Shown here: positions 1-64,000 of the stretch, piece after piece
How the letters are laid out: each line of letters opens with the position of its first letter
Position numbering within the stretch: position 1 is the first letter of the stretch
Source of the DNA: Thermoanaerobaculia bacterium
GTDB taxonomy: Bacteria; Acidobacteriota; Thermoanaerobaculia; Multivoradales; UBA5704
Assembly (NCBI GenBank): GCA_036002325.1
Contig: DASYTJ010000038.1
Location: 10,665 to 74,664 of the forward strand
Length of the DNA stretch: 64,000 nucleotides
Direction: 5' to 3'
Made by a program: the position numbers and the translations under genes
Notes under the pieces: model-generated
Told to the model about the DNA's origin: nothing
The model's input: the letters and a program-made list of their open reading frames with translations, nothing else
Databases searched by the model: none

Positions 1-90
1 CGGCGGAAGCCCCAGCCGGAGGAGCCGGAGAATCCGCCGGCGCCCGAGGTCGAAGCCGCTGAACCCGCGGCACCGGCCAAGCCGGAGTGA
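1..90 (+). CDS. 3' end of an upstream gene running off the window (Pro/Glu/Ala-rich tail, stop at 88-90)
   Basis: Open frame from base 1 translating RRKPQPEEPENPPAPEVEAAEPAAPAKPE then TGA. Low-complexity, no family assignment. Confidence 0.3.
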   Translation, partial: RRKPQPEEPENPPAPEVEAAEPAAPAKPE

Positions 91-112
91 GCCGCGAAAG
101 GAGGAACGCACG

Positions 113-481
113 ATGAGTCAAAGCAGTTCGTTCGCGCAACGCATGAAGAGGTTCCGGAAGCTGCTCCAGGCGGCGAAGGCGCATGAGTTGGAGATACCCC
201 AACTCGGCCCCTTCACGGCCGCCCTGGAGGAGGCGATCGAGGACCTCACCCTTCTCAAGGTCCGGCAGATGAAGCTGCAGGGCGAAAGCCGGCAGACCAC
301 CGAGGCGGTCAAGGCGGCGCTCTCCTGGGGCTCCGAGCTGGAGATGAAGCTGAAGAGCTTCGTCAGGGCCGTCTTCGGCCGGAGAGACGACCGGCTGGCC
401 GAGTTCGGCGTCAAGGCCCTCGGCCGGCCCCGCGGGTCTCGGAAGGAGAAGAAAGGAGGCTCCCCCGGCTATACCCACTGA
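113..481 (+). CDS. hypothetical protein (122 aa, charged/helical, no recognised domain)
   Basis: ORF with ATG 8 nt downstream of GGAGGAA. Followed by a strong GC hairpin at 506-537. Confidence 0.4.
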   Translation: MSQSSSFAQRMKRFRKLLQAAKAHELEIPQLGPFTAALEEAIEDLTLLKVRQMKLQGESRQTTEAVKAALSWGSELEMKLKSFVRAVFGRRDDRLAEFGVKALGRPRGSRKEKKGGSPGYTH

Positions 482-505
482 GGACGCTAGACCGCAGTAA
501 GTGAC

Positions 506-537
506 CGCCGGGGGCGTGTGTGTAGCACGCCCCCGGC
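506..537 (+). terminator. GC-rich hairpin (CCGCCGGGGGCGTG...CACGCCCCCGGC) downstream of the 113-481 ORF
   Basis: Perfect 12-bp inverted repeat read directly; no U-tract, as is common in high-GC genomes. Confidence 0.4.
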
Positions 538-621
538 CTTTCCCAGGAGAGCCCGGAGAGCCAGTATACACAACTCTCGCGAATTTACCTAGATCGGTAA
601 CACAGCGGCGGCCCGCCAAAC

Positions 622-1065
622 TTACCCGACCCGCAGGATCGCCTTGATGTTGCCGGCCGACACGGTGCCGCCGGCGCACTGGCCCGTGCTGGTGGCGATC
701 CCGATCGTCCGCCAGCCGCCCGGCGTGGGTTGGTCCGCGCAGACCACCATCGCCGATCCGGGCGCCTTGTTGGTGAAGATCTCGATCACCCAGGCATCGC
801 CGCCGCAGGTGGCCGGGCTCGAGATGACGTCGACCTTGATCCAGCCGGCGGGGATGGGATCCGGAGGGCAGATGACCTGGCGGGACGAGATCTGCGCGGG
901 CGCCCGCGCTACCCCGGCGAACAGGACGAGGAGAGCCGTCAGTGCGAATCGTAGGAGGTTGCGTCTCATCGGAACATCCTTCCAACCTCGGATGTTGCAA
1001 ATGTGCGGCCAACGCCCCGAGGTGAGGTCGATTGACTCCCCCGTGGACCGCTCCCTATACTTCAC
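622..1065 (-). CDS. hypothetical secreted protein (N-terminal signal peptide, Cys/Gly-rich mature part)
   Basis: MRRNLLRFALTALLVLFAGVARAPAQ signal-like N-terminus. 5 Cys in mature region. No family recognised. Confidence 0.45.
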   Translation of the reverse strand: MKYRERSTGESIDLTSGRWPHICNIRGWKDVPMRRNLLRFALTALLVLFAGVARAPAQISSRQVICPPDPIPAGWIKVDVISSPATCGGDAWVIEIFTNKAPGSAMVVCADQPTPGGWRTIGIATSTGQCAGGTVSAGNIKAILRVG

Positions 1066-1571
1066 CGGCCCGGAAAGTCATTGCCTTGAGTGAAATCCGC
1101 GAAACCAGGGGGGCCGCGAACGGCGCCGGAAGGCGGTTCGGCATCGTCGCGTCGCGCTACAACTGGGCGGTCGGCGAGCGGCTGGTGGCGGGCGCCGTGG
1201 ACTGCCTGCGGCGGCACGGCGTCGAGCCGGAGAACATCCGCCTGGTGTCGGTGCCCGGCGCCTGGGAGATTCCGCAGGCGCTGCAGGAGGTGGCCGCCGG
1301 CGGCGGTCAGCAGGGGCTGGTGGCGATCGGCGTCGTCATCCGGGGTGAGACGCCGCATTTCGATTACATCTGCGCTGAGGCGAGCCGCGGCATCGCGGCC
1401 GTCGCCGAACGTTACCGGGTGCCGGTGGGCTTCGGCCTGCTGACCTGCGACACCGCGGAACAGGCCCAGGAGCGCGCCGGCGGCAAGGCAGGCAACAAGG
1501 GGTGGGAGGCAGCACTGGCGGCGCTCGAGATGGCCGATCTCTTCGCGAGACTTCGGGGGTCCAACCTGTAG
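1032..1571 (+). CDS. ribH: 6,7-dimethyl-8-ribityllumazine synthase
   Basis: GRRFGIVASRYNW...VPGAWEIPQA...GETPHFDYICAEASRGIAAVAERYRVPVGFGLLTCDT matches the lumazine synthase family. The N-terminus is uncertain, with an alternative TTG start near 1086. Confidence 0.85.
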   Translation: MTPPWTAPYTSPARKVIALSEIRETRGAANGAGRRFGIVASRYNWAVGERLVAGAVDCLRRHGVEPENIRLVSVPGAWEIPQALQEVAAGGGQQGLVAIGVVIRGETPHFDYICAEASRGIAAVAERYRVPVGFGLLTCDTAEQAQERAGGKAGNKGWEAALAALEMADLFARLRGSNL

Positions 1572-1751
1572 AGGCGGCCCTGCGTGGCCGCCCTCCCCCC
1601 AGGGCGCCCACATAGGGACGCCCCTACAGAGAGACCTAGCGATAGGCTGCAACCCCGGCTATGATTGCGCCGCGAAAGCGGCCGTTCCCGATTGCGGGAG
1701 CGGCCCTTGTTGTCGATGAAGTCTTCGAGTGGAGTCTTTGAGGCGAGGTCC

Positions 1752-2261
1752 ATGACGGCGGGAAAGCGGCGCACGGCACGGGAGATGGCGGTCCAGATGC
1801 TGTACCAGAGCGACCTCGGCGGCAGCCCCCTGCCGCACATCTTCAGCACGTTCGATCTGTCGGAGTACGTGGCGAAGGAAGCGCCCGCCGAACGCAGGAA
1901 GGGCCGGCCTACGACGGAAGAGCGCGAGGAGGCGGCGAAGCGCCGGCGGCGAGTCGAGGAAGCGTTCGAGTATGCCCAGGCCCTGGTCCGCGGCACGCTC
2001 GAAGACCGCGAGAAGATCGACGAGCTGATCCGCAGCCAGGCCGACAACTGGCGGTTGGAGCGCATGCCGGCGGTGGACCGCAACATCTTACGCCTCGCCA
2101 TCTACGAGATGCTCCACGAGCAGGACACGCCGAAGCTCGTGGTGCTGGACGAGGCCATCGAGCTGGCGAAGAAGTTCGGCTCCGAACAGTCAGGGCGGTT
2201 CGTCAACGGCCTGCTGGACGGCTTGTTGAAACAGCACACCTTCCCGGGCAGCCTGACCTGA
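1752..2261 (+). CDS. nusB: transcription antitermination factor NusB
   Basis: MTAGKRRTAREMAVQMLYQSDLGG...RLAIYEM...VVLDEAIELAKKFG. Classic ribH-nusB gene order. Internal ATG at 1752 is preferred over the upstream ORF start at 1665. Confidence 0.85.
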   Translation: MTAGKRRTAREMAVQMLYQSDLGGSPLPHIFSTFDLSEYVAKEAPAERRKGRPTTEEREEAAKRRRRVEEAFEYAQALVRGTLEDREKIDELIRSQADNWRLERMPAVDRNILRLAIYEMLHEQDTPKLVVLDEAIELAKKFGSEQSGRFVNGLLDGLLKQHTFPGSLT

Positions 2262-2301
2262 CCGGTATCCGCTGCGGCCCCGCGGCAAGAGAGCAAGAGG
2301 G

Positions 2302-4779
2302 ATGAGCACTGCATACGACCACAAGGCGGTCGAAACCAAGTGGCAGGACCGCTGGGAAAAACAGCGGGCGGCCGAGGTCGACCTGCGGCATACCCGCGGC
2401 AAGTACTACATGCTGATGATGTTTCCCTACCCGTCGGGAGACCGTCTCCACGTCGGCCACGGGCGCAACTACATCCTGGGGGACGCGCTCTACCGTTTCC
2501 TGCGCATGAACGGCAAGCGGGCGCTCAACCCTATGGGATGGGACGCCTTCGGCCTGCCCGCCGAGAACGCCGCCATCCAGCGCGGTGTGCATCCGCGGGA
2601 CTGGACGCTGGGCAACATCAAGGTGATGAAGGAGCAGTTCAAGCGCTGGGGGATCCTCTACGACTGGTCGAAGGAGATCGCCTCCTGCTTTCCGGAGTAC
2701 TACCGCTGGAACCAATGGCTGTTCCTGCGCATGCTGGAAAAAGGCCTCGCCTACAAGAAGATGGCGCCGGTCAACTGGTGCCCGAGCTGCCGCACCGTGC
2801 TCGCCAACGAGCAGGTGGTGGAGGGCGCCTGCGAGCGCTGCGGCACGCCGGTGGTGCAGCGCGATCTGGAGCAGTGGTTCCTCCGCATCACCGACTATGC
2901 CGAGCGCCTGCTGGCCGGGCTCGACCAGCTCGAAGGCTGGCCGGAGAAGGTCAAGGTGATGCAGCGCAACTGGGTCGGCCGCTCGGAAGGGGCGGAGATC
3001 CGGTTCGAGATCCCCGCCCTGAAGGAATCGCTGACGGTGTTCACCACCCGGCCCGACACAGTGCATGGCGCCACCTTCATGGTGCTGGCCCCCGAGCACC
3101 CGCTCACTTCGCGGCTGATCGCGAGCCATCCGCGAAGGGCGGAGATCGAGGCCTGGATCGAGAAGGTGCGTAACACGCCGCGCATCCAGCGCTCGGCCGA
3201 GGAGACGCCCAAGGAGGGGCGCGACACCGGCGCGGTGGCTCTCAACCCGGCGACCGGGGGCGAGATCCCCATCTGGCTTGCCAACTATGTGCTCCCCGAG
3301 TACGGCACGGGCGCCGTGATGGCCGTGCCGGCCCACGACGTGCGCGATCTTGCCTTCGCACGCCAGGAGAGGCTGCCCGTGCGGCTCGTGTATCACTTGG
3401 AAGACCACGATGTCGATCCCACCACGATGACGGAGGCGATCCTGCACGAGGGTGTCATCCGCAACGCGCCGCCCTTCGATGGTCTGAGGGACGCTCCGGA
3501 GACCATCCAGCGGGTCATCGGGTGGCTGGAGGAGAAGGGCTGGGGCCAGGGGAAGGTCACCTACCGCCTCCGCGACTGGTTGATCTCGCGCCAGCGCTAC
3601 TGGGGAACGCCGATCCCCGTCCTCTACTGCGAGACCTGCGGCATGGTGCCGGTGCCGGACGGCCAGCTCCCCGTCGAGCTGCCGTACGACGTCGAGTTCA
3701 CCGGCCGCGAGGGGAACCCGCTGTCCCGCTCCAAGGCATTCGTGGAGACGGTGTGCCCGAAGTGCGGCGGCGCCGCCCGGCGGGAGACCGACACCATGGA
3801 CACCTTCGTCGACAGCTCCTGGTACTACCTGCGGTTTCTCTCGCCCCGCGATTCAGCCCGCATGTTCGATCCGGAGACGGCGAACCGTTGGATGGCCGTC
3901 GACCAGTACATCGGCGGCATCGAGCACGCCATTCTCCACCTGCTCTACGCCCGGTTCATCTGCAAGGTGTTGCACGACTTCGGGATGGTGGACGTCGAGG
4001 AGCCTTTCCAGAACCTGTTCAACCAGGGGATGATCACCCGCTGGTCGGATAAGTCCGGCCGGGTGGAGAAGATGTCGAAGTCGCGCGGCAACACCGTCTC
4101 TCCGGACGAGCTGATCGAGGAGATGGGAGCCGATACGGAGCGGGTCTATACCCTGTTCATCGGTCCACCCGAGAAGGAGGCCGAATGGAGCGACGAGGCA
4201 GTCTCAGGCGCTCACCGGTTCCTGCAGCGGGTCTGGCGGCTGCTCGAGCGGTTGCCCGAGGCCTTGCCCACGGCGCCGGCTGACGCCGAGCTGGAGCGGG
4301 ACCGCCACGCCACCATCCAGCGGGTGACTCATAGCCTCCAGCGCTTCTCCTTCAACACCGCCGTGGCCGCGCTCATGGAGCTGTCGAACAGCCTCTCCCG
4401 CGCCCTGGAAGAGAAAACCGCCTCGCGGCTGCGCTGCGAGGAGACCTACGATACGCTGCTGCAGCTCCTGCATCCCATGGCGCCGCACATCACCGAGGAG
4501 CTGTGGGAGCGGCGGGGCTACACCGAGAGCCTGCTCGAGACCTCCTGGCCGGAGTACGATGAAGCCAAGATCCGCCGCCAGCGCATTCACCTGGTCGTGC
4601 AGGTCGACGGCAAGCTGCGCGACCGGGTGGAGGTCGACGCCGGGGCGGATGAGAAAGAGGTCCGCGCCGCCGTTCTCGCCAGCCCCAGAGTGAAGGAACA
4701 TCTGGCGGGCCGCGAGCTGGCCAAGGCCGTGCTGGTGCCCGGCCGGCTGATCAACCTGGTGACGAGGAAGTCCGCATGA
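2302..4779 (+). CDS. leuS: leucyl-tRNA synthetase
   Basis: PYPSGDRLHVGHGRNY (HIGH-type motif), KMSKSRGN, 825 aa class I aaRS architecture. Confidence 0.95.
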   Translation: MSTAYDHKAVETKWQDRWEKQRAAEVDLRHTRGKYYMLMMFPYPSGDRLHVGHGRNYILGDALYRFLRMNGKRALNPMGWDAFGLPAENAAIQRGVHPRDWTLGNIKVMKEQFKRWGILYDWSKEIASCFPEYYRWNQWLFLRMLEKGLAYKKMAPVNWCPSCRTVLANEQVVEGACERCGTPVVQRDLEQWFLRITDYAERLLAGLDQLEGWPEKVKVMQRNWVGRSEGAEIRFEIPALKESLTVFTTRPDTVHGATFMVLAPEHPLTSRLIASHPRRAEIEAWIEKVRNTPRIQRSAEETPKEGRDTGAVALNPATGGEIPIWLANYVLPEYGTGAVMAVPAHDVRDLAFARQERLPVRLVYHLEDHDVDPTTMTEAILHEGVIRNAPPFDGLRDAPETIQRVIGWLEEKGWGQGKVTYRLRDWLISRQRYWGTPIPVLYCETCGMVPVPDGQLPVELPYDVEFTGREGNPLSRSKAFVETVCPKCGGAARRETDTMDTFVDSSWYYLRFLSPRDSARMFDPETANRWMAVDQYIGGIEHAILHLLYARFICKVLHDFGMVDVEEPFQNLFNQGMITRWSDKSGRVEKMSKSRGNTVSPDELIEEMGADTERVYTLFIGPPEKEAEWSDEAVSGAHRFLQRVWRLLERLPEALPTAPADAELERDRHATIQRVTHSLQRFSFNTAVAALMELSNSLSRALEEKTASRLRCEETYDTLLQLLHPMAPHITEELWERRGYTESLLETSWPEYDEAKIRRQRIHLVVQVDGKLRDRVEVDAGADEKEVRAAVLASPRVKEHLAGRELAKAVLVPGRLINLVTRKSA

Positions 4780-5300
4780 GAAGAGAACTGCTTTCCCCGG
4801 CCCTCGGGGCCCTGCTCCTGATCCTTTCCGGCTGCGGTTACGCGCTCGTCGGGCGCGGCAGCAGCATTCCCGAGGACGTGCGGTCGGTCTACCTCCAGCC
4901 GCTCGCCAACCGCACCCAGCGCTCGCAGGTGGAGCAGGCCCTCACCCGCGCCATCGCCGACGAGCTGGTGACCCGCCAGCGCTTCGCCGTGGTGGGCAGC
5001 GAGGCCGAGGCCAACGCCGAGATCCTCGGCTCGGTGACCGGATTCGGCGTGACGCCCGTCACCTTCGACAACGAAGGCCGCGCCACCGAGTACGAGATCT
5101 CGATCACCGCCCAGATCACCTTCAAGCGCGTGGGTGCGGAAGGGGCGGTGCTGTGGAAGAGCGACCGCTACACCTTCCGCGAGAACTATCCCGTGGATCC
5201 CTCCGCGGCCGAATACTTCGACCGCGAAGACCAGGCGATCGAGAAAGCCTCGGAGCGCTTCGCCGAGACGCTGGTGACAAACCTGCTGGAGGGGTTCTAA
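4776..5300 (+). CDS. lptE: LPS-assembly lipoprotein LptE (RlpB-like)
   Basis: Lipobox LSGCG after a signal peptide and ~170 aa. Sits immediately downstream of leuS with a 4-bp overlap, as in the proteobacterial leuS-lptE arrangement. Weak similarity pattern to LptE (LTRAIADEL / ATEYEISITAQITF). Confidence 0.7.
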   Translation: MRRELLSPALGALLLILSGCGYALVGRGSSIPEDVRSVYLQPLANRTQRSQVEQALTRAIADELVTRQRFAVVGSEAEANAEILGSVTGFGVTPVTFDNEGRATEYEISITAQITFKRVGAEGAVLWKSDRYTFRENYPVDPSAAEYFDREDQAIEKASERFAETLVTNLLEGF

Positions 5301-5304
5301 AAGA

Positions 5305-5392
5305 CGTCTTGGGTCCTGGGTCTCGAGGACCCGGGGAGCTCACGCCGCGCGCACCTCTCCTTCCTGGGCCTTCAAAACCCAGGACCCAAGAC
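5305..5392. terminator. long inverted repeat (arms GTCTTGGGTCCTGGGT / ACCCAGGACCCAAGAC) between convergent lptE and rpsT; likely bidirectional terminator or REP-like stem-loop
   Basis: 16-bp perfect arms at 5305-5320 and 5377-5392 read directly. Lies between two convergent gene ends. Confidence 0.5.
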
Positions 5393-5417
5393 CCAGGACT
5401 GGGAGGGGGCGGGCCGC

Positions 5418-5684
5418 CTACTTGCCCAACGCGGCGACGTTCTTGGCGAGGCGGGCTTTGGTGCGCGAGGCGGTGTTCGCGTGGATGACCTTCTTCTGCG
5501 CCGTCTTGTCGATGATGCTCAAGGTCGCGGGCAGGAGCTCGCTGGCCTTCGCCGCGTCTCCGCTCGCCACTACCTGGCGGAGGCTCTTGACGGCGGTGCG
5601 TAGGCGCGAGCGTTGCGCCCGGTTCCGCTCCCGCTGCTTGACGTTCTGACGGTGCCGCTTCTCGGCCGACTTGGTATTCGCCAT
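5418..5684 (-). CDS. rpsT: 30S ribosomal protein S20
   Basis: MANTKSAEKRHRQNVKQRERNRAQRSRLRTAVK... matches S20. AAGGAG Shine-Dalgarno upstream. Confidence 0.95.
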   Translation of the reverse strand: MANTKSAEKRHRQNVKQRERNRAQRSRLRTAVKSLRQVVASGDAAKASELLPATLSIIDKTAQKKVIHANTASRTKARLAKNVAALGK

Positions 5685-5703
5685 AACTCCTTCGTCGCTC
5701 CTA

Positions 5704-5736
5704 ATTTAAAAAACGAAATCGCACCGAAGTGCGACG
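5704..5736 (-). terminator. hairpin (TCGCACTTCGGTGCGA) plus U6 tract on the - strand: terminator of ybgF and/or leader structure of rpsT
   Basis: On the - strand it reads GCCCGTCGCACTTCGGTGCGATTTCGTTTTTT, ending ~20 nt before the rpsT SD. Confidence 0.4.
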
Positions 5737-5756
5737 GGCTTTTATAGCATCCGGCC

Positions 5757-6572
5757 CTAGCCGACGTCAAGCCCGATCTCGCGCAGCCGCTGCCGCGCCA
5801 GGTTGGCCTCGTCGCTCGTGGGGTACTGGCGGATCACGTGCTGGAGCTGGACGACCCCTTGCGAGCGCTCGCCCAACTCGAGGTGGGCATAGCCCTTTTT
5901 GAGCAGTGCGCTCGGCACTTTGTCGCTGCGGGGATAGCGGCTCAGCACGGCGTCGAACTGGTCGATCGCCTGCCGGAAACGCCGCTGGCGGTAGTAGGCC
6001 TCGCCGATCCAGTAGGTGGCGTTGTCCGACAGGTCGGTGCTGGGGAAGTTGGCCAGGTACTCCTGGAACTCCCGCAGGGCGAGATCGTAGTTGCCCTTCA
6101 GGTAGTCGTTGTAGGCGGCGTCGTAGAGGCTCTTGGGGTCGGCCCCTCCCCCTGGATTCGGCGGTGGGGCGGCCGGCGCGGCGGTGTCAGGAGCGGGAGC
6201 AGGGGCCGACACCTGGTTGCGGAAGGTCTTCAGCTCCTGATTGGTGGTGGCGATCTGCTGCGAGAGCTGGGCGAGGCGGTAGTTGGTGTCCTCGAGCTTC
6301 GCCTGCAGGGCCTCGATCTGGCTCGAGAGGTCTTGCAGCTTCACCTGCATGTCGGCTTCGGTCTTGAGCAGCGACTGCATCTGGCGGCCGACGTTCGACT
6401 CCAGGTCGGCCACCTCCTGCTTGCTCGGCGCCTGCTTCTGCATCTGCAGCATCTGGCGCTGGATGTCCGAGAGCTGCGCCTGCAGGTTCTCGATGTCCTG
6501 GGTCGAGACGCACCCCGCGGCGGCGAGGGCCGCGAGGCAACCGGCGAGGGGGAGGAGGCGGAGCCGCTTCAT
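5757..6572 (-). CDS. cpoB: Tol-Pal system protein YbgF/CpoB (coiled coil + TPR)
   Basis: Signal/lipo N-terminus, long Q/L-rich coiled coil, C-terminal TPR (NYDLALREFQEYLANFP...YWIGEAYY). Last gene of the tol-pal cluster. Confidence 0.8.
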   Translation of the reverse strand: MKRLRLLPLAGCLAALAAAGCVSTQDIENLQAQLSDIQRQMLQMQKQAPSKQEVADLESNVGRQMQSLLKTEADMQVKLQDLSSQIEALQAKLEDTNYRLAQLSQQIATTNQELKTFRNQVSAPAPAPDTAAPAAPPPNPGGGADPKSLYDAAYNDYLKGNYDLALREFQEYLANFPSTDLSDNATYWIGEAYYRQRRFRQAIDQFDAVLSRYPRSDKVPSALLKKGYAHLELGERSQGVVQLQHVIRQYPTSDEANLARQRLREIGLDVG

Positions 6573-6573
6573 G

Positions 6574-7173
6574 TCAGCCGACGTTGGACCTGCCGGTGAT
6601 GATCATGTGGGCGCGGCGGTTCTGCGACCAGCAGCTCTCCTCGTTCTGGGTGCAGACGGGGCGCTCCTCGCCGTAGGAGATGGTGCGCAGGCGGCCGGCG
6701 GCGACGCCCAGCGAGCCCAGATAGTCGCGGACCGCGTTGGCCCGGCGCTCGCCGAGGGCGAGGTTGTACTCGTTGGTGCCACGCTCGTCGGCGTGCCCCT
6801 CGATGGTGACCGAGAACTGGGCGTTGCTCTTCAGCAGGTCGGCGTTGCGGGACAGCTTGTCCCGGGTATCGTCGGTCAGCGTGCTCTCGTCATAGTCGAA
6901 GTACACGTCCGGGCTGAAGCCGCGCCGCACCAGCTCGTCGTTGACCACCTGCATATCCGCAGATTGGAGAGGATCCTCGGTCTGATCGTTCACCTGGGGA
7001 GCTGCCGGCTGCTGCACCTCTTCCGGCTGGGTCGGCGCCGGGGCCGGCACCGTGGTGGTATCGACGTTCAGGTCCGCGGGGGGCGTCGCCGGCTTCTTCT
7101 TGGGGCAGCCAACCAGGAAGGTCAACAGAACCGGCGCCGCAATCCATATCATCCACTTTCGGTTCATCGTCAT
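6574..7173 (-). CDS. pal: peptidoglycan-associated lipoprotein Pal (OmpA-like domain)
   Basis: Lipobox LVGC. FDYDESTLTDDTRDKLSRNADLLK...TIEGHADERGTNEYNLALGERRANAVRDYL matches the OmpA_C family. Confidence 0.9.
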   Translation of the reverse strand: MTMNRKWMIWIAAPVLLTFLVGCPKKKPATPPADLNVDTTTVPAPAPTQPEEVQQPAAPQVNDQTEDPLQSADMQVVNDELVRRGFSPDVYFDYDESTLTDDTRDKLSRNADLLKSNAQFSVTIEGHADERGTNEYNLALGERRANAVRDYLGSLGVAAGRLRTISYGEERPVCTQNEESCWSQNRRAHMIITGRSNVG

Positions 7174-7281
7174 CTCCTCAATTCAGGGCTCGTCGATACG
7201 ACTCTCACACTTCAAAACCAGACTCTATCAAACCGCGATGGAACGTCGCAAACCGCTTTTCCCGTTCGGGTTGAGCGGGCG

Positions 7282-8640
7282 CTACTTCTCCGGCACGCTG
7301 CGTGACCAGTCGGCGAGGTCGTTGTTCCCCTCGGTCGTGATCTGCCGCAGGTTGCCGCCGTCGAGGTCCATGACGTAGATCTGCTTGCGGCCGCTGCGCC
7401 GCGAGGTGAAGGCGATCTTGCGGCCGTCGGGGGAGAAGGTCGGCGATTCGTTCTCGCCGGGCCCGGAGGTCAGCACCGCCGTCTCCAGAGTGCCGACGTT
7501 GGTCACCGCGATCTGGAAGGCCCCCTCGCGGCGGCTGGTGTAGGCGACCAGATCGCCGTCCGGGCTCCAGGCGGCGCCGTCGTTGTAGGCGCCGTCGAAG
7601 GTCAGCCGCCGCTGGTTGGCGCCTTCGGCGTCCATGAGGTAGAGGTGCGGGTTGCCGGCGCGGCTGGAGGTGAAGGCGATCTCGCCGCCCTTGGGACTCC
7701 AGGCCGGATTGGTATCGATGGCGTTCGAGTTGGTCAGCCGCCGCAGGCCGCCGCCGTCGGCGTCGGCGAGGAAGATCTCGATGTTGCCGTCGAGCGAGCG
7801 GGCGAAGGCGATGCGGCGGCCGTCGGGCGAGAAGCTGGGGCTGGTGTTGAGCGAGCCCGAGGCGACGACCGGCCGCTTCTTGCCGCTAGCCAGGTCGGCG
7901 AAGTAGATGCCGGGCGGACCGTTGAAGAACGAAGTGTAGGCGAGCGCGCCGCCGCCCGGGCTCCAGGCCGGCGACATCGAAGTGGAGCGGTGGCCGGTGA
8001 TGCGGCGCTGGTCCGCTCCGTCGTAGTCCATGACGTAGATTTCTTTGTTGCCCGTGCGGTCCGAGCTGAAAGCGATGCTGGAGAGCGCGATCCCCACCTT
8101 GCCGGTGAGGAAGCGGATCACCTCGTCGGCGAAGGTATGGGCCATGCGCCGGCTGACGGTGAAGGGTCCCTTGTAGCGCTTGGCGAGCACCGCCTGGCCG
8201 CTGCCGAGGTCGAGCACCCGGCCCTCGAAGACGATGCGGTCCCCCTCGGTCCGGACATCGCCCAGCAGCAGCACCTCGTTGCCGGTGGAACGGTAGGCCG
8301 CGAGGTCCTGCTGCACGTCGCCGGTGAGCGCCAGGCCCGAGAGCACGTCCGGGCCCTGGATCTCGAAGTAGCCGGAGAGGTCCAGGTCGCGCCGCACCGT
8401 CTCCTCCAGCTCCCGTCCCGCCTTGCCGGCGTCGCCCGCCATCTGGCCGGGGCCGCGAAAAGCGGGAAAAGCGAGCTTGATCTTCCGCGCCTGACCGCCG
8501 CGGTTGAGCTCGAGCGTCACTTGGGGCGGCTGCTGCTCGTCCGGCGGCGGCGCCGGTGCCGGCGGCTGCTGAGCCGCGAGCACCAGGGCGAGCAGGAGCA
8601 GGCACGACAGGACGGTCAGGGCGACGTTTCGCGGTCTCAT
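7282..8640 (-). CDS. tolB: Tol-Pal system beta-propeller protein TolB
   Basis: N-terminal TolB domain plus repeated SP[DA]G/WSPDG propeller blades. Position between tolA-like and pal. Confidence 0.9.
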   Translation of the reverse strand: MRPRNVALTVLSCLLLLALVLAAQQPPAPAPPPDEQQPPQVTLELNRGGQARKIKLAFPAFRGPGQMAGDAGKAGRELEETVRRDLDLSGYFEIQGPDVLSGLALTGDVQQDLAAYRSTGNEVLLLGDVRTEGDRIVFEGRVLDLGSGQAVLAKRYKGPFTVSRRMAHTFADEVIRFLTGKVGIALSSIAFSSDRTGNKEIYVMDYDGADQRRITGHRSTSMSPAWSPGGGALAYTSFFNGPPGIYFADLASGKKRPVVASGSLNTSPSFSPDGRRIAFARSLDGNIEIFLADADGGGLRRLTNSNAIDTNPAWSPKGGEIAFTSSRAGNPHLYLMDAEGANQRRLTFDGAYNDGAAWSPDGDLVAYTSRREGAFQIAVTNVGTLETAVLTSGPGENESPTFSPDGRKIAFTSRRSGRKQIYVMDLDGGNLRQITTEGNNDLADWSRSVPEK

Positions 8641-8655
8641 GGCACCTCGGTGTTC

Positions 8656-9438
8656 TCAGCGGACGATCAGGTTGACTCCCAGAGAGTCGTGGCGGTACGC
8701 CCTCGGCAGGGGAGGGAAAGGCGACGCGTTCTGGACGGCGCGCAGAGCCGCCAGGTCGAAGGAATTGTAGCCCGAGGACTGGGCCACCTCGAGGTCGGTG
8801 ATGCTGCCGTCCCGTTCGATGCGGAAGGAGATGATCGCTTGGACCTCGTCGCTCAAGGGCGGCCGCAGCCATTTGGCATCGATGGCCGAGAGGAGCTGGT
8901 CGATGTAGTAGCCGAACTTGAAGTCGGGGTTGTCGAGGCCGGCGATCTGGGAGCCGAAGGCCGAGCTGCCGAGGGGACTTCCGGTGGGCCCGCCGCGCCG
9001 GCCGGCCTCGCCGTCCGGATTCGGCTGCGGCGAGGTGCCCGCAGGATTGGTGCCGGTGCCGGCCTCGGTCCGCGGCTTCGGCTCGGGCGGCTTCTTCTCC
9101 GGCTTCTCCGGTGGCAGGACGGGAACGTCCTTCCGCGGCGGCTCCGGGACGGGCTCCTCGGGCTCGGGCTGCGGCGCGGCCTTTTCGGGCTCCGGTTCCG
9201 GCGGTTTCCGGGCTTTCGGCCGGCTCGCCGGCCGGCGTACGCCGAGCGCCTGGGCGGGGATGATCTGCACCGGCACGAACGACAGCGCCGGTGGAGAGGG
9301 AGCGAGACGGGGCAGCAGCAGGATGAGACCGACCGCGACTCCGTGGAGCAGCGCCGCAGCCGTCAGGCTGATGGCCTCCGGCCGCCTGCCGGCGCGGCGC
9401 GACCGCCGCTCCAGCACGTGATCGACCGCCGCGCTCAC
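8656..9438 (-). CDS. TonB_C-domain energy transducer (TolA-equivalent of this cluster)
   Basis: N-terminal TM, Pro/Glu/Lys-rich spacer (KPPEPEPEKAAPQPEPEEP), C-terminal TonB-type domain. Located between tolR and tolB. Confidence 0.7.
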   Translation of the reverse strand: MSAAVDHVLERRSRRAGRRPEAISLTAAALLHGVAVGLILLLPRLAPSPPALSFVPVQIIPAQALGVRRPASRPKARKPPEPEPEKAAPQPEPEEPVPEPPRKDVPVLPPEKPEKKPPEPKPRTEAGTGTNPAGTSPQPNPDGEAGRRGGPTGSPLGSSAFGSQIAGLDNPDFKFGYYIDQLLSAIDAKWLRPPLSDEVQAIISFRIERDGSITDLEVAQSSGYNSFDLAALRAVQNASPFPPLPRAYRHDSLGVNLIVR

Positions 9439-9866
9439 GTCCGGCGCTTCCTCTGGCGCTCTGTCACCATCCCGACGTGCACGATGCCGCCTTGATGGAG
9501 GACGTCGAGCACCTCGATCACCTTGCCATACGGAACGTCGCGGTCGCCCTTGAGGAAGACCGTATCGTCGCCCCGCGAGGCGATCTGGGTCTTGACCCGG
9601 GAGACCAGCTCGTCGGTCTCGACCGCCGATTCGCGCAGGTAGACCCGGCCGTTGCGGTCGATGGAGATCACCAGCGGGTCCTGCACCCGCAGCGGCAGGT
9701 TCGCCGCGTCGGCTTTCGGCAGGGCGACCTCGACTCCCTGATGCAGCATGGGTGCGGCGATCATGAAGATGATCAGCAGCACCAGCATCACGTCCACCAG
9801 CGGGGTGACGTTGATGTCCGCCAGGACGGGATCTTCGTCGCCGCCGTTGCCGAGAGTGAAAGCCAT
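9435..9866 (-). CDS. tolR: TolR/ExbD biopolymer transport protein
   Basis: INVTPLVDVMLVLLIIFM motif characteristic of ExbD/TolR. 143 aa. Confidence 0.85.
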   Translation of the reverse strand: MAFTLGNGGDEDPVLADINVTPLVDVMLVLLIIFMIAAPMLHQGVEVALPKADAANLPLRVQDPLVISIDRNGRVYLRESAVETDELVSRVKTQIASRGDDTVFLKGDRDVPYGKVIEVLDVLHQGGIVHVGMVTERQRKRRT

Positions 9867-9896
9867 GTCGATTCCTTCGCTAGAGACGGTCCGGAG

Positions 9897-10628
9897 CTAG
9901 GTGAAGTTTCGCTCCGCGAGGTTGAGGAACTCGAGGGTGAAGTCGTCCATTTGCAGGCGCAGCCGGCGGGCATGCTGGGAGTAGTAGTTGTAGGCGATCA
10001 GCGCCGGGATGGCCGCCGCCAGGCCCGCCGCGGTGTTGATGAGGGCCTCGGCGATGCCGGGCGCTACGGCGACGATCGAGGTGGAGCCCTGGAGGCCGAT
10101 GTCGTTGAACGCCTGCATGATCCCCCACACGGTGCCGAAGAGACCGATGAAGGGGGTGGCGGCGGCGGTGGTGGCGAGGAAACCCAGCCAGCGCGTCACC
10201 GCCAGCAGCTCGACGTTGGCCGCCCGGGCGAGCGTGCGCTGCAGCGCCGGCAGCGAGGTGATGCGATAAGCCCGTTTCTCGCCCGGGCGGTCCGGGTCGG
10301 GGGCGTTCTTGATCTGGCTGTCGATCTCCGCGTAGCCCGCCTGGAAGATGCCCACCAGCGGCGAGGCGCCTACCTTGCCGGCCACGGCGTTGACTTCGCT
10401 GAACCGCTGGCTGCGGTGAAAGGTGTCGAGAAAGCGCTCGCTCTGCCGGTTGGCGCGCCGGAACTGCACCATCTTGCCGAGAATGACGGACCAGGAGCCC
10501 ACGGAGAAGACAACCAGCACGGCGAGGACGAACTTCCCCATTGGCCCGCCGCGCAGAAAGAAATCGAACGCGCTCGGTCCCCGGAGACCGCCGCCGATTT
10601 GGAGGAGGATCAAAGCCGTCGTGAACAT
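9897..10628 (-). CDS. tolQ: TolQ/ExbB (MotA/TolQ/ExbB proton channel)
   Basis: Three TM helices; ...GLFGTVWGIMQAF...IAEALINTAAGLAAAIPALIAYNYY. Start set at internal ATG 10628 (MFTTALILLQ), shorter than the ORF-track start at 10697. Confidence 0.85.
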   Translation of the reverse strand: MFTTALILLQIGGGLRGPSAFDFFLRGGPMGKFVLAVLVVFSVGSWSVILGKMVQFRRANRQSERFLDTFHRSQRFSEVNAVAGKVGASPLVGIFQAGYAEIDSQIKNAPDPDRPGEKRAYRITSLPALQRTLARAANVELLAVTRWLGFLATTAAATPFIGLFGTVWGIMQAFNDIGLQGSTSIVAVAPGIAEALINTAAGLAAAIPALIAYNYYSQHARRLRLQMDDFTLEFLNLAERNFT

Positions 10629-10712
10629 GCGCTCTCCCTTGTCACCCTGGTGCGCCCGCGGCCGGGCCAACGTACCATGGCGCCGCCGGGTCAGCAAAGC
10701 TCGTGCCGGAGA

Positions 10713-11612
10713 TTACCGTGCCTCGCTGGCGGGGGTCGCAGAAGAGCCTACGGCCGGCTCTTCCAAAGCGGGTGGCAGGACCACCTTGTGGCGGCTCAGG
10801 AAGTCCTGGAGGGCGCGGGTCACCACCTCCACCGCCTGCTCGACCGAATCCACCCAGACGGCCAAGTTCAGGTCCTGAGGCGAGGCGCGGCCGGGCGCCA
10901 CGATCTCGCGTTCGATCCAGTCCCGCAGGCCGCGCCACATCGGGCCGACGAAGATCAGCGGCCGGCCATTGAGCATCTGCACCTGGAGGAGCTGCCAGAC
11001 CATCATGGCTTCCAGGGTGGTGCCGATGCCGCCGTCCATGACGACATAGGCGTGGGAGAGGCGGATGAACTGGTGGAGCCGTGAGAAGAACGTGGAGTGC
11101 TGGGCCACCTCGTCGAGGAACGGGTTGGGCTGTTCTTCCATCGGCAACAGGATGGTGAGGCCGTAGGAGCGGGTTTTGTAGTGGTAGGCGCCGGCCCGGG
11201 CTCCCTCGTTGGCGGCCCGCATCAGGCCGGGGCCGCCGCCGGTGACGATGTCGCACCCCATGTAGGAGAGCTGCCGGGCGAGCTCGCGCACCTGGGCGTA
11301 AATCTCGTCCTCCGGCTGGATCCGGCTCGATCCGAAGATGGCCACCCGGAAGTATCGCTTCTCGATAGGGGCCCGCCGGTCGAGCCAGGAGATCAGCCGG
11401 TAGAGGGAGAGAATGGCGCGGTCGAACCAACGCAGGACATAGGTGCGGCGCTTGCGGCGCCACCGTTGGCTGCGAGTCTCGCCCGGCGAGGCGGCGGGGG
11501 CGGGAAGAAAGAAACGGCGCGGCGACGACATAGGGGGGAGATTGTAAAGCGTTGCAAGGGTTTTCAACGCGGGATCTTCGGCTGGGCGGCGCCCGTTGCG
11601 CGGCTCCGGCAC
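10713..11612 (-). CDS. LOG family protein (TIGR00730, Rossmann-fold nucleotide-binding, cytokinin riboside 5'-monophosphate phosphoribohydrolase-like)
   Basis: GGGPGLMRAANEGA...PGGIGTLEE-like MDGGIGTTLEAMMVWQLLQ motif. The true start may be the internal ATG at 11531. Confidence 0.75.
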   Translation of the reverse strand: MPEPRNGRRPAEDPALKTLATLYNLPPMSSPRRFFLPAPAASPGETRSQRWRRKRRTYVLRWFDRAILSLYRLISWLDRRAPIEKRYFRVAIFGSSRIQPEDEIYAQVRELARQLSYMGCDIVTGGGPGLMRAANEGARAGAYHYKTRSYGLTILLPMEEQPNPFLDEVAQHSTFFSRLHQFIRLSHAYVVMDGGIGTTLEAMMVWQLLQVQMLNGRPLIFVGPMWRGLRDWIEREIVAPGRASPQDLNLAVWVDSVEQAVEVVTRALQDFLSRHKVVLPPALEEPAVGSSATPASEAR

Positions 11613-11710
11613 TTCCGGGCCGCCACCCGTGATAGTCTCGCTCCCGTTCCGTTACAGCACCTATAAGGCCGTGGCGGAGCGAGCCTAGCCGTACCCACCC
11701 TGGAGAGAGC

Positions 11711-12409
11711 ATGACCGGGCGAGTCCTCATCACCGGCGCCGCGGGCGCCCTGGGGCGCAGCGTGGTGGCGCGCTTCCTCGACGCGGGAGACCGCGTGCTG
11801 GCCGTGGATTTCAATGAGGAGGCGCTCGCCGAGCTGACCTCCCTGGCCCCCTCGGACGCGCTGTCCGTGCGGCGGGCCGACCTGGCGGAGACCGCCGAGG
11901 TCGAGCGGCTGTTCGACGAGGCGGAGGCGGCTTCCGGGGTCCCGCGGGCGGTCGTCCATCTGGTGGGCGGCTTCCGCTGGGCGCGCTTCGCCGACTGCTC
12001 GGACGCCGACTGGAACTACCTCGTGAAGCTCAACCTGGAAGGCACCTTCCGCGTCTTTCGCGAGTGCGCCCGCCGCTTCGAGCGGGCCGGCGGCGGAGCG
12101 GTGGTGGCGGTCTCCGCCCCCGCCGCGCTGCTGGGCGAGGCCGGAGTCGGCGGCTACGCCGCGGCCAAAGCGGGGGTGCTGCGGATGGTCGAGTCGCTGG
12201 CGCGGGAGATGGCGCCGTTCGGCGGCCGGGCCAACGCCGTGCTCCCCGGCACTATGGACACGCCCGCCAACCGGGCCGCCATGCCCGACGCCGATCCGGC
12301 GAAATGGGCCAGCACCGCGGATGTCGCCGCGGTCATCCACTTCCTCACGACTCCCGCCGCGGCGGCCGTCAACGGCGCCGCAGTGCGGGTTCCGGGACCC
12401 ACCTTATGA
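11711..12409 (+). CDS. SDR family short-chain dehydrogenase/reductase
   Basis: N-terminal ITGAAGALG (TGxxxGxG) Rossmann motif, ~230 aa. Confidence 0.8.
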   Translation: MTGRVLITGAAGALGRSVVARFLDAGDRVLAVDFNEEALAELTSLAPSDALSVRRADLAETAEVERLFDEAEAASGVPRAVVHLVGGFRWARFADCSDADWNYLVKLNLEGTFRVFRECARRFERAGGGAVVAVSAPAALLGEAGVGGYAAAKAGVLRMVESLAREMAPFGGRANAVLPGTMDTPANRAAMPDADPAKWASTADVAAVIHFLTTPAAAAVNGAAVRVPGPTL

Positions 12410-12915
12410 ACCATTCCCTGGATTGCCACGTTTACTACGACTCCACGCGCCACGCGGCGCCGCCCGCCGACTGCGCGCAGCGCGTCGATCTCGCCGTACA
12501 GCCCCAGGCCGCCGGCCGTCTGGCGCGGCTGGGCATCTCGCCGGAGTCGGACCTGCCGGCCGTGCTGTTCACCGAGCCCGACGGCAACGTCCGCATCGCC
12601 GGCCTGCGCCTGACCTCCGAGGAGACGTCCGATCTGGCGGCCGGCCTTGCCGGCGTTCAGGCGCACGATCTGGTGGTCTACAGCTCCTCCTGGTGCCCCG
12701 ATTGCCGGCGCGCCAAGCGCGTGCTGGAGGAGACGGAGACGCGGTTCGACGAGGTGGACATCGACCGCGACGCCGGCGCCGAGGCTGTGGTGCTGCAGAG
12801 GAGCGGCGGCCGGCGCATCGTGCCCACTTTGCGGTTCGGTGACCGCGTATGGGCGTTCAACCCGGCTCCGCCGCTGCTCCGCCGGCTGCTGGGCGGCCGC
12901 GCGAAGGACGTCTGA
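12406..12915 (+). CDS. glutaredoxin/NrdH-like thiol-disulfide protein with an ~80 aa N-terminal extension
   Basis: WCPDC redox motif followed by RRIVPTL... (Grx-like fold) in the C-terminal half. ATG at 12406 overlaps the SDR stop. The longer ORF-track frame starting at 12064 is judged spurious. Confidence 0.55.
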   Translation: MNHSLDCHVYYDSTRHAAPPADCAQRVDLAVQPQAAGRLARLGISPESDLPAVLFTEPDGNVRIAGLRLTSEETSDLAAGLAGVQAHDLVVYSSSWCPDCRRAKRVLEETETRFDEVDIDRDAGAEAVVLQRSGGRRIVPTLRFGDRVWAFNPAPPLLRRLLGGRAKDV

Positions 12916-12933
12916 GCCGGAGCCCGAGGGGAT

Positions 12934-13733
12934 TTGCGCATGAAGATCGCCGTCTGTATCAAGCAGGTGCCCAACACCGAAGCGCGGCTGCGCGTCAGCC
13001 GCGACGGGCGGTGGCTGGAGGAGGAGGACCTGCCGTTCATCATCAACGAGAGCGACGAGTACGCCCTGGAAGAAGGCCTGCGCATCGCCGAGAAGACGGG
13101 CGGCGAGGTGGTGGTGTTCAGCCTCGGGCCGGAACGCGTGAAAGAAGCGTTGCGCAAGGCGCTGGCGGTGGGAGCGGCGCGGGCCGTCCACCTGGCGGAT
13201 CCGGCGTTTCTCGGCGGCGACGCCCTGGCGGCCGGCCGCGCGCTGGCGGCCGCGCTGGCCCGCGACTCCTTCGACCTGGTGCTCACCGGCTCGCAGTCGG
13301 ACGACGTGGGCTACGGCGGCACCGGCTCGGTGATCGCCGGCCATCTCGGCTGGCCCCACGTCTGGCTGGTCATGGGCGTCGAGCTGGAGGAGGGCAACCG
13401 TTCGGCCAAGGTCACCCGCGAGATGGAGAGCGGGGTCAACGAGGTATCGCGCGTCCGCTTGCCGGCGGTGCTGGAGATTCAGGCCGGCCTCAACCACCCT
13501 CGCTACGCTTCGCTCAAGGGCATCATGGCGGCGAAGAAGAAGGAGATCGCCACGGCGACTCCGGCCGACCTGGGGCTGGACGCGTCGCAAGTGGGGGAGG
13601 CGGGCTCGCGGCTGGAGATCGTCTCGGTCAGCTTCCCGCAATCCGGCAAGGGCGCCCAGATCCTGGAGGGCGATGCCAAGGCCGCGGCGTCGGCGCTCGT
13701 CGCCAAGCTGCAGAAGGAAGCGAGGGTGCTCTG

Positions 13734-13734
<1 letters not shown>
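12934..13734 (+). CDS. etfB: electron transfer flavoprotein beta subunit
   Basis: MKIAVCIKQVPNTEARLRV...LVLTGSQSDDVGYGGTG matches the EtfB/FixA family. Confidence 0.9.
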
Positions 13735-14713
<979 letters not shown>

Positions 14714-14717
<4 letters not shown>

Positions 14718-17296
14718 GGGAGTGGGTCGTCCTCAAGTTCGGCGGCACCAGCGTCTCCACCCCTGAGCGCTGGGCGACGATCGCCGCCCTCGTCGAGAGG
14801 CGGCTGGGCGAAGGGCTGCGGCCGTTCGTCGTCTGCTCCGCCCTCTCGGGCATCTCCAACCGGCTGGAAGCGCTGCTCGCGCTGGCCGTCGACGGGCGGC
14901 ATGAGGAGGAGCTCGCGGCCATCCGGGCGCGGCACCTGGAGCTCGGGGCCGGCCTCGCGGTCGACGCCGGCGGCCTGCTGCGGGCCGATTTCGAGGAGCT
15001 TTCCCGCCTCACCCTGGCCGCCTCGCTGCTGCGCGAAGCGGGCCCGGCGCTCAAGGCGCGGGTGATGGCGTTCGGCGAGCTGATGTCGACGCGGCTGGGC
15101 GCCGCCTACCTTTCCTCGCGCGGCATCGCGGCGGACTGGCACGACGCGCGGACCTCGCTCGTGACCCGCGAAGACCCGCTCGCCGACGGGCCGCGGGCCT
15201 ACCTCGCGGCCACCTGCGGCTGGGAGCGGGATGAGGAGCTGCGGGAGAGGCTGGCCGGCAGCCCCGCCGCGGTGGTCCTCACCCAGGGCTTCATCGCCCG
15301 CAACCGGGAGGGGCAGACGGTGCTGCTCGGCCGCGGCGGCTCGGATACCTCCGCCGCCTACTTCGCCGCCCGTCTCGGCGCCGCGCGGTGCGAGATCTGG
15401 ACCGACGTCCCCGGTCTGTTCACCGCCAATCCGGCGCTCATCCCTTCCGCCCGCCTGCTGCGCGCCCTTAACTACGAGGAGGCGCAGGAGATCGCCACCA
15501 TGGGCGCCAAGGTGCTCCACCCGCGGTCCATCCCGCCGCTGCACGCCCACGCCATCCCGTTGCACGTGCTTTCGACCGACCACCCGGACGCGCCCGGGAC
15601 GGTGATCTCGGCCGCCGGCCCGGTGACCGGTCCGCAGGTGAAGGCGATCTCGTCGCGCCACGGGCTCACCCTGATCTCGATGGAGACCGTGGGGATGTGG
15701 CAGGAGGTGGGCTTTCTGGCGCGGGCCTTCGAGGTCTTCGCCCGCCACGGCCTTTCGGTGGACTCGGTCTCCACCTCCGAGACCAACGTCACCGTCTCCA
15801 TCGACTCTCTGGCCAACGCCCTGGAGCCGGCGGTGCTCTCGGCGCTGCTGCGCGACCTGGCGGCTTTCTGCGAGCCGCACGTCATCGCGCCGACGTCGTC
15901 CCTGTCGCTGGTCGGACGCGGCATCCGCGCCATCCTGCATGAGCTGGGGCCGGTGCTCGAGGCTTTCGAGGAGCTCACGGTGCACCTGGTCACTCAGGCG
16001 GCGAGCGATCTCAACCTCACTTTTGTCGTGGACGAAGACCAGAGCGAACGCCTGGTACGCCAGCTCCATGGCCTGCTTTTCGCCCAGAAGGGAGAAGGCG
16101 AGGTTTTCGGACCCACCTGGAGCGAGCTGTTCGGCGAGCCACTGGAAGAGGCAGCCGCGGCACCGCGCGAGTGGTGGCGCCGGCGCCGGATCGAGCTGCT
16201 GGACCTCGCCGGCGAACATGGAGCGGTCTACGTCTACGACGCCGGCAGCCTGAAGTCCGCGGCCGAGGCTCTGCGCTCGCTCGACGCGGTGGACCGCGCG
16301 TTCTACTCGCTCAAAGCGAACTGCCACCCCGACGTGCTGCGGGTCTTCCACGCCGCGGGCCTGGGCTTCGAGTGCGTATCCGCGGCCGAGCTCGACCATG
16401 TGCGGAGCCTCTTTCCCAGTCTCGACGGCTCGCGGCTCCTGTTCACTCCCAACTTCGCTCCCCGCGAGGAGTACCGCCACGGCTTCGAGCTGGGAGCGCG
16501 GGTGACGATCGACAATCTCCACCCGCTGCGGGAATGGCCGGAGGTCTTCCAGGGCCGTGAGGTCTTCCTGCGGCTGGATCCGGGGAGGGGGAGAGGGCAC
16601 CATGCCCACGTCCGCACGGCCGGAGCACAATCCAAGTTCGGCCTGGCCCCCGAGCAGATCGACGACATCCGGCCGCTGCTCGCGGCGTGCGGCGCACGGG
16701 TGGTGGGGCTCCATGCCCACGCCGGCAGCGGCGTGCGCACGCCGGAGGCCTGGAGCGAGGTGGCGCTCTTCCTGGCCGCCGCCGCCGAGCGATTCCCGGA
16801 GGTGCGGATCCTGGACCTGGGAGGCGGCCTCGGGGTGCCGGAGCGTCCGGGCCAGAGCCCGCTGGATCTCGCCGCCCTGGGCGAGCTGCTGCGGCGCTTC
16901 AAGGCTGCCCATCCGCGGTTCGAGCTGTGGCTGGAGCCCGGCCGGTTCCTGGTCGCGCCGGCGGGAGTGCTGTTGGCACGGGTGACGCAGGTCAAGCGCA
17001 AGGGCGAGATCACCTATGTGGGGCTGGAGACGGGAATGAACTCACTGATCCGGCCGCCGCTCTACGGTGCCTATCACCCGATCGTGAACCTCTCGCGGCT
17101 CGACGAGCATCCTGCCTGGATCGCTCATATCGTGGGTCCCATCTGCGAGACGGGAGACATCCTCGGCCGCTCGCGCCGCCTGCCGCCTACCGCGGAAGGA
17201 GATGTCCTGCTGATCGCCAACGCCGGCGCCTACGGCAGGGTCATGAGCTCGCGCTACAACCTGCGCGAGCCGGCGGGGGAAGTGGTGCTGCCCTGA
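14714..17296 (+). CDS. bifunctional aspartokinase / diaminopimelate decarboxylase (LysC-LysA fusion)
   Basis: N-terminal VLKFGGTSV kinase and two ACT-like regions. The C-terminal half carries SLKAN (PLP Lys), LDLGGGLG and CETGD motifs of DAP decarboxylase. A single 860-aa frame. Confidence 0.85.
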
Positions 17297-17342
17297 AACC
17301 CACCCTGCCGCCTCTGCGTAGTCTCCTGCGGGGAGGCACCAC

Positions 17343-18071
17343 ATGAACGCGAACTCGAGGGATGACATAACGCTTGCCGACGCCGTAGTTCACTTCTTTA
17401 CGGCGCCGCTGCGGCTGAGGACCTATACCAACCTGCTGTACCTGCTGCTGGCAATGCCGTTGGGGCTGATCTACTTCATCTTCCTGAGCGTCGGGCTGAC
17501 CACCGGATTCGGGCTGGTCATCGTCTGGATCGGGATTCCCATCCTCGCCCTGGTCTTCGCCGGGAGCTGGGGGCTCGCCGCCCTGGAGCGGCAGCTCGCC
17601 ATCCATGCGCTGGGCGCCGAGGTTCCGCCGATGCTCCCGCAGATCGCGCCGCCGCCGGCCAGCGAACCGGCGCCGGGCTTCTGGAAACGGGTCGGGGCAT
17701 TCCTTTCGAATCCTGTGACCTGGAAGGGCATGGCCTTCCTGCTGCTCAAGCTGCCCCTGGGCATAGTGAGCTTCACCGCCGTCGTGGCGTTGTTGGCGAC
17801 GACGGCCGGCTTCCTGCTGGCCCCGGCCGTGTGGTTTTTCGGATCCTGGAGCCTGGATTTCGACTTGGATATCGACGGCTGGATCATCGACTCGCCGGCC
17901 GCCGCCCTGGCCGTTGGAGCGCTCGGCGTGGTCTTCTTCTTCCTCTCCCTCAATCTGCTGAACGGTCTGGCTCTCGTCTGGCGCTGGACGGCCAGCTTCC
18001 TGCTCGGCAGCGAGCGCTTCGCGCCCGCCGCGCCGCTGCCGCCCGTGCTGCCCGAGCCGGCCGCCGCCTGA
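17343..18071 (+). CDS. membrane protein resembling the N-terminal 'putative sensor' domain of LiaS-type histidine kinases, stand-alone
   Basis: LLYLLLAMPLGLIYFIFLSVGLTTGFGLVIVWIGIPILAL...ERQLA pattern. No kinase domain follows. Assignment made from memory of the family, not searched. Confidence 0.5.
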   Translation: MNANSRDDITLADAVVHFFTAPLRLRTYTNLLYLLLAMPLGLIYFIFLSVGLTTGFGLVIVWIGIPILALVFAGSWGLAALERQLAIHALGAEVPPMLPQIAPPPASEPAPGFWKRVGAFLSNPVTWKGMAFLLLKLPLGIVSFTAVVALLATTAGFLLAPAVWFFGSWSLDFDLDIDGWIIDSPAAALAVGALGVVFFFLSLNLLNGLALVWRWTASFLLGSERFAPAAPLPPVLPEPAAA

Positions 18072-18177
18072 GCCGCGACCATCCTCGAGAGCTCCGCAGG
18101 GCGGTCCTACGGGGCCGCCCTGGTCGTATCCGGGTCCGGCGCGGTAGCATTGCCGCGTCCCTGAGATCCGCGCCTCC

Positions 18178-19521
18178 ATGAAAACCCCCACTCTCGACGA
18201 GCTCGTGCTGCTGCCCGAGCCGCTGGCGTTGCAGCGCCATTTCGATGCCAAGAACTCTCGCGTCTTCCGGATTCTGCTGATCGTGCTGCCGCTCTTCTGC
18301 CTCTCCGGGATCGCTAACTCAGGCAGGCACGGCGACCCCTACGGGCTGACCATCTACATCGCCGACTTCCTCCTCAGCGTCGTCTTGTTCATCCTGCGCA
18401 ACCGGAGCCTCGTCACCAGGAACCTCCGCCCGATCCTCCTGGTCTACCTTTTCGTTCAGATCCTGGTGCTGAAGTTCGCCACGATGCCGCTCGGCGAGGG
18501 GGACTTTGGACCTTTCTACGCCGTGGTGTTCCTGCTCCTCGTTTTCCGGTTGCGCCTGGCGGAGCACGTCATGTTGTTCGTGTCGTTCTGGGCGGCGGCG
18601 ATCTTCCCCCTGTCCTGGCTGGGAGTGCACCAGAAGCCGGCCCCACCGGATGAGATCGAGGGCGGAGTCATCGCGATTTCGATCGTGACGCTGATCTTCC
18701 TGTTGGTCGCGGCGGCCATCACCCAGGTCAGCCGGCGCCGCTTTCTCGTGGTGTGGCGCCGGGAGAGCTCCCGGAACCGCGAGCGCCTGCGGATGCGCGA
18801 GGAGATCGATTACGCCCGCAAGATTCAGCTCAGCATGTTGCCGCAGAAAGCGCCAGAGGTGGAGTGGCTGGACCTGGCGGCGGCCTCGCTGCCGGCGACG
18901 GAGGTCGGCGGCGACTACTACGAGTTCTTCGAAGCGGGCGAGTCGCGAATCGTCGTGGTGATCGGCGACGTCGCCGGGCACGGCCTGGCGAGCGGTCTGC
19001 TGCTGTCCGGGGTCCGGAGCTGCCTCTATCTGCTTGAAGAGAATCTGACCTCTCCCGTTCAGGTCCTGGAGCGGCTGAATCACATGGTGCGGCGAACGAC
19101 GGACAAAAGGACCTACGTCACGCTGCTCTGCGCCGTGCTCGATCGGGCCGAGGACGTCCTCTCCGTGGTGAGCGCCGGCCATCCTCCGGTCCTCCACCAC
19201 GACCCGCGTTCCGGCAGCTTCGACGAGGTCGGGGTTGGCGCGCCGCCCCTCGGCACCTTCCTGGAGACCGAGTACCGAACGGTCCAACGACCACTGGCGA
19301 CCGGCGACCTGCTAGTTTTCTATACCGACGGCCTCGTCGAGGCGTGCAACGCCCACGGCCAGGAGTACGGAGCGGCGCGCCTCCAGCGCGCTGTCGCCCG
19401 CGCCGCCGCCAGCCGCACCGCGCGCGAGGTCCGCGACGCCATCCTGGGCGACCTCTCCAATTTCAAGGGCGACCAGGAGCAGGCGGACGACCTGACTCTG
19501 GTGGTGGTGCGGCTGCGGTAG
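18178..19521 (+). CDS. membrane-anchored PP2C-family Ser/Thr phosphatase (SpoIIE/RsbU-like)
   Basis: ~5-6 TM N-terminus, then DYARKIQLSMLP...GGDYYEF...VIGDVAGHG...TDGLVEA...DDLTLVVVRL PP2C signature. Confidence 0.8.
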   Translation: MKTPTLDELVLLPEPLALQRHFDAKNSRVFRILLIVLPLFCLSGIANSGRHGDPYGLTIYIADFLLSVVLFILRNRSLVTRNLRPILLVYLFVQILVLKFATMPLGEGDFGPFYAVVFLLLVFRLRLAEHVMLFVSFWAAAIFPLSWLGVHQKPAPPDEIEGGVIAISIVTLIFLLVAAAITQVSRRRFLVVWRRESSRNRERLRMREEIDYARKIQLSMLPQKAPEVEWLDLAAASLPATEVGGDYYEFFEAGESRIVVVIGDVAGHGLASGLLLSGVRSCLYLLEENLTSPVQVLERLNHMVRRTTDKRTYVTLLCAVLDRAEDVLSVVSAGHPPVLHHDPRSGSFDEVGVGAPPLGTFLETEYRTVQRPLATGDLLVFYTDGLVEACNAHGQEYGAARLQRAVARAAASRTAREVRDAILGDLSNFKGDQEQADDLTLVVVRLR

Positions 19522-19629
19522 GGGACGGCGGGGCGTCTCCGCGGCGGCGAGACCGTTCCGGCATCTCCTTGTCGCGCCGGCGAGGGAACAGATATCGTAG
19601 CGTGTCCCTCTGTAAGGAGAATCCCCGAA

Positions 19630-22548
19630 GTGAAAGCTCTCCTCATGAAGTCCTTGATCTCTGCTCTTTTCGCGGCGCTCGCTCTCGGCACCTCTCCAGC
19701 GATCTCCGCCCAACCTCCCACCCCTCCCGCCGTCGTCGTCCATGAAGAGCCCATTGCTCCCGGCGAGCCCGGCGGGCCGGAGCCATGGCTGCCCGACCGG
19801 CCCGAGCCGGAAAGCGTCGAGAAGATCAAGGAATACACCACCGCGCCCGAGTTCCTTCCCGAGTCGGTCTCCTACGTGCCGGACTCGGAGACCGTGCCTT
19901 CGCCCACGAAGGTCCTCGGCCACCTCGTCGGAGCGCCGGACGAGCTCTCCCGGGTGGCGGACGTCCACGGCTACTTCCGCCGCCTGGACGAGACCAGCGA
20001 CCGCGTCCAGACCCGGGTCATCGGCACCAGCGAAGAAGGCCGGGAGATCCTGCTCGCCCTGGTCTCTGAGCCGGAGAACCTCGCCGAGCTCGACCGCTGG
20101 CAGGACATCACCGCCCGGCTCGCCGATCCCCGCCGCATCTCGCGCGAGGAAGCCCGCAAGTTGGCGGAGGAAGGCAAGGTTTTCTACTGGCTCACCGGCG
20201 GCCTCCACTCGGGGGAGACCGGCAGCCCCGAGATGCTGATGGAGCTGGCTTACCGGCTCGCGGTCTCGGAAAAGCCGGAGATCCAGACCATCCGCCGCAA
20301 CGCCGTCGTCCTCGTCACGCCCGTCACCGAGCCGGACGGCCGTGACCGGGTCGTGGACTGGTACTACCGCCACGTGCGCGGCCGCAAGATGCCCTATGAG
20401 GAGCTGCGGGAGATCCTCACGCCACCCTACTGGGGGCACTACGTCTTCCATGACAACAACCGCGACGGCATGCAGGTCACGCAGGCGCTCACCCGCGCCA
20501 TCCACGAGACCTACTACGCCTTTCATCCGCAGGTGATGCACGACCTGCACGAGTCGCTGCCGCTGCTCTACATCATGACCGGCTACGGCCCCTACAACCG
20601 CGCCATCGATCCGGTGACGATCAGCGAGTGGACCCAGCTCGGCTATCACGAGGCGGGGGCCCTGGCGGCCCAGGGCCTGCCCGGCGTCTGGACCTGGGGT
20701 TTCTTCGACGGCTGGTGGCCCGGCTATCTCAATTCGGTGGCCAACACCCATCACTCGGTCGGCCGTTTCTACGAGACCTTCGGCAACAGCTCGGCCGGCA
20801 CCTTTGACCGCGACCTTTCGCGGTCGCGCTTCGTGGGCAAGCCGGTGACCGACGTGCAGTGGTACCGCCCCTGGCCGCCGAAGAAGAAGCTCCGCTGGTC
20901 GCTGCGCAACAACACGAACTACATGGAGGCGGGAGCGCTGGCGGCGCTGGAGTACGCGGCCCTCCACCGCCAGGAGCTGCTGGAGAACTTCTGGACCAAG
21001 GGCGAGCGGTCGCTGGCCAGGGGCCGGACGGAGGCGCCCTACGCCTGGGCCTTCCCACCCGAGCAGCGCGATCCGGCCCGCCTCGCTTACCTGATCAACC
21101 AGCTCCGCCAGCAGCGCATCGAGGTCCACCGTTTCACAGGTGAGACGAAGCTCGGCGCCAAGACCTGGCCCGCCGGGACCTACGTGGTGCGCATGGATCA
21201 GCCGTACCGCGATCTCGCCGTCAACCTGCTCGAGGAGCAGAAGTTTCCGGCCGACGAGCCCAACCCGCCGTACGACGACGTGGCCTGGACCTGGCCGCTG
21301 CTCTACGGCGTCGAGGGTGAACGTGTGTCGGACAAGAAGGTGCTCGACGCCGCCATGGAGCCGGTGACGGCCGACGTGACGCCGGAGGGGGCGGTCGAAG
21401 GCGCGGGCGAGGTCTTCCTGGTGCGCGATACGGGACAGACGGCGCTGCTCGAGGCGCGGGTCCTGCTGGGGACGAACCAGGTGGACGCGGCGGAGGCAGG
21501 TTTCACGGCCGGCGGCGTCTCCTACCCGCCGGGCAGTTGGATCGTGCAGGCACCGCGCGAGGCGGTGGAGGAGGTGGCACGCCGCACCGGGCTCTCCTTC
21601 CGGGCGGCCGTCCTCCCCGACGTGCGGCGGCACCTGGTGGACCTGCCGCGTCTCGGCCTCCTGCATTCATGGATCGATACCCAGGACGCCGGCTGGGCGC
21701 GCTACACCTTCGACCGCGGCAAGGTCCCGTATACGCTGATCAACGACGACGATCTGAGGCGTGGCGGTCTGGCCGGCCGGTTCGACGTCATCCTCGTCCC
21801 GGAAACCGGCGGCAGCCTCACCGATCTGGTACACGGCATCGATCCCAAATTCGCTCCGCTGGCCTACACCCGCACGCCGGAGTTCCCCAGCCACGGGGTG
21901 CCCGACGCCGCGGACGACATCACGGGCGGCATGGGGCTCGAGGGGCTGCTCAACCTGCAGAAGTTCGTGCAGGAAGGCGGCGTGCTGATCGCCATCGGCA
22001 ACGCCGGGACGCTGCCGGTCGAGGGCGGCCTGGTGCGCGGCGCAGCCACCGCTCCAGCCGGCGGCTTGAACAACCCCGGCTCGGAGCTGCGGGCCAAGGT
22101 GGTGCGGCCGGAGCACCCGATCGCCTACGGCTATGAGACGCTGACCAGCGTCTTCCGCGGCAACGGCCCGCTCTTCGACGTGCCACGTTACGACCGGTCG
22201 CGGGTGGTGCTGCAGTTCGGCACCAAGAAGCCGGAGGACGAGGAGGAGAAGCAGGACTCCGGTCCGGCGGGCGCCATCGAGGAGGAGGACATCGATACCC
22301 CGGACGCGCCGGAGGCGAAGGCCGAGAAGAACGAGGCGAAGGACGAGAGGCAGGCGGGCCCGCTGGTGCTCTCGGGCTTCCTCAAAGGCGCCGAGGCGAT
22401 CGACGGCAAACCGGCCATCCTCGACCTGCCGGCGGGTAAGGGGAGGGTGATCCTCTTCGCCTTCAACCCGCTCCACCGCTACCTCAACCTCTCGGACTTC
22501 CGGTTCGTCTACAACGCCCTGCTCAACTGGAACGACCTGCCGCAGTGA
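19630..22548 (+). CDS. secreted M14-family zinc carboxypeptidase-like protein (972 aa)
   Basis: Signal peptide, then GGLHSGETGSPEMLMELAYRL (HxxE zinc motif context) in the N-terminal third and a long C-terminal extension. Confidence 0.7.
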   Translation: MKALLMKSLISALFAALALGTSPAISAQPPTPPAVVVHEEPIAPGEPGGPEPWLPDRPEPESVEKIKEYTTAPEFLPESVSYVPDSETVPSPTKVLGHLVGAPDELSRVADVHGYFRRLDETSDRVQTRVIGTSEEGREILLALVSEPENLAELDRWQDITARLADPRRISREEARKLAEEGKVFYWLTGGLHSGETGSPEMLMELAYRLAVSEKPEIQTIRRNAVVLVTPVTEPDGRDRVVDWYYRHVRGRKMPYEELREILTPPYWGHYVFHDNNRDGMQVTQALTRAIHETYYAFHPQVMHDLHESLPLLYIMTGYGPYNRAIDPVTISEWTQLGYHEAGALAAQGLPGVWTWGFFDGWWPGYLNSVANTHHSVGRFYETFGNSSAGTFDRDLSRSRFVGKPVTDVQWYRPWPPKKKLRWSLRNNTNYMEAGALAALEYAALHRQELLENFWTKGERSLARGRTEAPYAWAFPPEQRDPARLAYLINQLRQQRIEVHRFTGETKLGAKTWPAGTYVVRMDQPYRDLAVNLLEEQKFPADEPNPPYDDVAWTWPLLYGVEGERVSDKKVLDAAMEPVTADVTPEGAVEGAGEVFLVRDTGQTALLEARVLLGTNQVDAAEAGFTAGGVSYPPGSWIVQAPREAVEEVARRTGLSFRAAVLPDVRRHLVDLPRLGLLHSWIDTQDAGWARYTFDRGKVPYTLINDDDLRRGGLAGRFDVILVPETGGSLTDLVHGIDPKFAPLAYTRTPEFPSHGVPDAADDITGGMGLEGLLNLQKFVQEGGVLIAIGNAGTLPVEGGLVRGAATAPAGGLNNPGSELRAKVVRPEHPIAYGYETLTSVFRGNGPLFDVPRYDRSRVVLQFGTKKPEDEEEKQDSGPAGAIEEEDIDTPDAPEAKAEKNEAKDERQAGPLVLSGFLKGAEAIDGKPAILDLPAGKGRVILFAFNPLHRYLNLSDFRFVYNALLNWNDLPQ

Positions 22549-24239
22549 CGGAGCCGTCCGAGATCCTGGAGCCGACCGCGCCGGAAGCGCCGGACCGCCG
22601 GCGCGGCGGCGCCGCCAAGGTCTTCGCCGGCATCCTGCTCAGCCGTGCCATGGGCTTCGTGCGCGAAGGCGCGTTCGCCCGCTACTTTGGAGTCGGGCCG
22701 CACCAGGACGCGCTGACGGCGGCGATGCGCGTCCCCAACGTCCTGCAGAATCTGCTGGGCGAGGGCATCCTCTCCGCTTCTTTCATTCCCATCTACAGCA
22801 ATCTGCTCGAAGAGGGGCGCGAGGAGGAGGCCGGCCGCTTCGCCGGCGCCGTCTTCGGCCTGATGCTGGCGGCGGCAGCCGGCTTCGCGCTGCTGGGAAT
22901 CGCGCTGGCGAAGCCGATCGTGGTGCTGCTCGCGCCCGGCTTTCTGCGCGACGCCGCCGCGGTCGCCGCCGGCACGATGACGGTGGACCGCTTCGCCCTC
23001 TCTGTGGCCGGCGTCCGCATCCTCTTCCCCATGGCCGGCGTGCTGGTGCTGTCGGTTTGGGCGCTGGCCGTCCTCAACAGCCACCGGCGCTTCTTCCTGC
23101 CGTACTTCGCGCCGGTGCTGTGGAACTCGGCGATGATCGCCGCGCTGGTCTTCGCCGCCCGGCAGCTCGCCGCCAGCGGCCAGAGCGCGGCCGGGCAGGC
23201 CCACCTCTTCTACGCCGCCTGCTGGGGCGGGTTCATCGGCGGCCTGCTGCAGTTTCTCGTGCAGCTTCCGGGCGTGGCGCGGGTCGCCAAAGGATTCCGC
23301 CTCTCCTTCTCGCTCGGCGTGCCCGGAGTGCGCCAGGCGCTCGCCGCCTGGTGGCCGGCCGTGGCGGGGCGCGGCGTCGTGCAGCTCGCCGGCTATATCG
23401 ACCTCTTCCTCGCCACTCAGCTCGCCACCGGCGCCGCGTCGGCGGACCGCTTCGCGCAGATGTTCTACCTGCTCCCCATCAGCCTCTTCGGCATCTCGGT
23501 GGCGGCTTCCGAGCTGCCGGAGCTGTCGCGCCTGCGCGGCGAAGGGATGGCCGCCGCTTTGCTGGCCCGCGTCCGGCGCGCTTTGCGCTACGTGGCCTTC
23601 CTCAACGTGCCGACGGTGGTCGGCTACCTCGCCTTCGGCTACCTCGTCGTCGGTCTCTACCGCCGGGGCAGCTTCGGCGTGGCCGACAACTGGCTCGTCT
23701 ATCTGGTGCTCTGCGGCTACTCGACGGGGATCCTCGCCACCACCACTTCACGGCTGCTGCAGAACACCTTTTATGCCCTGGGGGACACCCGCTCGCCCGC
23801 GCGCATCGCGGCGATCCGCGTCGGGACGTCGGCGCTGGTCGCCGTGCCCCTGATGCTCTGGCTGGACCGGTTTCCCCTGTCGGCCATCGCGGGACCGCTG
23901 CCCGGCCGCACGCTCTATCTGGGCTCCGTCGGTCTCGCACTGGCCTCGGGGTTCGGCGCCTGGATGGAGCTCGCGCAGCTCCGACGAGCCCTGCGGCGCC
24001 GTCTCCCGGAGTTTGCGCTCCCCTGGCGGGACGATCTGCGCATGGCCGGCGTTGCCTTCGCCGCCGCCCTACCGGCGGCGCTGGTCTGGTGGCTGCTGCC
24101 ACCCCTCCACCCCATGATCAAGGCCGCTCTGGTGCTGGGCACGTATGGCGCCGGCTACCTCCTACTCTCGCGTCTGGCCGGAGTGGAGGAGGTCGAGGCT
24201 TTCGTGAGCGGTTTCAAGCGGCGGCTGACGAAGCGCTAG
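22545..24239 (+). CDS. murJ: lipid II flippase MurJ (MviN)
   Basis: ILLSRAMGFVREGAFARYFGVGPHQDALTAAMRVPNVLQNLLGEGILSASFIPIY matches the MurJ N-terminus. ~14 TM, 564 aa. Confidence 0.9.
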   Translation: MTEPSEILEPTAPEAPDRRRGGAAKVFAGILLSRAMGFVREGAFARYFGVGPHQDALTAAMRVPNVLQNLLGEGILSASFIPIYSNLLEEGREEEAGRFAGAVFGLMLAAAAGFALLGIALAKPIVVLLAPGFLRDAAAVAAGTMTVDRFALSVAGVRILFPMAGVLVLSVWALAVLNSHRRFFLPYFAPVLWNSAMIAALVFAARQLAASGQSAAGQAHLFYAACWGGFIGGLLQFLVQLPGVARVAKGFRLSFSLGVPGVRQALAAWWPAVAGRGVVQLAGYIDLFLATQLATGAASADRFAQMFYLLPISLFGISVAASELPELSRLRGEGMAAALLARVRRALRYVAFLNVPTVVGYLAFGYLVVGLYRRGSFGVADNWLVYLVLCGYSTGILATTTSRLLQNTFYALGDTRSPARIAAIRVGTSALVAVPLMLWLDRFPLSAIAGPLPGRTLYLGSVGLALASGFGAWMELAQLRRALRRRLPEFALPWRDDLRMAGVAFAAALPAALVWWLLPPLHPMIKAALVLGTYGAGYLLLSRLAGVEEVEAFVSGFKRRLTKR

Positions 24240-24462
24240 GGAAGGGTATATAAGCGAATTCTAGCTCCGGAATGGTCCAGGATTTGCACCTCAACCACGC
24301 AGCGAATTCCCCTCGCGAGAGTAGAGCTCGTCCAGCGGGACGGGCGTGCTATCCGGTTCGCAGGGGAGATCGCTTGGAGTTTCTTTTTTCCAAATTGACT
24401 CCCGGAATTACACGGGCCGCCGGCGTTCCGTTCCGGGCGTCCCAGGTGAGGTGAAGTCGCGG

Positions 24463-26499
24463 ATGTCGAATCCTGGGGAGGGCGGGAGCCATCGCCGGCG
24501 GCTTGGTCAGGAAGCGGGAAAGCTCCTGGCGGGGACCGCCGGGCTCGCCGCCGTCTACTTCGTGGCGGGCCGGCTGGGTCTGCTGGCCCCGATTGTTCAT
24601 GACCATGTGACCCTGCTCTGGGCGCCGACGGGGATCGCGCTCGCGGCCGTCCTTCTCTTTGGCCTCCGCGCCGTGCCGGGGATTCTCATCGGCGCCTTTC
24701 TGGTGAACTTCACCATCGGCGGCCCCGCGGCCGGCGCGGCCGGCGTCGCGGCCGGCAACACCTTGGAAGCTGCCGTGGGTGCCTGGCTCCTTCGGCGGGC
24801 CGGCTTCCGCGTCTCGCTCGAGCGGGTGCGCGACGTCCTGCTGCTTCTCGGGCTCGGGGTCGTCGCAGGTCCGGCCATCAGCGCCGCGATCGGCGTGGCC
24901 AGCCTCACCGCGTCCGGCCAGATTTCGGGCGATCTGAACCCGTTGAACCTCGCCAGCTACTGGTGGCTGGGCGACGCCATGGGCGCCCTGCTGGTGACGC
25001 CGGTCATCTTGACCTGGGCCCGACTGCCACGCCCCTGGTCTATCCGCAGGGAAAGGCTGCTCGAGGTGATCCTCCTCGTCACCGGCTTCCTGGTGGTCAG
25101 CGACTTCACGCTCGGCACCTGGACGACGAACCCGATCCTCCACCCGCCGCTCGCTTTCACCCTGTTCCCTTTCCTCGCCTGGGCCGGCATTCGGTTCGGT
25201 CCGCGGGGCGCCGCCACGGCCACCCTGCTGGCGGCGGCGATCAGCATCTGGGCCACCCTCGAGGGGCGGGCCCCCTTCGCGCGCGGCACGCTCGAAGAGC
25301 GGCTGATGTTCCACCACACCTACATGGCGCTGGCGTCGATCACCTCGCTGCTGCTGGCGGCGGTCTTCGCCGAGGCCCAGGCGGCCAGCGAGGCCAAGGA
25401 CCGGTTTCTGGCCAGCCTCAGCCACGAGCTGCGGACGCCGCTGACGCCGGTGCTGGCGGTGGTCTCGGCCCTCGAGGGGGACGAGCGGGTCCACCCGAAC
25501 CTGCGGCGGCCGTTGGACCTGGTCCGCCGCAACGTCGAGCTCGAAGCACGGCTGATCGACGACCTCCTGGACCTGACGCGCATCGTCCGCGGCAAGCTGG
25601 AGCTGCGCCCGGAGGTCATCGACGCGCGCCGGGTCATCGAGCACACGGTGGAGATCTGCTGCAGAGGAGAGACGGCCGGCGGCCTGTGGGTGGTGACGGA
25701 CCTGGCGGCCGAGGACCACCGGATCTGGGCCGATCCTTCGCGCCTGACCCAGGTGCTGTGGAACCTGCTCAGCAATGCGGTGAAGTTCACGCCGGCGGGA
25801 GGAACGATCACGGTCCGCTCCTGGAACGAAGGGGACCGCCTGGTCCTGCAGGTTTCCGACACCGGCGTCGGCATCGATCCAGGAGCGCTGCCCCAGGTTT
25901 TCGACGCCTTCGAGCAGGGCCGCGCGCGCAGCCCCCGCGGCGTCGGCGGACTGGGCCTGGGCCTCGCCATCAGCAAGGCGATCGTCGAGCTGCACGGCGG
26001 CCGGTTGACGGCGGAGAGCCGGGGCCGCGGACAGGGCGCGACGTTCACCGTGTCGCTGCCCTCGTCGCTGCCGCGGGTGGACCAGGAGACGGGAGAGATC
26101 GAGATCGCCGGGGAGCCCGTCGCGACGCCGGAGCCCGCGCCAGGCCCCCTCCGTATCCTGCTCGTCGAGGACCACGCCGACACCGCCGAAGCCATGGCCG
26201 AGCTGCTGTCCCTGCTCGGCTACCAGGTGACCACGGCGTCGACGGTGGCCGAAGGCCTCGCCGTGGCGAGCGCCGAGAAGTTCGATCTCATGCTGAGCGA
26301 CCTCGGACTGCCCGACGGCAGTGGCCTCGACCTGATGCGGGAGCTCGCCTCCCGCAACGGCCTGCCCGGCATCGCCCTCTCCGGCTATGGCATGGAAGAC
26401 GACGTGCGCGAGAGCCTGGAAGCGGGTTTCCGCAAGCACCTCACCAAGCCGGTGACCCTGCAGCAGCTCGAATCGGCGATCCGGGAGGTGGTGGGGTAG
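24463..26499 (+). CDS. hybrid sensor histidine kinase (MASE1 membrane domain - HisKA - HATPase - receiver)
   Basis: MASE1-like multi-TM N-terminus, then LSHELRTPLTPVL (H-box), then LTQVLWNLLSNAVKFTP...DTGVGI...GLGLGLAISK, then C-terminal ILLVEDHADT...MLSDLGLPDGSG receiver. Start at ATG 24463. Confidence 0.85.
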   Translation: MSNPGEGGSHRRRLGQEAGKLLAGTAGLAAVYFVAGRLGLLAPIVHDHVTLLWAPTGIALAAVLLFGLRAVPGILIGAFLVNFTIGGPAAGAAGVAAGNTLEAAVGAWLLRRAGFRVSLERVRDVLLLLGLGVVAGPAISAAIGVASLTASGQISGDLNPLNLASYWWLGDAMGALLVTPVILTWARLPRPWSIRRERLLEVILLVTGFLVVSDFTLGTWTTNPILHPPLAFTLFPFLAWAGIRFGPRGAATATLLAAAISIWATLEGRAPFARGTLEERLMFHHTYMALASITSLLLAAVFAEAQAASEAKDRFLASLSHELRTPLTPVLAVVSALEGDERVHPNLRRPLDLVRRNVELEARLIDDLLDLTRIVRGKLELRPEVIDARRVIEHTVEICCRGETAGGLWVVTDLAAEDHRIWADPSRLTQVLWNLLSNAVKFTPAGGTITVRSWNEGDRLVLQVSDTGVGIDPGALPQVFDAFEQGRARSPRGVGGLGLGLAISKAIVELHGGRLTAESRGRGQGATFTVSLPSSLPRVDQETGEIEIAGEPVATPEPAPGPLRILLVEDHADTAEAMAELLSLLGYQVTTASTVAEGLAVASAEKFDLMLSDLGLPDGSGLDLMRELASRNGLPGIALSGYGMEDDVRESLEAGFRKHLTKPVTLQQLESAIREVVG

Positions 26500-26567
26500 G
26501 ACCTCGGGAGGGGGTGCAGTGCTAAGCTCCCCCCGCTCAATTTCTTTTAGATCCCGAGGAGCCCTCC

Positions 26568-29500
26568 ATGCCCATTCGTGAGACACGTTTCCGTCTCGTC
26601 GCCTTCCTTCTGTTCCTGCTGGCCGTCCTGCCGGTCCTGGCGGCGCCGGCGAAACAGGCGTCCACGCCGGCTTTCTCCGATCTTCCCGAGCTCAAGCCCT
26701 TCAAGTATCGGTTGATCGGTCCGGCCTGGGGCGGCCGGGTGGCGCGCGCCACCGGCGTGCCCGGCAATCCCAGCGTTTACTACGCCGCCACGGCCTCGGG
26801 CGGCGTCTGGAAATCCGCGAACGGCGGCCTCTCGTGGAGCCCCGTTTTCGACGAGCAGGCGATCTCGTCCATGGGCTCGATCGCCATCGCCCCGTCCGAC
26901 CCCAACGTCGTCTATGCGGGCTCGGGCGAGGCGAACATTCGCGGCAACGTGGCGGCGGGCAACGGCATCTACAAGTCCATCGACGCCGGCAAGACCTGGA
27001 CGCACGTCTGGAAGCAGGAAGGGCAGATCGGCGAGATGGTGGTTCACCCCAAGAACGCCGACGTCGCCTTCGCCGCCGTCCTCGGGCACGCCTTCGGCCC
27101 CAACCCCGAGCGCGGCGTCTACCGCACGCGGGACGGCGGCAAGACCTGGGAGCAGGTGTTGAAGAAGGACGCCGAGACCGGCGCTTCGTCGGTCGCCCTC
27201 GATCCTTCCAATCCCAACGTCGTCTTCGCCGGCCTGTGGCAGGCGCGTCGCCGCCCGTGGGAGCTGACGAGCGGCGGACCGGGCAGCGGCCTGTGGGTCT
27301 CGCGCGACGGCGGCAGCACCTGGAAGCAGCTCACCGGCAAGGGCCTGCCCGAAGGCATTTGGGGGAAGGTCGGAGTGGCGGTGGCGCCCTCCGACGGCCG
27401 GCGGGTCTACGCGCTCATCGAAGCGGAGAAGGGAGGGCTCTTCCGGTCCGACGACGGCGGCGAGAGCTGGACCCTCGCCACGGCGGACCGCAAGCTGCGG
27501 CAGCGGGCCTGGTATTACACGACCCTGACAGTGAATCCGGCCAACCCGGACGAGATCTGGGCGCCCAACGTGCCGCTCCTCAAGAGCATCGACGGCGGCA
27601 AGACGTTCGAGATCTACAACGCTCCGGGCCTCAACCACGGCGACTATCACGACATCTGGATCGATCCGCTCAACGCCCGCCGGATGATCGCGTCCGACGA
27701 CGGCGGCGTGTACATCACCACCGACGGCGGCGAGAGCTGGCTGGACCCGAACCTGCCGATCGGCCAGTTCTACCACGTGTCGGCGGACAACCGGATACCG
27801 TTCCACGTGGCGGGGCCCCTGCAGGACATCGGCACCGCGCAAGGGCCCAGCGACTCGCTGACCCGCGGCGGGGTGCCCAACTCCTTCTGGCACGGCGTCG
27901 GCGGCGGCGAGGCCGGCTGGGTGGTCTCCGATCCGTCGGACCCCAACATCGTTTATGCCGGCGAGTACCTCGGCTACCTCTCCCGCTACGACCATCGCAC
28001 CGGTGAGCAGCGCGACGTCAGCCCGTGGCCGGAGAACCCCTCGGGCCATGGCGGCGAAGACATGCGCTACCGCTTCCAGTGGGTCGCGCCCATCGCCGTC
28101 TCGCCGCACGATCCGAAGGTGGTCTACTACGGCGCCAACGTCGTCTTCCGCACCGCCGACGGCGGCCAGACCTGGACCGCCATCAGCGGCGATCTGACGA
28201 CGAACGACAAGTCGAAGCAGAAGTGGTCCGGCGGCCCCATCACCGGCGACAACACCGGCGTCGAGACCTACTGTACCGTGTTCGTCATCGCCGAGTCGCC
28301 GGTGCAGAAAGACCTCATCTGGGCGGGAAGCGACGACGGACTGGTGCACGTCACCGACGACGGCGGCAAGACCTGGCGCAACGTCAACGCCAGCGTTCCC
28401 GGCCTGCCGCAATGGGGAACGGTCAACATGATCGAGCCCTCGCACTTCGAAGCCGGCACCGCCTACCTGGCGGTGGACGCCCATCGGCTCGACGACATGA
28501 CTCCCTATCTCTGGAAGACGACCGACTTCGGCCGCACCTGGAAGCGCCTCGACGGCGGCCTGCCGCGCGACGTCTATCTCCACTCCGTGCGCGAGGATCC
28601 GGCGCACCGCGGCCAGCTCTACCTCGGCACCGAGCGCGGCGTCGCCTTCTCCCGCGACGACGGCGCCACCTGGCACCCGCTCAAGCTCAACCTGCCTACT
28701 GTCGCCGTGCACGACCTGGTGGTGAAGGACGACAAGCTCGTGGTCGGCACCCACGGCCGCTCGCTGTGGATCTTCGACGACCTCGCCGTGGTGCGCGAGC
28801 CGGTGCCGGAGTCGGCGAAGTCGGCCGGCTTTTATCTGTATCCCGCGCCCGAGGCCGTGCGTTGGGAGCTCCGCGGCGGTCCCGCCGACTCGTGGACCGG
28901 CCAGAACCCGCCTCGCGGTGCCCGCGTCTACTACTGGCTGGCGAAAGAGCCCAAAGGGGACGTCACCCTGGAGATCCTTGACGCCTCCGGCACCGTCGTC
29001 GCCACCCTTTCGAGCAAGCCCAAGGAGCCCACCGGCGCCTACGAGTACGTGAAGGAGGAGCGCGAGCAGCTCAAGGAGCTGGCCCTGCCCAAAGGCGAGG
29101 GCGTGCAGCGCGCCGTATGGCCCTTGGCCTGGGACGGCGCCGAGATGATCCCCAACGCCAGGCTGGATAGCGGTTACCCGGGCGTCGGACCCACCGCCCT
29201 GCCGGGCACCTACAGCGTGCGCCTGACGGTGGACGGCAAATCCGCCTCGACCTCCCTGGTCCTGCGTCCGGACCCGCGCGTCACCGCCTCGCAGGCCGAC
29301 GTGGAGGAGCAGCTCCGCTTCTCGCTGGAAGTGCGCGACGCCGTCACCCGTCTCACCCGCGCCGTGGTGCGGCTGCAGACCGTCCGCCGCCAGCTCGCGC
29401 AGCGCAACGAGCTGCTGGCCAAGGAAGACAAGGCCAAGCCTCTGATCGACTCCTCGCAGGCGCTGATCGCCAGATTGGACGACTTGGAGGCGCGCATGCA

Positions 29501-29765
29501 TAACCCGAAGGCCGAGGTCTCCTACGACATCCTGGCGATGCAGGGCGGCACCAAGCTCTACTCGCGCATGTCCCCCCTCCTCTCCTGGATCGACGGCGGC
29601 AACGGCGCGCCGACCGCGGGCATGCGGGAGGTGTTCGCCGCTCAGCTCGAGGAGCTCACGGGCTACGAGGCCGAGCTCTCCACGCTGATCGAGAAGGACC
29701 TGGCGGACCTCGACAAAACCGCCGGCCAGCTCGGCGTGCCGGGGATCTACGTGCCGGCGAAGTAG
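26568..29765 (+). CDS. secreted BNR/Asp-box repeat protein (Sortilin/VPS10-like, 1065 aa)
   Basis: Signal peptide plus at least 11 Asp-box motifs (SxDxGxTW: SIDAGKTWT, TRDGGKTWE, SDDGGESWT, TADGGQTWT...). Confidence 0.75.
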   Translation: MPIRETRFRLVAFLLFLLAVLPVLAAPAKQASTPAFSDLPELKPFKYRLIGPAWGGRVARATGVPGNPSVYYAATASGGVWKSANGGLSWSPVFDEQAISSMGSIAIAPSDPNVVYAGSGEANIRGNVAAGNGIYKSIDAGKTWTHVWKQEGQIGEMVVHPKNADVAFAAVLGHAFGPNPERGVYRTRDGGKTWEQVLKKDAETGASSVALDPSNPNVVFAGLWQARRRPWELTSGGPGSGLWVSRDGGSTWKQLTGKGLPEGIWGKVGVAVAPSDGRRVYALIEAEKGGLFRSDDGGESWTLATADRKLRQRAWYYTTLTVNPANPDEIWAPNVPLLKSIDGGKTFEIYNAPGLNHGDYHDIWIDPLNARRMIASDDGGVYITTDGGESWLDPNLPIGQFYHVSADNRIPFHVAGPLQDIGTAQGPSDSLTRGGVPNSFWHGVGGGEAGWVVSDPSDPNIVYAGEYLGYLSRYDHRTGEQRDVSPWPENPSGHGGEDMRYRFQWVAPIAVSPHDPKVVYYGANVVFRTADGGQTWTAISGDLTTNDKSKQKWSGGPITGDNTGVETYCTVFVIAESPVQKDLIWAGSDDGLVHVTDDGGKTWRNVNASVPGLPQWGTVNMIEPSHFEAGTAYLAVDAHRLDDMTPYLWKTTDFGRTWKRLDGGLPRDVYLHSVREDPAHRGQLYLGTERGVAFSRDDGATWHPLKLNLPTVAVHDLVVKDDKLVVGTHGRSLWIFDDLAVVREPVPESAKSAGFYLYPAPEAVRWELRGGPADSWTGQNPPRGARVYYWLAKEPKGDVTLEILDASGTVVATLSSKPKEPTGAYEYVKEEREQLKELALPKGEGVQRAVWPLAWDGAEMIPNARLDSGYPGVGPTALPGTYSVRLTVDGKSASTSLVLRPDPRVTASQADVEEQLRFSLEVRDAVTRLTRAVVRLQTVRRQLAQRNELLAKEDKAKPLIDSSQALIARLDDLEARMHNPKAEVSYDILAMQGGTKLYSRMSPLLSWIDGGNGAPTAGMREVFAAQLEELTGYEAELSTLIEKDLADLDKTAGQLGVPGIYVPAK

Positions 29766-29771
29766 GTTCCC

Positions 29772-29806
29772 ACCGCTGGTGTAGGGGCGCAGGCTGCTGC
29801 GGCCCC
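29772..29806. repeat. direct repeat 1 (CCGCTGGTGT + imperfect hairpin GGGGCGCAG..CTGCGGCCCC) upstream of the FN3-GH gene
   Basis: Shares the CCGCTGGTGT..AGGGGCGCAG..GCTGCG(G)CCCC arrangement with 32868-32909. Confidence 0.5.
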
Positions 29807-30041
29807 TAAAAAGATCCGTTCTCTCTGGAGTGCTGTGCCGTGACGGCGCCTCAATTCCGCATGCGGATATGTTTGTCTCCTCATCTTCCAATACATTAAC
29901 ATAATTGCAAAAACTAATCAGACATGATATGAATGTCGGTTGAGCTTCCTGACGCAGATGAGCTCGCCAGGATGAATGCTCACAGGAGTTGCGACGCTCG
30001 CGACTTCCTGCACCGCGAAATCTCACTGGAACGGAGTGAGC

Positions 30042-32852
30042 ATGAAATCTAAGTGTGTGTCCTTGATCATCCTGTCCTACATTCTTCCCCAGCTTGCAGC
30101 GTTAGCGACGAGCGCTCCAAGCAACTTGGCGGCAACCGGAGTGTCGAGCAGTCAAGTCAATCTGACCTGGACGGATAATTCGTCCAGCGAAACCGGCTTC
30201 ACTTTCGCCTTCGATACGAACAGCGGACTGACGAGCCCGACGTACACCTACGCGGGCGGAGTCAACACCACCAGCTACTCCCATACGGGACGAAATGCGG
30301 CAACGACGTATTATTACAAGATCAAGGCTGAAGGAAACCCGGACTCCGCGTGGTCCACGGTGGACAGCGCCACCACGGCGCCTGCCAACCTGGCGGCCAC
30401 GGCCACTTCCAACAGCGCGATCAATCTCACCTGGTCCGGCAACGGAAGCAACGCAGCGATTACCGGCTATACCTACGGCTACGCCGCCAACAGCTCCTTC
30501 ACCGGCGCGACGTATCATTACGTGGCGGGAAATGGGAGCACCAGCGCCTCACGAACGGGATTGGGTACGGCTACAACTTACTGGTTCAAGCTCAAGGCCG
30601 AAGGAACCTCAGACGCTTTGGACTCGCCCTACGGAACGGTCGTCAAGGCAACGACGACTCCCGCCGGCTTGGTGGCGAGCGTCGTCTCGAGCAGCCAGAT
30701 CAACCTCTCCTGGACGGGGAACTCCGGCAATTCGAATCTCATCGGCTATACGATCGCCTACGCCACTAACAGCTCGTTTTCGGGTGCGGTCTATCAGTAC
30801 GTTGCCGGAGCGGGCGCCACGAGCTACAGCAATACGGGCCTCTACGCGGGCACGACCTACTACTACAAAATCAAGGCGGAAGGCACGTCGGATTCGTATG
30901 ATTCCGCGTTCACCGCATTCATCTCTGCGACGACGACAGCGGCCGCGCCGAACCCTCCCAGCGGGCTGACCGCAGTGACGGCATCCAGCTCCCGGATCGA
31001 TCTGAGCTGGACGGATAATTCCAGCGACGAGACGGGGTTCGAAGTCAAGCGCGCCACGGACAGCGCCTTCACCCAGAACGTCGTCTGGATCGGCGGGATC
31101 CAGGGCACGACCTTCTCCAGCACCGGCTTGAGCGCCGCAACCACCTATTACTACAAGGTGAGGGCGCAAGGAGCGACGCAGAGCTCCGCTTACTCGGCCG
31201 CCGTCAGCGCGACTACGGACCCTTCCGGAGAGACGATTCCCAATGCGCCGAGCGGATTGGCGGCGACAGCGGTGTCCAGCACTCAGGTCAATCTGAGCTG
31301 GACGGATAACTCCAGCAATGAAACGGGATTTGAAATCAAACGCGCCACCGATAGCGCCTTCACCCAGAACGTGGTATGGATCGGCGGGATTCAAGGCTCC
31401 ACCTACGCCAATACCGGCTTGAGTCCCGCAACGACTTATCATTACAAGGTCCGGGCCGAGGGGACGGCAGGAAAGTCCGCATACTCGGCCGCGGTGAGCG
31501 TGGCGACCAGCGGTTCTTCCGTTTCCTCAGGCACACCGATCTCGCCCCATTTCGCGGGCATCAACGCCTGGATGCCCTATCAGATCGGACCCCATGTCTA
31601 CAACGGGAAGTTGGAGTCGAAATGGGCGGAGGTGCAGGCGAGCGGCGTGCAAATCATGAGGTATGGAGGCAATGGCGTCGATCACTATGCGGACCCGACC
31701 TGGGTGGAGACCATGGATCAGTACGTGGTGCTGGCCGACGCCATGAGGAGCAGGGGGATCGAGCCGGTGCTGCAGGTCCCCGTGTATGGGGATGCCTTCA
31801 GTGCGTCCCAGGCCGCGGATATCGTCAGACACGTCAACATCGACAACGCCCGGGCGGTGAAGTATTGGAGCATCGGCAATGAGCCTGATCTGACCAGCGG
31901 CGTCTATCAGATGACGACCGCGGCTCAGGTAGCATCCTACTTCAAGCCCTTCGCCTCGGCCATGAAGGCGGTTGACCCCAGCATCAAGATCATCGGCCCC
32001 GACACCGCGTGGTATCACGAGAGCATCATCGACGGATTGACGAGCTGTGACGGAAGTGCGGACGACATTACGGGCACGGACGGCAACGGCAACTTCTACG
32101 TGGATATCCTTTCGTTCCACATCTATGGGTTCGACGGCTCGCAAAGCACCCGGTCGCAAGTGATCTCGAAGCTCACGGCAGCGGGCGGTTTCAATGACGA
32201 TCTCGGCACCCTGAATGCGCGAGTGGCCGTCTGTAACAGCTATTATGGAAGGACCGGCGGCAACGCTCTCAAGGTGGCCGTCACCGAGGCGAACGTCGAT
32301 TATGAGAACCCTGCGGGGGACGGCGTCACCGGCCTGGGAGCGAAGAGCTTCATCGGTGGGCAGTTCTGGGCCGAATTGATGGGCATCGCCATGCAGCGGG
32401 GAGTCGACTTCGTCACCTTCTGGAGCACGATCGAAGGGGACGAGCTCGGTTATCTCAGCGGCGATGGCAGCACCAAGCGGCCCTCCTACTATCATTTCCA
32501 GATGATGGCTCAGAACTTCAGAGGGAACTCGGTTGCGGCGACGGACAACAGCCAACCTAATGTGAAGACATTCGGCGCCCAAGACGTCGACCAGATCGCC
32601 GTGATGATCATGAACCAGGACTCGGCGAATGGCTTCGATTATAGCGTTCGGCTGGACACCGGCACCGTATCCGGCATCAATCCCCTGAAGATCAATATCG
32701 ATGCGGGCGTCGCCGTTCAGTACAATGGGACGATCTCCACCGAATCGAGCATCGTGCTGATCTTCGACGCCTCCGGGGCCTTCAAAAAGAAGATCGAATA
32801 CAAGCGCAGCGGCCATGCGGACCTGAATCTGCCGCCGACGGTAACACCCTAA
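30042..32852 (+). CDS. secreted protein with 5 tandem fibronectin type III domains and a C-terminal clan GH-A (TIM-barrel) glycoside hydrolase domain
   Basis: Signal peptide (MKSKCVSLIILSYILPQLAALA). Five repeats of ...INLSWTDNSS.ETGF...YYYK(V/I)(K/R)A... Catalytic-type motifs WSIGNEPD (acid/base) and VAVTEANV (nucleophile). The gene is markedly lower in GC than its surroundings. Start set at ATG 30042 with a GGAGTGAG SD. Confidence 0.75.
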   Translation: MKSKCVSLIILSYILPQLAALATSAPSNLAATGVSSSQVNLTWTDNSSSETGFTFAFDTNSGLTSPTYTYAGGVNTTSYSHTGRNAATTYYYKIKAEGNPDSAWSTVDSATTAPANLAATATSNSAINLTWSGNGSNAAITGYTYGYAANSSFTGATYHYVAGNGSTSASRTGLGTATTYWFKLKAEGTSDALDSPYGTVVKATTTPAGLVASVVSSSQINLSWTGNSGNSNLIGYTIAYATNSSFSGAVYQYVAGAGATSYSNTGLYAGTTYYYKIKAEGTSDSYDSAFTAFISATTTAAAPNPPSGLTAVTASSSRIDLSWTDNSSDETGFEVKRATDSAFTQNVVWIGGIQGTTFSSTGLSAATTYYYKVRAQGATQSSAYSAAVSATTDPSGETIPNAPSGLAATAVSSTQVNLSWTDNSSNETGFEIKRATDSAFTQNVVWIGGIQGSTYANTGLSPATTYHYKVRAEGTAGKSAYSAAVSVATSGSSVSSGTPISPHFAGINAWMPYQIGPHVYNGKLESKWAEVQASGVQIMRYGGNGVDHYADPTWVETMDQYVVLADAMRSRGIEPVLQVPVYGDAFSASQAADIVRHVNIDNARAVKYWSIGNEPDLTSGVYQMTTAAQVASYFKPFASAMKAVDPSIKIIGPDTAWYHESIIDGLTSCDGSADDITGTDGNGNFYVDILSFHIYGFDGSQSTRSQVISKLTAAGGFNDDLGTLNARVAVCNSYYGRTGGNALKVAVTEANVDYENPAGDGVTGLGAKSFIGGQFWAELMGIAMQRGVDFVTFWSTIEGDELGYLSGDGSTKRPSYYHFQMMAQNFRGNSVAATDNSQPNVKTFGAQDVDQIAVMIMNQDSANGFDYSVRLDTGTVSGINPLKINIDAGVAVQYNGTISTESSIVLIFDASGAFKKKIEYKRSGHADLNLPPTVTP

Positions 32853-32867
32853 CGAACGATCGAGGGG

Positions 32868-32909
32868 GACAGCCGCTGGTGTGCAGGGGGGCGCAGCAAG
32901 CTGCGCCCC
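32868..32909. repeat. direct repeat 2 (CCGCTGGTGT + hairpin GGGGCGCAG-CAAG-CTGCGCCCC); terminator between convergent FN3-GH and HAF genes
   Basis: Perfect 9-bp stem with a 4-nt loop. Same prefix motif as 29772-29806. Confidence 0.55.
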
Positions 32910-32946
32910 GTCAGATTCCTCGCGGCCGGCGAGGAACGTCCTTTCC

Positions 32947-34101
32947 CTACGGCACCGGCGTCGCCAAAAACGCCGGCCGCTCGCCGGTGGCCGGATCGAA
33001 GGCCCGGCCGGTGATCTCGCCGCGGTCGTTGATGTCCTGCGCCGTGGTGAGCACGCCGGTATAGCCGGGCGCGACGAGCGCGTTGAGGTCCCGTATGAGG
33101 CCGTCCTGCCAGAGGAAGGCCCGGCAGGCGCCGCCCGCGTCGCAGGAGATGCCCACTACCTGGCCGCGGTCGTTGATGCCGTGCGCCTCGCTGTATACGT
33201 CGCCCGGCAGCGTGCCGAGATTCTGGATGCCGTCGCGCCGGGTCCACAGGAAAGCCCGGAGCTGGGGATTATCCGGATCGTCGCCGGGCTGACTGAGAAA
33301 GCCCACGACGTCACCCCGTTGATTGATGGCCGTCGGCGTGTTCCAGGTGTCGCCTCCGATATTGCCGAGGTCGATCACCGTGCCCTTCTCCCAGAGCACG
33401 GCGTGAGCGGCGGTGAAGCGGCCCACCGCCTGGTCGCAGGTGCCGGAGATGCCGACGATCTGGCCCTTGTCGTTGATCGCGGTGGCGGCGCCGGACGTGT
33501 CGCCCGGCAGCGGCGGCAGCTCGTGGATCTGGTCCGTTCGCGGCTCCCACACCACGGCCCGGAACTGCAGCACCTGGGGCGGCACGCAGGTCGAATCGTG
33601 CACCATGTTCTCCGCCCAGCCGACCACCTGGCCGCGGTTGTTGGCGCCGGCGGCGTAGCCATTGTTGCCCCCCAGCGTGGGCAGCGCCCGCATCACGCCC
33701 CCTTCCCAAACGAAACCGAGGCAGATGTGGCCGGTGGCGGTGGCCGGAGGGAAGAATGCCGAGCAGCTCCAGTTTTCACCCAGCGGATCGGGATCGGCCG
33801 TCTGGGAGATTCCCGCCAGCAGGCCGCGGTTGTTCTTCACCGGCCAGGCCACGCTGCTGTTGGGGCCGCCCAGGGTGCCGAGATCGAGCGCCTCGCCGTC
33901 CCGCCACAGCGTGGCGTGCCGGGTCAGGTTCCCCACCAGGTTGGAATAGCCTGAGACCCAGCCCCGATTGTTGATGCTGTTCCCCCGGCTCACCGCGCCG
34001 CCGAGCGAGGGGAGGTTGGTGACGTGGTACTCGCCGCCATAGGCGGCGCCGGCCAGCAACGCCGACGCGAGGATGACGATTCGTGCGCGCAGGGACTTCA
34101 T
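32947..34101 (-). CDS. secreted HAF-family extracellular repeat protein
   Basis: Signal peptide. Repeated units ending ...NN/INxRGQVVG... and HA(V/T)LW / RAFLW, typical of the HAF repeat family (TIGR03803-like). Start at ATG 34101. Confidence 0.65.
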   Translation of the reverse strand: MKSLRARIVILASALLAGAAYGGEYHVTNLPSLGGAVSRGNSINNRGWVSGYSNLVGNLTRHATLWRDGEALDLGTLGGPNSSVAWPVKNNRGLLAGISQTADPDPLGENWSCSAFFPPATATGHICLGFVWEGGVMRALPTLGGNNGYAAGANNRGQVVGWAENMVHDSTCVPPQVLQFRAVVWEPRTDQIHELPPLPGDTSGAATAINDKGQIVGISGTCDQAVGRFTAAHAVLWEKGTVIDLGNIGGDTWNTPTAINQRGDVVGFLSQPGDDPDNPQLRAFLWTRRDGIQNLGTLPGDVYSEAHGINDRGQVVGISCDAGGACRAFLWQDGLIRDLNALVAPGYTGVLTTAQDINDRGEITGRAFDPATGERPAFLATPVP

Positions 34102-34265
34102 GGTTGCCTCCTTCAGGCCGAACACTCTGCGACAGTGCGAGTGCACGGCTAAAACCCTACGAACCCCGCGCCTCGATTGCTCGCCATTTTCGGACGCTGA
34201 AACTGCGAAATTACGAGTCCGAATCCGGCGAGACGCCGGCCTGCCCGCGGGTGTAGGGTGGTGAC

Positions 34266-35726
34266 GTGCTCGAACCCATCGGCTTTCCTCCGACCCTGCC
34301 CGCCCACATCTGCCAGCGCGCCCTCGACGCGCGCGACCCCCGCTTCGACGGCCTCTTCTTCGTCGGCATCGTTACCACCCGCATCTACTGCCGGCCGACC
34401 TGCCCGTCGCGGCGGGCGGATCCCGATCACCGGCGCTTCTTCAACTCTCCCGCCGCCGCCGAGCGCGCGGGGTTCCGGCCCTGCCTACGCTGCCGACCGG
34501 AGCTGGCGCCGGGGCGGGCGCCCATCGATCCGGTGTCGCGCCTCGCCTACAAAGCCGCGCACCGCATCGCCGCCGGAGCGCTGAACGGCCGCAAGGTGGC
34601 CGATCTCGCCGCCGACCTGTGCGTCAGCGAGCGGCATCTCCGCCGCGCCCTGCAGCGTGAGATGGGCGTCTCGCCGGTCGAGCTGGCGCAGACCCACCGG
34701 CTGCTGCTCGCCAAACGCCTCCTCGCCGAGACCGCGCTCTCGGTGACCGATGTCGCCTTCGCCAGCGGCTTCGAGAGCCTGCGGCGCTTCAACTTCGCCT
34801 TTCACGAGCGCTACGGGATGAGCCCCAGCGCGCTGCGGCGGCCGGCGCCGGTGAACGATCTCCTGCGCCTGACGCTGGCCTACCGTCCGCCGCTTGCCTG
34901 GGAGGAGCTCATCAGCTTCCTGGGTCGCGAGGCCACGCCGGGCGTCGAGGCCGTGGCGGGCCGCCGTTACAGCCGTACGGTCCGGCTCGACGGGCGGAGT
35001 GGCGTCGTCGTCGCGGAGGACTCGCCGGCCGAAGCGCAGGTGACGGTCGACGTCTCCTCCTCGCTCCTGCCGGTGCTCATGCCCCTGCTCGCGCGCCTGC
35101 GGCAGCTCTTCGACCTCGACGCCCAGCCCACCGTGGTGGACGCCCATCTCGAACGGGGCGGGCTCGCTGCGCTCGTCCGCCGGCGGCGCGGCGTGCGCCT
35201 CCCCGGCGCGCTCGACGGCTTCGAGGTCGGCCTCCACGCCCTGCTCAGCGGCGGTGCGTCATCGGCAGCGGAGGCGCGCGAGCTGGCCGGCCGCATCGCG
35301 GCCGCCCTGGGGGAACCGCTCGACACCGGCGTTCCGGGTCTCGACCGGCTGGCCCCGAGCGCCGAACACGTGGCCGAGGCCGGAGCGCCGGGGCTGGCCG
35401 CGTGCGGCGTACCGTCACCGTGCGCGGAGATCCTCACGGCCTTCGCCCGGGCCGTCGCCGGCGGAGCGCTGCCTCTCGAGCCGGGGAACGACGTGGCCGA
35501 GACGCATCGCGCACTGATGGAGGTCGCCGGCATGGATGAAGCCCTGGCGACCACGATCGTGATGCGCGCGCTTTACTGGCCCGATGCCTTCCCCTGGACC
35601 GACCCCGGCCTCCTCAGCGCGGCGGGAGCTCCCAGCCCCCGCGCTCTCCGCACCCGAGCGGAGAAGTGGCGCCCCTGGCGCGCCTATGCGGCGCTCCACC
35701 TCTGGCTACGGCAGGAAGAGGTCTGA
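34266..35726 (+). CDS. Ada-type regulatory domain (Zn-binding + AraC HTH) fused to AlkA-like DNA-3-methyladenine glycosylase II (HhH-GPD)
   Basis: N-terminal CQRALDARDPRFDGLFFVGIVTTRIYCRPTCPSR...CLRC (Ada Zn domain), AraC-type HTH (HLRRALQREMGVSPVELAQTHRLLLAKRLL), C-terminal AlkA N-domain plus HhH-GPD region. Confidence 0.8.
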   Translation: MLEPIGFPPTLPAHICQRALDARDPRFDGLFFVGIVTTRIYCRPTCPSRRADPDHRRFFNSPAAAERAGFRPCLRCRPELAPGRAPIDPVSRLAYKAAHRIAAGALNGRKVADLAADLCVSERHLRRALQREMGVSPVELAQTHRLLLAKRLLAETALSVTDVAFASGFESLRRFNFAFHERYGMSPSALRRPAPVNDLLRLTLAYRPPLAWEELISFLGREATPGVEAVAGRRYSRTVRLDGRSGVVVAEDSPAEAQVTVDVSSSLLPVLMPLLARLRQLFDLDAQPTVVDAHLERGGLAALVRRRRGVRLPGALDGFEVGLHALLSGGASSAAEARELAGRIAAALGEPLDTGVPGLDRLAPSAEHVAEAGAPGLAACGVPSPCAEILTAFARAVAGGALPLEPGNDVAETHRALMEVAGMDEALATTIVMRALYWPDAFPWTDPGLLSAAGAPSPRALRTRAEKWRPWRAYAALHLWLRQEEV

Positions 35727-35790
35727 TCCTTTCTTTCCTTAAAATTTTGGGTCTTCCGCAGAATCTGTGGGTCGACAGCGTTGGGTCGGT

Positions 35791-35811
35791 GGGGCGTCTG
35801 GCAACGCCCCC
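35791..35811 (+). terminator. hairpin GGGGCGTCTGGCAACGCCCC downstream of the Ada-AlkA gene
   Basis: 7-bp GC stem read directly. Confidence 0.35.
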
Positions 35812-35919
35812 GCCATTGCGCCTTCTTCAATCAGCGATGGGTGGTGCGTCGCAAGCGGCGGGGCGCCGAAGCCCAACGGCTCCGACTTGATTATCTTTCT
35901 TACGATGATGAAAAAATAA

Positions 35920-36228
35920 CTCCTTCTTCGTCGGCGCCCTGGCGGAGCAGAAGCACACATCCGTTTCGAGACGGACATCGATCTTGCCCTCGGCGAGGTC
36001 GTAGTGGATCCGCTGCGGCTCAGGCAGGTCCTCTACAACTATCTTTCGAACGCCCTGAAGTTCACCCCTGCCGAGGGCCGCGTAACGGTGCGTGCCCGCG
36101 TCGAGGGCGAGCGGCACTTCCGGCTCGAAGTGGAGGATACGGGGATCGGCATCCGGCCGGAGGACATCGGCCGTCTCTTCGCGGACTTCGAGCAGCTCGA
36201 AACGGGCAGCACGAAGAAGCAGGCGGGG
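35920..36228 (+). pseudogene. histidine kinase fragment (end of HisKA/start of HATPase_c: D-box/N-box/G1), truncated at both ends
   Basis: In-frame translation ...DPLRLRQVLYNYLSNALKFTPAEGRVTVRA...LEVEDTGIGIRPEDIGRLFADFEQLETGSTKKQAGT breaks exactly where GLGLAI should follow. A stop codon lies just upstream at ~35917 and there is no sensor/H-box. Confidence 0.5.
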
Positions 36229-36289
36229 ACGGTCAGGGGAGTACCTTCTTCGCCGTTCTCCCCCGCGTGGCCGGGGAAGCTCCTACGAT

Positions 36290-36450
36290 TTCTAGAACCT
36301 CAAGCTGAGGTCAAGCCCGAAAATGTTGGCGGTGTAGTCGCCGACGTCCGCGTTGAGGAGCATGGCGCCCGGCAGGTAGTTCTGCAGGCCCTGGAGGATG
36401 AAGCTGTCGATGGCGTAGTCCTCGCAGCGGTAGAAGAGGCCGGCCGTGGC
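36290..36450 (-). pseudogene. possible C-terminal remnant of an outer-membrane beta-barrel protein (ends ...DYTANIFGLDLSLRF-stop)
   Basis: ~50 codons without a start, terminal Phe and alternating hydrophobic pattern. Weak. Confidence 0.25.
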
Positions 36451-36526
36451 TCACGGGTGTGGGTCCTGGACGCACCGTCCAGATTCAGGATGGATCCTTC
36501 TGCGGACGATCCAGCTCGAAGGCTAA

Positions 36527-37432
36527 ATGACTGATTCTTCGTGGCAACTCTCCACGGCCCCGGTGGCGCGGGGCTTGCTCTTTCCGAGGCCAGAGACGCG
36601 AAGCCGGAAAGCCGTTCATGCCGGGACCTCGCGCGGAAAGGCCCGGGCCATGCGCCAGGAACGACAGAGTCCTGCTGTCCATCGATCCTCCGGAGGAGCG
36701 CGCATCCTGCGCCGGCATCCGTGGCTCCTCGGGTACCTGCACGTGGCTGGCTTCGCCACCCTGCTGGCTCTGGGCTTGGTGGTCGAGCGCGCGGAGTCGG
36801 CGGCCGATCACTTGCTCTCCTGGCGCGCGCGAGCTGTGAGAGTCACCAGCCTGCTCGGCCACCTGCGCTGGCAGCTCAGCGAGCTCGAGAACGCGGAGCG
36901 CGGATTCATCATCACCGGCGATCCGCGGTGGGTCGACCGCTGCCGCGGTGGCGTGGAGACGGTTCAGCAGGATCTGATGCTGCTGCGGCTGCTGGTCGTG
37001 GATGGCGGGCAGCGGCTTCGCCTGGACCGGCTGCAACCCCTCATCGCCGCCCGTCTCGCCTACCTCGGGGAAACTCTCGATGTCCGCCGGCGAGAGGGCA
37101 GGGGAGCGGCGGGCTCGGCGATCGTTAGCGGCCGTGACGAGGCACTCAGGGACGAGATCCACCGCCGGATCTCGACCCTGCTCAAAGGCCAGGAGCGCCT
37201 GCTCGCCTACGGCGACGCGCGCCTGCGGACGCGCGTCATGCAGGCGCGCTGGTGGCTGCTGGTGGGATTGCTGTGGAGCGTCCCACCGCTGGCGCTGCTG
37301 GTTCGCTGGTCGCGGCGCCAGGTCCGGCATTGGAAGGAGATGGTCGACTTCCAACAGGCGAACGGCAGGGGAGCACACGGCGGCTTAGCCGGTTGTCACG
37401 TCTTGGATGGACGCCCTCACATGGATAGGTGA
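36527..37432 (+). CDS. CHASE3-type periplasmic sensor domain protein lacking any transmitter (truncated sensor kinase N-terminus)
   Basis: TM1 (HPWLLGYLHVAGFATLLALGLVV), periplasmic region with ENAERGFIITGDPRW (CHASE3-like ERG(Y/F)L(L/I)TGD motif), TM2 (WWLLVGLLWSVPPLALLV), then stop. Real start possibly ATG 36650. Confidence 0.6.
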   Translation: MTDSSWQLSTAPVARGLLFPRPETRSRKAVHAGTSRGKARAMRQERQSPAVHRSSGGARILRRHPWLLGYLHVAGFATLLALGLVVERAESAADHLLSWRARAVRVTSLLGHLRWQLSELENAERGFIITGDPRWVDRCRGGVETVQQDLMLLRLLVVDGGQRLRLDRLQPLIAARLAYLGETLDVRRREGRGAAGSAIVSGRDEALRDEIHRRISTLLKGQERLLAYGDARLRTRVMQARWWLLVGLLWSVPPLALLVRWSRRQVRHWKEMVDFQQANGRGAHGGLAGCHVLDGRPHMDR

Positions 37433-37443
37433 CGGGCGCCGGG

Positions 37444-38958
37444 CTATGTCGCATCCGGCGGCTGGAGCAGCCGCAGTACGCCCAGCAGAGTCTGGGGCTC
37501 ATGCTGCGTGCTGCGCCACCGCCGGGTGGCGAGGACCAGGTCTTGGACCTGCCCGCCTGCCGCCTTGCCGCCGGCCACCAGCACGCCCGCGGCACCATCG
37601 GGGCCGCCGGTCTCCAGCCGTTGCACCATCGCGCGCATGAGCTCGAAGCCTGCGACGCTGCGCACCCAGATGAGCATCCCGGCGCAGTAGGCCACGGCGG
37701 CGCTGATCTGTGGCGACAGCGGCCCGGCGAGCACCTGCACGTGCAGGGAGAGCCGGCCGCGCCGGCTCTGAAAAGTGGCGCTGCCGGCCCGCTGTTGCTC
37801 GACCTGCTGCGCCAGGCGGCGCAGCTCCTCGTTCTGGCGAAATCCCGGCGCCTCGGTCAGCAGCCGGCGGAGCGAGGGCCAGACATCCGGCTCCACCAGC
37901 AGCAGGTAGGGCAGGACGGAGCCGGAGAATCCCGCCTGCCCGGCCGCCTCGATCAGGTCCTCCACGGCGAGGTCGAGGAAGATGGCACTGGAAATCTCGC
38001 GGGTGTTCTGCAGCTCCGTCTCGGTCTCGGGCGTCTGCATGGCGATGGCGCCGTGCTCCACCAACAGGGCTACCGCGAGACGGGTGGAGGTCGGCGCTTC
38101 CGCCTCGTCGGCGATCATGTCAAAGAGCCGCACTCCCGGTTGCTGGAGCACACGGTCGAAGATCCGCCGCAGCGGCAGGCCGTGAAACTCCTCGTCCAGC
38201 GCCGGGAGCTGCGGAGTGAGGGCGTGCAGCGGCTGGCCGGTGGCGGGAAGCCGGTGCCGCCGCTTGCCGAGCTCGTCCTTGAGCCAGGCGGCGTCCAGGA
38301 TCACCTCCTGGAGGTGCAGGCCCACGGCGGCGCCGGACGGCGATTCGCCTCCGGACGGATGGGGATCGAAACGGAAGCTGCCCTCCTCGAGCGACAGAAG
38401 GGCGAGCAGCGCCTCGCGGCCGTGAAGCTTCAGCCAGCGGGCCTCGATCGCCTCGCCGTCGCGCATCTCGACGGAGCCCGACCCGGCCGGACTCTTCACC
38501 CGCAGGACGCCGTTCTTGCGCGCCTGCCCGAGGAACTGCAGCACTTCCCACGCGGGATGATTCGCGAGGTCCCCCTGCAGCTCCTGCAGAGCGGCGGTGC
38601 GAGCGGCAAGCAGGCGGTCCAGCCGCAACAGCAGCTCCTCCAGATCGCACGGCCGGGTGACGTAGTCGTCGACGCCGGCGCGCAGGGCGGCGACGCGGTC
38701 GGCCGCCTCGCCGCGGTCGGAGAGCATGAGGATGGGCACCGCCCGGGTTGCAGGCTGGCCGCGCAGGGCCTCGACTTCGCCCAGCCCGGCGTTCGTTGAT
38801 TCGCCCAGCACCACGAGGTCCATGTGCTCGTCCGCGGCCGTGACGGCGGCCCGCGCGCCATCCGCCAGCCGCCGCACCTCGTGGCCGGCCACGTGCAGCC
38901 GGTCGGCGAGCACGGCCGCGAACACGGAGTCGCTCTCGATCAGCAGGACTTTGGCCAC
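37444..38958 (-). CDS. response regulator: receiver domain + DUF4388 (PATAN-like) + ~280 aa uncharacterised C-terminal region
   Basis: KVLLIESDSVF...DLVVLGESTN...PILMLSDRGEAADRVAALRAGVDDYVTRP (REC), then ANHPAWEVLQFLGQARKNGVLRV (DUF4388 hallmark). Start placed at GTG 38958 so as not to overlap higA. Confidence 0.7.
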   Translation of the reverse strand: MAKVLLIESDSVFAAVLADRLHVAGHEVRRLADGARAAVTAADEHMDLVVLGESTNAGLGEVEALRGQPATRAVPILMLSDRGEAADRVAALRAGVDDYVTRPCDLEELLLRLDRLLAARTAALQELQGDLANHPAWEVLQFLGQARKNGVLRVKSPAGSGSVEMRDGEAIEARWLKLHGREALLALLSLEEGSFRFDPHPSGGESPSGAAVGLHLQEVILDAAWLKDELGKRRHRLPATGQPLHALTPQLPALDEEFHGLPLRRIFDRVLQQPGVRLFDMIADEAEAPTSTRLAVALLVEHGAIAMQTPETETELQNTREISSAIFLDLAVEDLIEAAGQAGFSGSVLPYLLLVEPDVWPSLRRLLTEAPGFRQNEELRRLAQQVEQQRAGSATFQSRRGRLSLHVQVLAGPLSPQISAAVAYCAGMLIWVRSVAGFELMRAMVQRLETGGPDGAAGVLVAGGKAAGGQVQDLVLATRRWRSTQHEPQTLLGVLRLLQPPDAT

Positions 38959-38971
38959 GCTGCTTCTCGCT

Positions 38972-39277
38972 TCAGGCTGTCCGGCGAGACCGGACTCGCG
39001 GCTCAACCTCTGGCCAGACGTCACGCCTGGCAATCTTCAGGTCGTAGCGCGACTGCAGATTGAGCCAGAACTGTGCTGGAACGCCGAAGTATTTCTCGAG
39101 CCGCAGCGCCGTATCCGCGGTGACGCTGCGGCGGCCATGAACCAGCTCGCTGATGCGCGCGACAGGTACGTCGAGGTCCCGCGCGAGCTGATTCTGACTG
39201 ATTCCCAAGGGCTCCATGAACTCGTAGCGCAGGATCTCCCCCGGAGGGATGGGGTCGAGAGGGTGCCCTTCTTCCAT
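38972..39277 (-). CDS. higA: HigA-family antitoxin (XRE-type HTH)
   Basis: ISQNQLARDLDVPVARISELVHGRRSVTADTALRLEKYFGVPAQFWLNLQSRYDL matches the HigA antitoxin family. Confidence 0.85.
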   Translation of the reverse strand: MEEGHPLDPIPPGEILRYEFMEPLGISQNQLARDLDVPVARISELVHGRRSVTADTALRLEKYFGVPAQFWLNLQSRYDLKIARRDVWPEVEPRVRSRRTA

Positions 39278-39296
39278 AGCGGGTTCCTTTGAGGCT

Positions 39297-39575
39297 TCAG
39301 TGGCAATCCACGATCTCTACGTTAAAGCTGTCTCCCTCAGACCACTCGAAACAGATTCTCCATTGATCGTTGATTCGGATGCTGTACTGCCCGGCGCGGT
39401 CTCCTTTAAGCGCTTCCAGGCGATTTCCAGGAACGAGGGAAAGCGCGGCGAGACTCGGCGCCGCGTCGAGTACTTCGAGCTTCCTGCGCGCCGTCCTTTC
39501 AATAGCCTGAAAGCGCCGCACGAACCGGTCCGCGAACAATGCCTCGGCATCTCGGCACCGGAACGTCCTGATCAC
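39297..39575 (-). CDS. higB: HigB-family toxin (RelE/ParE superfamily, 'plasmid maintenance system killer')
   Basis: MIRTFRCRDAEALF...RRKLEVLDAAPSLAALSLVPGNRLEALKGDRAGQYSIRINDQWRICFEW matches HigB. Located 20 bp upstream of higA. Confidence 0.8.
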   Translation of the reverse strand: MIRTFRCRDAEALFADRFVRRFQAIERTARRKLEVLDAAPSLAALSLVPGNRLEALKGDRAGQYSIRINDQWRICFEWSEGDSFNVEIVDCH

Positions 39576-39696
39576 TGCGACAGTCTATTCTGTGGTGCGT
39601 ATTCCGTCAAACGGAATGGCCTTCCTCGCTATGGCTACGGCTTGAGTTGCCCAGCCTTCACGTGCGATCACGGTATGATCTTCGCTCGATGGCCGC

Positions 39697-41484
39697 ATGG
39701 GCCTGCTGAGGAGTCAGTTGGAAGTCACCGGCGCCGGATTATCACTACGACTCCCGAGCCGTGCTCTGCTGCTTGCCGTCTCGTTGCTGGCCATGGCCGC
39801 CGCGCCGGCCGGGCGCTGGTTCGAGGACGTGACCGCCCGCGCCGGCGTCGCCGCGAAGCACGGCAATCGCGTCTTCCACAATCCCTACGCCGAGATCATG
39901 GCGGGGTACACCGCCCTGGGCGCCGCCGCCGCCGTGGCGGACTTCGACGGCGACGGCTTCGAGGACCTCTTCGTCACCGACTCGTCTGAAACCGGCAAAA
40001 ACCACCTCTACCGCAACAACGGCGGCTTCACCTTTACCGACGTGGCGGCGAAGGCGGGCGTGGCCGGCGGCAACGACGCCGCCAACGCCTCGGCCGACGC
40101 CCTCTGGTTCGACTACGACAACGACGGCCGGCCGGATCTCTTCGTGGTCCGCTTCGGCCGCAGCCAGCTCTTCCACAACCTGGGCCAGGGGAGCTTCCGC
40201 GAGGTCACCCGCGAAGCCGGGCTGGACCGTTACGCCAACGCCATCACCGCCGCCGCCTTCGACTACGATCGCGACGGCGATCTCGACCTGTTCGTCGGCG
40301 GCTACTTCCGGCCGGTCGATATCTTTCATCCCGAGACGCCGCGCTTCTTTCCCGAGAGCTTCGAGACGGCCGAGAACGGCGGCGGCGTCACCTTGTGGCG
40401 CAACGACGGCCGGGGGCGTTTCACCGATGCGACGCGCGCTGCCGGCCTGGCGCTCTCCGGTTGGACCCTGGACCTCGGCCACGCCGACGCCGACGGGGAC
40501 GGCGACGACGATCTCTACGTGGCCTGCGACTTCGGCACCGACCGCTTCCTCCGCAACAACGGCGACGGCACGTTCAGCGACCGGACCCGCGAGGCCACCG
40601 GCATCGACACCAAGAAGGGGATGAACGCCGAGTGGGGAGATTACGACAACGACGGCCGGCTGGACGTCTACGTCACCAACATCACCGACGACTACATGCG
40701 CGAGGGGAACTTTCTCTGGCGCAACAACGGCATGAACGGCTCGGGCGAAGTGACGTTCTCCGACGTCGCGCGGGAGACCGGCACCCACGACACCGGCTGG
40801 GGCTGGGGCGCCAAGTTCTTCGACTATGACGACGACGGCTGGCTCGACCTGTACGTGGTCAACGGCTGGGTCTCGGCGGGCCCGGAAAGCTATGTGCCGG
40901 AGATCTTCGCGATGATCATTCGGCCGGACGTCGACCTCGCCGATGCGCGCAACTGGCCGCCCATCGGCGGCAAGAGCTTCTCCGGCTATCAAAAGAAGCG
41001 GCTCTTCCACAACGAGGGCGGCCTGTTCCGGGACGAGGCAGCGCGCCACGGTCTCGACTCGGCCCGCGACGGCCGCGGCATCGCCGTCGCCGACTTCGAC
41101 AACGATGGCCGCCTGGATCTGTTCGTGACCAACGCCAAGGCCGAGCCCTACCTCTATCGCAACGTCCGGCCCGCCGCGCACTGGGTGCAGTTCCTTCTCG
41201 AAGGCAGGCCATCGAGCCGCGACGCCGTGGGCGCGCAGTTGCGCGCCACCGCCGCCGGACGCTCGCAGCTCCGCTTCGTGGACGGCGGCAACGGCTTCGC
41301 CGGCCAGAGCAGCCGCCGCGTCCACTTCGGCCTCGGCGCCGCGGCGGCGGTAGATCGCCTCGAGGTGCGCTGGCCCTCGGGACTGCGCCAGATCTTCGAT
41401 AAAATCCCGGCGGACCGCACCTGGCGCATCGTCGAAGGTGAACCGGAATTGAAACCTTTTCAGGCCGTTGCCAGGAAACAATGA
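39697..41484 (+). CDS. CRTAC1-family protein (FG-GAP repeats + ASPIC/UnbV domain), copy 1
   Basis: Repeated DFDGDGxxDLFV FG-GAP motifs and a C-terminal ...RDAVGAQLRATAAGRSQLRFVDGGNGFAGQSS..HFGLG... ASPIC/UnbV signature. Confidence 0.8.
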   Translation: MGLLRSQLEVTGAGLSLRLPSRALLLAVSLLAMAAAPAGRWFEDVTARAGVAAKHGNRVFHNPYAEIMAGYTALGAAAAVADFDGDGFEDLFVTDSSETGKNHLYRNNGGFTFTDVAAKAGVAGGNDAANASADALWFDYDNDGRPDLFVVRFGRSQLFHNLGQGSFREVTREAGLDRYANAITAAAFDYDRDGDLDLFVGGYFRPVDIFHPETPRFFPESFETAENGGGVTLWRNDGRGRFTDATRAAGLALSGWTLDLGHADADGDGDDDLYVACDFGTDRFLRNNGDGTFSDRTREATGIDTKKGMNAEWGDYDNDGRLDVYVTNITDDYMREGNFLWRNNGMNGSGEVTFSDVARETGTHDTGWGWGAKFFDYDDDGWLDLYVVNGWVSAGPESYVPEIFAMIIRPDVDLADARNWPPIGGKSFSGYQKKRLFHNEGGLFRDEAARHGLDSARDGRGIAVADFDNDGRLDLFVTNAKAEPYLYRNVRPAAHWVQFLLEGRPSSRDAVGAQLRATAAGRSQLRFVDGGNGFAGQSSRRVHFGLGAAAAVDRLEVRWPSGLRQIFDKIPADRTWRIVEGEPELKPFQAVARKQ

Positions 41485-42221
41485 AACGTTTTTGGATCCC
41501 TTCGCTGCTCGCGCTCTGCCTCGGCTCCGCCGCCGTCGCGGGCTCGTTCGAGGAGGCGATGAAGGCCGTCGCCGCCGGCAACGACGCGGCGGCCTTGCAG
41601 CTCTTCGAAGCGGCGCTCGCGACGGATCCGGATAACCTGCAAGCTTCCAACGAGTATCGCAAGGCCGTCATCCGCACCGGCCAGTACGACCGGGCCATCG
41701 ACTTCTACGGCAAGCTCACCGCTGCTCAGCCTCAGGCCGCCTTCGCCTGGCTGAACTACGGCTACGCTTACGTGGACAAGATCCCGGCCGCCGGCTCGAT
41801 CACGCGGGTGATCCTGGCCAACAACTCCATCACCAACTTCTCCAAGTCGATCGAGATCAAACGCACCTGGATCGCACTTTATACGCGGGGCAACGCCTAT
41901 CTTTACTGGCCCAAGGTCTTCGGCCGCGCGCCGCTCGCCGTGGCGGACCTCGAGGAGGCGGTGGCGATCGCCCGCAAGGAACCGCAGCGGAAGAAGGTCT
42001 ACGTCCGCGCCTGGATCGCCCTCGGCGACGGTTACTTGAAGACGGACCAGCCGGAGAAGGCGAAGGCGGTCTGGCGCGAGGCGCAGCAGCTCTTCGGGAA
42101 CCAACCGCAGCTCCAGGAGCGGCTCTCTCGCGACGGCGAGGAGTTGGAAAAGTACGTCTACGACCAGCTCGACCCCAACCTGCGGGTGAACACCGATCTG
42201 GCGCCGTTGTGGGAGGAGTGA
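41481..42221 (+). CDS. secreted TPR-like repeat protein
   Basis: Signal peptide. Helical repeats with A/L/Y/G pattern (AWLNYGYAYV, ALYTRGNAYLYW). Confidence 0.55.
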   Translation: MKRFWIPSLLALCLGSAAVAGSFEEAMKAVAAGNDAAALQLFEAALATDPDNLQASNEYRKAVIRTGQYDRAIDFYGKLTAAQPQAAFAWLNYGYAYVDKIPAAGSITRVILANNSITNFSKSIEIKRTWIALYTRGNAYLYWPKVFGRAPLAVADLEEAVAIARKEPQRKKVYVRAWIALGDGYLKTDQPEKAKAVWREAQQLFGNQPQLQERLSRDGEELEKYVYDQLDPNLRVNTDLAPLWEE

Positions 42222-42346
42222 GGGTGCTGTCGGAAGAGCCTCGAAGGGGTGGCGGCAGCTCGGGGCGTTCTGGGGGGGCGCAGTCGAAAGGATCTTGCCG
42301 AGCTCGGGCCTCCTTTTTCGGCATAAAGGTTGTGAATCGTTCCCCC

Positions 42347-42385
42347 TCGCCCGTCAGGGAGAGGGGGCCAGGGGGTGAGGCTTCG
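42347..42385 (+). repeat. REP-like dispersed repeat, copy A (TCGCCCGTCAGGGAGAGGGGGCCAGGGGGTGAGGCTTCG)
   Basis: Core of 23 bp or more identical to 48891-48931 and, in reverse orientation, to 54129-54145 and 59241-59264. Confidence 0.7.
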
Positions 42386-42409
42386 AAGGGCATACCCCTC
42401 CTACTTTCT

Positions 42410-44146
42410 ATGCTCCTCCTGATCTGCACCTCCCTCTTCGCCCAGGACCCAGGACCCAAGACCCAGGACCCTCCCCCCGCCAGCCCCATCCGCTTCGAGG
42501 AGATCTCCGATGCCGCCGGCGCCCGCCTCGTCCATCACACCCGTACCTTCCGAGGGAAGCACGCCGACGTGCTCGGCATGTTCACTTCCGGCGGCGCCGC
42601 GGTGGCGGTGGGGGACTACGACGGCGACGGCGACGATGACCTGTTCGTCACCGACTCCGCGGTGGGACAACCCAACCACTTACTGCGCAACGAGCTGCGG
42701 CCTTCGGGCAAGCTGGTCTTCACCGACGTGGCGCGCGAGGCCGGGGTCGCTGGAGGAAACGACGAGCGCGCCATCGTCTCCGATGCCCTGTGGTTGGACG
42801 CCGACAACGACGGCCGGCGCGATCTGCTGGTGGCCCGCTTCGGCGCGCCGCTGCTGTATCGGAATCTGGGGCGGGGAAGGTTTCGCGAGATGGCGAAGGA
42901 GGCCGGCCTCACGAAGTTCGGCAACACCATCGCCGCCATCGCCTTCGACTACGACAACGACGGCCGGCTCGACCTGCTGTTCGGCAATTACTTCCAGCCG
43001 GTCGACCTGACCGAGCTGCCGACGCCGCACGTCCTGCCCAACAACCTCGACAACGCGGTCAACGGCGGCGGCGTCACGCTGTGGCGCAACGTCACCGCAC
43101 CGGGCTCCGGCGAGCTTCGCTTCGTCGAGACGACGGCGAAGGCCGGCCTCGCTCATCACACCGGCTGGACTCTCGATCTCGGCCACGGCGATCTCAACAA
43201 CGACGGCTGGCAGGACCTCTATCTCGCGGTCGACTACGGCACCGACCGCCTCTTCTTCAACAACGGCGGCGGCACCTTCCGTGACGCCACGAAGGAGGCT
43301 GTCGGGTTCGACTCGCGCAAAGGGATGAACGTCGACGTCGCGGATTACGATCGCGACGGCTGGCTCGACATCTACGTCACGAACATCACCGACGAATACA
43401 TGAAAGAATGCAACATGCTCTGGCACAACGACGGCGACGGCACCTTCACCGACCTGGCGAAGGAGACCGGCACCTGCAATACGCTTTGGGGCTGGGGCGC
43501 CAAGTTCGGCGACTTCGACGGCGACGGCTGGGAGGACCTCTTCGTGATGAACGGCTTGCGCTCGGCCGGCCCAGAGAACTACATTCCGGTCCTCTTCGAG
43601 ATGATCGTCACGCCGGGCATCGACTTCACCGACGTCAACAGCTATCCGCCGATCGGTGCGATGAGCTGGAGCGGATATCAGCGCAAGAAGCTCTTCCGCA
43701 ATCTCGGCACGCAGGCCTTCAAGGAGATGGCGGCCGCGGCTGGGGTCGATAACGACCGCGACGGCCGCGGCATCGGCATGGCCGACTTCGACGACGACGG
43801 CCGGCTCGACCTCTATCAGACCAGCGTCGATCAGCCCGCGCTTTTGTATCGCAACGTCTCCCCGGCGCGCCACTGGCTCGAGCTGAAGCTCATCGGCACG
43901 AAATCGAACCGCGACGCCATCGGCGCCCGAGCCACCTTACGGGTCGGCGGCGCGACCCTGATCCGCGAGGTCAACGGCGGCAACGGCTACGCCAGCCAGA
44001 GCACCGTACGTCTTCATTTCGGATTGGGAGCGGCGGCGAAGGTCGATGCCGTCGAGATCCGCTGGCCGAGCGGGCGTGTCGAGAAGGTAGCCGTGCCGGT
44101 GGACCGGATCACCACGATCAAGGAAGGAACGGGGGTGGTGAAATGA
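42410..44146 (+). CDS. CRTAC1-family protein (FG-GAP + ASPIC/UnbV), copy 2
   Basis: Same architecture as copy 1 (DYDGDGDDDLFVTD..., ...RDAIGARATLRVGGATLIREVNGGNGYASQS). Start at ATG 42410, after the REP element. The ORF-track start at 42209 overlaps the TPR gene and is rejected. Confidence 0.8.
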   Translation: MLLLICTSLFAQDPGPKTQDPPPASPIRFEEISDAAGARLVHHTRTFRGKHADVLGMFTSGGAAVAVGDYDGDGDDDLFVTDSAVGQPNHLLRNELRPSGKLVFTDVAREAGVAGGNDERAIVSDALWLDADNDGRRDLLVARFGAPLLYRNLGRGRFREMAKEAGLTKFGNTIAAIAFDYDNDGRLDLLFGNYFQPVDLTELPTPHVLPNNLDNAVNGGGVTLWRNVTAPGSGELRFVETTAKAGLAHHTGWTLDLGHGDLNNDGWQDLYLAVDYGTDRLFFNNGGGTFRDATKEAVGFDSRKGMNVDVADYDRDGWLDIYVTNITDEYMKECNMLWHNDGDGTFTDLAKETGTCNTLWGWGAKFGDFDGDGWEDLFVMNGLRSAGPENYIPVLFEMIVTPGIDFTDVNSYPPIGAMSWSGYQRKKLFRNLGTQAFKEMAAAAGVDNDRDGRGIGMADFDDDGRLDLYQTSVDQPALLYRNVSPARHWLELKLIGTKSNRDAIGARATLRVGGATLIREVNGGNGYASQSTVRLHFGLGAAAKVDAVEIRWPSGRVEKVAVPVDRITTIKEGTGVVK

Positions 44147-47100
44147 GGCCGGCCCTCACCCTTCTCGGGCTCCTCCTCATGGCTGCCGCGCCGCCGCGGA
44201 CACCTCCGAACGACGAGCTCCTCTGGCACCATCGCAACCTCGGCAAGGCGTTCTACGAGAACCCGGCGACGCAGTATCAGGCGGTGGACGAGCTCAAGGC
44301 GGCGCTGGATCTGTCTCCCGACTCCGTCCGCGAGCGGCTCAACTACGGCCTCGCTCTGCTCCGGGCGGGCAAGACGGCCGAAGGCATCGCCGAGTTGGAG
44401 AAGGTGCAGAGGCAGGACCCGTCGCTCCCCCATACCTGGTTCAATCTCGGCATCGCCTACAAGCGCGCCGCCGACTACGACCGCGCCACCGCGCAGTTCG
44501 AAAGGTTGGTCGCGCTGGTCCCCGACGAACCGGTGGCGCGCTACAACCTCGGGGTGCTCTACAAGCTCGCCGGCAAGGCCGACCTCGCGCTGCGCCATTT
44601 CGAGGAAGCGGAGCGGCTCGCTCCCCATTTCGTGGGCCCCCACTTCCAGCTCTTCAACGCCTACCGGTTCGCCGGCCGCGAGGCAGACTCGAAGCGCGAG
44701 CTGGCCATCTTCCAGGAGGTCCGCAAGCAGCAGGAGGGCGCCGCCGTGCCCGAAGACCTGGAATGGAGCCGCTATGCCGAGCTCTACGACGAGCCCGAGC
44801 CGGCGAGCCCCGTTGCCCCGACCGTGCCGCCGAAATGGGAGGCCCGCGAGCTGAAGACGGGCCTCGACCCTGGGACGGCGGTGCTCGCCGTGCTCGACGC
44901 CGAGGGTGACGGCCGGCCGGATCTCCTCGCCGCCTCGGCGCTCGGCGCGGCCCTGTTCCGGCAGGGTACGGACCCGGTCGAGGCGAGCGGCCTCGCCGAG
45001 ATCCGGGGAGTCACGGGCGCGGCTCTCGGCGACTTCGACAACGACGGCCTGGCGGATCTCTGTCTGATCGCGGGCGGCGGCGCGTCGCTGTGGCGCAACG
45101 CCGGCGGACGATTCGAAAAGGTTTCTGTTCTGTTTCCTGCCGGCAAGTTCCGCGACGCCGTCTGGCTCGACTTCGATCACGATTACGACCTCGATCTGAT
45201 CCTGCTCGGAGAGAGCGCCGCTCTGCTGCGCAACCAGGGGACCGCCGGCTTCCAGGACGAGACGCGCCGGTTTCCTTTCGTGACCGGCAACGCGCTCGGC
45301 GCCGCGGTGCTGCACGTCGTCTCCGACACGCAGGGGATGGACCTCGCCGTGGCCTACGCGGACCGGCCGGGAGTGATCTACCGCGACCGGCTGGGCGGCA
45401 GTTATGAGGCCGAGACCGTAGCGGCGCTGCCCGCCGGGGCGGCGCCGCTCATGGCGGTCGACTTCAACGGCGACGGCTGGACCGACCTCGCCGCGGGCGC
45501 CACGGTGCTGGTCAACGGGCAGGGGAAAGGGTGGACGGCGGAGAAGCCCACGTCCGCACCTCCGTTCGTGCCGGCCGATCTGGACAACCGGGGGACCGTC
45601 TCGCTCGTCGCGGCTCCCCAGGGCTTCGCCGCTACGGCATTGGCGGCCGCCGATTTCGACGCCGACGGCCGGGTGGACCTTGCGGCGGCGGGGAAGGACG
45701 GCTCACTGAGGCTCTTCCGCAACGCCACGGAGACCGCCAATCGCTGGCTGGCCGTGCGTCTCGAAGGGGTCAAGAACCTGAAGCTCGCGGCCGGCGCGGA
45801 GATCGAGGTCAAGGCCGGCAAGCTGTATCAGAAGCGCAGCTATCAGGGAGTGCCCCTGATCTTCGGCTTGGGGGCTCGGAACGAGGCGGACGCCGTCCGC
45901 ATCACCTGGCCCAACGGGCTGATCCAGAACGAGACGCGCCAGGCCGCCGGCAAGCTCGCCGCCGATCTTTCCACCTATAAAGAAGCCCCCCGCCTCTCCG
46001 GCTCCTGTCCGATGATCTTCACCTGGAACGGCGAGCGGTTCGAGTTCATCACCGACGTGCTGGGCGTCGCGCCGCTCGGCGCTTCGGCGGGCGACGGCGA
46101 GTACTTTCCGGTGGATCACGACGAGCACGTGCGCATCCCCGGCGAGGCCCTGGCCGCCGTCGACGGCCACTATGAGGTGCGGATCACCGAGGAGCTGCGC
46201 GAGGTGGCCTATCTCGACCAGGTGCGCCTGATCGCCGTCGATCACCCGGAGGCGACGGAGGTCTTCACCAACGACAAGTTCCAGAGCCCGCCGTATCCCG
46301 AGCTGCGGCTTTACGGGATGGAGCGACGAGTGCGGCCTCTGGCGGCCCGCGACTCGCAGGGCAGAGACGTGCGCGACCGGCTTCTCGCCCGCGACCGGCG
46401 TTACCCGGACGACTTCCGCCGCACCTCCTCCGGCATTGCCGAGATGCACCATCTGGATCTCGATTTCGGCCGCGTTGCGCCGGACGGCCGCGCCCTGCTC
46501 GTGCTCTCCGGATGGGTGGACTGGGCCGACGGCAGCACCTTCCTCGGCGCCGCCCAGGAGGCGGGCGGCGGGCTGGTGATGCCGCGCCTGCAGGTCAAGG
46601 ACGCCGCCGGCCGCTGGGTGACGGTGCTCGAAGACATGGGCATTCCGGCCGGCAAGCCCAAAACGATCGTGGTGGACCTCACCGGCAAGTTCCTCTCCGA
46701 CTCTCGCGAGGTCCGCATCGAGACCAATCTCTGCGTGTATTGGGACGAGATCTTCCTGGCGGAAACGGCTGGGGAGACGCCGATGGAGCTGACCCCCATG
46801 GCGCCCATGACGGGCAACCTGCGCTTCCGCGGTTTCTCGCGGCCGGTGATCCATCCCGAGCGCAAGCAGCCGGAGAGCTTCGATTACCAGACGTGGATGC
46901 CGCTCTCGATGTGGAACCCCACGCCGGGGCTCTATACCCGCTATGGCGACGTGCGGCCGCTGCTCGCCGAGGTGGACGACCGCATGGTGGTCATGGGCTC
47001 TGGCGACGAGATCCGCCTGCGTTTCGACGCGCGTGCCCTGCCGGCCCTGCCCGCCGGCTGGCGGCGCGATTTCCTGCTCAAGGTCGACGGCTGGGCCAAG

Positions 47101-47298
47101 GACGCCGACGCCAATACGGCCTTCTCGCAGAGTGTCGAGCCGCTGCCGTTCCACGCCATGAGCCGCTATCCCTATCCCGAGAGGGAGCGCTTCCCGGACG
47201 ACGAGGCGCACCGGAAGTACCGGGAGGAGTACAACACCCGGCCGGCGCTGCGGCTGATCCGGCCGTTGCAGCAGCCCGGCGATAAATCGCCGGGCTAA
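44143..47298 (+). CDS. large secreted protein: N-terminal TPR + FG-GAP repeats + ASPIC/UnbV domain + ~450 aa C-terminal domain of unknown function
   Basis: TPR helices (LNYGLALLRAGK...WFNLGIAYKRAADYDRA), FG-GAP (DFDNDGLADL, VDFNGDGWTDL, DFDADGRVDL), ASPIC/UnbV (WLAVRLEGVKNLKLAAGAEIEVKAGKLYQKRSYQG...GLG), then an unassigned tail from SGSCPMIFTWNGERFEF onward. Confidence 0.7.
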   Translation: MRPALTLLGLLLMAAAPPRTPPNDELLWHHRNLGKAFYENPATQYQAVDELKAALDLSPDSVRERLNYGLALLRAGKTAEGIAELEKVQRQDPSLPHTWFNLGIAYKRAADYDRATAQFERLVALVPDEPVARYNLGVLYKLAGKADLALRHFEEAERLAPHFVGPHFQLFNAYRFAGREADSKRELAIFQEVRKQQEGAAVPEDLEWSRYAELYDEPEPASPVAPTVPPKWEARELKTGLDPGTAVLAVLDAEGDGRPDLLAASALGAALFRQGTDPVEASGLAEIRGVTGAALGDFDNDGLADLCLIAGGGASLWRNAGGRFEKVSVLFPAGKFRDAVWLDFDHDYDLDLILLGESAALLRNQGTAGFQDETRRFPFVTGNALGAAVLHVVSDTQGMDLAVAYADRPGVIYRDRLGGSYEAETVAALPAGAAPLMAVDFNGDGWTDLAAGATVLVNGQGKGWTAEKPTSAPPFVPADLDNRGTVSLVAAPQGFAATALAAADFDADGRVDLAAAGKDGSLRLFRNATETANRWLAVRLEGVKNLKLAAGAEIEVKAGKLYQKRSYQGVPLIFGLGARNEADAVRITWPNGLIQNETRQAAGKLAADLSTYKEAPRLSGSCPMIFTWNGERFEFITDVLGVAPLGASAGDGEYFPVDHDEHVRIPGEALAAVDGHYEVRITEELREVAYLDQVRLIAVDHPEATEVFTNDKFQSPPYPELRLYGMERRVRPLAARDSQGRDVRDRLLARDRRYPDDFRRTSSGIAEMHHLDLDFGRVAPDGRALLVLSGWVDWADGSTFLGAAQEAGGGLVMPRLQVKDAAGRWVTVLEDMGIPAGKPKTIVVDLTGKFLSDSREVRIETNLCVYWDEIFLAETAGETPMELTPMAPMTGNLRFRGFSRPVIHPERKQPESFDYQTWMPLSMWNPTPGLYTRYGDVRPLLAEVDDRMVVMGSGDEIRLRFDARALPALPAGWRRDFLLKVDGWAKDADANTAFSQSVEPLPFHAMSRYPYPERERFPDDEAHRKYREEYNTRPALRLIRPLQQPGDKSPG

Positions 47299-47358
47299 AA
47301 TCGCCAACCGTCCCGCTTTTGGCCATGCCTGCACTTATTAAGCGAACGGGCGCTGCGG

Positions 47359-48408
47359 GTGCGGCGAGACGCAGGAGGTGCGGTCGTGGCCATCAGAGTC
47401 GTCAGTTACGAAGAGATCCGCCGGCTGGTGCGGCTGGAAGACGTCATCGCGCCGGTCCGCGAATCGTTCAAGAGCTACTCGCTGGGCCGGGCCAACATCC
47501 CGCCGGTCCAGCATCTCGAGATGCCCGCTCGCCAGGGCGGGGCGCTGCACATCAAGACCGGGCACGTCGAGCCGCTCGACTTCTGCCTGGTGAAGGTCGC
47601 CTCGACGTTCCCCGAGAATACGCGGCGGGTGCCTCCCAGCCCGTCGATCAACGGCGCGATCATGGTGTTCAGCGCCGTCGACGGCGAGCCCCTCGCGCTG
47701 CTCGAGGACCGGGCCTGGATCACTCAGGCGCGGACCGGAGGCGCCGGCGCCGTGGCGGCCGAGCTGCTGGCGCGCCCCGGCGCCGCGACGCTCGGAGTGA
47801 TCGGCTCCGGCACGCAGGCCCGGCTGCAGGCCACTGCGATCCTCCACGTCCTGCCGGATCTCCGTAAGCTCGTGACCTGGGGCCGGTCGGCGGAGAAGGC
47901 CCGGCAGTTCGCCGCGGACATGAGCGCCTCCTATCCCTTCCTCGCCGTCGAGGCCGTGGAGAATCCCGAGCAAGCCGTCCGCGCCGCGGACATTCTCGTG
48001 ACGACCACGTATGCCGCGGAGCCCATCGTGCGCGGCGAGTGGCTCCCCGAGGGGGTGCTGGTCATCGGCATGGGCGCGGACTCCATCCACAAGCGGGAGC
48101 TCGATCCCGGGACCCTTCTGCGGGCTGACAAGGTGTACGTCGACAGCCGCTCGCAGAACGAGATCCTGGCCGAGATCGGTCACGGCCTCCGTGAAGGCCT
48201 GTTCGACGCCGGCCGCATCGACGGCGAGATCGGCGATCTCCTGGCGGACGGCGTCGCCGCGGGCCGGATGTCGGACCGCGAGCGCATCGTCTGCAAGCTG
48301 ACCGGCGTGGCCGTGCAGGAGGTCTTCGTCTGCGACTACCTGCTGCGCAGCCTCGGGATCACCGGCCGCAGGCGCGAGACGGCGGAGGTTCTGGCGGCGG
48401 CGTCGTAG
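47359..48408 (+). CDS. ornithine cyclodeaminase/mu-crystallin family protein
   Basis: Rossmann region GVIGSGTQARLQATAIL and the overall OCD_Mu_crystallin pattern. Confidence 0.8.
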   Translation: MRRDAGGAVVAIRVVSYEEIRRLVRLEDVIAPVRESFKSYSLGRANIPPVQHLEMPARQGGALHIKTGHVEPLDFCLVKVASTFPENTRRVPPSPSINGAIMVFSAVDGEPLALLEDRAWITQARTGGAGAVAAELLARPGAATLGVIGSGTQARLQATAILHVLPDLRKLVTWGRSAEKARQFAADMSASYPFLAVEAVENPEQAVRAADILVTTTYAAEPIVRGEWLPEGVLVIGMGADSIHKRELDPGTLLRADKVYVDSRSQNEILAEIGHGLREGLFDAGRIDGEIGDLLADGVAAGRMSDRERIVCKLTGVAVQEVFVCDYLLRSLGITGRRRETAEVLAAAS

Positions 48409-48521
48409 GCAAAACGCTACATAGTTCAAGGCCCCGACACCTCAACGGAGGAGCTGTGCTAGCCGTACCTTTGTACGGCATCTCGTAAACGCGACGGACG
48501 TCACCGATGGAGGTGAGAAAA

Positions 48522-48761
48522 ATGAAATTGCTACGGCTGGTGGGACTGGTTTCGCTCTTCGCCGTCTGTTTGATGCTGATGCCATCCGCAGGCGTCGAGA
48601 CCGCTCGTGCCGCCGCTACTGGTTATGGGTGTTATGCGGATTGTTGCGGCGGAGGGTGGGCTATGGGCGTTGGCGACACCGTCGACCAAGCATACCAAAC
48701 CCTCGACTGTGGAAGATACGGTGTGTGCGGGACGATCGAGTGTGAGCAGATAAATTATTAG
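48522..48761 (+). CDS. small Sec-secreted cysteine-rich peptide (79 aa precursor, ~50 aa mature, 7 Cys)
   Basis: Perfect SD GGAGGTGA 7 nt upstream of ATG 48522. Signal peptide MKLLRLVGLVSLFAVCLMLMPSAGVETARA|AATG. Mature part GYGCYADCCGGGWAMGVGDTVDQAYQTLDCGRYGVCGTIECEQINY. Low-GC gene in a high-GC genome. Confidence 0.5.
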   Translation: MKLLRLVGLVSLFAVCLMLMPSAGVETARAAATGYGCYADCCGGGWAMGVGDTVDQAYQTLDCGRYGVCGTIECEQINY

Positions 48762-48890
48762 CGCCCCCACTTCATGATTCATCTTGACGTGACCGGGTGA
48801 GACCTGCTGGACGGGCTTGATCCCCAGGAGCGGGCCCGTCCCCCGGTTCCGGGACCGCTCCTGATGCTTCGCTCCGCGCCAGGGTAGGCG

Positions 48891-48931
48891 GCTCGCCCGT
48901 CAGGGAGAGGGGGACAGGGGGTGAGGCTTCG
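48891..48931 (+). repeat. REP-like dispersed repeat, copy B, immediately 3' of Omp85-like paralogue 1
   Basis: GCTCGCCCGTCAGGGAGAGGGGGACAGGGGGTGAGGCTTCG. One mismatch to copy A over 39 bp. Confidence 0.7.
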
Positions 48932-48949
48932 CGCGCAGACGGCCAGGCT

Positions 48950-50734
48950 TCAGAACGTATCCCTGGTCGTCACCAGCCACTGCACCCGTTCGATCGAGCG
49001 GTTGGCGTCCAGGGGAAACGCGACGTCGAGGTGCAGGACGGCGCCGCGGGAGGAGCGGCTGGAGCCGAGGCGCAGGCCGAGGCCGGCGTCCTTGAGAATC
49101 CGGCGCTCCTGGGCGGCGAGCTTGGGGTCCCGCTGCGACCGGGGGTTCACGAACCAGGCCTGGCCGGCGTCGAAGAAGACGGCGGCACCCAGGTGGACGA
49201 GGTGGAAGAGCTCGCGGTCGCTGAAGAACCGCTGCTCGAGCGTGAGCAGGACGCGGCGGTCGCCGGCCTGGTAGCGGAGGGGATAGCCGCGCAGCCCGCT
49301 GTCGCCGCCGAGCAGGAGCTGGTCTTCGCCGTCGAGGCGGTGGGCTAGGTCGGCGCCGAGCGCGGCGTAGAAGACCTGGTCACCGAAGTCGCGCGCGTAC
49401 CAGCGCACCTTGCCGCCGGCCACCAGGTCCTCGGCGTCGCCGTCCGCCCAGCGGGTGGAGCCGCCGAGCTGGGCGAGGACGAGCTGGCGCCGGGTGGGCC
49501 GCCAGCCGGTGGAGGCCGCGCTCTGGACGATCCAGCGCTCGCCGTCGCCGCCGAAGGCCGGGGAGGACAAGCCGAGGAGGAGGTTGAACTGCCGGCCGAG
49601 GTTGAGGTCCTCCGAGCGCTGGATGCGGTCGAGATCTCGCTCCACCACGAAGCGGTCCTGCACCGACTCGAAGCTGATCCAGGGGTAGGCGAGCCGGCGG
49701 TCGGGCGGCAGGGTAACCAGCTTCGGAATGGAGGAGGAGGCCTTGAAGGCAGACCGCGAGAACTTCGACGACAGCGTGAACGCGTCGTCCGACCAGGTGA
49801 AGCCGAAGCGCAGCCGCCGCGCCGCGCCCTCCCGGAGGCCGCTCGAGAGGCCGCCGTAGATCTCCAGGAACTCGTGCTCATGGTTGAAGCCGACGATGGC
49901 CTTGCCGGCGGTATAGAGCTGCTCGAGGCGGTCGTCGCGGAACGCGCGCACGCCCGCCGCCCAGCGCGAGCTGAGCGAGTAGAAGGGCCGCTCCAGCTCG
50001 AAGCGCTCCCGCCCGCCGTCGCTGTTGTCGGCATAGGAGAGGGTCAGCCGGACGCGGCTCCCGAGCAGGTTGGGATCGCGGTAGCGGACGAGGTTCGAGG
50101 TGCGGTCCACCGTCCCGATGCGCGAGATGGAGAGCTCTTTACCGGTGCCCAGGACGTTGGTGTCCTCCACCCACAGGCTCGTGTTGTTGGCGCCGCCCGA
50201 GCGGCTGAAGCTGGCGCCGCCCTCCAGCGTCCAGACGTCGCGGGTGGTCACCTCCACGTCCACCTTGCCGTCCTCGCGCAGCACCGGACGGATGTCCACG
50301 TCGTAGAGATAGTCGTTCTGCCGCAGCAGGCGCGCGGACTCGGCGATCAGCTCGGGAGAGAACACGTCGCCCGGCTTGAAGAGGAGCTGCCGCTCGATCA
50401 CCCCCGGGCGGGTGGAGCGGTGCACCTGGTTCGCCAGCCGGAACAGCCGGCCGTCTTCGCCGGGCTTCTCCGGATCAAAGAGGTCCTGGGCGACGACGCG
50501 CACCTCGCCGATGACGCTCCCCGGCGGAATCGCCGGAGCGCCCCGGACCTCGATGCCGGTAGCCAGGACCGGGGGCCGCGAAGCCCGCAGCCAGGAGGAG
50601 AGATTCGGGGACGGCTGCGCCGCTCCTGGATCGGGATGGGCCAGGAACAAGGCGCCGACAAGCGCACTGGCGGCCGTCAGCCGGCAGACACGGTCAAAGA
50701 CTGGCGGGCGGCGGACGCCGCGGCTCGAATCCAT
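48950..50734 (-). CDS. Omp85-superfamily outer-membrane beta-barrel protein with a single POTRA-like domain (BamA/TamA/TpsB-like), paralogue 1
   Basis: Signal peptide, POTRA-like segment (GEVRVVAQDLFDPEKPGEDGRLFRLANQVH...FKPGDVFSPELIAESARLLRQNDYLYDVDIRPV), barrel with LRGYPLRY loop-6-like motif, C-terminal ...TTRDTF. Confidence 0.6.
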   Translation of the reverse strand: MDSSRGVRRPPVFDRVCRLTAASALVGALFLAHPDPGAAQPSPNLSSWLRASRPPVLATGIEVRGAPAIPPGSVIGEVRVVAQDLFDPEKPGEDGRLFRLANQVHRSTRPGVIERQLLFKPGDVFSPELIAESARLLRQNDYLYDVDIRPVLREDGKVDVEVTTRDVWTLEGGASFSRSGGANNTSLWVEDTNVLGTGKELSISRIGTVDRTSNLVRYRDPNLLGSRVRLTLSYADNSDGGRERFELERPFYSLSSRWAAGVRAFRDDRLEQLYTAGKAIVGFNHEHEFLEIYGGLSSGLREGAARRLRFGFTWSDDAFTLSSKFSRSAFKASSSIPKLVTLPPDRRLAYPWISFESVQDRFVVERDLDRIQRSEDLNLGRQFNLLLGLSSPAFGGDGERWIVQSAASTGWRPTRRQLVLAQLGGSTRWADGDAEDLVAGGKVRWYARDFGDQVFYAALGADLAHRLDGEDQLLLGGDSGLRGYPLRYQAGDRRVLLTLEQRFFSDRELFHLVHLGAAVFFDAGQAWFVNPRSQRDPKLAAQERRILKDAGLGLRLGSSRSSRGAVLHLDVAFPLDANRSIERVQWLVTTRDTF

Positions 50735-51119
50735 GCTGGGAACTCCTTGAACGACCGTCAGTTCGGTGGATCATAACCCAAGGCGCCCCGAAAGTATCGT
50801 GTAGCAGCATCTTTCAGGGAGCGGCAAAGTCGGCTGAGGTGGTCTCTTCTTCAGAAGGCACCTCTGTGTGGACGCTCCGGGGGGCGGGCAGCCATGTTGG
50901 GCTGCCTCGACATGGAATCTCCTTGTTCCGACGATTTTGGCGGAGCCTTCGGCTTGTTTCAGGGAGCGGCGACTGGCCTGACGGTCAGGGTCCTCCGACA
51001 CACGCGGCGGCGGGTCAGGATGAGGGTCCTGCGAGCCCATGCCGGGTCTCGGCACCGCAAGCTGAATCGCACCGCCGCGGGCTCGCGGGCCGGTTTTTTG
51101 TGTTCGTGGAGCGCCACCG

Positions 51120-51745
51120 TCAGATGACGGGACGATTTCTCAGATGACGGAGCGATACCGCCAGATGAGGGCGTGATTTCTGAGATGGCGGAGCCGCCCC
51201 GTCATCTGACGGAGCGCTTTCTGATCCTGGGGAGCGCCGCCCCATCCTGCGGCGTTGTTTCTGAGATGAGGGAGCGCCGCCGTCAGATAAGGGCGCGGAT
51301 TCTGAGATAACGGAGCGGCTCCCCCATCTGACGGAGCGCTTTCTCATCCTGGGGAGCGCCGCCGTCATCCTGGGGCGCCGTTTCTCAGATCAGGGAACCC
51401 CGCCGTCAGATGAGGGCGCGGTTTCTGAGATGACGGAGCGGCTCCCCCATCTGACGGAGCGCCTTCTTATCCTGGGGAGCGCCGCCGTCATCCTGGGGCG
51501 CCGTTCCTCAAATGGGGGAACCCCGCCGTCAGATGGGGGCGCGGTTTCTGAGATGACGGAGCGGCTCCCTCATCGGCGGAGCGCCTTCTCATCCTGGGGA
51601 ACGCCGCCGTCATCCTGGGGCGCCGTTTCTCAGATGGGGGAGTCCCGCCATCAGATGGGGGCGCGGTTTCTGAGATGATGGAGCGGCTCCCTCATCTGGC
51701 GGAGCGCCTTCTCATCCTGGGGAACGCCGCCGTCATCTGACGTAG
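51120..51745. repeat. tandem repeat array: ~5 units of ~120 bp, each built from alternating inverted copies of a GTCAGATGGGGG(C)GCG-like motif
   Basis: Unit starts at about 51304, 51424, 51544 and 51664 (85-95% identical), with degenerate copies from 51120. Both strands are interrupted by stops. Confidence 0.8.
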
Positions 51746-52000
51746 CGAGGCCGTCACTTGACGGAAAGGCACCACAAGGCTGTGGCGCGAGGCTGCGAGC
51801 TGCTGCGGTGCAAGCCGCGAAGCCTTATTGAGGAACCATTTAGAGCGACGAGAAGCTTGGGCGCCGGCACCCGAGCTCAGCCGCGGGCGCTCTAGCCTCC
51901 GTCGTAGCCCGCCTCGACGAGCGCCGCGAGCTTCGTTGAGCTTTAGCCTGCATGGCAGTACTGTCTTGGCGGCCGCGGCTCATGGAGGCAAGGAACACCT

Positions 52001-52396
52001 ATGGATAGGGCGGACTGCGTTTCGATAGAGGAAATGACGGCGGCGATTTGGGCGCGGCTCCTCGCCCAGTGGGAGGGCTGGAAGAACCAGGATCCGGCAC
52101 CCAATGACGCGATCATCGCCGATGACTTCCATTCCTTTTGGCCCGACGGCTCGCGCCATACAGGCAGGCCCACGGCACAGCAGATGGCCGAGCAGCCCAT
52201 TTCCGGGTACAAATTGTCAGAGTTCCGCGTCGTGCCGGTTGGCGCGGATACGGCGCTCGTCACGTACTTCGCCGATATCCATACTCCCGGCGACACTCCC
52301 GGCGACACCGAGCACCATATGGCCGTCGGAGAGGTCTGGGTGAAGCGCAACGGCCAGTGGCAAATCTGCGGCTACTCGGGCACGCTGATGAAGTAG
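52001..52396 (+). CDS. SnoaL-like/DUF4440 (NTF2-fold) protein
   Basis: ...ADDFHSFWPDGSRHTG...GADTALVTYFADIH...VGEVWVKRNGQWQICGYSGT pattern typical of DUF4440/NTF2-like proteins. Confidence 0.5.
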   Translation: MDRADCVSIEEMTAAIWARLLAQWEGWKNQDPAPNDAIIADDFHSFWPDGSRHTGRPTAQQMAEQPISGYKLSEFRVVPVGADTALVTYFADIHTPGDTPGDTEHHMAVGEVWVKRNGQWQICGYSGTLMK

Positions 52397-52402
52397 AGCC
52401 TC

Positions 52403-54085
52403 TCAGGGCCGCGCCCACCGCAGGCTCGCTCCCTCTCTCAGCCGCAGCTCCGGCGAGTAGGTGACCCAGCCGGCCGGCGAGACATATTCGATCCGCAAGG
52501 GCAGCACGTCGAGTCGGCCCACTTTGAAGCCGGCCCGCCGCGGCATGTCGTAGGCTTCGGCGCCGTCGGCCAGGACGAAGCGGTACCGGCCATCGTCGTA
52601 CGGTCCGAGATTCCAGAAGAGATCCTCGCCGGCGAAGCGGAAGGAGGCTTTCAGCGGAGCGCGGCGAATCGACGAGCAGTGCCGAGCCCGCAGAGCCGGA
52701 ATCGATGGCGCGAGGTCGACGATGCGATGCGAGGCCTCGTCATAACCCCAGACCCGCCCGAGCCGGCCGCGATGAACGCAAAGGTACAGGTCGTCCTGAA
52801 ACCAGCCCCCGCCCGGGGGACGATGAAAGACCGCTTCCTTCATCCACGCCAGCTCTCTGAGCGAGGCCGCCAGGGTGAGCGGATGCCGCAGAACGTCCTC
52901 TTTCCTCATTTCCAGGAGGAAGCGGTTCTCGGCGCTCATCCGTTCGACCCTGGCGAAGCGGACGGCCCAATCCTGGCGGTTCAGCCACAGGCCCGAAGCG
53001 CAGGCCGCAAGGGCGAGGGCCGCACCGGTCCGACGCCTCGCCGCGGCCAGCGTCCGGCAGCCGGCCGCGAAGGCGACCGCCACGACGAGCCACGCCGGCA
53101 GCGCGTAGCGCGGCTCCATCCGCGTCGAGACGGGCAGCGCCGGCAGCGCGGCGAGGATCAGCGCGAAGGCGAACAGGGCGGTTGCCTTCCAGCCTCGCAT
53201 CAGGAGAAGCGCCAGGATTCCCACGGCGAGAACGGCGCCGAAGAGGACCGCCGCCGGCGAGAGCCGTCCGCCCACGATCTGCGCAGCGATCTTGCCCGGC
53301 AGCTCCAGGGCGAGGCGCGGCAGGCTGGAGCCGCTCGCGATGAAACCGTAGCCGCCGAACGGCGTGCCCAGCACCGCGTAACGGAGACCCAGGTAGAGAA
53401 GGGCGGCCGCCGCGTGCGGCATCGCGAGACGCGATCGCTGCCGGAAACCGGACTGCGGGGCTCCCGCCGGAACCGGCAGGAAAGGAAGGACCGCCACGAA
53501 AGGTACCGCGATCTCCTTCGCCATGCAGGCGGCGAAGTAGAGCAGCGCCGAGAGCCACGTCCACCTCCAGGCTCGTCCCCCATTTCGATACAGCGCCGCG
53601 GCCCAGGCCGCCACGGCGAGCGCGGAGAGGAGGAGGGTCTCGACGTAGTGGTGCGCCAAAACGAGCGCCAGGGAAGCGGTGACCGGGCCGATAAGGAAGA
53701 GCCACGCTCCGGCCGCGGACCAGGAGCGCCGCAGCCAGAGGCGCAGGACGGCATAGAGCGCCGGCGGGCACAGAGACAGTGACAGGAGTTGATGCACGTA
53801 GAAGGGGCGGGGCTCGAGGCCGAACAGCCAGCGGTCCAGATCCAGCGAGAGGAAGAGCAGCGGCGTCAGCAGCCTGGAGGGGAAGTCGCGGTAGCCCGCC
53901 GAGTCGAAGATGTACCAGAGCGGGCGGTGGGTGAGCTGAAACCGCAGGTGAAAGAAATCGTCACCCGTCCACCAGAGCCGGAGGACGGAGCCGTACAGCA
54001 GCCACGCCGCGCCGGCCAGGGCCAGCAGGACGGCCCCTTCCGCCGCGGCCCGCCGAGCTTTGGCTTTGGGATGTTGCGCGAACAC
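52403..54085 (-). CDS. polytopic membrane protein, putative GT-C glycosyltransferase (ArnT/PMT/GT39-like)
   Basis: ~11-13 TM helices in the first 400 aa with a DDxxH-like WWTGDDFFHLRF near TM1 and a soluble C-terminal domain. Family call is tentative. Confidence 0.45.
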   Translation of the reverse strand: MFAQHPKAKARRAAAEGAVLLALAGAAWLLYGSVLRLWWTGDDFFHLRFQLTHRPLWYIFDSAGYRDFPSRLLTPLLFLSLDLDRWLFGLEPRPFYVHQLLSLSLCPPALYAVLRLWLRRSWSAAGAWLFLIGPVTASLALVLAHHYVETLLLSALAVAAWAAALYRNGGRAWRWTWLSALLYFAACMAKEIAVPFVAVLPFLPVPAGAPQSGFRQRSRLAMPHAAAALLYLGLRYAVLGTPFGGYGFIASGSSLPRLALELPGKIAAQIVGGRLSPAAVLFGAVLAVGILALLLMRGWKATALFAFALILAALPALPVSTRMEPRYALPAWLVVAVAFAAGCRTLAAARRRTGAALALAACASGLWLNRQDWAVRFARVERMSAENRFLLEMRKEDVLRHPLTLAASLRELAWMKEAVFHRPPGGGWFQDDLYLCVHRGRLGRVWGYDEASHRIVDLAPSIPALRARHCSSIRRAPLKASFRFAGEDLFWNLGPYDDGRYRFVLADGAEAYDMPRRAGFKVGRLDVLPLRIEYVSPAGWVTYSPELRLREGASLRWARP

Positions 54086-54128
54086 GGCGGGAGTTTACTG
54101 CCATAAATCGGCCGCATTGCCCGCGCGA

Positions 54129-54160
54129 CCTCACCCCCTGGCCCCTTCTACGTGAGGCTT
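54129..54160 (-). repeat. REP-like dispersed repeat, copy C (reverse orientation), immediately 3' of Omp85-like paralogue 2; forms a CCTCAC...GTGAGG hairpin
   Basis: CCTCACCCCCTGGCCCC is the reverse complement of the GGGGCCAGGGGGTGAGG core. Confidence 0.65.
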
Positions 54161-54206
54161 CCCTGTCCTTGTTGTCCTTGCTGTCCTTTGTGTCCTTGGT
54201 TTTCTA

Positions 54207-55916
54207 TCAGAACGTATCCTTGGTCGACACCAGCCACTGCAGGCTCTTGACGTCGCGGCCGCCGTCGAGCGGGAAGGCGAGGTCGAGGTGGACCATGGTG
54301 CCGCGGGCGGAGGAGCGGCTGGAGCCGATGCGCAGGCCGATGCCGACGTCCCGCAGCAGCTCCCGGTCAGCCGCGAGCTTGCCGTCGACATCCTGGAACC
54401 AGGCCGAGCCGGCGTCGAAGAAGACTGCGGCGCCCAGATGCGCGAGATGGAAGAGCTCCCGGTTGCTGAAGAACCGCTGCTCGACGGTGAACAGCACGCG
54501 GTTGTCGCCTTGCAGGTAGCGCAGAGGGTAGCCGCGCAGACCGGTGTCACCTCCGAGCAGGAGCTGGTTCTCAGGGTCGAGATCGTGCGCCACGTCCCAT
54601 CCCAGGCTGACGTAGAAGAGATTGTTGCCGAAGTCGCGGATGTAGTAACGGAGACGGCCGCCCACCAGCAGGTTCTCGGCCACGCTGCGGTTCATCCGCG
54701 AGCCGCCCTGCAACGACGCCAGCACGAGCTGGCGCGGGCTCAGCCGCCAGCCGACGGAGCCGCCGACGTCGGCGATCAGGCGGTTGGCGTCGCCGCCGAA
54801 GACGGGGGAGGACCAGCCGAGGCGCAGATGGTACTGCTGCCCCAGGTTCACGTCTTCGGTCCGCTCGAGGCGGTCGAGGTCGCGGACGGTGAAGTAGCCG
54901 TCGTTGACGAACTCGTAGCTCAGCCAGGGATAGGCCAGGGTGCGGTCCGCCGGTATCAGCGACGGAGGCTCGAAACCCTCGGCGGTCGAGAAGCGGTCTC
55001 TCTCATAGGTGAAGCCGGTGCGCCAGCGGTGGGTCGAGCGATTGGCAAGGCCGGGCGAGAGACCGGCGTAGACCTCGAAGGTGTCCTGCCGGTGCTGGAA
55101 CCGGTCGAAGACGTGGCCGCGGTCGTAGAGGGGATCCACCCGGTCGTCCAGGTTCGCCGACAGCCCCAACGCCCAGCGCGTGTCGAGAGAGTAGAACGGC
55201 CGTTCCAGCAGCAATCTCGCGACGGCGCCGTCGCTGTTGGCGGAGTAGGCGGTGTCGAGCCGGCCGTGAGTTCCGAAGAGGTTCGGGTCCCGGTACTCGA
55301 TAAGGTTGGCCGTGCGGTCGACCGAGGTCTGGTGGGATACCGAGATGGCTTTGCCGGTGCCGAGGAAGTTGATGTCCTCGACGTCGAAGTGGACGGTATT
55401 GGTGCCGCCCGACCGGCGGAAGCCGACTCCCCCTTGCAGGGTCCAGACGTCGCGGGTGACGACTTCGAGGTCCACCTCGCCCTCGCCAGTCGGTACCGGG
55501 CGAATCCTCGCGTCGTAGAGGTAGGGATTCTTCCGCAGGATCCTCTCGGACTCCGCCGCTTGCTCCTCGGAGTACTCGTCGCCGGGCCTGAGGAGCACCT
55601 GGCGCTCGATCACCTCCGGCCGCGTGACGAAGTGGAAGCGGTCCGCCAGCCGGAAGAGGAGCTTGTCCTCCCCGGGCTCTTCGAGATCGAAGATGTTCTC
55701 CGTGACGACGTGGATCTGCCGCACTTTGGGCGGCTCAGAGGTGGCGGGTTCCTGGACCGGCAGCGTCTCGAGGCTGGCGTCCGGCGGCGCCACCTGCTGG
55801 GCCGGTGCCGGCTGTGCGGGAATCAGCGTGAGACCGAGAAGGAAGGGACAAAACGACGAGATGCGACGGCTGCGGCGGGTCGGCGACATGACGAACGGCT
55901 CCTGTCCTCGCCGCAT
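54207..55916 (-). CDS. Omp85-superfamily outer-membrane protein, paralogue 2
   Basis: Collinear with paralogue 1 (IHVVTENIFDLEEPGEDKLLFRLADRFHFVTRPEVIERQVLLRPGDEYSEEQAAESERILRKNPYLYDARIRPV...; C-terminal ...STKDTF). The 3' flank CAGAACGTATCC(C/T)TGGTCG shared with paralogue 1 is visible at DNA level. Confidence 0.6.
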   Translation of the reverse strand: MRRGQEPFVMSPTRRSRRISSFCPFLLGLTLIPAQPAPAQQVAPPDASLETLPVQEPATSEPPKVRQIHVVTENIFDLEEPGEDKLLFRLADRFHFVTRPEVIERQVLLRPGDEYSEEQAAESERILRKNPYLYDARIRPVPTGEGEVDLEVVTRDVWTLQGGVGFRRSGGTNTVHFDVEDINFLGTGKAISVSHQTSVDRTANLIEYRDPNLFGTHGRLDTAYSANSDGAVARLLLERPFYSLDTRWALGLSANLDDRVDPLYDRGHVFDRFQHRQDTFEVYAGLSPGLANRSTHRWRTGFTYERDRFSTAEGFEPPSLIPADRTLAYPWLSYEFVNDGYFTVRDLDRLERTEDVNLGQQYHLRLGWSSPVFGGDANRLIADVGGSVGWRLSPRQLVLASLQGGSRMNRSVAENLLVGGRLRYYIRDFGNNLFYVSLGWDVAHDLDPENQLLLGGDTGLRGYPLRYLQGDNRVLFTVEQRFFSNRELFHLAHLGAAVFFDAGSAWFQDVDGKLAADRELLRDVGIGLRIGSSRSSARGTMVHLDLAFPLDGGRDVKSLQWLVSTKDTF

Positions 55917-55952
55917 GATACAGCCAAAGGTGCCCTCGCCTCCCTACGCCGG

Positions 55953-56363
55953 CTACGGTTCCAACCCTTGCGTGAGATCCCGAATGCGGGGCGCGAGCCG
56001 TTGGATCTCTTCGAGATGAGCCGCCGAAAGCCGCTGCAGGGTCTGGGCTCCCAGCGGGCTCAGGCGCAGGCGGACGATGCGGCGGTCTCCCGCATCCTCC
56101 TGCCGCTCCACGAGGCCCGCCTTCTCCGCCCGATCCACGAGCCCGACCGCGCTGTGGTGGCGCAGCATGAGATAGCCGGCGACGTCGCCGATGGTCGGAC
56201 CCCGATCGCCGTCGTGTCCGCGCACGGCGAGCAGGAGCTGGTGCTGGGCAGGCGTCAGCCCCGCTTTCTCCGCCTGCTCCTCGCTCCAGCGCAGAAAACG
56301 GCGCAGGTCGGTGCGGAACTGGAGAAGCCGCCGGTAGTCGGCGTCTTCCAGTTGGTTGGGCAT
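55953..56363 (-). CDS. MarR family transcriptional regulator
   Basis: winged-helix region LTPAQHQLLLAVRGH...IGDVAGYLMLRHHSAVGLVDRAEKAGLVERQEDAGDRRIVRLRLSPLG. Confidence 0.85.
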   Translation of the reverse strand: MPNQLEDADYRRLLQFRTDLRRFLRWSEEQAEKAGLTPAQHQLLLAVRGHDGDRGPTIGDVAGYLMLRHHSAVGLVDRAEKAGLVERQEDAGDRRIVRLRLSPLGAQTLQRLSAAHLEEIQRLAPRIRDLTQGLEP

Positions 56364-56529
56364 GGAGTCAGTGTATCGCAGGCGACCGTCGTGCTACGAT
56401 GCATCGCGTCGCGATACAAGCGGCGAGCCCGAGGTCTCCGTGAAAGCTCAGACAGCCCTGCGAATTTATCGGGGATCTGCGCTCCGAAGCCTACCGGCGA
56501 AATTTTCACAGACTCCAAAGGAGAGGGGA

Positions 56530-57711
56530 TTAACGAGCCGGCCACGCCTTCTGCTGCGCCAGCGTCGCCTCCCAGTGCGCCTTGAGCTCGGCCATCGAGT
56601 CGCCGCCCAGCTTTTCGAGGAGCGCGTCGGCGAGCACCAGGGCCACCATGGCCTCGGCGATGACGCCGGCGGCGGGGAGGGCGGTGACGTCGCTGCGCTC
56701 GTACTGCGAGGCGTGCGGCTCCAGGGTGTCGAGGTCGACGCTCGGCAATCCCTTGCGCAGGGTGGAGATGGGCTTCTTGTAGGCAGTAAGGACGAGGTCC
56801 TCGCCGTTGGTGACGCCGCCTTCGAGTCCGCCGGCGCGGTTGGTGGGGCGCGTCCAGCGGCCGTCCGCCGAGCGCTCGATGGCGTCGTGGGCGGCGCTGC
56901 CGAAACCGCGGCAGGCTTCGAGGGCGGCGCCGATCTCCACCGCCTTCACCGCCGGCACGGAGAGGAGCGCCTGGGCGAGGCGGCCGTCGAGCTTCTCGTT
57001 CCATTGTACGTGGGAGCCGAGCCCCGCCGGCACGTTGTGAGCGATGACGGTCACCGCGCCCCCGAGCGTGTCTCCTTCCTCTTTGGCCTGCTCCACGAGA
57101 CGGACCATTTCCGGCTCCAGCGAGCGGTCGATGGCGCGCAGGGGCGAGGTCTCGTCGACCTGTTGGAGATCGTCCCAGGTGGGGACCGGCCGGCCGGCGC
57201 CGACGGAGCCCAGGAAGCGCACGCCGCTGCGGATCTCGACCCCGAACTCGGCGAGGAGCATGCGAGCGAAGGCGCCGGCCGCGACGCGGGCGGTGGTCTC
57301 GCGGGCGGAGGCCCGTTCGAGGATGTCGCGCAGGTCTTGCCGTTGATACTTGAGACCGCCGGCGAGGTCCGCGTGGCCCGGCCGCGGCGCCTTGAGCCGC
57401 CGGTTCTCGGCGAGCCGCGGATCGACCGCCTCCGGCCCCATCACGCCTTCCCAGTTGGCGTAGTCGCGGTTGGCGATCCACAGGACGATGGGGGAGCCGA
57501 GGGTTTCGCCGCCGCGCACGCCGCCGCGGATCTCGGCCGTGTCCTTCTCGATCTGCATCCGCCGGCCCCGCCCGAAGCCATGTTGACGGCGGGCCAGGTC
57601 GCGCGCGAGGAGGTCGAAGTCCACGCGAATTCCGGCGGGCATGCCCGTGAGGATCGCGGTGAGGCCGGGGCCGTGGCTCTCGCCGCCGGTGGTCAGCTCG
57701 AGCCGGCGCAT
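56530..57711 (-). CDS. aroC: chorismate synthase
   Basis: TTGGESHGPGLTAILTGMPAGI...RHQGFGRGRRMQIE...GGRSSARETxxRVAAGA-type motifs throughout. Confidence 0.95.
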   Translation of the reverse strand: MRRLELTTGGESHGPGLTAILTGMPAGIRVDFDLLARDLARRQHGFGRGRRMQIEKDTAEIRGGVRGGETLGSPIVLWIANRDYANWEGVMGPEAVDPRLAENRRLKAPRPGHADLAGGLKYQRQDLRDILERASARETTARVAAGAFARMLLAEFGVEIRSGVRFLGSVGAGRPVPTWDDLQQVDETSPLRAIDRSLEPEMVRLVEQAKEEGDTLGGAVTVIAHNVPAGLGSHVQWNEKLDGRLAQALLSVPAVKAVEIGAALEACRGFGSAAHDAIERSADGRWTRPTNRAGGLEGGVTNGEDLVLTAYKKPISTLRKGLPSVDLDTLEPHASQYERSDVTALPAAGVIAEAMVALVLADALLEKLGGDSMAELKAHWEATLAQQKAWPAR

Positions 57712-57712
57712 G

Positions 57713-59185
57713 TCAGCGTTCCCGCGCGAAGTCGATGAAACCGCGCTCGACGTCGGTCGAGATCAGGCGGACCCGCAAGCGGTCGCCGACGTCGAGCCCC
57801 TCGAAGCCCCGTTCGAGCCGGCCCTCGACGATCGGCCGCTGGCAGGTGCGCACCCAGGTGCCCTTCTCGGAGGCGCCGGTGACGACGGCTTCGAAGGTAT
57901 CGCCGATGCGGCCTTCGAGCAGCAGGGCCGCCGCTGCTTTCCGCACCTGCCGCTCGACCTTGTTGGCGGCGTCCTCCTGCCGCGTGCAATGTCGGGCGAG
58001 AGCCTCCAACTCGTCCATCGAGTAGGAGGCCGTCCTGCCTTCGAACGCCGCTTTGAGCAGGCGGTGGGTGATGAGGTCGGGGTAGCGGCGGTTCGGCGCC
58101 GTGGCGTGGGTGTAGTCCTTGACCGCCAGGCCGAAGTGGCCGGGAGGATCGCCCCCGGGCGGGTCGACGGCGTACTCGCCGGGCCCCAGCAGCTTGACGA
58201 CGGAGAGCGACAGCTCGGGAAAGCCCTGCGGATCGCTCTGCCGGCGCCCCTCCAGGAACTCGTGGAGGGCGCGGGCGTCCGGCTCCGCGGGCAGGTGGCC
58301 GCCGTAGCCCGCCGCCAGCGCGACGATGCGCGGCCAGCGCTTGGGGGTGCGCACTACGCGGCGCAGCGAGGGCAGACCGTGGGTGTCCAGGTACCGCGCC
58401 GTGACGCCGTTGGCGGCGATCATGAAGTCCTCGATCAGCTCCTTGGCGCGGTTCTTCCGTTCCTCCTTGAGATCGGTGACGACGCCGTCGACGAAGACGG
58501 GCCGCGCCTCGCTGGTCTCGAGGTCCAGGGCTCCCCGCTCGTGGCGCAGGCCGCGCAGGCGGGAGGCGGCGAGGTCCTGCAGCCGGACCTGGCTCTCGAT
58601 TCCCGGCACCTCGGCCATGCGCGGGGGCATCGGACCGCCGCCGTCGAGCCACGCGGCCACCGCGTCATAGGCGAGCTTGGCGCGGTTGCGCACCCGGGCC
58701 CGGTAGAGGTCCGCGGCGGCGATCGAGCCGTCACGGCTGACCGACATCTCGATGACCACGGCCAGGCGGTCCTCGCCATCGTTGAGCGACGTCAGGCCGG
58801 TCGACAGCCGCTCCGGGAGCATCGGAAACGTGCGGGCGGCGGTGTAGACCGAGGTGGTATTGACCCGCGCATGGGCGTCGATGGCCGAGCCGGTACGCAC
58901 CAGGGCGTCGACGTCGGCGATGGCGATGAGGACCCGGATAGCGTCTTCCGCCAGCGCTTCGACGACCTCGAGCTGGTCGAGATCGCGGGTGTCGTCGTTA
59001 TCGATGGAGGACCATAGGAGTTGTCGCAGGTCGCGGATGGAGGAGGCGCCGTCGTCGTGCGAATCCGGCCCGAGCCGCTCCGCCTCGGCAACCGCCGCCG
59101 GAGGGAAGTCCGGCTCCAGGCCCCGCTCCTCCATGGCACGGCGGGCGATCGCCTGGAGATCGTGACGGTGCCGGCCGGGACGCAT
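57713..59185 (-). CDS. RNB-domain exoribonuclease (RNase II/R family, short form)
   Basis: DIDNDDTRDLDQLEV...IADVDALV (RNB catalytic Asp cluster), ...YTHATAPNRRYPDLITHR (RNB C-terminal motif). Confidence 0.8.
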   Translation of the reverse strand: MRPGRHRHDLQAIARRAMEERGLEPDFPPAAVAEAERLGPDSHDDGASSIRDLRQLLWSSIDNDDTRDLDQLEVVEALAEDAIRVLIAIADVDALVRTGSAIDAHARVNTTSVYTAARTFPMLPERLSTGLTSLNDGEDRLAVVIEMSVSRDGSIAAADLYRARVRNRAKLAYDAVAAWLDGGGPMPPRMAEVPGIESQVRLQDLAASRLRGLRHERGALDLETSEARPVFVDGVVTDLKEERKNRAKELIEDFMIAANGVTARYLDTHGLPSLRRVVRTPKRWPRIVALAAGYGGHLPAEPDARALHEFLEGRRQSDPQGFPELSLSVVKLLGPGEYAVDPPGGDPPGHFGLAVKDYTHATAPNRRYPDLITHRLLKAAFEGRTASYSMDELEALARHCTRQEDAANKVERQVRKAAAALLLEGRIGDTFEAVVTGASEKGTWVRTCQRPIVEGRLERGFEGLDVGDRLRVRLISTDVERGFIDFARER

Positions 59186-59240
59186 GGGGGGAGGATATCA
59201 GGGGCTTTGTCCAATGGCGCGCAGGCCATGTAGGCGGCAC

Positions 59241-59290
59241 GTCCTGCGAAACCTCACCCCCTGGCCCCCTCTCCAGCGGAGCTGGAGAGG
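59241..59290 (-). repeat. REP-like dispersed repeat, copy D (reverse orientation) plus CCTCTCCAGC-GGA-GCTGGAGAGG hairpin; intergenic terminator-like element
   Basis: ACCTCACCCCCTGGCCCCCTCTCC is the reverse complement of the 24-bp GGAGAGGGGGCCAGGGGGTGAGGT core. Confidence 0.65.
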
Positions 59291-59303
59291 GGAACGAGAA
59301 GGT

Positions 59304-60053
59304 CTATCCCGCGTACTTCGGCAGGTCCGAGGCGGCCTTGGCGGCGTAGGAGTAGAGGAAGGTCCCGCCCTTGATGGTGTCGATCACGGCCGGAGCGATC
59401 TTCTCGGAGAGCGCCGGGCAGCCCCAGCTCCGGCCCAGCCGGCCCTGGCTGCGCGCTTGCTCCGGGCTCACGTACCAGGCGCCGTGCATGACGATATGGC
59501 GCTCCGCGGCGAGGTCGTTGAGGCCCTTGTCGAGCCCCTGGAGCTTGAGCGAGTAGCCGTTACCGCCCCGGTAGGTGCCGCCCGTCAGGAAGAGGCCGAG
59601 GCTGGTCTGCCGGCTGTTCATCTCATTCGAGAAACGGGTGGCGTAGTTGGCGCCGCTGCCGGAGCCGTGCGCCACCAACTCGTGGAAGAGCACCTTGCCG
59701 CGCGCGATGTCGAGCACCCACAGCCGGGGCTCGGTCGAGGGCAGGGAATAATCGATGATGGTCAGCAGGTCATCCTGCCCGGCGATGCCGCGGGCGCGGG
59801 CGCTGGCGACTGCGTCGAGCGCCATCGTGAGGACCTGCGGCGACAACCCGGCCACGCCGTGCGCGAAGGCGGTGGTCGCCGACGGTGCGGCTTTCTCGGC
59901 CTGCGGTGCCGGAACCGCCTTGGGAATGGAAGCGGGAACCACTCTGGGCGTCGGGGCGGCGACGGCCGCGGGCGTCTCGGGAATATTGGCCAGCGGGCTT
60001 ACCGCGGCAAGGGCCAGGAGGATGACGGGCAGGCGCAGCTTCTTTGGCGTCAT
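59304..60053 (-). CDS. secreted L,D-transpeptidase catalytic-domain-like protein (YkuD_2-like)
   Basis: Signal peptide. HGAWYVSPEQARSQGRLGRSWGCPAL fits the H..(S/T)xGC L,D-transpeptidase catalytic motif. Confidence 0.55.
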   Translation of the reverse strand: MTPKKLRLPVILLALAAVSPLANIPETPAAVAAPTPRVVPASIPKAVPAPQAEKAAPSATTAFAHGVAGLSPQVLTMALDAVASARARGIAGQDDLLTIIDYSLPSTEPRLWVLDIARGKVLFHELVAHGSGSGANYATRFSNEMNSRQTSLGLFLTGGTYRGGNGYSLKLQGLDKGLNDLAAERHIVMHGAWYVSPEQARSQGRLGRSWGCPALSEKIAPAVIDTIKGGTFLYSYAAKAASDLPKYAG

Positions 60054-60213
60054 GCGAAATAAAATCTCCTAGATGTCATACGTGCCTTCGCAAGGCGCGT
60101 CGGAATCGACCGGATTTGTCTGTCCACTCCTACAACCCAGCCGCGAGAGTCGAAATTTCCCGGAATAAGGACCTCCTGAGTGTAAATCCTGCCAGAGGCG
60201 AACGGCAACCCCT

Positions 60214-60645
60214 TTATTCCAGGGGGCCGCCGCTCAGGCGCAGAAAGGGCTCGCGGAGCGCCTCCGGGGTCCTGCACGGGCGGCCGCTGGCCTTGTCGAT
60301 CCAGACGTGCTCGGTGGTCCCGGTGACCAGCTTCGCCTCGCCGTTGCGGACCTCGTAGGCGAAGCGCAGGCCGCGGCTCCCCAGCCGCTCCAGCCAGCAG
60401 CCGACGCGGACCACGTCGCCATAGCGGGCGGGCCGGTGATAGCGCACCTCGACGCCGGTGACCATCAGCAGGTAGCCGGAGCGCTCGATGTCGGCGTAGT
60501 GGAAGCCGGAGAGCGAGCACAGCCGCGTGCGCGCCAGCTCGAACCAGACGACGTAGTTGGCGTGATGGACGACGCCCATCTGGTCCGTTTCGGCATAGCG
60601 GACCTCGACGTCCATCTCGGAGCGGATGGGTTGGCGGTCGGGCAT
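60214..60645 (-). CDS. acyl-CoA thioester hydrolase (4HBT/YbgC-like hotdog fold)
   Basis: VEVRYAETDQMGVVHHANYVVWFELARTRLCSLSGFHY... pattern. Start ATG 60645; an alternative start at 60672 gives a 4-bp overlap with the upstream GT2 gene. The long ORF-track frame to 60918 is rejected. Confidence 0.8.
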   Translation of the reverse strand: MPDRQPIRSEMDVEVRYAETDQMGVVHHANYVVWFELARTRLCSLSGFHYADIERSGYLLMVTGVEVRYHRPARYGDVVRVGCWLERLGSRGLRFAYEVRNGEAKLVTGTTEHVWIDKASGRPCRTPEALREPFLRLSGGPLE

Positions 60646-60658
60646 CGGCAGGCTCTCT

Positions 60659-61369
60659 TCAGTCGCGGACATGGCGGGCGACGGTCCATAGGATCTTGTA
60701 GCCGGCCCGGAGGGTGCCGGAAACCGTGCCGGTGATCTTGGAGACGCCGACGCGGTGGCGGTAGGAGACGGGAACCTCGGTACAGCGCAGACCCCGGCGC
60801 ACGGCTTTGACCTGCATCTCGGCCGTCCAGCCGAAATCGGGATCCGACATCTCCAGGCGCTCCAGGGCGTCCCAGCGGACGGCGCGGAACGGACCGAGAT
60901 CGGTGAAGCGGTGGCCATAGAAGAGCAGGATCAGCAGGCAGGCGACGAGGTTGCCGGCCCGCGCCTGCGGCAGGAGCGCTCCCCGCTCGCGCTTCCCGAG
61001 GACCCGCGAGCCGATGACCAGGTCGGCTTCGCCGGCCAGGATCGGCGTCACCAGCGAGGGCAGCTCGTCGGGATGGTCCGAGTAGTCGGCGTCGACGAAC
61101 ACGACGGCGTCCGGCGGACCCGTCCGGCGCAGATGGTCGAGGCCGGCCAGGCACGCGCTGCCATATCCGCGGCGAGGCGCGGTCACCACCTCCGCGCCGC
61201 CTTCCCGGGCGACGCGGGCCGTGCCGTCGGTCGAGCCGTTGTCGGCCACCACGATCCGGCGTACCGGCGGCCGCGGAAGGTCCGCCAGCACCAGCGGCAG
61301 GGAGCCTTCTTCGTTGAGGGCGGGAATGACCACGTCGATGGTGGGCGGGTGCTGAGGGCCTTTGGACAC
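60659..61369 (-). CDS. family 2 glycosyltransferase (polyprenol-phosphate sugar synthase/DPM1-like)
   Basis: IDVVIPALNEE...VVADNGSTDGTARVA...FVDADYSDHPDEL (DxD) GT-A signature. Confidence 0.85.
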   Translation of the reverse strand: MSKGPQHPPTIDVVIPALNEEGSLPLVLADLPRPPVRRIVVADNGSTDGTARVAREGGAEVVTAPRRGYGSACLAGLDHLRRTGPPDAVVFVDADYSDHPDELPSLVTPILAGEADLVIGSRVLGKRERGALLPQARAGNLVACLLILLFYGHRFTDLGPFRAVRWDALERLEMSDPDFGWTAEMQVKAVRRGLRCTEVPVSYRHRVGVSKITGTVSGTLRAGYKILWTVARHVRD

Positions 61370-61440
61370 CGGCAGATTTTATGCCATGCTCTTGCGCCCC
61401 GGCCTCAGGGGCCGGAGCGCTGTGGAAGAGGACGCAGGAC

Positions 61441-62013
61441 ATGAGTCTCCGCTTTACGATCGCCTCCATGATTCTGGCAGTGTTACCGGCTCTCGCCCTC
61501 GCCGCCGAGCCGGCGACGCCTGCGCCCGGCGAAACCTTCCATCGGGTCGAGCTGAAGCCCACCGCAGGTCAGGGCAATCCGCTCCCCTACACGATCGAGG
61601 TGCCGCAGGAGTGGCAGATGCGGCAGGTCGCCGAGTACCCCGGCCTGTGGATCGGACCGGCCGACGCCAAGCCGCCCGAGGACCCTCGTCTGATCTGGGT
61701 GCGCGGCAGCAAGGTCTCCATGGCCAACCCGGAAGAGGTCGTGGCTAATATCAAGGCCAACGACGCCGCTCAGGCCGGGTGGTCGGCGCCGCAGGTGGAG
61801 GTGAAGGAGGTGGGCGGAGTCCGCGGCGTGCTGGTGCGGATGGACTCTGGAGAAGCCGGCAAGGAGCGCAGCAGCCTCACGCTCAAGCTGCCGCTCGCGG
61901 GCATGGCGATCGATTTCATCGCCTCCGCCGACCGCAAGGAGTTCGAGCAGCGGCGGCCGCTCTACGAGCGCATCCTGTTCTCGGTGCGGCCGACTCAGCC
62001 GGCGAACCCTTAG
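61441..62013 (+). CDS. hypothetical secreted protein (190 aa)
   Basis: Signal peptide MSLRFTIASMILAVLPALALAA. No family recognised. Confidence 0.4.
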   Translation: MSLRFTIASMILAVLPALALAAEPATPAPGETFHRVELKPTAGQGNPLPYTIEVPQEWQMRQVAEYPGLWIGPADAKPPEDPRLIWVRGSKVSMANPEEVVANIKANDAAQAGWSAPQVEVKEVGGVRGVLVRMDSGEAGKERSSLTLKLPLAGMAIDFIASADRKEFEQRRPLYERILFSVRPTQPANP

Positions 62014-62018
62014 CCGCC

Positions 62019-62576
62019 ATGCCCCTCCATCCGTACCAGGGGCGGTGGCCGGTCCTGGGCGCCCGGGTGTTTCTGGCTCCGGGCGCGCACGTCGCCGGCG
62101 ACGTCACCCTCGGGGAGGACGTTTCCTTCTGGTTCCATACCGTGGCGCGCGGAGACGTCAACTCCATCCGGGTCGGCGCGCGGACGAACGTTCAGGACGG
62201 CACGGTGCTGCACGTGACCCACGTCCGGCATCCGCTGGTGATCGGCGCCGGGGTCGTCATCGGCCACCAGGCCGTGCTCCATGGCTGCACCGTCGAGGAC
62301 GGCGCGCTGATCGGCATCGGCGCCCGCGTGCTGGACGGAGCGGTGGTGGAGCGGGGCGCTCAGGTCGGTGCCGGCGCGGTGGTGGCGCCGGGGCACAGGG
62401 TGCCCGCCGGGCACCTGGCGTTGGGTATTCCGGCCCGGGTGGCGCGGCCCCTGACGGAGGAGGAGGCGTTGCGCATCGCGGACACCGTCGAGCGCTACGC
62501 GGCCCTGAAAGAGCACTACCGCGAGGTCCTGGGCTCCGGCACCTCGCGGACGGACGGAATGGAAAAGGAGACGTGA
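62019..62576 (+). CDS. gamma-class carbonic anhydrase / hexapeptide-repeat protein (YrdA/PaaY-like)
   Basis: Left-handed beta-helix hexapeptide repeats with conserved His (FWFHTVARGDVNSIRVGARTNVQDGTVLHV...HGCTVEDGALIGIGA). Confidence 0.8.
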   Translation: MPLHPYQGRWPVLGARVFLAPGAHVAGDVTLGEDVSFWFHTVARGDVNSIRVGARTNVQDGTVLHVTHVRHPLVIGAGVVIGHQAVLHGCTVEDGALIGIGARVLDGAVVERGAQVGAGAVVAPGHRVPAGHLALGIPARVARPLTEEEALRIADTVERYAALKEHYREVLGSGTSRTDGMEKET

Positions 62577-64000
62577 TGAAGCGCCGGGGAGCGGGGACCA
62601 TCCGAATCGAGGACGTGGGAAGCCGGGTGAAGCTGCAAGCCTGGGTGCAGCGCCGCCGCGATCACGGCGGCCTGATCTTCCTCGACCTGCGGGACCGCAG
62701 CGGCGTCGTCCAGGTGGTGTTGAGGCCCGAAGAGCGGCCGGAGCCGACCGAGGCGCTGGCGCCGGCCCGCGGCGAATGGGTGGTGGAAGTGGAGGGAGAG
62801 GTCGTGCGGCGCGAGCCCGAGCACGTCAACCGCGACCTGCCGACGGGCGAGGTCGAGGTGGTGGCCGAGCGGGCGGCGGTCCTCTCCCGCTCGGAGCCGC
62901 CGCCGTTCTCCCTCGACGGCAAGGCTGACACCGCCGAGGAGACGCGGCTGCGCTACCGCTTTCTCGACCTGCGCCGGCCCGAGCTGCAGAAGAACTTTCT
63001 GCTGCGCGCCCGGGTGACGAACGAGGTCCGCAACTACTTCCACGAGCTCGGCTTCATCGACGTCGAGACGCCGATCCTCACCAAGTCGACCCCCGAAGGC
63101 GCACGCGATTACCTGGTGCCCTCGCGCGTTCACCGGGGCAGCTTCTACGCCCTGCCGCAATCGCCGCAGCTCTTCAAGCAGATCCTGATGGTGGCCGGCT
63201 TTGAACGCTACATCCAGATCGCCCGCTGCTTCCGCGACGAGGATCTGCGGGCGGACCGCCAGCCCGAGTTCACGCAGATCGATGTCGAGATGTCCTTTCC
63301 CAGCGAGGAAGACGTCTACGAGCTGATCGAGGGCCTCTTCGCCCGGGTCTTCCCCTTGGCCGGCATCGAGCCGCCGTCGGTCTATCCGCGGATGAGCTAT
63401 GCCGAAGCCATGGCGCGCTACGGCAGCGACCGTCCCGACCTGCGCTTCGGTCTGCCGATCGTCGACCTCTCGGAGCGTCTGGGAGAGAGCGGCTTCCGCG
63501 GCTTCAAGGAGACGGTGGCCGCGGGCGGAGTGGTGCGGGGCTTCGCCGTGCCCGGCGCCGCCGAGGCCAGCCGCAAGGAGGTGGACGGCTGGGCCGACAT
63601 CGCCCGCCGAAGCGGCGCAGCCGGTGTGCTCACGCTACGGCGCAAGGGTGGGGAGATCGCCTTCCAGGTCAAGAACGCGCTCACCGATGCCGAGCTCCAG
63701 GGCGCCGCCGAGGCGCTCGGGCTGGAGGAGGGCGGCCTCGCGCTGCTGGTGGCCGCTCCGGCCCCTGTGGCCGCCACCGCGCTGGGTGCTCTCCGCCTGG
63801 AGCTGGCCAGGACCTACAAGCTGATCCCCGAAGGCAAGCACGCTTTCCTGTGGGTGACCGAGTTTCCCCTGCTCGAGTGGGACGAGGGGGAGGGCCGCTG
63901 GTTCGCCATGCACCACCCCTTCACCAGCCCCGACCCGCGGGACCTCGGCAAGCTGGAGAGCGATCCCGGCTCCGTCCGCGCCCGCGCCTACGACGTGGTG
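62576..64000 (+). CDS. aspS: aspartyl-tRNA synthetase (5' part; continues beyond the window)
   Basis: OB-fold N-terminus (VKLQAWVQRRRDHGGLIFLDLRDRSG), class II motifs (FYALPQSPQLFKQ, QIARCFRDEDLRADRQPEFTQID). ATGA overlap with the preceding gene; no stop before base 64000. Confidence 0.9.
   Translation, partial: MKRRGAGTIRIEDVGSRVKLQAWVQRRRDHGGLIFLDLRDRSGVVQVVLRPEERPEPTEALAPARGEWVVEVEGEVVRREPEHVNRDLPTGEVEVVAERAAVLSRSEPPPFSLDGKADTAEETRLRYRFLDLRRPELQKNFLLRARVTNEVRNYFHELGFIDVETPILTKSTPEGARDYLVPSRVHRGSFYALPQSPQLFKQILMVAGFERYIQIARCFRDEDLRADRQPEFTQIDVEMSFPSEEDVYELIEGLFARVFPLAGIEPPSVYPRMSYAEAMARYGSDRPDLRFGLPIVDLSERLGESGFRGFKETVAAGGVVRGFAVPGAAEASRKEVDGWADIARRSGAAGVLTLRRKGGEIAFQVKNALTDAELQGAAEALGLEEGGLALLVAAPAPVAATALGALRLELARTYKLIPEGKHAFLWVTEFPLLEWDEGEGRWFAMHHPFTSPDPRDLGKLESDPGSVRARAYDVV

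Follow-up and report, generated by a model that had tools for sequence, protein, structure and literature searches.

A hairpin-flanked glycoside hydrolase gene of atypical codon usage, probably acquired, in a Thermoanaerobaculia genome

Within the 64-kb stretch of Thermoanaerobaculia DNA analyzed here (the window), a gene for a predicted secreted glycoside hydrolase was found between two copies of one short hairpin motif. It carries codon usage atypical of its surroundings, has a distinctive domain architecture, and sits at a location that is not conserved among relatives. Judging from these sequence features, the hydrolase gene is probably foreign to its locus and was acquired. A more specific account, in which the gene was laterally acquired from a lower-GC Thermoanaerobaculia relative and the repeats at its junctions are linked to the insertion, stands in our judgment at an even balance, and the link between repeats and insertion is one that we infer. 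The acquired segment would measure ~3.1 kb (roughly 29807-32872) and comprise a single gene together with the 5' region belonging to it. It would have landed in the spacer on which two host genes, encoding a BNR/sortilin-type and a HAF-repeat protein, converge, and the presumed donor, with the direction of transfer likewise presumed, would probably be a related lineage of Thermoanaerobaculia whose genome is lower in GC. The features are collected in Table 1.

If this account is true, it would show that a gene for a secreted carbohydrate-active enzyme was recently exchanged between soil Thermoanaerobaculia, a poorly studied uncultured group, and would bear on how polysaccharide-degrading repertoires are assembled in Acidobacteriota. 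Along with the transfer, the sigma54 control usual in the family would have been lost and the FN3 array would have grown to five modules. The hairpin pair itself would be important only if it were a recombination site and not two terminator or REP-like stem-loops.

Table 1. Features of the hydrolase locus, in window positions
Feature	Position	Strand	Details
BNR/Sortilin-Vps10 repeat protein gene (left neighbour)	26568-29765	+	1065 aa; Pfam, NCBIfam; GC3 0.92
Left repeat	29773-29806	+	box CCGCTGGTGT 29773-29782, 1-nt spacer, hairpin GGGGCGCAG-GCTG-CTGCGGCCCC 29784-29806
AT-rich 5' region	29807-30041	+	GC 0.494
Hydrolase gene	30042-32852	+	936 aa; predicted secreted 5xFN3 + clan GH-A glycoside hydrolase; ORF, Pfam, AF2 model, Foldseek
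Signal peptide	~aa 1-23		of the 936-aa hydrolase
FN3 modules	starts 30114, 30378, 30657, 30954, 31245	+	
Catalytic domain	~31539 to 32849	+	
Putative acid/base Glu614	31881-31883	+	NEP motif
Putative nucleophile Glu749	32286-32288	+	TEAN motif
Right repeat	32873-32909	+	box CCGCTGGTGT 32873-32882, 5-nt spacer GCAGG, hairpin GGGGCGCAG-CAAG-CTGCGCCCC 32888-32909
Second hairpin, unrelated to the repeats	32916-32936		TTCCTCGC-GGCCG-GCGAGGAA; 10 nt from the HAF stop codon
HAF-repeat protein gene (right neighbour, convergent with the hydrolase gene)	32947-34146	-	TIGR02913 HAF_rpt, E 1e-37; GC3 0.90

The hairpin repeats at the two junctions

The left repeat begins 8 nt after the stop codon of the BNR gene and the right repeat 21 nt after that of the hydrolase gene. 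The original prediction held that the same motif lies on both sides of the gene, and this was borne out. An exact-match search recovered CCGCTGGTGT at 29773 and 32873 only, and a pattern search for GGGGCGCAG-N4-CTGCG(G)CCCC returned 29784-29806 and 32888-32909 only. The combined box and hairpin motif was therefore counted in two copies, and no more, across 71.7 kb of host genome (the window plus a 7.7-kb contig extension, which added no copies). Local alignment of the two flanking spacers scored 32, compared to 15.8 +/- 2.3 in dinucleotide shuffles, and none of 3000 shuffles reached 32. The two repeats are ~80% alike, their longest shared exact run being ~10 nt, and they differ by a 4-nt indel in the spacer, three of four loop bases, and one extra G, with the conserved blocks exact; the stem of the right-repeat hairpin is perfect over 9 bp. 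Taken as a pattern of sequence conservation, exact blocks alongside a loop and a spacer that vary fit a family of elements under constraint better than a recent target duplication.

We then considered where else the motif occurs. It was absent from ~1.5-1.6 Mb of relatives' sequence, and a looser search for the box with any hairpin in 2.4 Mb of relatives' loci produced only noise. A loose metagenome scan for the box followed by a half-stem was also performed; all 120 matches listed were unrelated and mostly coding, and in none of these did the sequence complete the hairpin. The flanks of five orthologs of the hydrolase gene showed no excess similarity and no bracketing repeats, and a distant ortholog in genome L212 was found to have a hairpin with the same outer stem 3' of its stop codon. 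Inside the window, the other strong intergenic hairpins were few and none was related to the repeats; the hairpin at 32916-32936 is probably the stem-loop of the convergent HAF gene. The 9-mer of the stem arm was not over-represented (5 observed, 3.2 expected), by which a DNA-uptake sequence was ruled out.

It was noted that a terminator scan called neither repeat hairpin. The sequences 3' of the two are TAAAAAG and GTCAGAT, and because no T-run follows, neither is a canonical intrinsic terminator. At the gathering threshold no Rfam family was returned anywhere in the window, and the interval 29700-30100 gave none even at E<=1. Under the acquisition account, the 34-37-nt motifs, each a box with a GC hairpin, would be related by descent and most likely serve, as stem-loops lacking a U-tract, to terminate or stabilise the transcripts of the BNR and hydrolase genes, a putative terminator function. 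The second copy may have arisen with the insertion, for example through recombination at or beside a pre-existing hairpin.

Codon usage, 5' region and genomic context

The lower GC reported for the hydrolase gene was confirmed (0.597, compared to 0.682 for the window and 0.65-0.70 in the adjoining 1-kb bins), as was a reduced GC3 (0.78 versus 0.89-0.92 in the neighbours). Its Karlin codon bias against the window gene pool is 0.353, about twice that of the other long genes in the window, most of those above 450 codons falling at 0.135-0.19. Both neighbours are host-typical in composition, and their GC3 stays high to the gene ends (0.96 for BNR and 0.92 for HAF over the last 50 codons); the compositional switch therefore coincides with the repeats. 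The profile along the window thus returned an atypical gene with a sharp switch at both repeats. The original description of the gene as compositionally foreign stood in part: codon usage is anomalous, but amino-acid composition common to all orthologs (GC1 ~0.49 and overall GC 0.59-0.61 in every host) accounts for about half of the GC deficit, and the remainder is a genuine codon-usage anomaly.

The orthologs were found to be typical of their own hosts, with codon biases of 0.17-0.19 and, in 67%-GC hosts, host-like GC3 values of 0.90 (L211) and 0.93 (L212). By Karlin distance the hydrolase gene lies closer to the gene pools of lower-GC relatives (0.22-0.27) and to the orthologs (0.19-0.20) than to the gene pool of the window. 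A sister gene in another genome (P0001 in L087, 78% identical) combines a GC3 of 0.78 with neighbours at 0.94-0.95 and sits at a third locus.

The AT-rich spacer expected upstream of the gene was found as described and is the most AT-rich in the window, whose lowest-GC 200-nt bin (0.465) lies within 29751-30350. A ribosome-binding site, GGAG, is located at 30033-30036. The predicted pair TTGCAA (29905-29910), N17, TATGAA (29928-29933) is present in the sequence, but it scores only 8/12 as a sigma70-like promoter and went uncalled by a promoter scan. All seven orthologs examined have a sigma54 promoter 71-113 nt upstream of the start codon; a search of 29766-30041 for the GG-N10-GC -24/-12 pattern gave nothing except one match overlapping the ribosome-binding site.

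The BNR protein has orthologs at 61-87% identity in 80 Acidobacteriota genomes, and the hydrolase gene followed BNR in none of the 80; its presence there in relatives, with similar GC, had been named in advance as evidence against an insertion. The synteny comparison was otherwise less decisive. A BNR-HAF junction, which would represent the empty site, was seen in none of the 80 genomes, and even the nearest BNR orthologs, at just 86-87% identity, have other surroundings to the left and to the right; a near-identical strain lacking the insert was not encountered either. The whole content of the interval from BNR to RR-DUF4388 varies among relatives, so that the absence of the gene after BNR is weak evidence for a single-gene insertion. 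The closest orthologs of the hydrolase gene, in L083, L085, L089 and L090, share a conserved neighbourhood that differs from the window locus. The homolog search that had been proposed placed all best matches of the hydrolase in Thermoanaerobaculia (Acidobacteriota), and the hydrolase nests within the Thermoanaerobaculia orthologs; because these best matches all fall within the class, the donor would be a relative and not a distant phylum. A near-identical donor copy was not found.

The locus shares several features with single-gene genomic islets, including atypical GC3 and codon bias, sharp boundaries, an interrupted conserved neighbourhood, and orthologs elsewhere in relatives. It differs from them in having no tRNA gene, integrase or IS element in the window, a presumed donor of the same class, and flanks formed by hairpins instead of att-like cores.

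Competing explanations for the repeats and the gene

An intriguing question is whether the repeats have anything to do with the history of the gene. REP singlets are short extragenic GC-rich palindromes with a conserved 5' box, and the motifs may be ordinary members of a genome-wide, species-specific REP-like or terminator hairpin family, the gene having an independent history. We consider this possible but rather unlikely. The motif resembles such singlets in its ~35-nt length, its GC-rich imperfect palindrome, its extragenic position just past stop codons and its conserved 5' box, and GTAG abuts the left stem as in REP/BIME (REPIN) elements. The exact blocks with variable loop and spacer fit a constrained family, many genes in relatives are trailed by GC hairpins without T-runs, the L212 ortholog has a similar stem, and two copies per 72 kb extrapolate to roughly 200 copies per 7-Mb genome. 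Against this, the sole two copies in 71.7 kb occupy adjacent spacers, which we estimate at a ~4% chance for two random placements among ~45 spacers. The motif is absent from the 1.5-2.4 Mb of relatives searched, the stem-arm 9-mer is not enriched, few other strong hairpins occur between genes of the window, and the listed metagenome matches never completed the hairpin. In contrast to REP/BIME arrays, the 72 kb contain just two copies, and neither inverted doublets nor a RAYT gene were seen there. REPs are known insertion targets (PMC1525189). A mobile cassette would give the repeats a direct role, the segment being a non-autonomous element with directly oriented hairpins at its ends, which an HUH/Y1 transposase (IS200/IS605, RAYT) or an integron-like integrase would recognise in trans; we regard this as highly improbable. 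Two hairpins in direct orientation, one at each end, together with a conserved 5' box do resemble the end geometry of IS200/IS605, including PATE derivatives, in which subterminal hairpins lie on the same strand without terminal inverted repeats. TTCC also occurs just outside the left end and 7 nt past the right hairpin, and joining there restores a 32-nt convergent spacer, which is weak evidence; a 4-nt match has a roughly 10% chance at random. One hypothetical empty-site sequence would read ...GTAGGTTCC joined to TCGCGGCCGG... The bases 5' of the stems differ (TGTA versus CAGG) and therefore cannot both guide cleavage at TTCC; guide pairing of the IS200/IS605 type, checked by eye, does not fit. 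There is no common guide or cleavage site, no tnpA or tnpB in the window, and the gene carried as cargo is metabolic and 2.8 kb long. Across most of the 64-kb window, Pfam scans found no integrase or transposase (Y1_Tnp included), and no Y1, RAYT, IntI or other recombinase gene was found in the window. Integron gene cassettes are likewise single genes between directly oriented sites that are structured and form imperfect palindromes, but here the 23-nt hairpins fall well below attC size (57-141 nt) and lack RYYYAAC/GTTRRRY (R''/R') cores. With no intI in the window scans, no attI and no array, an integron was ruled out, and the segment also carries its own long (277-nt) 5' region. A tRNA-linked island was rejected as well, the window holding no tRNA or tmRNA genes, and a plasmid or phage vector yielded no relevant matches, the element being found in no viral contigs, plasmids or phages. 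The original prediction of insertion as a cassette is thus supported where it concerns lateral acquisition (codon usage, change of locus, sharp switch) but not where the repeats would serve as recombination sites, given the lack of a recombinase in the window and of attC features; a cassette mechanism is unproven. That a recombinase specific for hairpins, with its gene elsewhere in the genome, recognises CCGCTGGTGT and the GGGGCGCAG hairpin as end sites and moves promoter-bearing single-gene cassettes between Thermoanaerobaculia chromosomes is a long shot. If it were true, it would define a new class of hairpin-ended non-autonomous cassette, and the stem of the L212 ortholog would be another footprint.

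The remaining alternatives concern the gene and the sequence itself. The gene could be native and vertically inherited, its low GC reflecting a Ser/Thr/Asn/Tyr-rich composition with weak codon selection and its position an ordinary rearrangement. In favor of this, the low GC1 and overall GC recur in the family whatever the host, all of the best homologs come from Thermoanaerobaculia/Acidobacteriota, and clade synteny is generally fluid. In BP_60, the one MAG in which both genes could be compared, the hydrolases share 73-75% identity and the BNR proteins 79%, values compatible with species divergence. We nevertheless judge it improbable: an internal relocation would leave codon usage unchanged, yet the bias is roughly double what comparable host genes show. 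In hosts of similar GC richness, orthologs match the host fully in GC3 (0.90-0.93), the window copy has lost the family's sigma54 promoter, and the sister gene, at a different locus in a second high-GC host, is anomalous in the same way. The fall of the compositional switch exactly at short repeats, in metagenome-derived sequence, suggested an assembly chimera joined there. Exact runs common to the repeats reach ~10 nt at most, far below assembler k-mer sizes, and both a JGI contig of 144 kb and, from a different pipeline, a Logan contig match at 100% identity across the two junctions, by which a chimera, hardly credible on any reading, was ruled out.

The encoded hydrolase

The product is a predicted Sec-secreted, retaining clan GH-A hydrolase behind five FN3 modules. 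The domain reading in the original prediction, five FN3 modules with a clan GH-A TIM barrel, was sustained by five fn3 stretches in Pfam (E 1.3e-35), the modeled barrel and two invariant Glu residues. Modeled with AF2 (pLDDT 93), the C-terminal 450 aa form a (beta/alpha)8 barrel with a beta-sandwich, and the best Foldseek matches of this model in the PDB were to GH51, GH44, GH79, GH39 and GH30 (E 1e-15 to 5e-19). The hydrolase resembles these families in the barrel with C-terminal beta-sandwich, the NEP acid/base on strand 4 and the Glu nucleophile on strand 7. Across 45 homologs the NEP and TEAN glutamates, numbered E128 and E263 in the model, do not vary. It differs from solved clan GH-A members in sharing only 13-17% identity with them, and the sole Pfam family match, to GH39, is sub-threshold (20.5 bits, cut-off 26). 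PDB sequence matches were at E >= 9e-4 over ~70 aa, and no specific CAZy family among GH39, GH51, GH44 and GH79 gave a significant profile match. The hydrolase family was also encountered in Bacteroidota, where its members carry T9SS tails.

Composition of the hydrolase gene and its product

The hydrolase gene has an ATG start codon with a GGAG ahead of it, and its product is a 936-aa protein whose N-terminus (MKSK, a hydrophobic stretch and an ALA/TS cut site) looks like a Sec signal peptide. Five fn3 stretches were matched in Pfam (E 1.3e-35), the GH39 match stayed sub-threshold, and sequence matches in the PDB (GH79, GH51, GH39) were marginal (E >= 9e-4). The last 450 aa were modelled with AlphaFold2 using 45 homologs as input, giving a confident structure (pLDDT 93) in which a beta-sandwich comes after a (beta/alpha)8 barrel. 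Foldseek grouped this model with clan GH-A enzymes of like architecture (GH51, GH44, GH79, GH39 and GH30; E down to 5e-19, identity 13-17%), and Glu614 (GNEPD) and Glu749 (VTEANV) were invariant in the alignment of the 45 homologs. Because of the fn3 matches, the barrel model, its structural neighbours and the invariant Glu pair, the original prediction of five FN3 modules and a GH-A barrel was right, at clan level and without a CAZy family. It was also noted that FN3 modules 4 and 5 share 75% DNA identity, as would be expected from a recent duplication within the gene. With 0-3 modules in the orthologs, five is the largest array seen.

The reported low GC was confirmed (0.597, compared to 0.682 for the window and 0.689 for the left neighbour, BNR), as was the AT-rich region upstream, where the spacer contains the lowest 200-nt GC bin of the window. 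GC1/GC2/GC3 are 0.49/0.53/0.78 in the hydrolase gene and 0.66/0.49/0.92 in BNR, and the gap of 0.092 comprises ~0.058 from first and ~0.046 from third positions, with a second-position offset of 0.012. The first-position deficit follows from a Ser/Thr/Asn/Tyr-rich protein and is shared by the family: in five relatives the orthologs show GC 0.59-0.61 and GC1 ~0.49 at loci of 64-66% GC. The third-position effect is specific to the window copy, and the family does not force low GC3, since orthologs in 67%-GC hosts reach 0.90 and 0.93. The Karlin codon bias of the gene against the remaining window genes is 0.353, about twice that of most others longer than 450 codons (0.135-0.19). The gene's distance is smaller to its own orthologs (0.19-0.20), which differ from their hosts by 0.17-0.19, and to the pooled genes of two relatives with lower GC (0.22 and 0.27). 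The compositional profile thus upholds an anomaly in third positions and codon bias, but assigns the first-position part to the family. P0001, the sister gene in the tree (78% identical), has GC3 0.78 beside neighbours at 0.94-0.95, in yet another genomic context.

Coordinates of features in the window
Feature	Position	Strand	Remark
JGI contig match	16568-39765		100% identical; contig of 144 kb
BNR gene	26568-29765	+	left neighbour
Logan contig match	29615-33074		identical
BNR to RR-DUF4388 interval	29766-37443		hydrolase, HAF, Ada-AlkA, HATPase_c and CHASE3 genes
Left repeat	29773-29806
Spacer	29807-30041		GC 0.49
AATTGCA remnant region	29880-29935
Hydrolase gene	30042-32852	+	936 aa
FN3 module 4	30948-31216
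FN3 module 5	31239-31507
Right repeat	32873-32909
HAF gene	32947-34146	-	right neighbour
HigA-like antitoxin, HigB-like toxin	38972-39277, 39297-39575	-	GC 0.59
Omp85/POTRA paralogs	48950-50770, 54207-55943	-	~5.2 kb apart
Tandem array	51108-51747		periods ~20.5, 41, 123 nt

The locus and its promoter in relatives

Upstream synteny (M14 peptidase, MurJ, MASE1 kinase, BNR) is kept in three relatives. Across 80 BNR loci of relatives, similarity ends at the BNR stop codon, and no hydrolase, HAF or Ada-AlkA gene was found downstream. Four further relatives (L006, L009, L013, L022) link BNR(+) to RR-DUF4388(-) across 1.9-5.3 kb of differing genes (DegV-DUF4388, permease, SDR), and from gene content the interval looks like a local hotspot of turnover. 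Because it is variable in general, the synteny argument for insertion is weakened. The closest orthologs (P0003, P0004, P0005, P0008) have a common neighbourhood, unlike that of the window: FHA-GAF-sigma54 activator, kinase-TPR gene, hydrolase, 371-aa gene, DUF8436. P0005 comes from MAG BP_60, where BNR lies on a separate contig.

A -24/-12 sigma54 promoter (TGGYAYGG-N4-TTGCA or GGCACG-N4-TGGCA) was predicted 71-113 nt upstream of the ATG in 7/7 orthologs examined (L082, L083, L085, L089, L090, L211, L212), and L083, L085 and L089 also encode a nearby FHA-GAF-sigma54 activator and Ser/Thr kinase-TPR protein. None was found upstream of the window gene, where AATTGCA alone is kept and the GG is lost. 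The TTGCAA-N17-TATGAA pair proposed there is present, but matches 8/12 positions and fails the promoter scan.

Flanking repeats and the origin of the gene

Exact CCGCTGGTGT occurs at two sites in the window, each followed after 1 or 5 nt by GGGGCGCAG-N4-CTGCG(G)CCCC, a pattern with no further site there. The two flanking spacers align locally at score 32 (shuffles 15.8 +/- 2.3; 0/3000 reach 32), and the best window-wide match to the left repeat is the right one, which bears out a shared motif on both sides. Their likeness ends at ~37 nt; the conserved blocks are exact, and the differences lie in the spacer, in 3/4 loop bases and in one base of the stem. GC3 stays host-high to the ends of BNR and HAF (0.96 and 0.92 over the last 50 codons) and is 0.64-0.88 throughout the hydrolase gene, so the compositional switch coincides with the repeats.

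We consider it probable that the gene and its own 5' region were laterally acquired from a lower-GC Thermoanaerobaculia relative, as favoured by codon usage and location. A tentative reading, at somewhat below even confidence, is that the two hairpins are a mark of the insertion. Somewhat less likely, the pair belongs to a family of REP-like or terminator elements. Neither hairpin is followed by a T-run, and GC hairpins without a U-tract are common past stop codons in the relatives' genomes. No third copy was found in an extra 7.7 kb of the same genome or in 1.5 Mb of relatives. A looser search recovered a single further hairpin sharing the outer stem in ~1.6 Mb of relatives (L212 8306-8332, GGGGCGCAGGCG-TCCCG-CGCCTGCGCCC), 32 nt past the stop codon of a distant, 63%-identical ortholog; it is absent at closer orthologs, and no bracketing repeats were found at the five orthologs compared. 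A hairpin-recognising mobilisation system is possible, but the motif lacks the attC features of integrons and a consistent guide or cleavage logic, and Pfam scans of most window ORFs found no recombinase, integrase or transposase gene. The acquired-cassette proposal is partly supported: lateral acquisition is probable, and nothing positive speaks for such mobilisation. The observation of an atypical gene between hairpin repeats is real but modest, and the probable acquisition is one more example of an event type already known.

Genomic setting and other features

The window is core chromosome; its genes include ribH, nusB, leuS, lptE, tol-pal, murJ, aroC, rnb and aspS, and no tRNA genes or Rfam matches were found in it. 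BNR homologs at 61-87% identity are held by 80 Acidobacteriota MAGs, the closest being Thermoanaerobaculia. An assembly accident was ruled out because the JGI and Logan contigs are identical over the hydrolase gene and both junctions.

JGI gene calls agree on the toxin-antitoxin pair (HTH_3, HigB-like_toxin), which lies in a lower-GC patch. The intergenic tandem array, between Omp85-family and DUF4440 genes, has 123-nt units ~90% alike with alternating inverted ~20-mers (…CCGTCAGATGA… / …TCATCTGACGG…), and between the two Omp85/POTRA paralogs DNA identity is 71-76% across several hundred bases. Just outside the window, to the left of position 1, five small genes in a row (L215 5401-8180) directly precede ribH-nusB-leuS. 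One codes for an XRE/CI-like HTH protein and another for a protein of 454 aa without a Pfam match; the run may be a small accessory islet.

Follow-up and report, generated by a model that had tools for sequence, protein, structure and literature searches.

Judged from its homologues, the short open reading frame (ORF) at positions 48522-48761 of the forward strand of the window, by which we mean the whole 64,000-nt stretch of DNA analysed here, is a genuine stand-alone protein-coding gene, beyond chance, and its family, which is tiny and unnamed, lies outside every known family searched. The best overall explanation of its product, which we hold with nearly as much confidence as doubt, is that of a Sec-exported, acidic mini-protein with three disulfides, acting in the cell envelope as a binding module or inhibitor. 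The features of the locus are the following.

48440-48521, forward strand: conserved 5′ leader travelling with the gene, recognised by its homology to other loci despite different upstream genes.
48522-48761, forward strand: coding sequence of the 79-aa precursor, stop included, from translation, homologue clusters and pN/pS.
48522-48611, forward strand: predicted Sec signal peptide (signal peptidase I type) of 30 aa, read from the sequence and from a conserved cleavage column.
48612-48758, forward strand: predicted mature 49-aa domain AATGYGC...EQINY, from AlphaFold2, cysteine and charge data.
48762-48824, forward strand: window-specific spacer of ~58 extra nt between stop codon and hairpin, from comparison with other loci.
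48825-48863, forward strand: GC-rich, family-specific stem-loop CAGGAGCGGGCCCG...CGGGACCGCUCCUG, from an inverted repeat, folding and homologues.
48864-48885, forward strand: short conserved tail ATGCTTCGCTCCGCGCCAGGGT past the hairpin, 3′ end of the module, shared with the closest relatives.

The preliminary description had proposed a small ORF with a strong Shine-Dalgarno sequence, and this was confirmed by the translation (MKLLRLVGLVSLFAVCLMLMPSAGVETARAAATGYGCYADCCGGGWAMGVGDTVDQAYQTLDCGRYGVCGTIECEQINY), by the Shine-Dalgarno sequence GGAGGTGA at 48509-48516 and by 18 clusters of homologues. The spacer, given there as seven nucleotides, is 5 nt long between GGAGGTGA and the ATG, or 8 nt if counted from GGAGG. 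A second ATG lies upstream, at 48507, and cannot use this Shine-Dalgarno sequence because it precedes it by 2 nt. Both the Shine-Dalgarno sequence and the ATG are kept across the homologues, all of which start with MK(L/I/W)LR. In the family codon alignment, pN/pS was 0.52 in the sense frame versus 1.03 in the in-register antisense frame, the mean pairwise difference at codon positions 1, 2 and 3 was 0.27, 0.21 and 0.40, respectively (hence the third position is the most variable), and all the indels were multiples of three. It is hardly credible, and to a large extent already refuted, that the sequence does not code for a protein and is either a structured RNA or an ORF arisen by chance in an intergenic island of low GC. 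The in-register antisense frame is likewise open in most homologues and conservation extends into the non-coding flanks, but pN/pS, the codon-position pattern and the indels favour the sense frame, the cysteines are invariant, the start signals are conserved, the product is modelled at high confidence by AlphaFold2, and Rfam gave no match on positions 48300-49000.

The 18 clusters, with lengths of 76-93 aa and conserved cysteines, were obtained among 5.8 billion proteins, and this family alone was returned when an HMM was run exhaustively against 1.84 billion representatives. The family comes from soil metagenomes, and the two members that could be placed taxonomically both belong to metagenome-assembled genomes of Acidobacteriota/Thermoanaerobaculia. 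Neither the window protein nor 12 family members matched Pfam or NCBIfam even at E <= 10, no family member was found on viral contigs, and the gene is in single copy in the window, with no paralogues there. The earlier statement that the peptide could not be assigned to any known family therefore holds, since searches of Pfam, NCBIfam, PDB sequences and Foldseek were all empty. Precisely, the PDB sequence profile search gave noise only (the best hit being bovine beta-defensin 12, E = 4.2), and Foldseek, run with the AlphaFold2 model described below, gave nothing usable against either the PDB (best E 3.5) or BFVD (best E 0.6, uncharacterised phage proteins).

The 30 N-terminal residues would represent a Sec signal peptide. 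We considered as marks of such a peptide, and of its removal by signal peptidase I, a positive n-region, an h-region of 10-15 residues, an A-x-A motif and the absence of a twin-arginine motif. By inspection, the window precursor has an n-region (MKLLR), an h-region (LVGLVSLFAVCLMLM) and a c-region (PSAGVETARA) with A-x-A and small residues at -3 and -1. The large majority of the members keep the charged n-region, the hydrophobic h-region and the A-x-A, and in nearly all of them A-x-A (or S/G-x-A) falls at the same alignment position, in agreement with the signal peptide ending in A-x-A (TARA) that was proposed at the outset. The mature sequence first reported had dropped three residues: with the predicted junction ETARA/AATGYGC, signal peptidase I would cleave after ETARA and leave an acidic mini-protein of 49 aa outside the cytoplasm. 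Its cysteines are six and not seven, as an odd count had been claimed; the seventh, Cys16, belongs to the signal peptide, where it lies in the hydrophobic core, and 7 of the 20 members lack it.

We also tested the lipobox of signal peptidase II lipoproteins, as the pattern [LVI][ASTVI][GAS]C closing the h-region. The window protein lacks it, its FAVC being inside the h-region and having Val at -1. A lipobox-like signal, SLFTAC, occurs only in the distant members P0017 and P0018, where it is atypical (Phe at -3, Thr at -2) and is followed by an acidic linker of low AlphaFold2 confidence. A lipoprotein-type signal in two distant relatives suggests that the protein works at the cell envelope, and fits an envelope-resident protein better than the released toxin suggested at first. 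Export as a small, Sec-type, disulfide-rich peptide, as the preliminary description had it, has good support as far as can be read from the precursors.

The mature cysteines (C7, C11, C12, C33, C39 and C44) follow the spacing C-x3-CC-x20/21-C-x5/6-C-x4-C, which is fixed in 17 of 20 sequences; the six cysteines of P0009 are spaced slightly differently, and the 4-Cys relatives P0017 and P0018 jointly miss C12 and C39. The net charge of the window mature peptide is -5.3, and the mature peptides of the whole family are strongly acidic, with 4-10 Asp+Glu and 0-2 Lys+Arg. The alignments behind the AlphaFold2 models comprised 10 and 19 sequences. The model of the mature part (pLDDT 90.9, pTM 0.66) consists of a beta-hairpin (residues 3-11 and 16-21), a helix (24-29) and a beta-strand (43-48), with C-x3-C in strand 1 and no cysteine in the helix, and the divergent 4-Cys member P0017 is predicted to have the same beta-beta-alpha-beta topology (pLDDT 85-89).

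According to this model, the six invariant cysteines would form three disulfides locking a compact fold of hairpin, short helix and strand. Three disulfide bonds are probably present in the mature protein, for which the calculated average mass (49 aa, three disulfides) is 5104.5 Da. We propose C12-C39 as one pair because the 4-Cys relatives lack both of these cysteines; the pairs C7-C44 and C11-C33 are a guess from strand register. As regards constraint, pN/pS is 0.21 (pS 0.63) in the helix block and 1.08 in the loop that joins strand 1 to strand 2. The helix block G-D-T-V-D-x-A-x-Q and the cysteine scaffold would be structural, and the freely varying hairpin loop of strands 1-2, together with the C-terminal tail, would be the likely contact surface. 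The rise of pN/pS in the loop may reflect relaxed constraint and not an arms race.

The mature protein could reside in the periplasm or cell envelope and act there as a stable binding module. Its most likely role may be to inhibit a basic enzyme or toxin arriving from outside, or to serve as a decoy for it, much like PliC/MliC, a suggestion argued by analogy from the charge, the soluble and lipoprotein forms and the variable loop. The PliC/MliC inhibitors are acidic, disulfide-bonded proteins exported by Sec, and their family comprises both soluble forms and lipoproteins (PMC2267010). The present family resembles them (COG3895) in its stand-alone gene, its Sec signal peptide, its acidic disulfide-stabilised mature protein, its soluble and lipoprotein-type members and its presumed defensive location in the envelope, so that they offer the closest model of action. 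They differ in that PliC/MliC form a ~90-aa eight-stranded barrel with one disulfide, whereas the protein studied here has 49 aa, three disulfides, three strands and a helix. In Pfam, the COG3895/MliC domain was found neither in the window protein nor in family members, and the known periplasmic inhibitors are twice the size of the present protein and show no similarity to it.

The locus stands out by its base composition. The GC dip noted earlier is real but less deep than the ~50% then given: the GC content is 55.6% in the locus 48410-48790 and 56.7% in the ORF, against 69-71% in the neighbouring genes (~70% in the earlier account), and only 0.5% of 380-bp windows are below 56% GC. The GC3 of the gene is 61% versus ~90%. 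Rare codons are indeed present (five TGT, ATA, CTA, AGA, ACT, CCA and CAA), with 12 of the 79 ORF codons belonging to classes that account for 2.1% of the background, and TGT occurs at 0.4 per 1000 in the neighbouring genes; of the TTG, ATT and TTA codons first named, ATT and TTA are absent from the ORF. Since low GC3 is a trait of the whole family and not of the window copy alone, the low GC can be taken only in part as a mark of recent foreign origin.

Compared with its homologues, the locus is a self-contained monocistronic gene with its own leader, ribosome-binding site and 3′ stem-loop. An ornithine cyclodeaminase-family gene lies upstream (47359-48408), and the 14 homologous loci with examinable flanks represent approximately nine distinct neighbourhoods with no common partner gene. 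A link to arginine/ornithine metabolism, considered in view of the ornithine cyclodeaminase here and of argH in L001, L004 and L012, was rejected because other contigs show unrelated neighbours. Apparent operon partners of P0016 in L021/L022 were also discarded, their translations resembling repeat-derived pseudo-ORFs.

The leader contains a box GTACGGCATCTCG, a small hairpin (48462-48479) and a box ACGCGACGGACGTCACC in addition to the Shine-Dalgarno sequence, and its homology starts at 48440 with L005 and at 48488 with L006, L007, L008 and L011. A promoter scan of the window gave no sigma-70 consensus, and a sigma-70 or sigma-54 promoter in the conserved upstream box was rejected, the hexamers being poor in the window and in L005 and the GG/GC spacing being off by one. 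In the L013/L024 branch a canonical promoter, TTGACA-N17/18-TAGCAT, is present at the equivalent place of the leader, and in L016 and L023 the upstream gene is closed by an intrinsic terminator.

Downstream from the ORF, the stem core GGAGCGG... begins 65 nt past the stop codon in the window versus 6-20 nt in eight other loci. The hairpin at 48825-48863 is an inverted repeat of 14 nt, 93% complementary, with an RNA folding energy of -26.7 kcal/mol (-25 to -33 in homologues). In all, 9 loci carry it, their arms being 93-97% identical, and it is unique in the window, occurring once per locus and only beside this gene. Although no canonical terminator was called in the window, the hairpin is most likely a terminator or an mRNA 3′-end hairpin without a U tract. 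The gene had been placed between the ornithine cyclodeaminase gene and a REP copy; these flanks are right, but the element directly downstream is the family hairpin, for which a REP identity was rejected on the grounds of its single occurrence next to this gene, and the REP-like element is at 48892-48931 (copies at 42346-42385 and 59246-59274). We also considered an integron gene cassette, defined as a promoterless ORF followed by attC in an array next to an integrase, and rejected it, the hairpin lacking RYYYAAC/GTTRRRY cores and the locus having housekeeping neighbours, no array and no integrase.

The comparison with L006 reveals a mosaic, the nucleotide identity being 97.8% in the signal peptide, 98.5% in the hairpin and 77.4% in the mature part (p = 6e-7). 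Precisely, 48818-48885 of the window are 98.5% identical to 798-864 of L006, and the homology stops there, the downstream genes being different. A rather speculative and, in our opinion, improbable reading of these data as a whole would see in the ~0.45-kb unit of leader, ORF, hairpin and tail a module that is relocated or exchanged among Thermoanaerobaculia with no mobility gene, retains its low GC3 and swaps the core coding for the mature part between conserved flanks; its product would be a new three-disulfide anionic fold, an envelope immunity protein or inhibitor in an arms race, and the hairpin, whose sequence is unusually conserved, would be a recombination, RNA-processing or protein-binding site and not a plain terminator.

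Among the alternatives to an envelope binding module or inhibitor, we regard as unlikely, but still deserving attention, that the disulfide-bonded peptide is a toxin which is exported by Sec, leaves the cell and hits competitors or eukaryotic grazers. The product is small, Sec-exported and disulfide-rich, the conserved signal peptide accompanies a fast-diverging mature region (omega 1.0-1.4 in the closest pairs) in a mosaic pattern, and the distribution is patchy, with atypical GC3 and shifting neighbourhoods. Such a toxin would be akin to Sec-dependent bacteriocins or to the disulfide-bonded heat-stable enterotoxins of E. coli. There is also a precedent for peptide release by diderms in these enterotoxins, STa and STb, plasmid- or transposon-borne virulence factors with TolC-type release, which are made as ~70-aa Sec precursors and form their disulfides in the periplasm; mature STb has 48 aa, is basic and contains two disulfides. 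The likeness consists of a ~70-aa Sec precursor in a diderm, and the enterotoxins have no sequence similarity to the present family. In a diderm, release to the medium may occur via TolC, T2SS or vesicles.

Against such a toxin, lipoprotein-type relatives would remain tethered, the window holds one copy of the gene and no paralogue, and no immunity, ABC/PCAT exporter or lysis gene was found in any examined neighbourhood, nor is an ABC transporter or small immunity ORF conserved beside the gene in any examined locus. Class II microcins and double-glycine bacteriocins are small, Gly-rich, often anionic peptides, some with disulfides, that have a double-glycine leader, a PCAT/ABC exporter and an adjacent immunity gene; the N-terminus here is instead hydrophobic and of the Sec type. 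Moreover, the peptides are strongly anionic, unlike membrane-active antimicrobial peptides and defensins. The cis-defensins, in five classes, have a CS-alpha-beta fold and the pattern C-x(2,18)-C-x3-C-x(2,12)-C-x(4,17)-C-x-C (PMC11561630). The present proteins share with them the small size, the signal peptide, three disulfides and a mixed alpha/beta structure, and one published cis-defensin comes from Acidobacteria; all 20 family sequences fail the pattern, and the cis-defensin topology (a helix carrying C-x3-C, placed ahead of the two strands and disulfide-linked to a strand with C-x-C) is not that of the AlphaFold2 model, in which the order is beta-beta-alpha-beta, strand 1 bears the C-x3-C and the helix has no cysteine. 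The defensin-like, knottin-like or antimicrobial character attributed to the peptide at first is thus not upheld, and a cationic or released membrane-active antimicrobial is probably to be considered unlikely.

It is improbable, to a greater degree, that the ORF encodes a stand-alone bufferin precursor, whose cysteines would be converted into thiooxazoles by a remote MNIO (DUF692) with its DUF2063 partner before Sec export to the periplasm as a copper or metal buffer. Bufferin precursors have ~80 aa and a Sec signal peptide; Buf2 has six conserved cysteines in ~40 residues, some followed by Gly, ~16% of Buf2 are lipoproteins, and a sizeable share of the precursor genes do not adjoin MNIO (PMC11626156, PMC12452194, PMC8692599). 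Since stand-alone precursors exist among bufferins, a remote enzyme may exist despite the absence of a local MNIO. The likeness to Buf2 (BUF_6/12Cys, captophorins) extends to a ~240-bp gene, a Sec signal and six conserved cysteines in ~40 residues, some followed by Gly, of a ~80-aa precursor, to some lipoprotein versions and some stand-alone genes, to a periplasmic location, presumed here, and to occurrence in soil bacteria; these are general traits common to both families.

Lys-Cys and Cys-Lys motifs are reported for non-DUF2282 repeat-type precursors (PMC13097082), and here they are missing, the mature peptides having 0-2 basic residues and K-C-K being present in P0009 only. No HMM match was obtained either: 12 members gave none to the Buf1 domain (Pfam PF10048/DUF2282, four conserved cysteines) at E <= 10, nor was there a bufferin match in NCBIfam, a library that may not include a BufA2 model, so that the family is set apart from Buf2 by description only. 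The gene order precursor - MNIO (DUF692) - DUF2063 was found neither in the 14 homologous neighbourhoods nor among the 23 scanned proteins of the window at 24-62 kb, and an even cysteine count with a confident compact fold suits plain disulfides. In agreement with the preliminary description, which had noted no adjacent modification enzyme and judged a RiPP less likely, no maturase-type gene was found nearby and no locally encoded RiPP pathway exists here or in the examined homologous loci.

Very improbable, in our judgement, is an exported signalling peptide, either a pheromone or a signal of envelope stress, which the producing cells or their relatives would perceive through a membrane receptor. 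The small exported product, the allele-like divergence of the mature part between conserved flanks and a monocistronic gene with its own regulatory region would suit it, but the gene has no receptor or histidine-kinase gene as a constant neighbour, the sensor genes of the window lie at a distance of more than 10 kb and are missing at the other loci, and for a diffusible bacterial signal in a diderm a protein of 49 aa with three disulfides is large.

The finding touches no long-standing open question. If the preferred reading of an envelope binding module or inhibitor is true, the small exported proteins of Acidobacteriota, so far poorly charted, would gain an unannotated family whose small fold may be new; these bacteria abound in soil, and almost nothing is known of their envelope defence or interbacterial interactions. 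As a short, confidently predicted and disulfide-locked protein, it would be easy to synthesise or express, which would allow direct tests of inhibition, metal binding and antagonism. With its conserved flanks, diverging core, changing neighbourhoods and low GC3, the locus would also represent a tractable case of how short genes spread and diversify in high-GC genomes.

The ORF at 48522-48761 (+), consisting of 79 codons and a stop, is a genuine, conserved gene of an unnamed family from soil metagenomes, two members of which are placed in Acidobacteriota. An in-frame upstream ATG at 48507 would extend it to 84 codons. We considered 48522 as the start, because all the homologues begin at the equivalent position and the ATG at 48507, lying 2 nt before the Shine-Dalgarno sequence GGAGGTGA (48509-48516), cannot use it. 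The preliminary description of the ORF was right in outline and had to be corrected in six details. Precisely, GGAGGTGA is followed by a spacer of 5 nt and not 7 nt; the mature N-terminus had been written without AAT, the junction being between ETARA and AATGYGC; and the seven Cys reported are those of the precursor, but the mature peptide has six only, Cys16 being in the hydrophobic core of the signal peptide, where it is not conserved.

The low GC content was correctly noticed, but it is 55.6% for 48410-48790 and not about 50%; GC is below 56% in just 0.5% of the 380-bp windows across the 64 kb. GC3 is 61% in the ORF versus 89-93% in three neighbouring genes. Rare codons are indeed present (TGT, ATA, CTA, AGA, ACT, CCA and CAA), but TTA and ATT, previously named among them, are unused; TGT represents 5 of the 7 Cys codons, versus 0.4 per 1000 across 36 neighbouring genes. 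Low GC3 extends across the family (58-68% in most members and 74-81% in three, in hosts with 61-74% GC) and is a family trait, not specific to the window. A second compositional outlier is the gene at 29976-32852 (+), for a 958-aa fn3/PhoD_N/purple-acid-phosphatase-N protein, with a GC of 59.7% and a GC3 of 0.78 versus about 0.90 in its neighbours; of all the 380-bp windows in the 64 kb, the one with the lowest GC starts at 29851.

Seven relatives were obtained by a word-indexed search of 5.8 billion proteins. Profile searches, as previously proposed, led to 18 homologue clusters in total, each of 76-93 aa and none with a Pfam domain or an informative name, and when 1.84 billion cluster representatives were scanned exhaustively with HMMER, just three clusters were returned, all of the same family. 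The gene is present in two genome records, an Acidobacteriota MAG and a Thermoanaerobaculia MAG, and the remaining copies are on contigs of soil, rhizosphere and farmland metagenomes; no family member was found on viral contigs, and the locus had no match in Rfam. When 13 loci were aligned by codon, the sense frame had a pN/pS of 0.52 and the in-register antisense frame 1.03; the mean pairwise difference was 0.27 at the first codon position, 0.21 at the second and 0.40 at the third, and every indel was of whole codons. Most homologues have the antisense frame open too, which is frequently seen in GC-rich DNA, and the pattern of substitutions speaks against its being coding.

Judged by inspection, the N-terminus is a predicted Sec/signal peptidase I signal: a charged n-region, MK(L/I/W)LR, is followed by a hydrophobic h-region and by a c-region that ends A-x-A (ARA, ASA or AGA) in the same alignment column in nearly all members. 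All the mature parts (49-55 aa) have a strongly acidic character: there are 4-10 Asp and Glu per peptide and 0-2 Lys and Arg, and in the window peptide, which contains ten Gly and six aromatic residues, the net charge at pH 7 is -5.3. The Cys spacing is C-x3-CC-x20/21-C-x5/6-C-x4-C in 17 of the 20 sequences, and the homologue P0009 keeps the six Cys at slightly different spacing. Further invariant or near-invariant residues are the block G-D/S-T/S-V-D-E/Q-A-W/Y-Q and I-E-C near the C-terminus. Right before the fourth Cys most homologues have an N-x-S/T sequon (QNLSC, QNVTC, QNTSC), lost in the window protein (QTLDC; 48699-48710) and in P0001 (QTLNC).

For the mature part, AlphaFold2 with a 10-sequence alignment predicted strands at 3-11 and 16-21, a helix at 24-29 and a strand at 43-48 (mean pLDDT 90.9, pTM 0.66). 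A lipobox-like SLFTAC, an acidic linker of ~20 residues and just four Cys distinguish the distant members P0017 and P0018, and the same topology was predicted for this type of domain (pLDDT 85-89). The equivalents of C12 and C39 are missing together in both, which we took as evidence for a probable C12-C39 disulfide; from this pair and the antiparallel register we infer that C7 would bind C44 and C11 would bind C33. A resemblance to defensins, suggested earlier, was not borne out, as the Cys pattern defining bacterial cis-defensins (PMC11561630) is matched by 0 of the 20 family sequences and their topology differs from the fold predicted for the window peptide.

Divergence is distributed along the precursor as follows.
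Helix block: pN/pS 0.21
Strand 3: pN/pS 0.33
C33-C39 loop: pN/pS 0.36
Signal peptide: pN/pS 0.44-0.48
C-terminal tail: pN/pS 0.82
Segment between strands 1 and 2: pN/pS 1.08

For the closest pairs, omega was 1.0-1.4 in the mature region versus 0.1-0.5 in the signal peptide. The window and the homologous locus L006 form a mosaic, with 97.8% identity in the signal-peptide coding part, 98.5% in the hairpin and tail and 77.4% in the mature-coding part (Fisher p = 6e-7). Since synonymous divergence is likewise higher in the mature part, we considered recombination between conserved flanks as likely as positive selection.

The leader, with its conserved boxes and Shine-Dalgarno sequence, accompanies the ORF across loci. 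So does, in 9 loci and once per locus, a GC-rich stem-loop (-25 to -33 kcal/mol) located 6-20 nt past the stop, or 65 nt in the window because of a local insertion. Pairwise identity is 93% in one arm and 97% in the other, versus 60% at CDS third positions, and the changes in its left arm are uncompensated. A small hairpin of the leader (48462-48479 in the window) varies, being CCGTAC/GTACGG in the window and GAGGC/GCCTC in L008, L011 and L005; the L005 leader has both hairpin segments, and the window is without a 48-nt stretch found in L005. The REP copy reported beside the gene is present at 48892-48931, but the inverted repeat directly 3' of the gene (48825-48863) is a separate element. The repeats of the window are the following.
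48892-48931, 42346-42385 and 59246-59274 (-): REP-like element CGCCCGTCAGGGAGAGGGGGnCAGGGGGTGAGGCTTCG, at least three copies, 93-97% identity
54129-54145 and 59579-59595: shorter fragments of the same element
51108-51747: tandem array, 41-nt unit, 123-nt higher-order period, about 5 copies, 90% identity; its translation gives repeated pseudo-ORFs (MTAALPRMRKRS...) in the ORF list

Co-occurrence with ornithine cyclodeaminase (OCD) or Omp85-like genes had been proposed as a check; this pair is listed for the window, and the flanking genes elsewhere differ between contigs.
Window: OCD and Omp85-like genes flanking
L001, L004, L012: argH upstream
L006, L007: gene for a 102-aa unknown protein upstream; Maf-like gene downstream in L006
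L008, L009: RibD_C upstream; TMEM175 downstream in L008 and L011
L010: MazE-like gene
L016: 962-aa unknown and MOSC
L017-L020: AAA_14/DUF4143
L021, L022: HTH gene
L024: DUF1501

The L005 protein is 95% identical, yet its upstream DNA is different, homology with the window starting at 48440. A canonical promoter, TTGACA-N17/18-TAGCAT, precedes the gene in the L013/L024 branch, and a textbook intrinsic terminator closes the upstream gene in L016 and L023, which suggests that the gene is transcribed independently of its neighbours. Between this terminator and the conserved leader, L016 has three direct repeats TTGAAAGCGAyC (9884-9925) that could be an operator-like site. The two genes directly 3' of P0016 (L021 1981-2801, L022 1279-2099) were discarded as partner genes, their translations being repetitive LHRK/STA-rich strings that look like translated repeat DNA. 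Around the gene, the window also contains the following.
39697-47298 (+): run of FG-GAP/ASPIC-UnbV (CRTAC1-like) and TPR genes directly 5' of the OCD gene (in order 595 aa; 246-aa TPR; 645 aa; 1051-aa TPR+FG-GAP+UnbV)
48950-50734 (-) and 54207-55916 (-): two genes within 7 kb for divergent outer-membrane proteins of the Omp85/POTRA type
52403-54085: 560-aa unannotated gene between these two

The sequence features support a course in which the precursor would be exported by Sec, cleaved after A-x-A and oxidatively folded into a compact three-disulfide domain. Our preferred reading, with low confidence, is a binding or inhibitor protein resident in the envelope, because stand-alone genes and acidic, disulfide-stabilised products with soluble and lipid-anchored members match the profile of periplasmic defence inhibitors such as the lysozyme inhibitors PliC/MliC; the Sec signal of PliC is 24 aa long and its mature part 90 aa, with a pI of 4.76 and a single disulfide (PMC2267010). 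The hairpin loop, which varies freely, would fit a contact surface.

The most serious alternative, a bufferin-type (Buf2) precursor modified by an MNIO enzyme, appears improbable. Buf2 precursor genes likewise span ~240 bp and encode a Sec signal and six conserved Cys, with Gly after some of these; lipoproteins account for about 16% of the precursors, and many of the genes lie apart from the MNIO gene. But the family has no DUF2282 or NCBIfam match, no Lys-Cys or Cys-Lys motifs as known from repeat-type precursor groups, hardly any basic residues and no MNIO/DUF2063 gene in any neighbourhood, the comparison being with the published description of Buf2 and these profiles. As previously noted for radical-SAM, LanM and YcaO, no modification enzyme is adjacent: none of these, nor MNIO, DUF2063, ABC/PCAT or immunity-like genes, was found among the 23 proteins scanned at 24-62 kb of the window, and none recurs in the homologous neighbourhoods. 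A released cationic antimicrobial is argued against by the uniformly anionic charge, by the absence of immunity and export genes and by the lipoprotein-type relatives, whose anchoring would keep them in the envelope.

Nothing in these results indicates a new mechanism, with a modest chance that something more unusual lies behind the sequence-conserved hairpin, the mosaic pattern of divergence and the combination of changing neighbourhoods with persistent low GC3. What is new is the family, its exported six-Cys mini-protein belonging to a familiar class, the small disulfide-rich proteins exported by Sec.

Follow-up and report, generated by a model that had tools for sequence, protein, structure and literature searches.

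Intergenic repeats in a Thermoanaerobaculia bacterium probably belong to the BoxC/PIT/TM family of triplex-motif elements

BoxC is listed among the known repeat families of Escherichia coli (PMC2267715). The element received this name in the 1990s, was renamed PIT (potential intrastrand triplex element) in 2000 (see Hoyne & Maher 2000, as cited in PMC4666352), and is now described as TMECO, a class II purine-motif sequence with 23 copies in E. coli, for example CCCTCGCCCCTTTGGGGAGAGGGCCGGGGTGAGGGG, and 3610 copies in 262 proteobacterial genomes (Holder et al. 2015, PMC4666352). The TMECO consensus is CCCTCNCCC N3-6 GGGNGAGGG N3 GGGNGAGGG, and all copies lie between genes and have no preferred orientation; some form inverted (tandem) pairs, for which small internal deletions have been described (PMC4666352). 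In vitro, CD and NMR revealed very stable triplexes in single strands of TMECO; neither duplex DNA nor DMS footprinting in vivo gave a triplex signal (PMC4666352). TMECO loci vary more from strain to strain than do control intergenic sites, and they show no association with transposons, phages or plasmids (PMC4666352). According to the summaries of earlier work given in that paper, the PIT elements of E. coli have no promoter or terminator activity (Hoyne & Maher 2002, as cited in PMC4666352), and purine-motif triplexes do not form in RNA. Other G/C-rich triplex motifs have been reported from cyanobacteria and a few other groups.

The window, that is, the whole 64-kb stretch of DNA analysed here, carries four sites that we consider to be BoxC/PIT/TM repeats, two intact and two decayed, acting at the DNA level as selfish or structural elements and not as terminators or RNA signals (probability about 0.8). 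The purine arm and the tail of the repeat are mirror images; this relation raised the idea of a fold-back triplex, which in turn led to the match with the elements of Holder et al. 2015 (PMC4666352). The window copies are colinear with four TMECO sequences (Table 1 of PMC4666352). Both have the same order of pyrimidine arm, loop, purine arm, 3-nt loop and mirror purine strand, both have the cores CTC(T/G)C / GAGAG / GTGAG, which agree with the TMECO core pattern CTCNC ... GNGAG ... GNGAG, and both include a T-to-G variant, CTCGCC, that introduces a G.A mismatch. As in the BoxC/PIT/TM family, the copies are intergenic and without strand bias, they occur as singlets and inverted pairs, and their loci are locally unstable. 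The two differ in the G-runs, which are 5+2 with 10 triads in the window variant and 3+3 with 9 triads in TMECO, and in the second loop, which is CCA or ACA here and TTA or CCG in E. coli. They also differ in their hosts, since the variant is found in Acidobacteriota, Chloroflexota, Gemmatimonadota, Bacteroidota and others and TMECO in Proteobacteria. In Thermoanaerobaculia, unlike TMECO, the variant sits in a doublet of about 190 nt with conserved ends of its own (CTGCCCTTCGAAG). The strict TMECO consensus has no match in the window because the G-runs are 5+2 and not 3+3, and the window repeats are therefore a sister variant and not TMECO itself. We found no description of the 10-triad variant in the searchable literature. 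In full-text papers, the exact sequence and its 12-mers led only to eukaryotic work unrelated to the repeat, and the accessible part of the supplementary material of Holder et al. (PMC4666352) mentions neither the variant nor its host phyla. The family itself is not new; what is added here is the 10-triad variant with its hosts and its spread over phyla, which extends the record without changing it.

The repeat was detected through the 23-mer GGAGAGGGGGCCAGGGGGTGAGG (= GGAGAGGGGG[C/A]CAGGGGGTGAGG). When three mismatches were allowed, this 23-mer was found at four sites in the window: copy A at 42358-42380 (+ strand, no mismatch), copy B at 48904-48926 (+, one mismatch), copy C at 54129-54151 (-, two mismatches, reading GTAGAAGGGG...) and copy D at 59252-59274 (-, no mismatch). 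The chance expectation was 0.01 matches, and none of 100 dinucleotide-preserving shuffles reached four. The original prediction of a recurrence beyond chance is thus borne out, together with the view that this is a dispersed, repetitive, extragenic element, and the intergenic position of all four copies holds against the Pfam-supported genes. Other details of that prediction were right only in part. It had counted four exact copies, but only A and D are exact. It had placed copy C at 54129-54145, where the start is correct and the end is 54151, and copy D at 59241-59264, whereas this 23-mer lies at 59252-59274 and its hairpin extends to 59293-59296. Copies A and B do differ at a single position within their common sequence CTCGCCCGTCAGGGAGAGGGGG[C/A]CAGGGGGTGAGGCTTCG, as claimed over 39 bp. 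Hairpins had been proposed at C and D; both are present, but only that of D is significant (12 bp, z = -3.7), and the CCTCAC...GTGAGG pairing of copy C is no better than shuffles (z = -0.5).

The flanks of 132 exact copies, from the window and the other loci, show that the unit is about 45 nt long and that the 23-mer is only its 3' two-thirds. The unit reads (G)TT/C-CCCCCTCTCC, a variable loop, GGAGAGGGGG, (C/A)CA and GGGGGTGAGG. In a full copy the pyrimidine arm is CCCCCTC(T/G)CC and pairs with GGAGAGGGGG as a 10-bp hairpin, whereas the tail GGGGGTGAGG is the mirror image of the purine arm and not its complement. A complementary 5' arm lies at most 60 nt away in 123 of the 129 exact copies examined for it (118 genome loci), and in 95 it is a perfect CCCCCTCTCC. 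Neither the sequence nor the length of loop 1 is fixed; lengths of 4-9 nt are the most usual, and 21-23 nt is a second mode. The stem often runs 1-3 pairs into this loop (CG 57, AT 30, GC 13, TA 7), and these varied pair types indicate that the hairpin is maintained while the loop drifts.

Copies A and D retain the whole unit. In copy A (42342-42380, +), recovered as an intact motif by the class II scan described below, the pyrimidine arm CCCCCTCGCC (42342-42351) is followed by loop 1, CGTCAG (between 42351 and 42358), the purine arm GGAGAGGGGG (42358-42367), loop 2, CCA, and the mirror third strand GGGGGTGAGG (42371-42380). Its hairpin (-12 kcal/mol, z = -1.7) contains one G.A mismatch at the same relative position as in the E. 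coli 'mm' types. The 3' flank CTTCGAAGGGCA (42381-42392, +) is lineage-specific, being common to Thermoanaerobaculia copies, and forms the outer end of a doublet unit. Alignment to the complete doublets of L104, L036 and L109 identifies copy A as the right half of such a doublet, preceded at approximately 42240-42341 (+) by the spacer, with the palindrome TCTTGCCG...CGGCA(T/A)AA, and by a decayed left half. Copy A is located between a TPR gene (41481-42221, +) and an FG-GAP/ASPIC gene (42410-44146, +), both Pfam-supported. Copy D (59252-59296, -) reads GT-TCCCCTCTCC-AGCTCCGCT-GGAGAGGGGG-CCA-GGGGGTGAGG and was identified by the motif scan and by folding. Its 12-bp hairpin (CCCCTCTCCAGC / GCTGGAGAGGGG) has an energy of -15.4 kcal/mol (z = -3.7), and none of 200 shuffles was as good; all folding values come from a nearest-neighbour model that covers the hairpin only and not the third strand. 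Copy D is 8 nt past the stop codon of a YkuD transpeptidase gene (59304-60053, -) and lies 66 nt ahead of the start of an RNase II gene (57713-59185, -).

Copies B and C are degenerate. Copy B (48892-48931, +) keeps the purine arm (48904-48913), the loop ACA, the third strand (48917-48926) and a CTTCG flank; it forms no hairpin (z = -0.5) because the C-run of the 5' arm has been lost. It is 24 nt past the stop codon of an Omp85-like gene (48950-50734, -), in a convergent gap. Copy C (54129-54151, -) consists of GTAGAAGGGG-CCA-GGGGGTGAGG without a 5' arm. It is 56 nt past the stop codon of a second Omp85 paralogue (54207-55916, -) and 44 nt ahead of the start of an unknown gene (52403-54085, -). 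A stop codon is found just upstream of all four copies, at 8-137 nt for three of them and, for B, at 24 nt on the opposite strand, and copies A, C and D are 29-66 nt upstream of start codons. These starts raised the possibility of a promoter or 5'-UTR role, which was rejected, as no sigma-70-like promoters were found between 42000 and 60500 and the orientation of the element is unbiased.

The triplex architecture was examined with a class II scan modelled on ITxF. The scan requires a pyrimidine arm and a complementary purine arm separated by 3-12 nt (loop 1) and then, after a further 1-6 nt (loop 2), a third strand; it accepts G·G-C, A·A-T or T·A-T triads and allows at most one mismatch in total. 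In the window it returned exactly copies A (42342-42380) and D (59252-59293), each with 10 triads, one Watson-Crick mismatch and no triad mismatch, and it found no motif in 20 Markov-1 random windows. B and C are not returned because they have lost the 5' arm. We also compared 68 copies that lay outside the selection imposed by the scan pattern. In 66 of them arm and tail have G-runs of equal length, or the tail run is one G longer where the linker ends in G; the mean after permutation was 42, and none of 10000 permutations gave as many as 66. The same rule is obeyed by 34 of the 36 distinct (arm, linker, tail) types, across many linkers. Matched G-runs are what a fold-back register requires, and this agreement suggests a structural constraint on the sequence. 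The co-variation of arm and tail could also partly reflect subfamily descent rather than selection on structure. By analogy with the E. coli homologue, the window variant would fold into a hairpin with a reverse-Hoogsteen third strand. A G-quadruplex was considered and rejected, as the imino spectra of the homologue are inconsistent with one (Holder et al., PMC4666352). The sequence GGAGAGGGGG-CCA-GGGGGTGAGG also resembles H-DNA, in that it is a purine-rich mirror repeat with the same reverse-Hoogsteen triads. Unlike in H-DNA, the Watson-Crick partner arm of the element is on the same strand, so that the whole triplex would be contained in one single strand without duplex melting.

In Thermoanaerobaculia the unit is usually an inverted, head-to-head doublet of about 190 nt, which reads CTGCCCTTCGAAG-CCTCACCC..hairpin, a spacer with the palindrome TCTTGCCG..CGGCAAGA, and hairpin..GGTGAGG-CTTCGAAGGGCAG. 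Separate insertions are improbable for copies B and C, which align to the two halves of one inverted doublet in a related MAG. In this MAG, L104, the complete doublet follows closely after an Omp85 homologue; the alignment pairs copy B with the gene-proximal half and copy C with the gene-distal half. Directly next to copy C, GTGAGGCTTCCC (54152-54163, +) may be what is left of the opposite, gene-proximal half, namely its tail and flank. Here CCTCACCCCCTGGCCCCTTCTAC abuts GTGAGGCTTCCC, from which it appears that the middle of the doublet was removed by an internal deletion. The two Omp85 genes of the window are paralogues that are 71-76% identical, and copies B and C probably represent one ancestral doublet that was copied together with the Omp85 gene and then eroded differently. 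This erosion fits the small internal deletions described in the TM pairs of Holder et al. (PMC4666352).

For copy D, the comparison is with L124, the nearest relative with conserved YkuD-RNase II synteny, whose RNase II has 85% amino-acid identity. A 106-nt block containing copy D (59202-59307, -) is absent from the same junction in L124, as a single gap in an affine-gap alignment. The junction lies within the final Gly codon of YkuD. There the block contributes A+TAG, of which the A completes the Gly codon and TAG is a new stop, so that the YkuD C-terminus is KYAG followed by the stop in both the window and L124. The unit of copy D is clearly an indel, and in this comparison of two taxa it is either an insertion in the window lineage or a precise loss in L124. 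The suggestion that the element may be mobilisable is upheld to this extent: with copy D lying in a cleanly delimited block of 106 nt, the element is likely to move, or at any rate to be readily inserted and deleted. L036, which is 88% identical to window positions 621-5230, was also tried as an empty-site comparison; it was uninformative because its synteny ends at the gene stop. Correia/NEMIS and RPE-type MITEs are miniature insertion elements that preserve ORF ends. The block of copy D resembles them in regenerating the Gly and stop codons of YkuD, but differs from them in that neither a target-site duplication nor terminal inverted repeats are evident at its junction. We know of no cognate transposase for a block of this type.

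The exact 23-mer was also scanned in one genome per GTDB species, and the host groups were tallied from record titles. It is present in at least 118 stretches from about 11 phylum-level groups, and the element is therefore not specific to one genome, contrary to what had been proposed. Among the matches listed, 41 stretches belong to Acidobacteriota (34 of them to Thermoanaerobaculia), 30 to Chloroflexota, 25 to Gemmatimonadota, seven to Bacteroidota, including the isolate Hymenobacter sp. CA2-7, and three to Armatimonadota. Planctomycetota, SAR324 and Desulfamplus (Desulfobacterota) contribute two stretches each to the same matches, Ignavibacteria, Oscillibacter (Bacillota) and Patescibacteria one each, and three stretches are unclassified. 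The unit of about 45 nt stands out as a GC-rich island in AT-rich contigs (L024, L047, L048, L055). The same letters, at least 33 of them conserved, form such islands in AT-rich contigs of Bacteroidales, Oscillibacter and Patescibacteria, and also in a few viral contigs. In IMG/VR only four contigs contain the exact 23-mer, and all four carry complete units. A megablast search of plasmids with a 57-nt consensus gave no match, although the low-complexity filter may have masked the query.

The position of the element relative to genes was analysed with a crude, heuristic GC3-based gene caller, which was checked against the Pfam-supported genes of the window. Among 117 family copies with two called neighbours, the G-rich strand is the sense strand in 27 co-directional gaps (>E>) and the C-rich strand in 32 (<E<), and the other copies are found in 40 convergent and 18 divergent gaps. 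About 31 of 194 copies fall inside called ORFs by these heuristic calls. The element thus avoids divergent, promoter-bearing gaps, as do many intergenic repeats, and has no polarity relative to transcription.

The original prediction regarded the sequence as REP-like and pointed to a REP-associated tyrosine transposase (RAYT) elsewhere in the genome; on this reading it would be a REP/REPIN palindrome mobilised by a RAYT encoded once per genome. Our data share several features with such elements: the copies are small GC-rich intergenic hairpins in high copy number and in both orientations, often as inverted doublets, they prefer gene 3' ends, and convergent gaps are enriched and divergent gaps depleted among them. 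GTT (44) or GTC (22) stands just before the hairpin arm in 66 of 123 copies, which loosely recalls the CGTC-tagged palindromes of Di Nocera et al. 2013 (PMC3733652). The CGTC consensus fits only some copies. The GTAG tag is absent, and the main text of Di Nocera et al. 2013 (PMC3733652) contains none of the sequence motifs seen here; the CGTC repeats themselves are not associated with transposase genes (PMC3733652). The conserved 3' mirror tail is also foreign to REPs. Furthermore, the sequence is nearly identical across about 11 phylum-level groups, whereas known REP families are usually species- or clade-specific. An all-against-all BLAST of the ORFs in the flanks revealed no enriched gene family, and the best cluster covered six of 119 sources. 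With no family in more than six of the 119, nothing appears to be encoded alongside the element, and no linked transposase was seen. TMECO, too, is not associated with mobile elements (PMC4666352). We consider a REP/RAYT origin quite unlikely; the element matches another known family, BoxC/PIT/TM.

Another possibility is that the repeat is the binding site of a conserved DNA-binding protein with a role in the nucleoid, repair or recombination, and that its sequence is conserved for recognition by this protein and not for a triplex. Across phyla the loops differ, whereas the lower stem and the tail, with the T of GTGAGG, do not change. At the T of GGGGGTGAGG there is almost no variation, yet A would do as well in a triplex, which hints at sequence-specific protein recognition. 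In addition, the triplex of the E. coli homologue was not detected in vivo (PMC4666352). Against this, dimeric proteins normally read inverted repeats and not mirror symmetry, and the matching of arm and tail G-runs across many linkers is a prediction of the fold-back register. The flanks contain no linked candidate protein, and we know of none that binds the repeat. A protein site as the main explanation is therefore a poor prospect.

A function in RNA has equally little to recommend it. The original prediction was that the element probably acts as a terminator or an mRNA-stability element; in transcribed form it would be an intrinsic terminator or a 3' stabilising hairpin that protects upstream mRNAs. 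It is in favour of this that all four copies are just downstream of a stop codon, that copy D has a strong 12-bp hairpin and that gene 3' ends are the commoner neighbours across loci. In the region 42000-60500, however, a terminator scan found six terminator-like sites, none of them at a copy; no T-run follows the hairpins, and the tails of the window copies are G-rich, unlike those of intrinsic terminators. The two co-directional orientations are equally frequent (27 and 32), which argues against a strand-specific RNA signal, since such a signal would show a bias. A terminator would need neither the invariant stem sequence nor the mirror tail. Rfam gave no match in the whole window at gathering thresholds, and for copy D at E <= 10 it gave only hairpin noise against miRNA models. 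The inability of purine-motif triplexes to form in RNA and the inactivity of PIT as terminator or promoter in E. coli, as summarised in PMC4666352, are also against this function.

BoxC/PIT/TM elements acting at the DNA level are thus the preferred explanation, and a mechanism can be proposed for them. When a strand becomes single-stranded, as on the lagging-strand template, in a repair gap or in a transcription bubble, the first two blocks of the unit would form a hairpin, and the third block would fold back into the major groove of this hairpin, antiparallel to the purine arm. Ten reverse-Hoogsteen triads would result, eight of the type G·G-C and one each of A·A-T and T·A-T, and the product of the fold would be a class II purine-motif intrastrand triplex. 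The element would act as a selfish or structural repeat of the DNA and not as a terminator or RNA signal. Units occupy intergenic gaps in either orientation, often as inverted doublets, are gained or lost as small blocks and decay through internal deletions. From the behaviour of the E. coli homologue, transient folding during replication or repair may underlie the local instability. The units may spread through a process acting in trans.

A more speculative idea is that a non-autonomous mobile element is at work: the 10-triad variant would be spreading actively across phyla, inserted by a trans-acting enzyme that recognises the folded triplex shape of single-stranded DNA. We regard this as doubtful. 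Under such a reading, the 106-nt block would have entered the last codon of YkuD in this way. If true, this would be the first mobile DNA with a triple helix as its recognition signal, and it would account for a repeat family that has been unexplained since its description in E. coli.

For the annotation of these genomes, our results mean that such sites should be labelled BoxC/PIT-type triplex-motif repeats and not terminators, REPs or small ORFs. For the family, they add a 10-triad variant of nearly constant sequence, with hosts in about 11 phylum-level groups that include uncultured lineages from soil. The matched arm and tail lengths and the clean indel strengthen the ideas that the fold-back register is selected and that the units move.

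The YkuD gene beside copy D (59304-60053, minus strand), one of the four triplex-motif units of the window, has the same C-terminus with or without the block that holds this copy. Its coding sequence ends in GGA TAG in the window (59304-59307) and in GGC TGA at about 1127-1131 of L124, a relative that lacks the block. Because the C-terminus is unchanged across this indel, the data suggest either that the junction is under selection or that the inserted or deleted block brings its own stop codon.

The triplex-motif unit also occurs as a subfamily in which loop 1 is 21-23 nt long, as in CGGGTGGGCGGGAGTGCGATG. These units were found in Thermoanaerobaculia and Holophagales, at L020, L022, L039, L045, L069, L072, L075 and L106 among other loci. 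The long loop 1 ends in GGGAGAT directly 5' of the purine arm, so that part of the arm appears to have been duplicated internally. Such a duplication could make two alternative hairpin registers possible. Length class also differs between the two halves of some doublets, the inverted head-to-head pairs of units (L014, L026, L029, L064 and L108). In the left half the G runs are three long, GGAGAGGG-ACCGA-GGGTGAGG, against five in the right half; the match between arm and tail is kept inside each half.

The minus strand carries a pair of Omp85/POTRA paralogues (48950-50734 and 54207-55916), each followed by a remnant of a triplex-motif doublet. The paralogues are offset by about 5.2 kb, and over the greater part of the two genes their DNA is 71-76% identical, as recorded in repeat families D4, D5, D10 and D20. 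An array spanning roughly 640 nt of non-coding DNA (51108-51747) lies between the two genes, preceded by a terminator-like hairpin at 51075-51088. Its units, each roughly 20 nt long, contain TCAGATGA(C/G)GG or the complement CC(C/G)TCATCTGA, and their orientation alternates along the array. A higher-order period of 123 nt (about five copies, 90% identity) contains a sub-period of 41 nt. The array resembles an iteron or binding-site array.

Three successive FG-GAP/VCBS-repeat genes of the ASPIC/UnbV type occupy 39697-47298, interrupted only by a TPR gene and copy A, and have numerous internal DNA repeats (families D2, D3, D7 and D9). A repeat of the GGACCCAGGACCCAAGACCC type makes up a 33-nt inverted repeat at 5306-5392, with arms of 82% complementarity separated by 21 nt. 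A similar string at 42447-42470 belongs to the FG-GAP gene next to copy A, in the stretch coding for the N-terminal part of its product (...QDPGPKTQDP...).

The exact 23-mer was also found, in complete hairpin-plus-tail units, on four predicted viral contigs in IMG/VR (L119-L122). Their GC content is 59-65%, and two of the four have the loop GAACCGCAGTTCA in common. These contigs could be merely host-derived DNA, or they could be vehicles of transfer.
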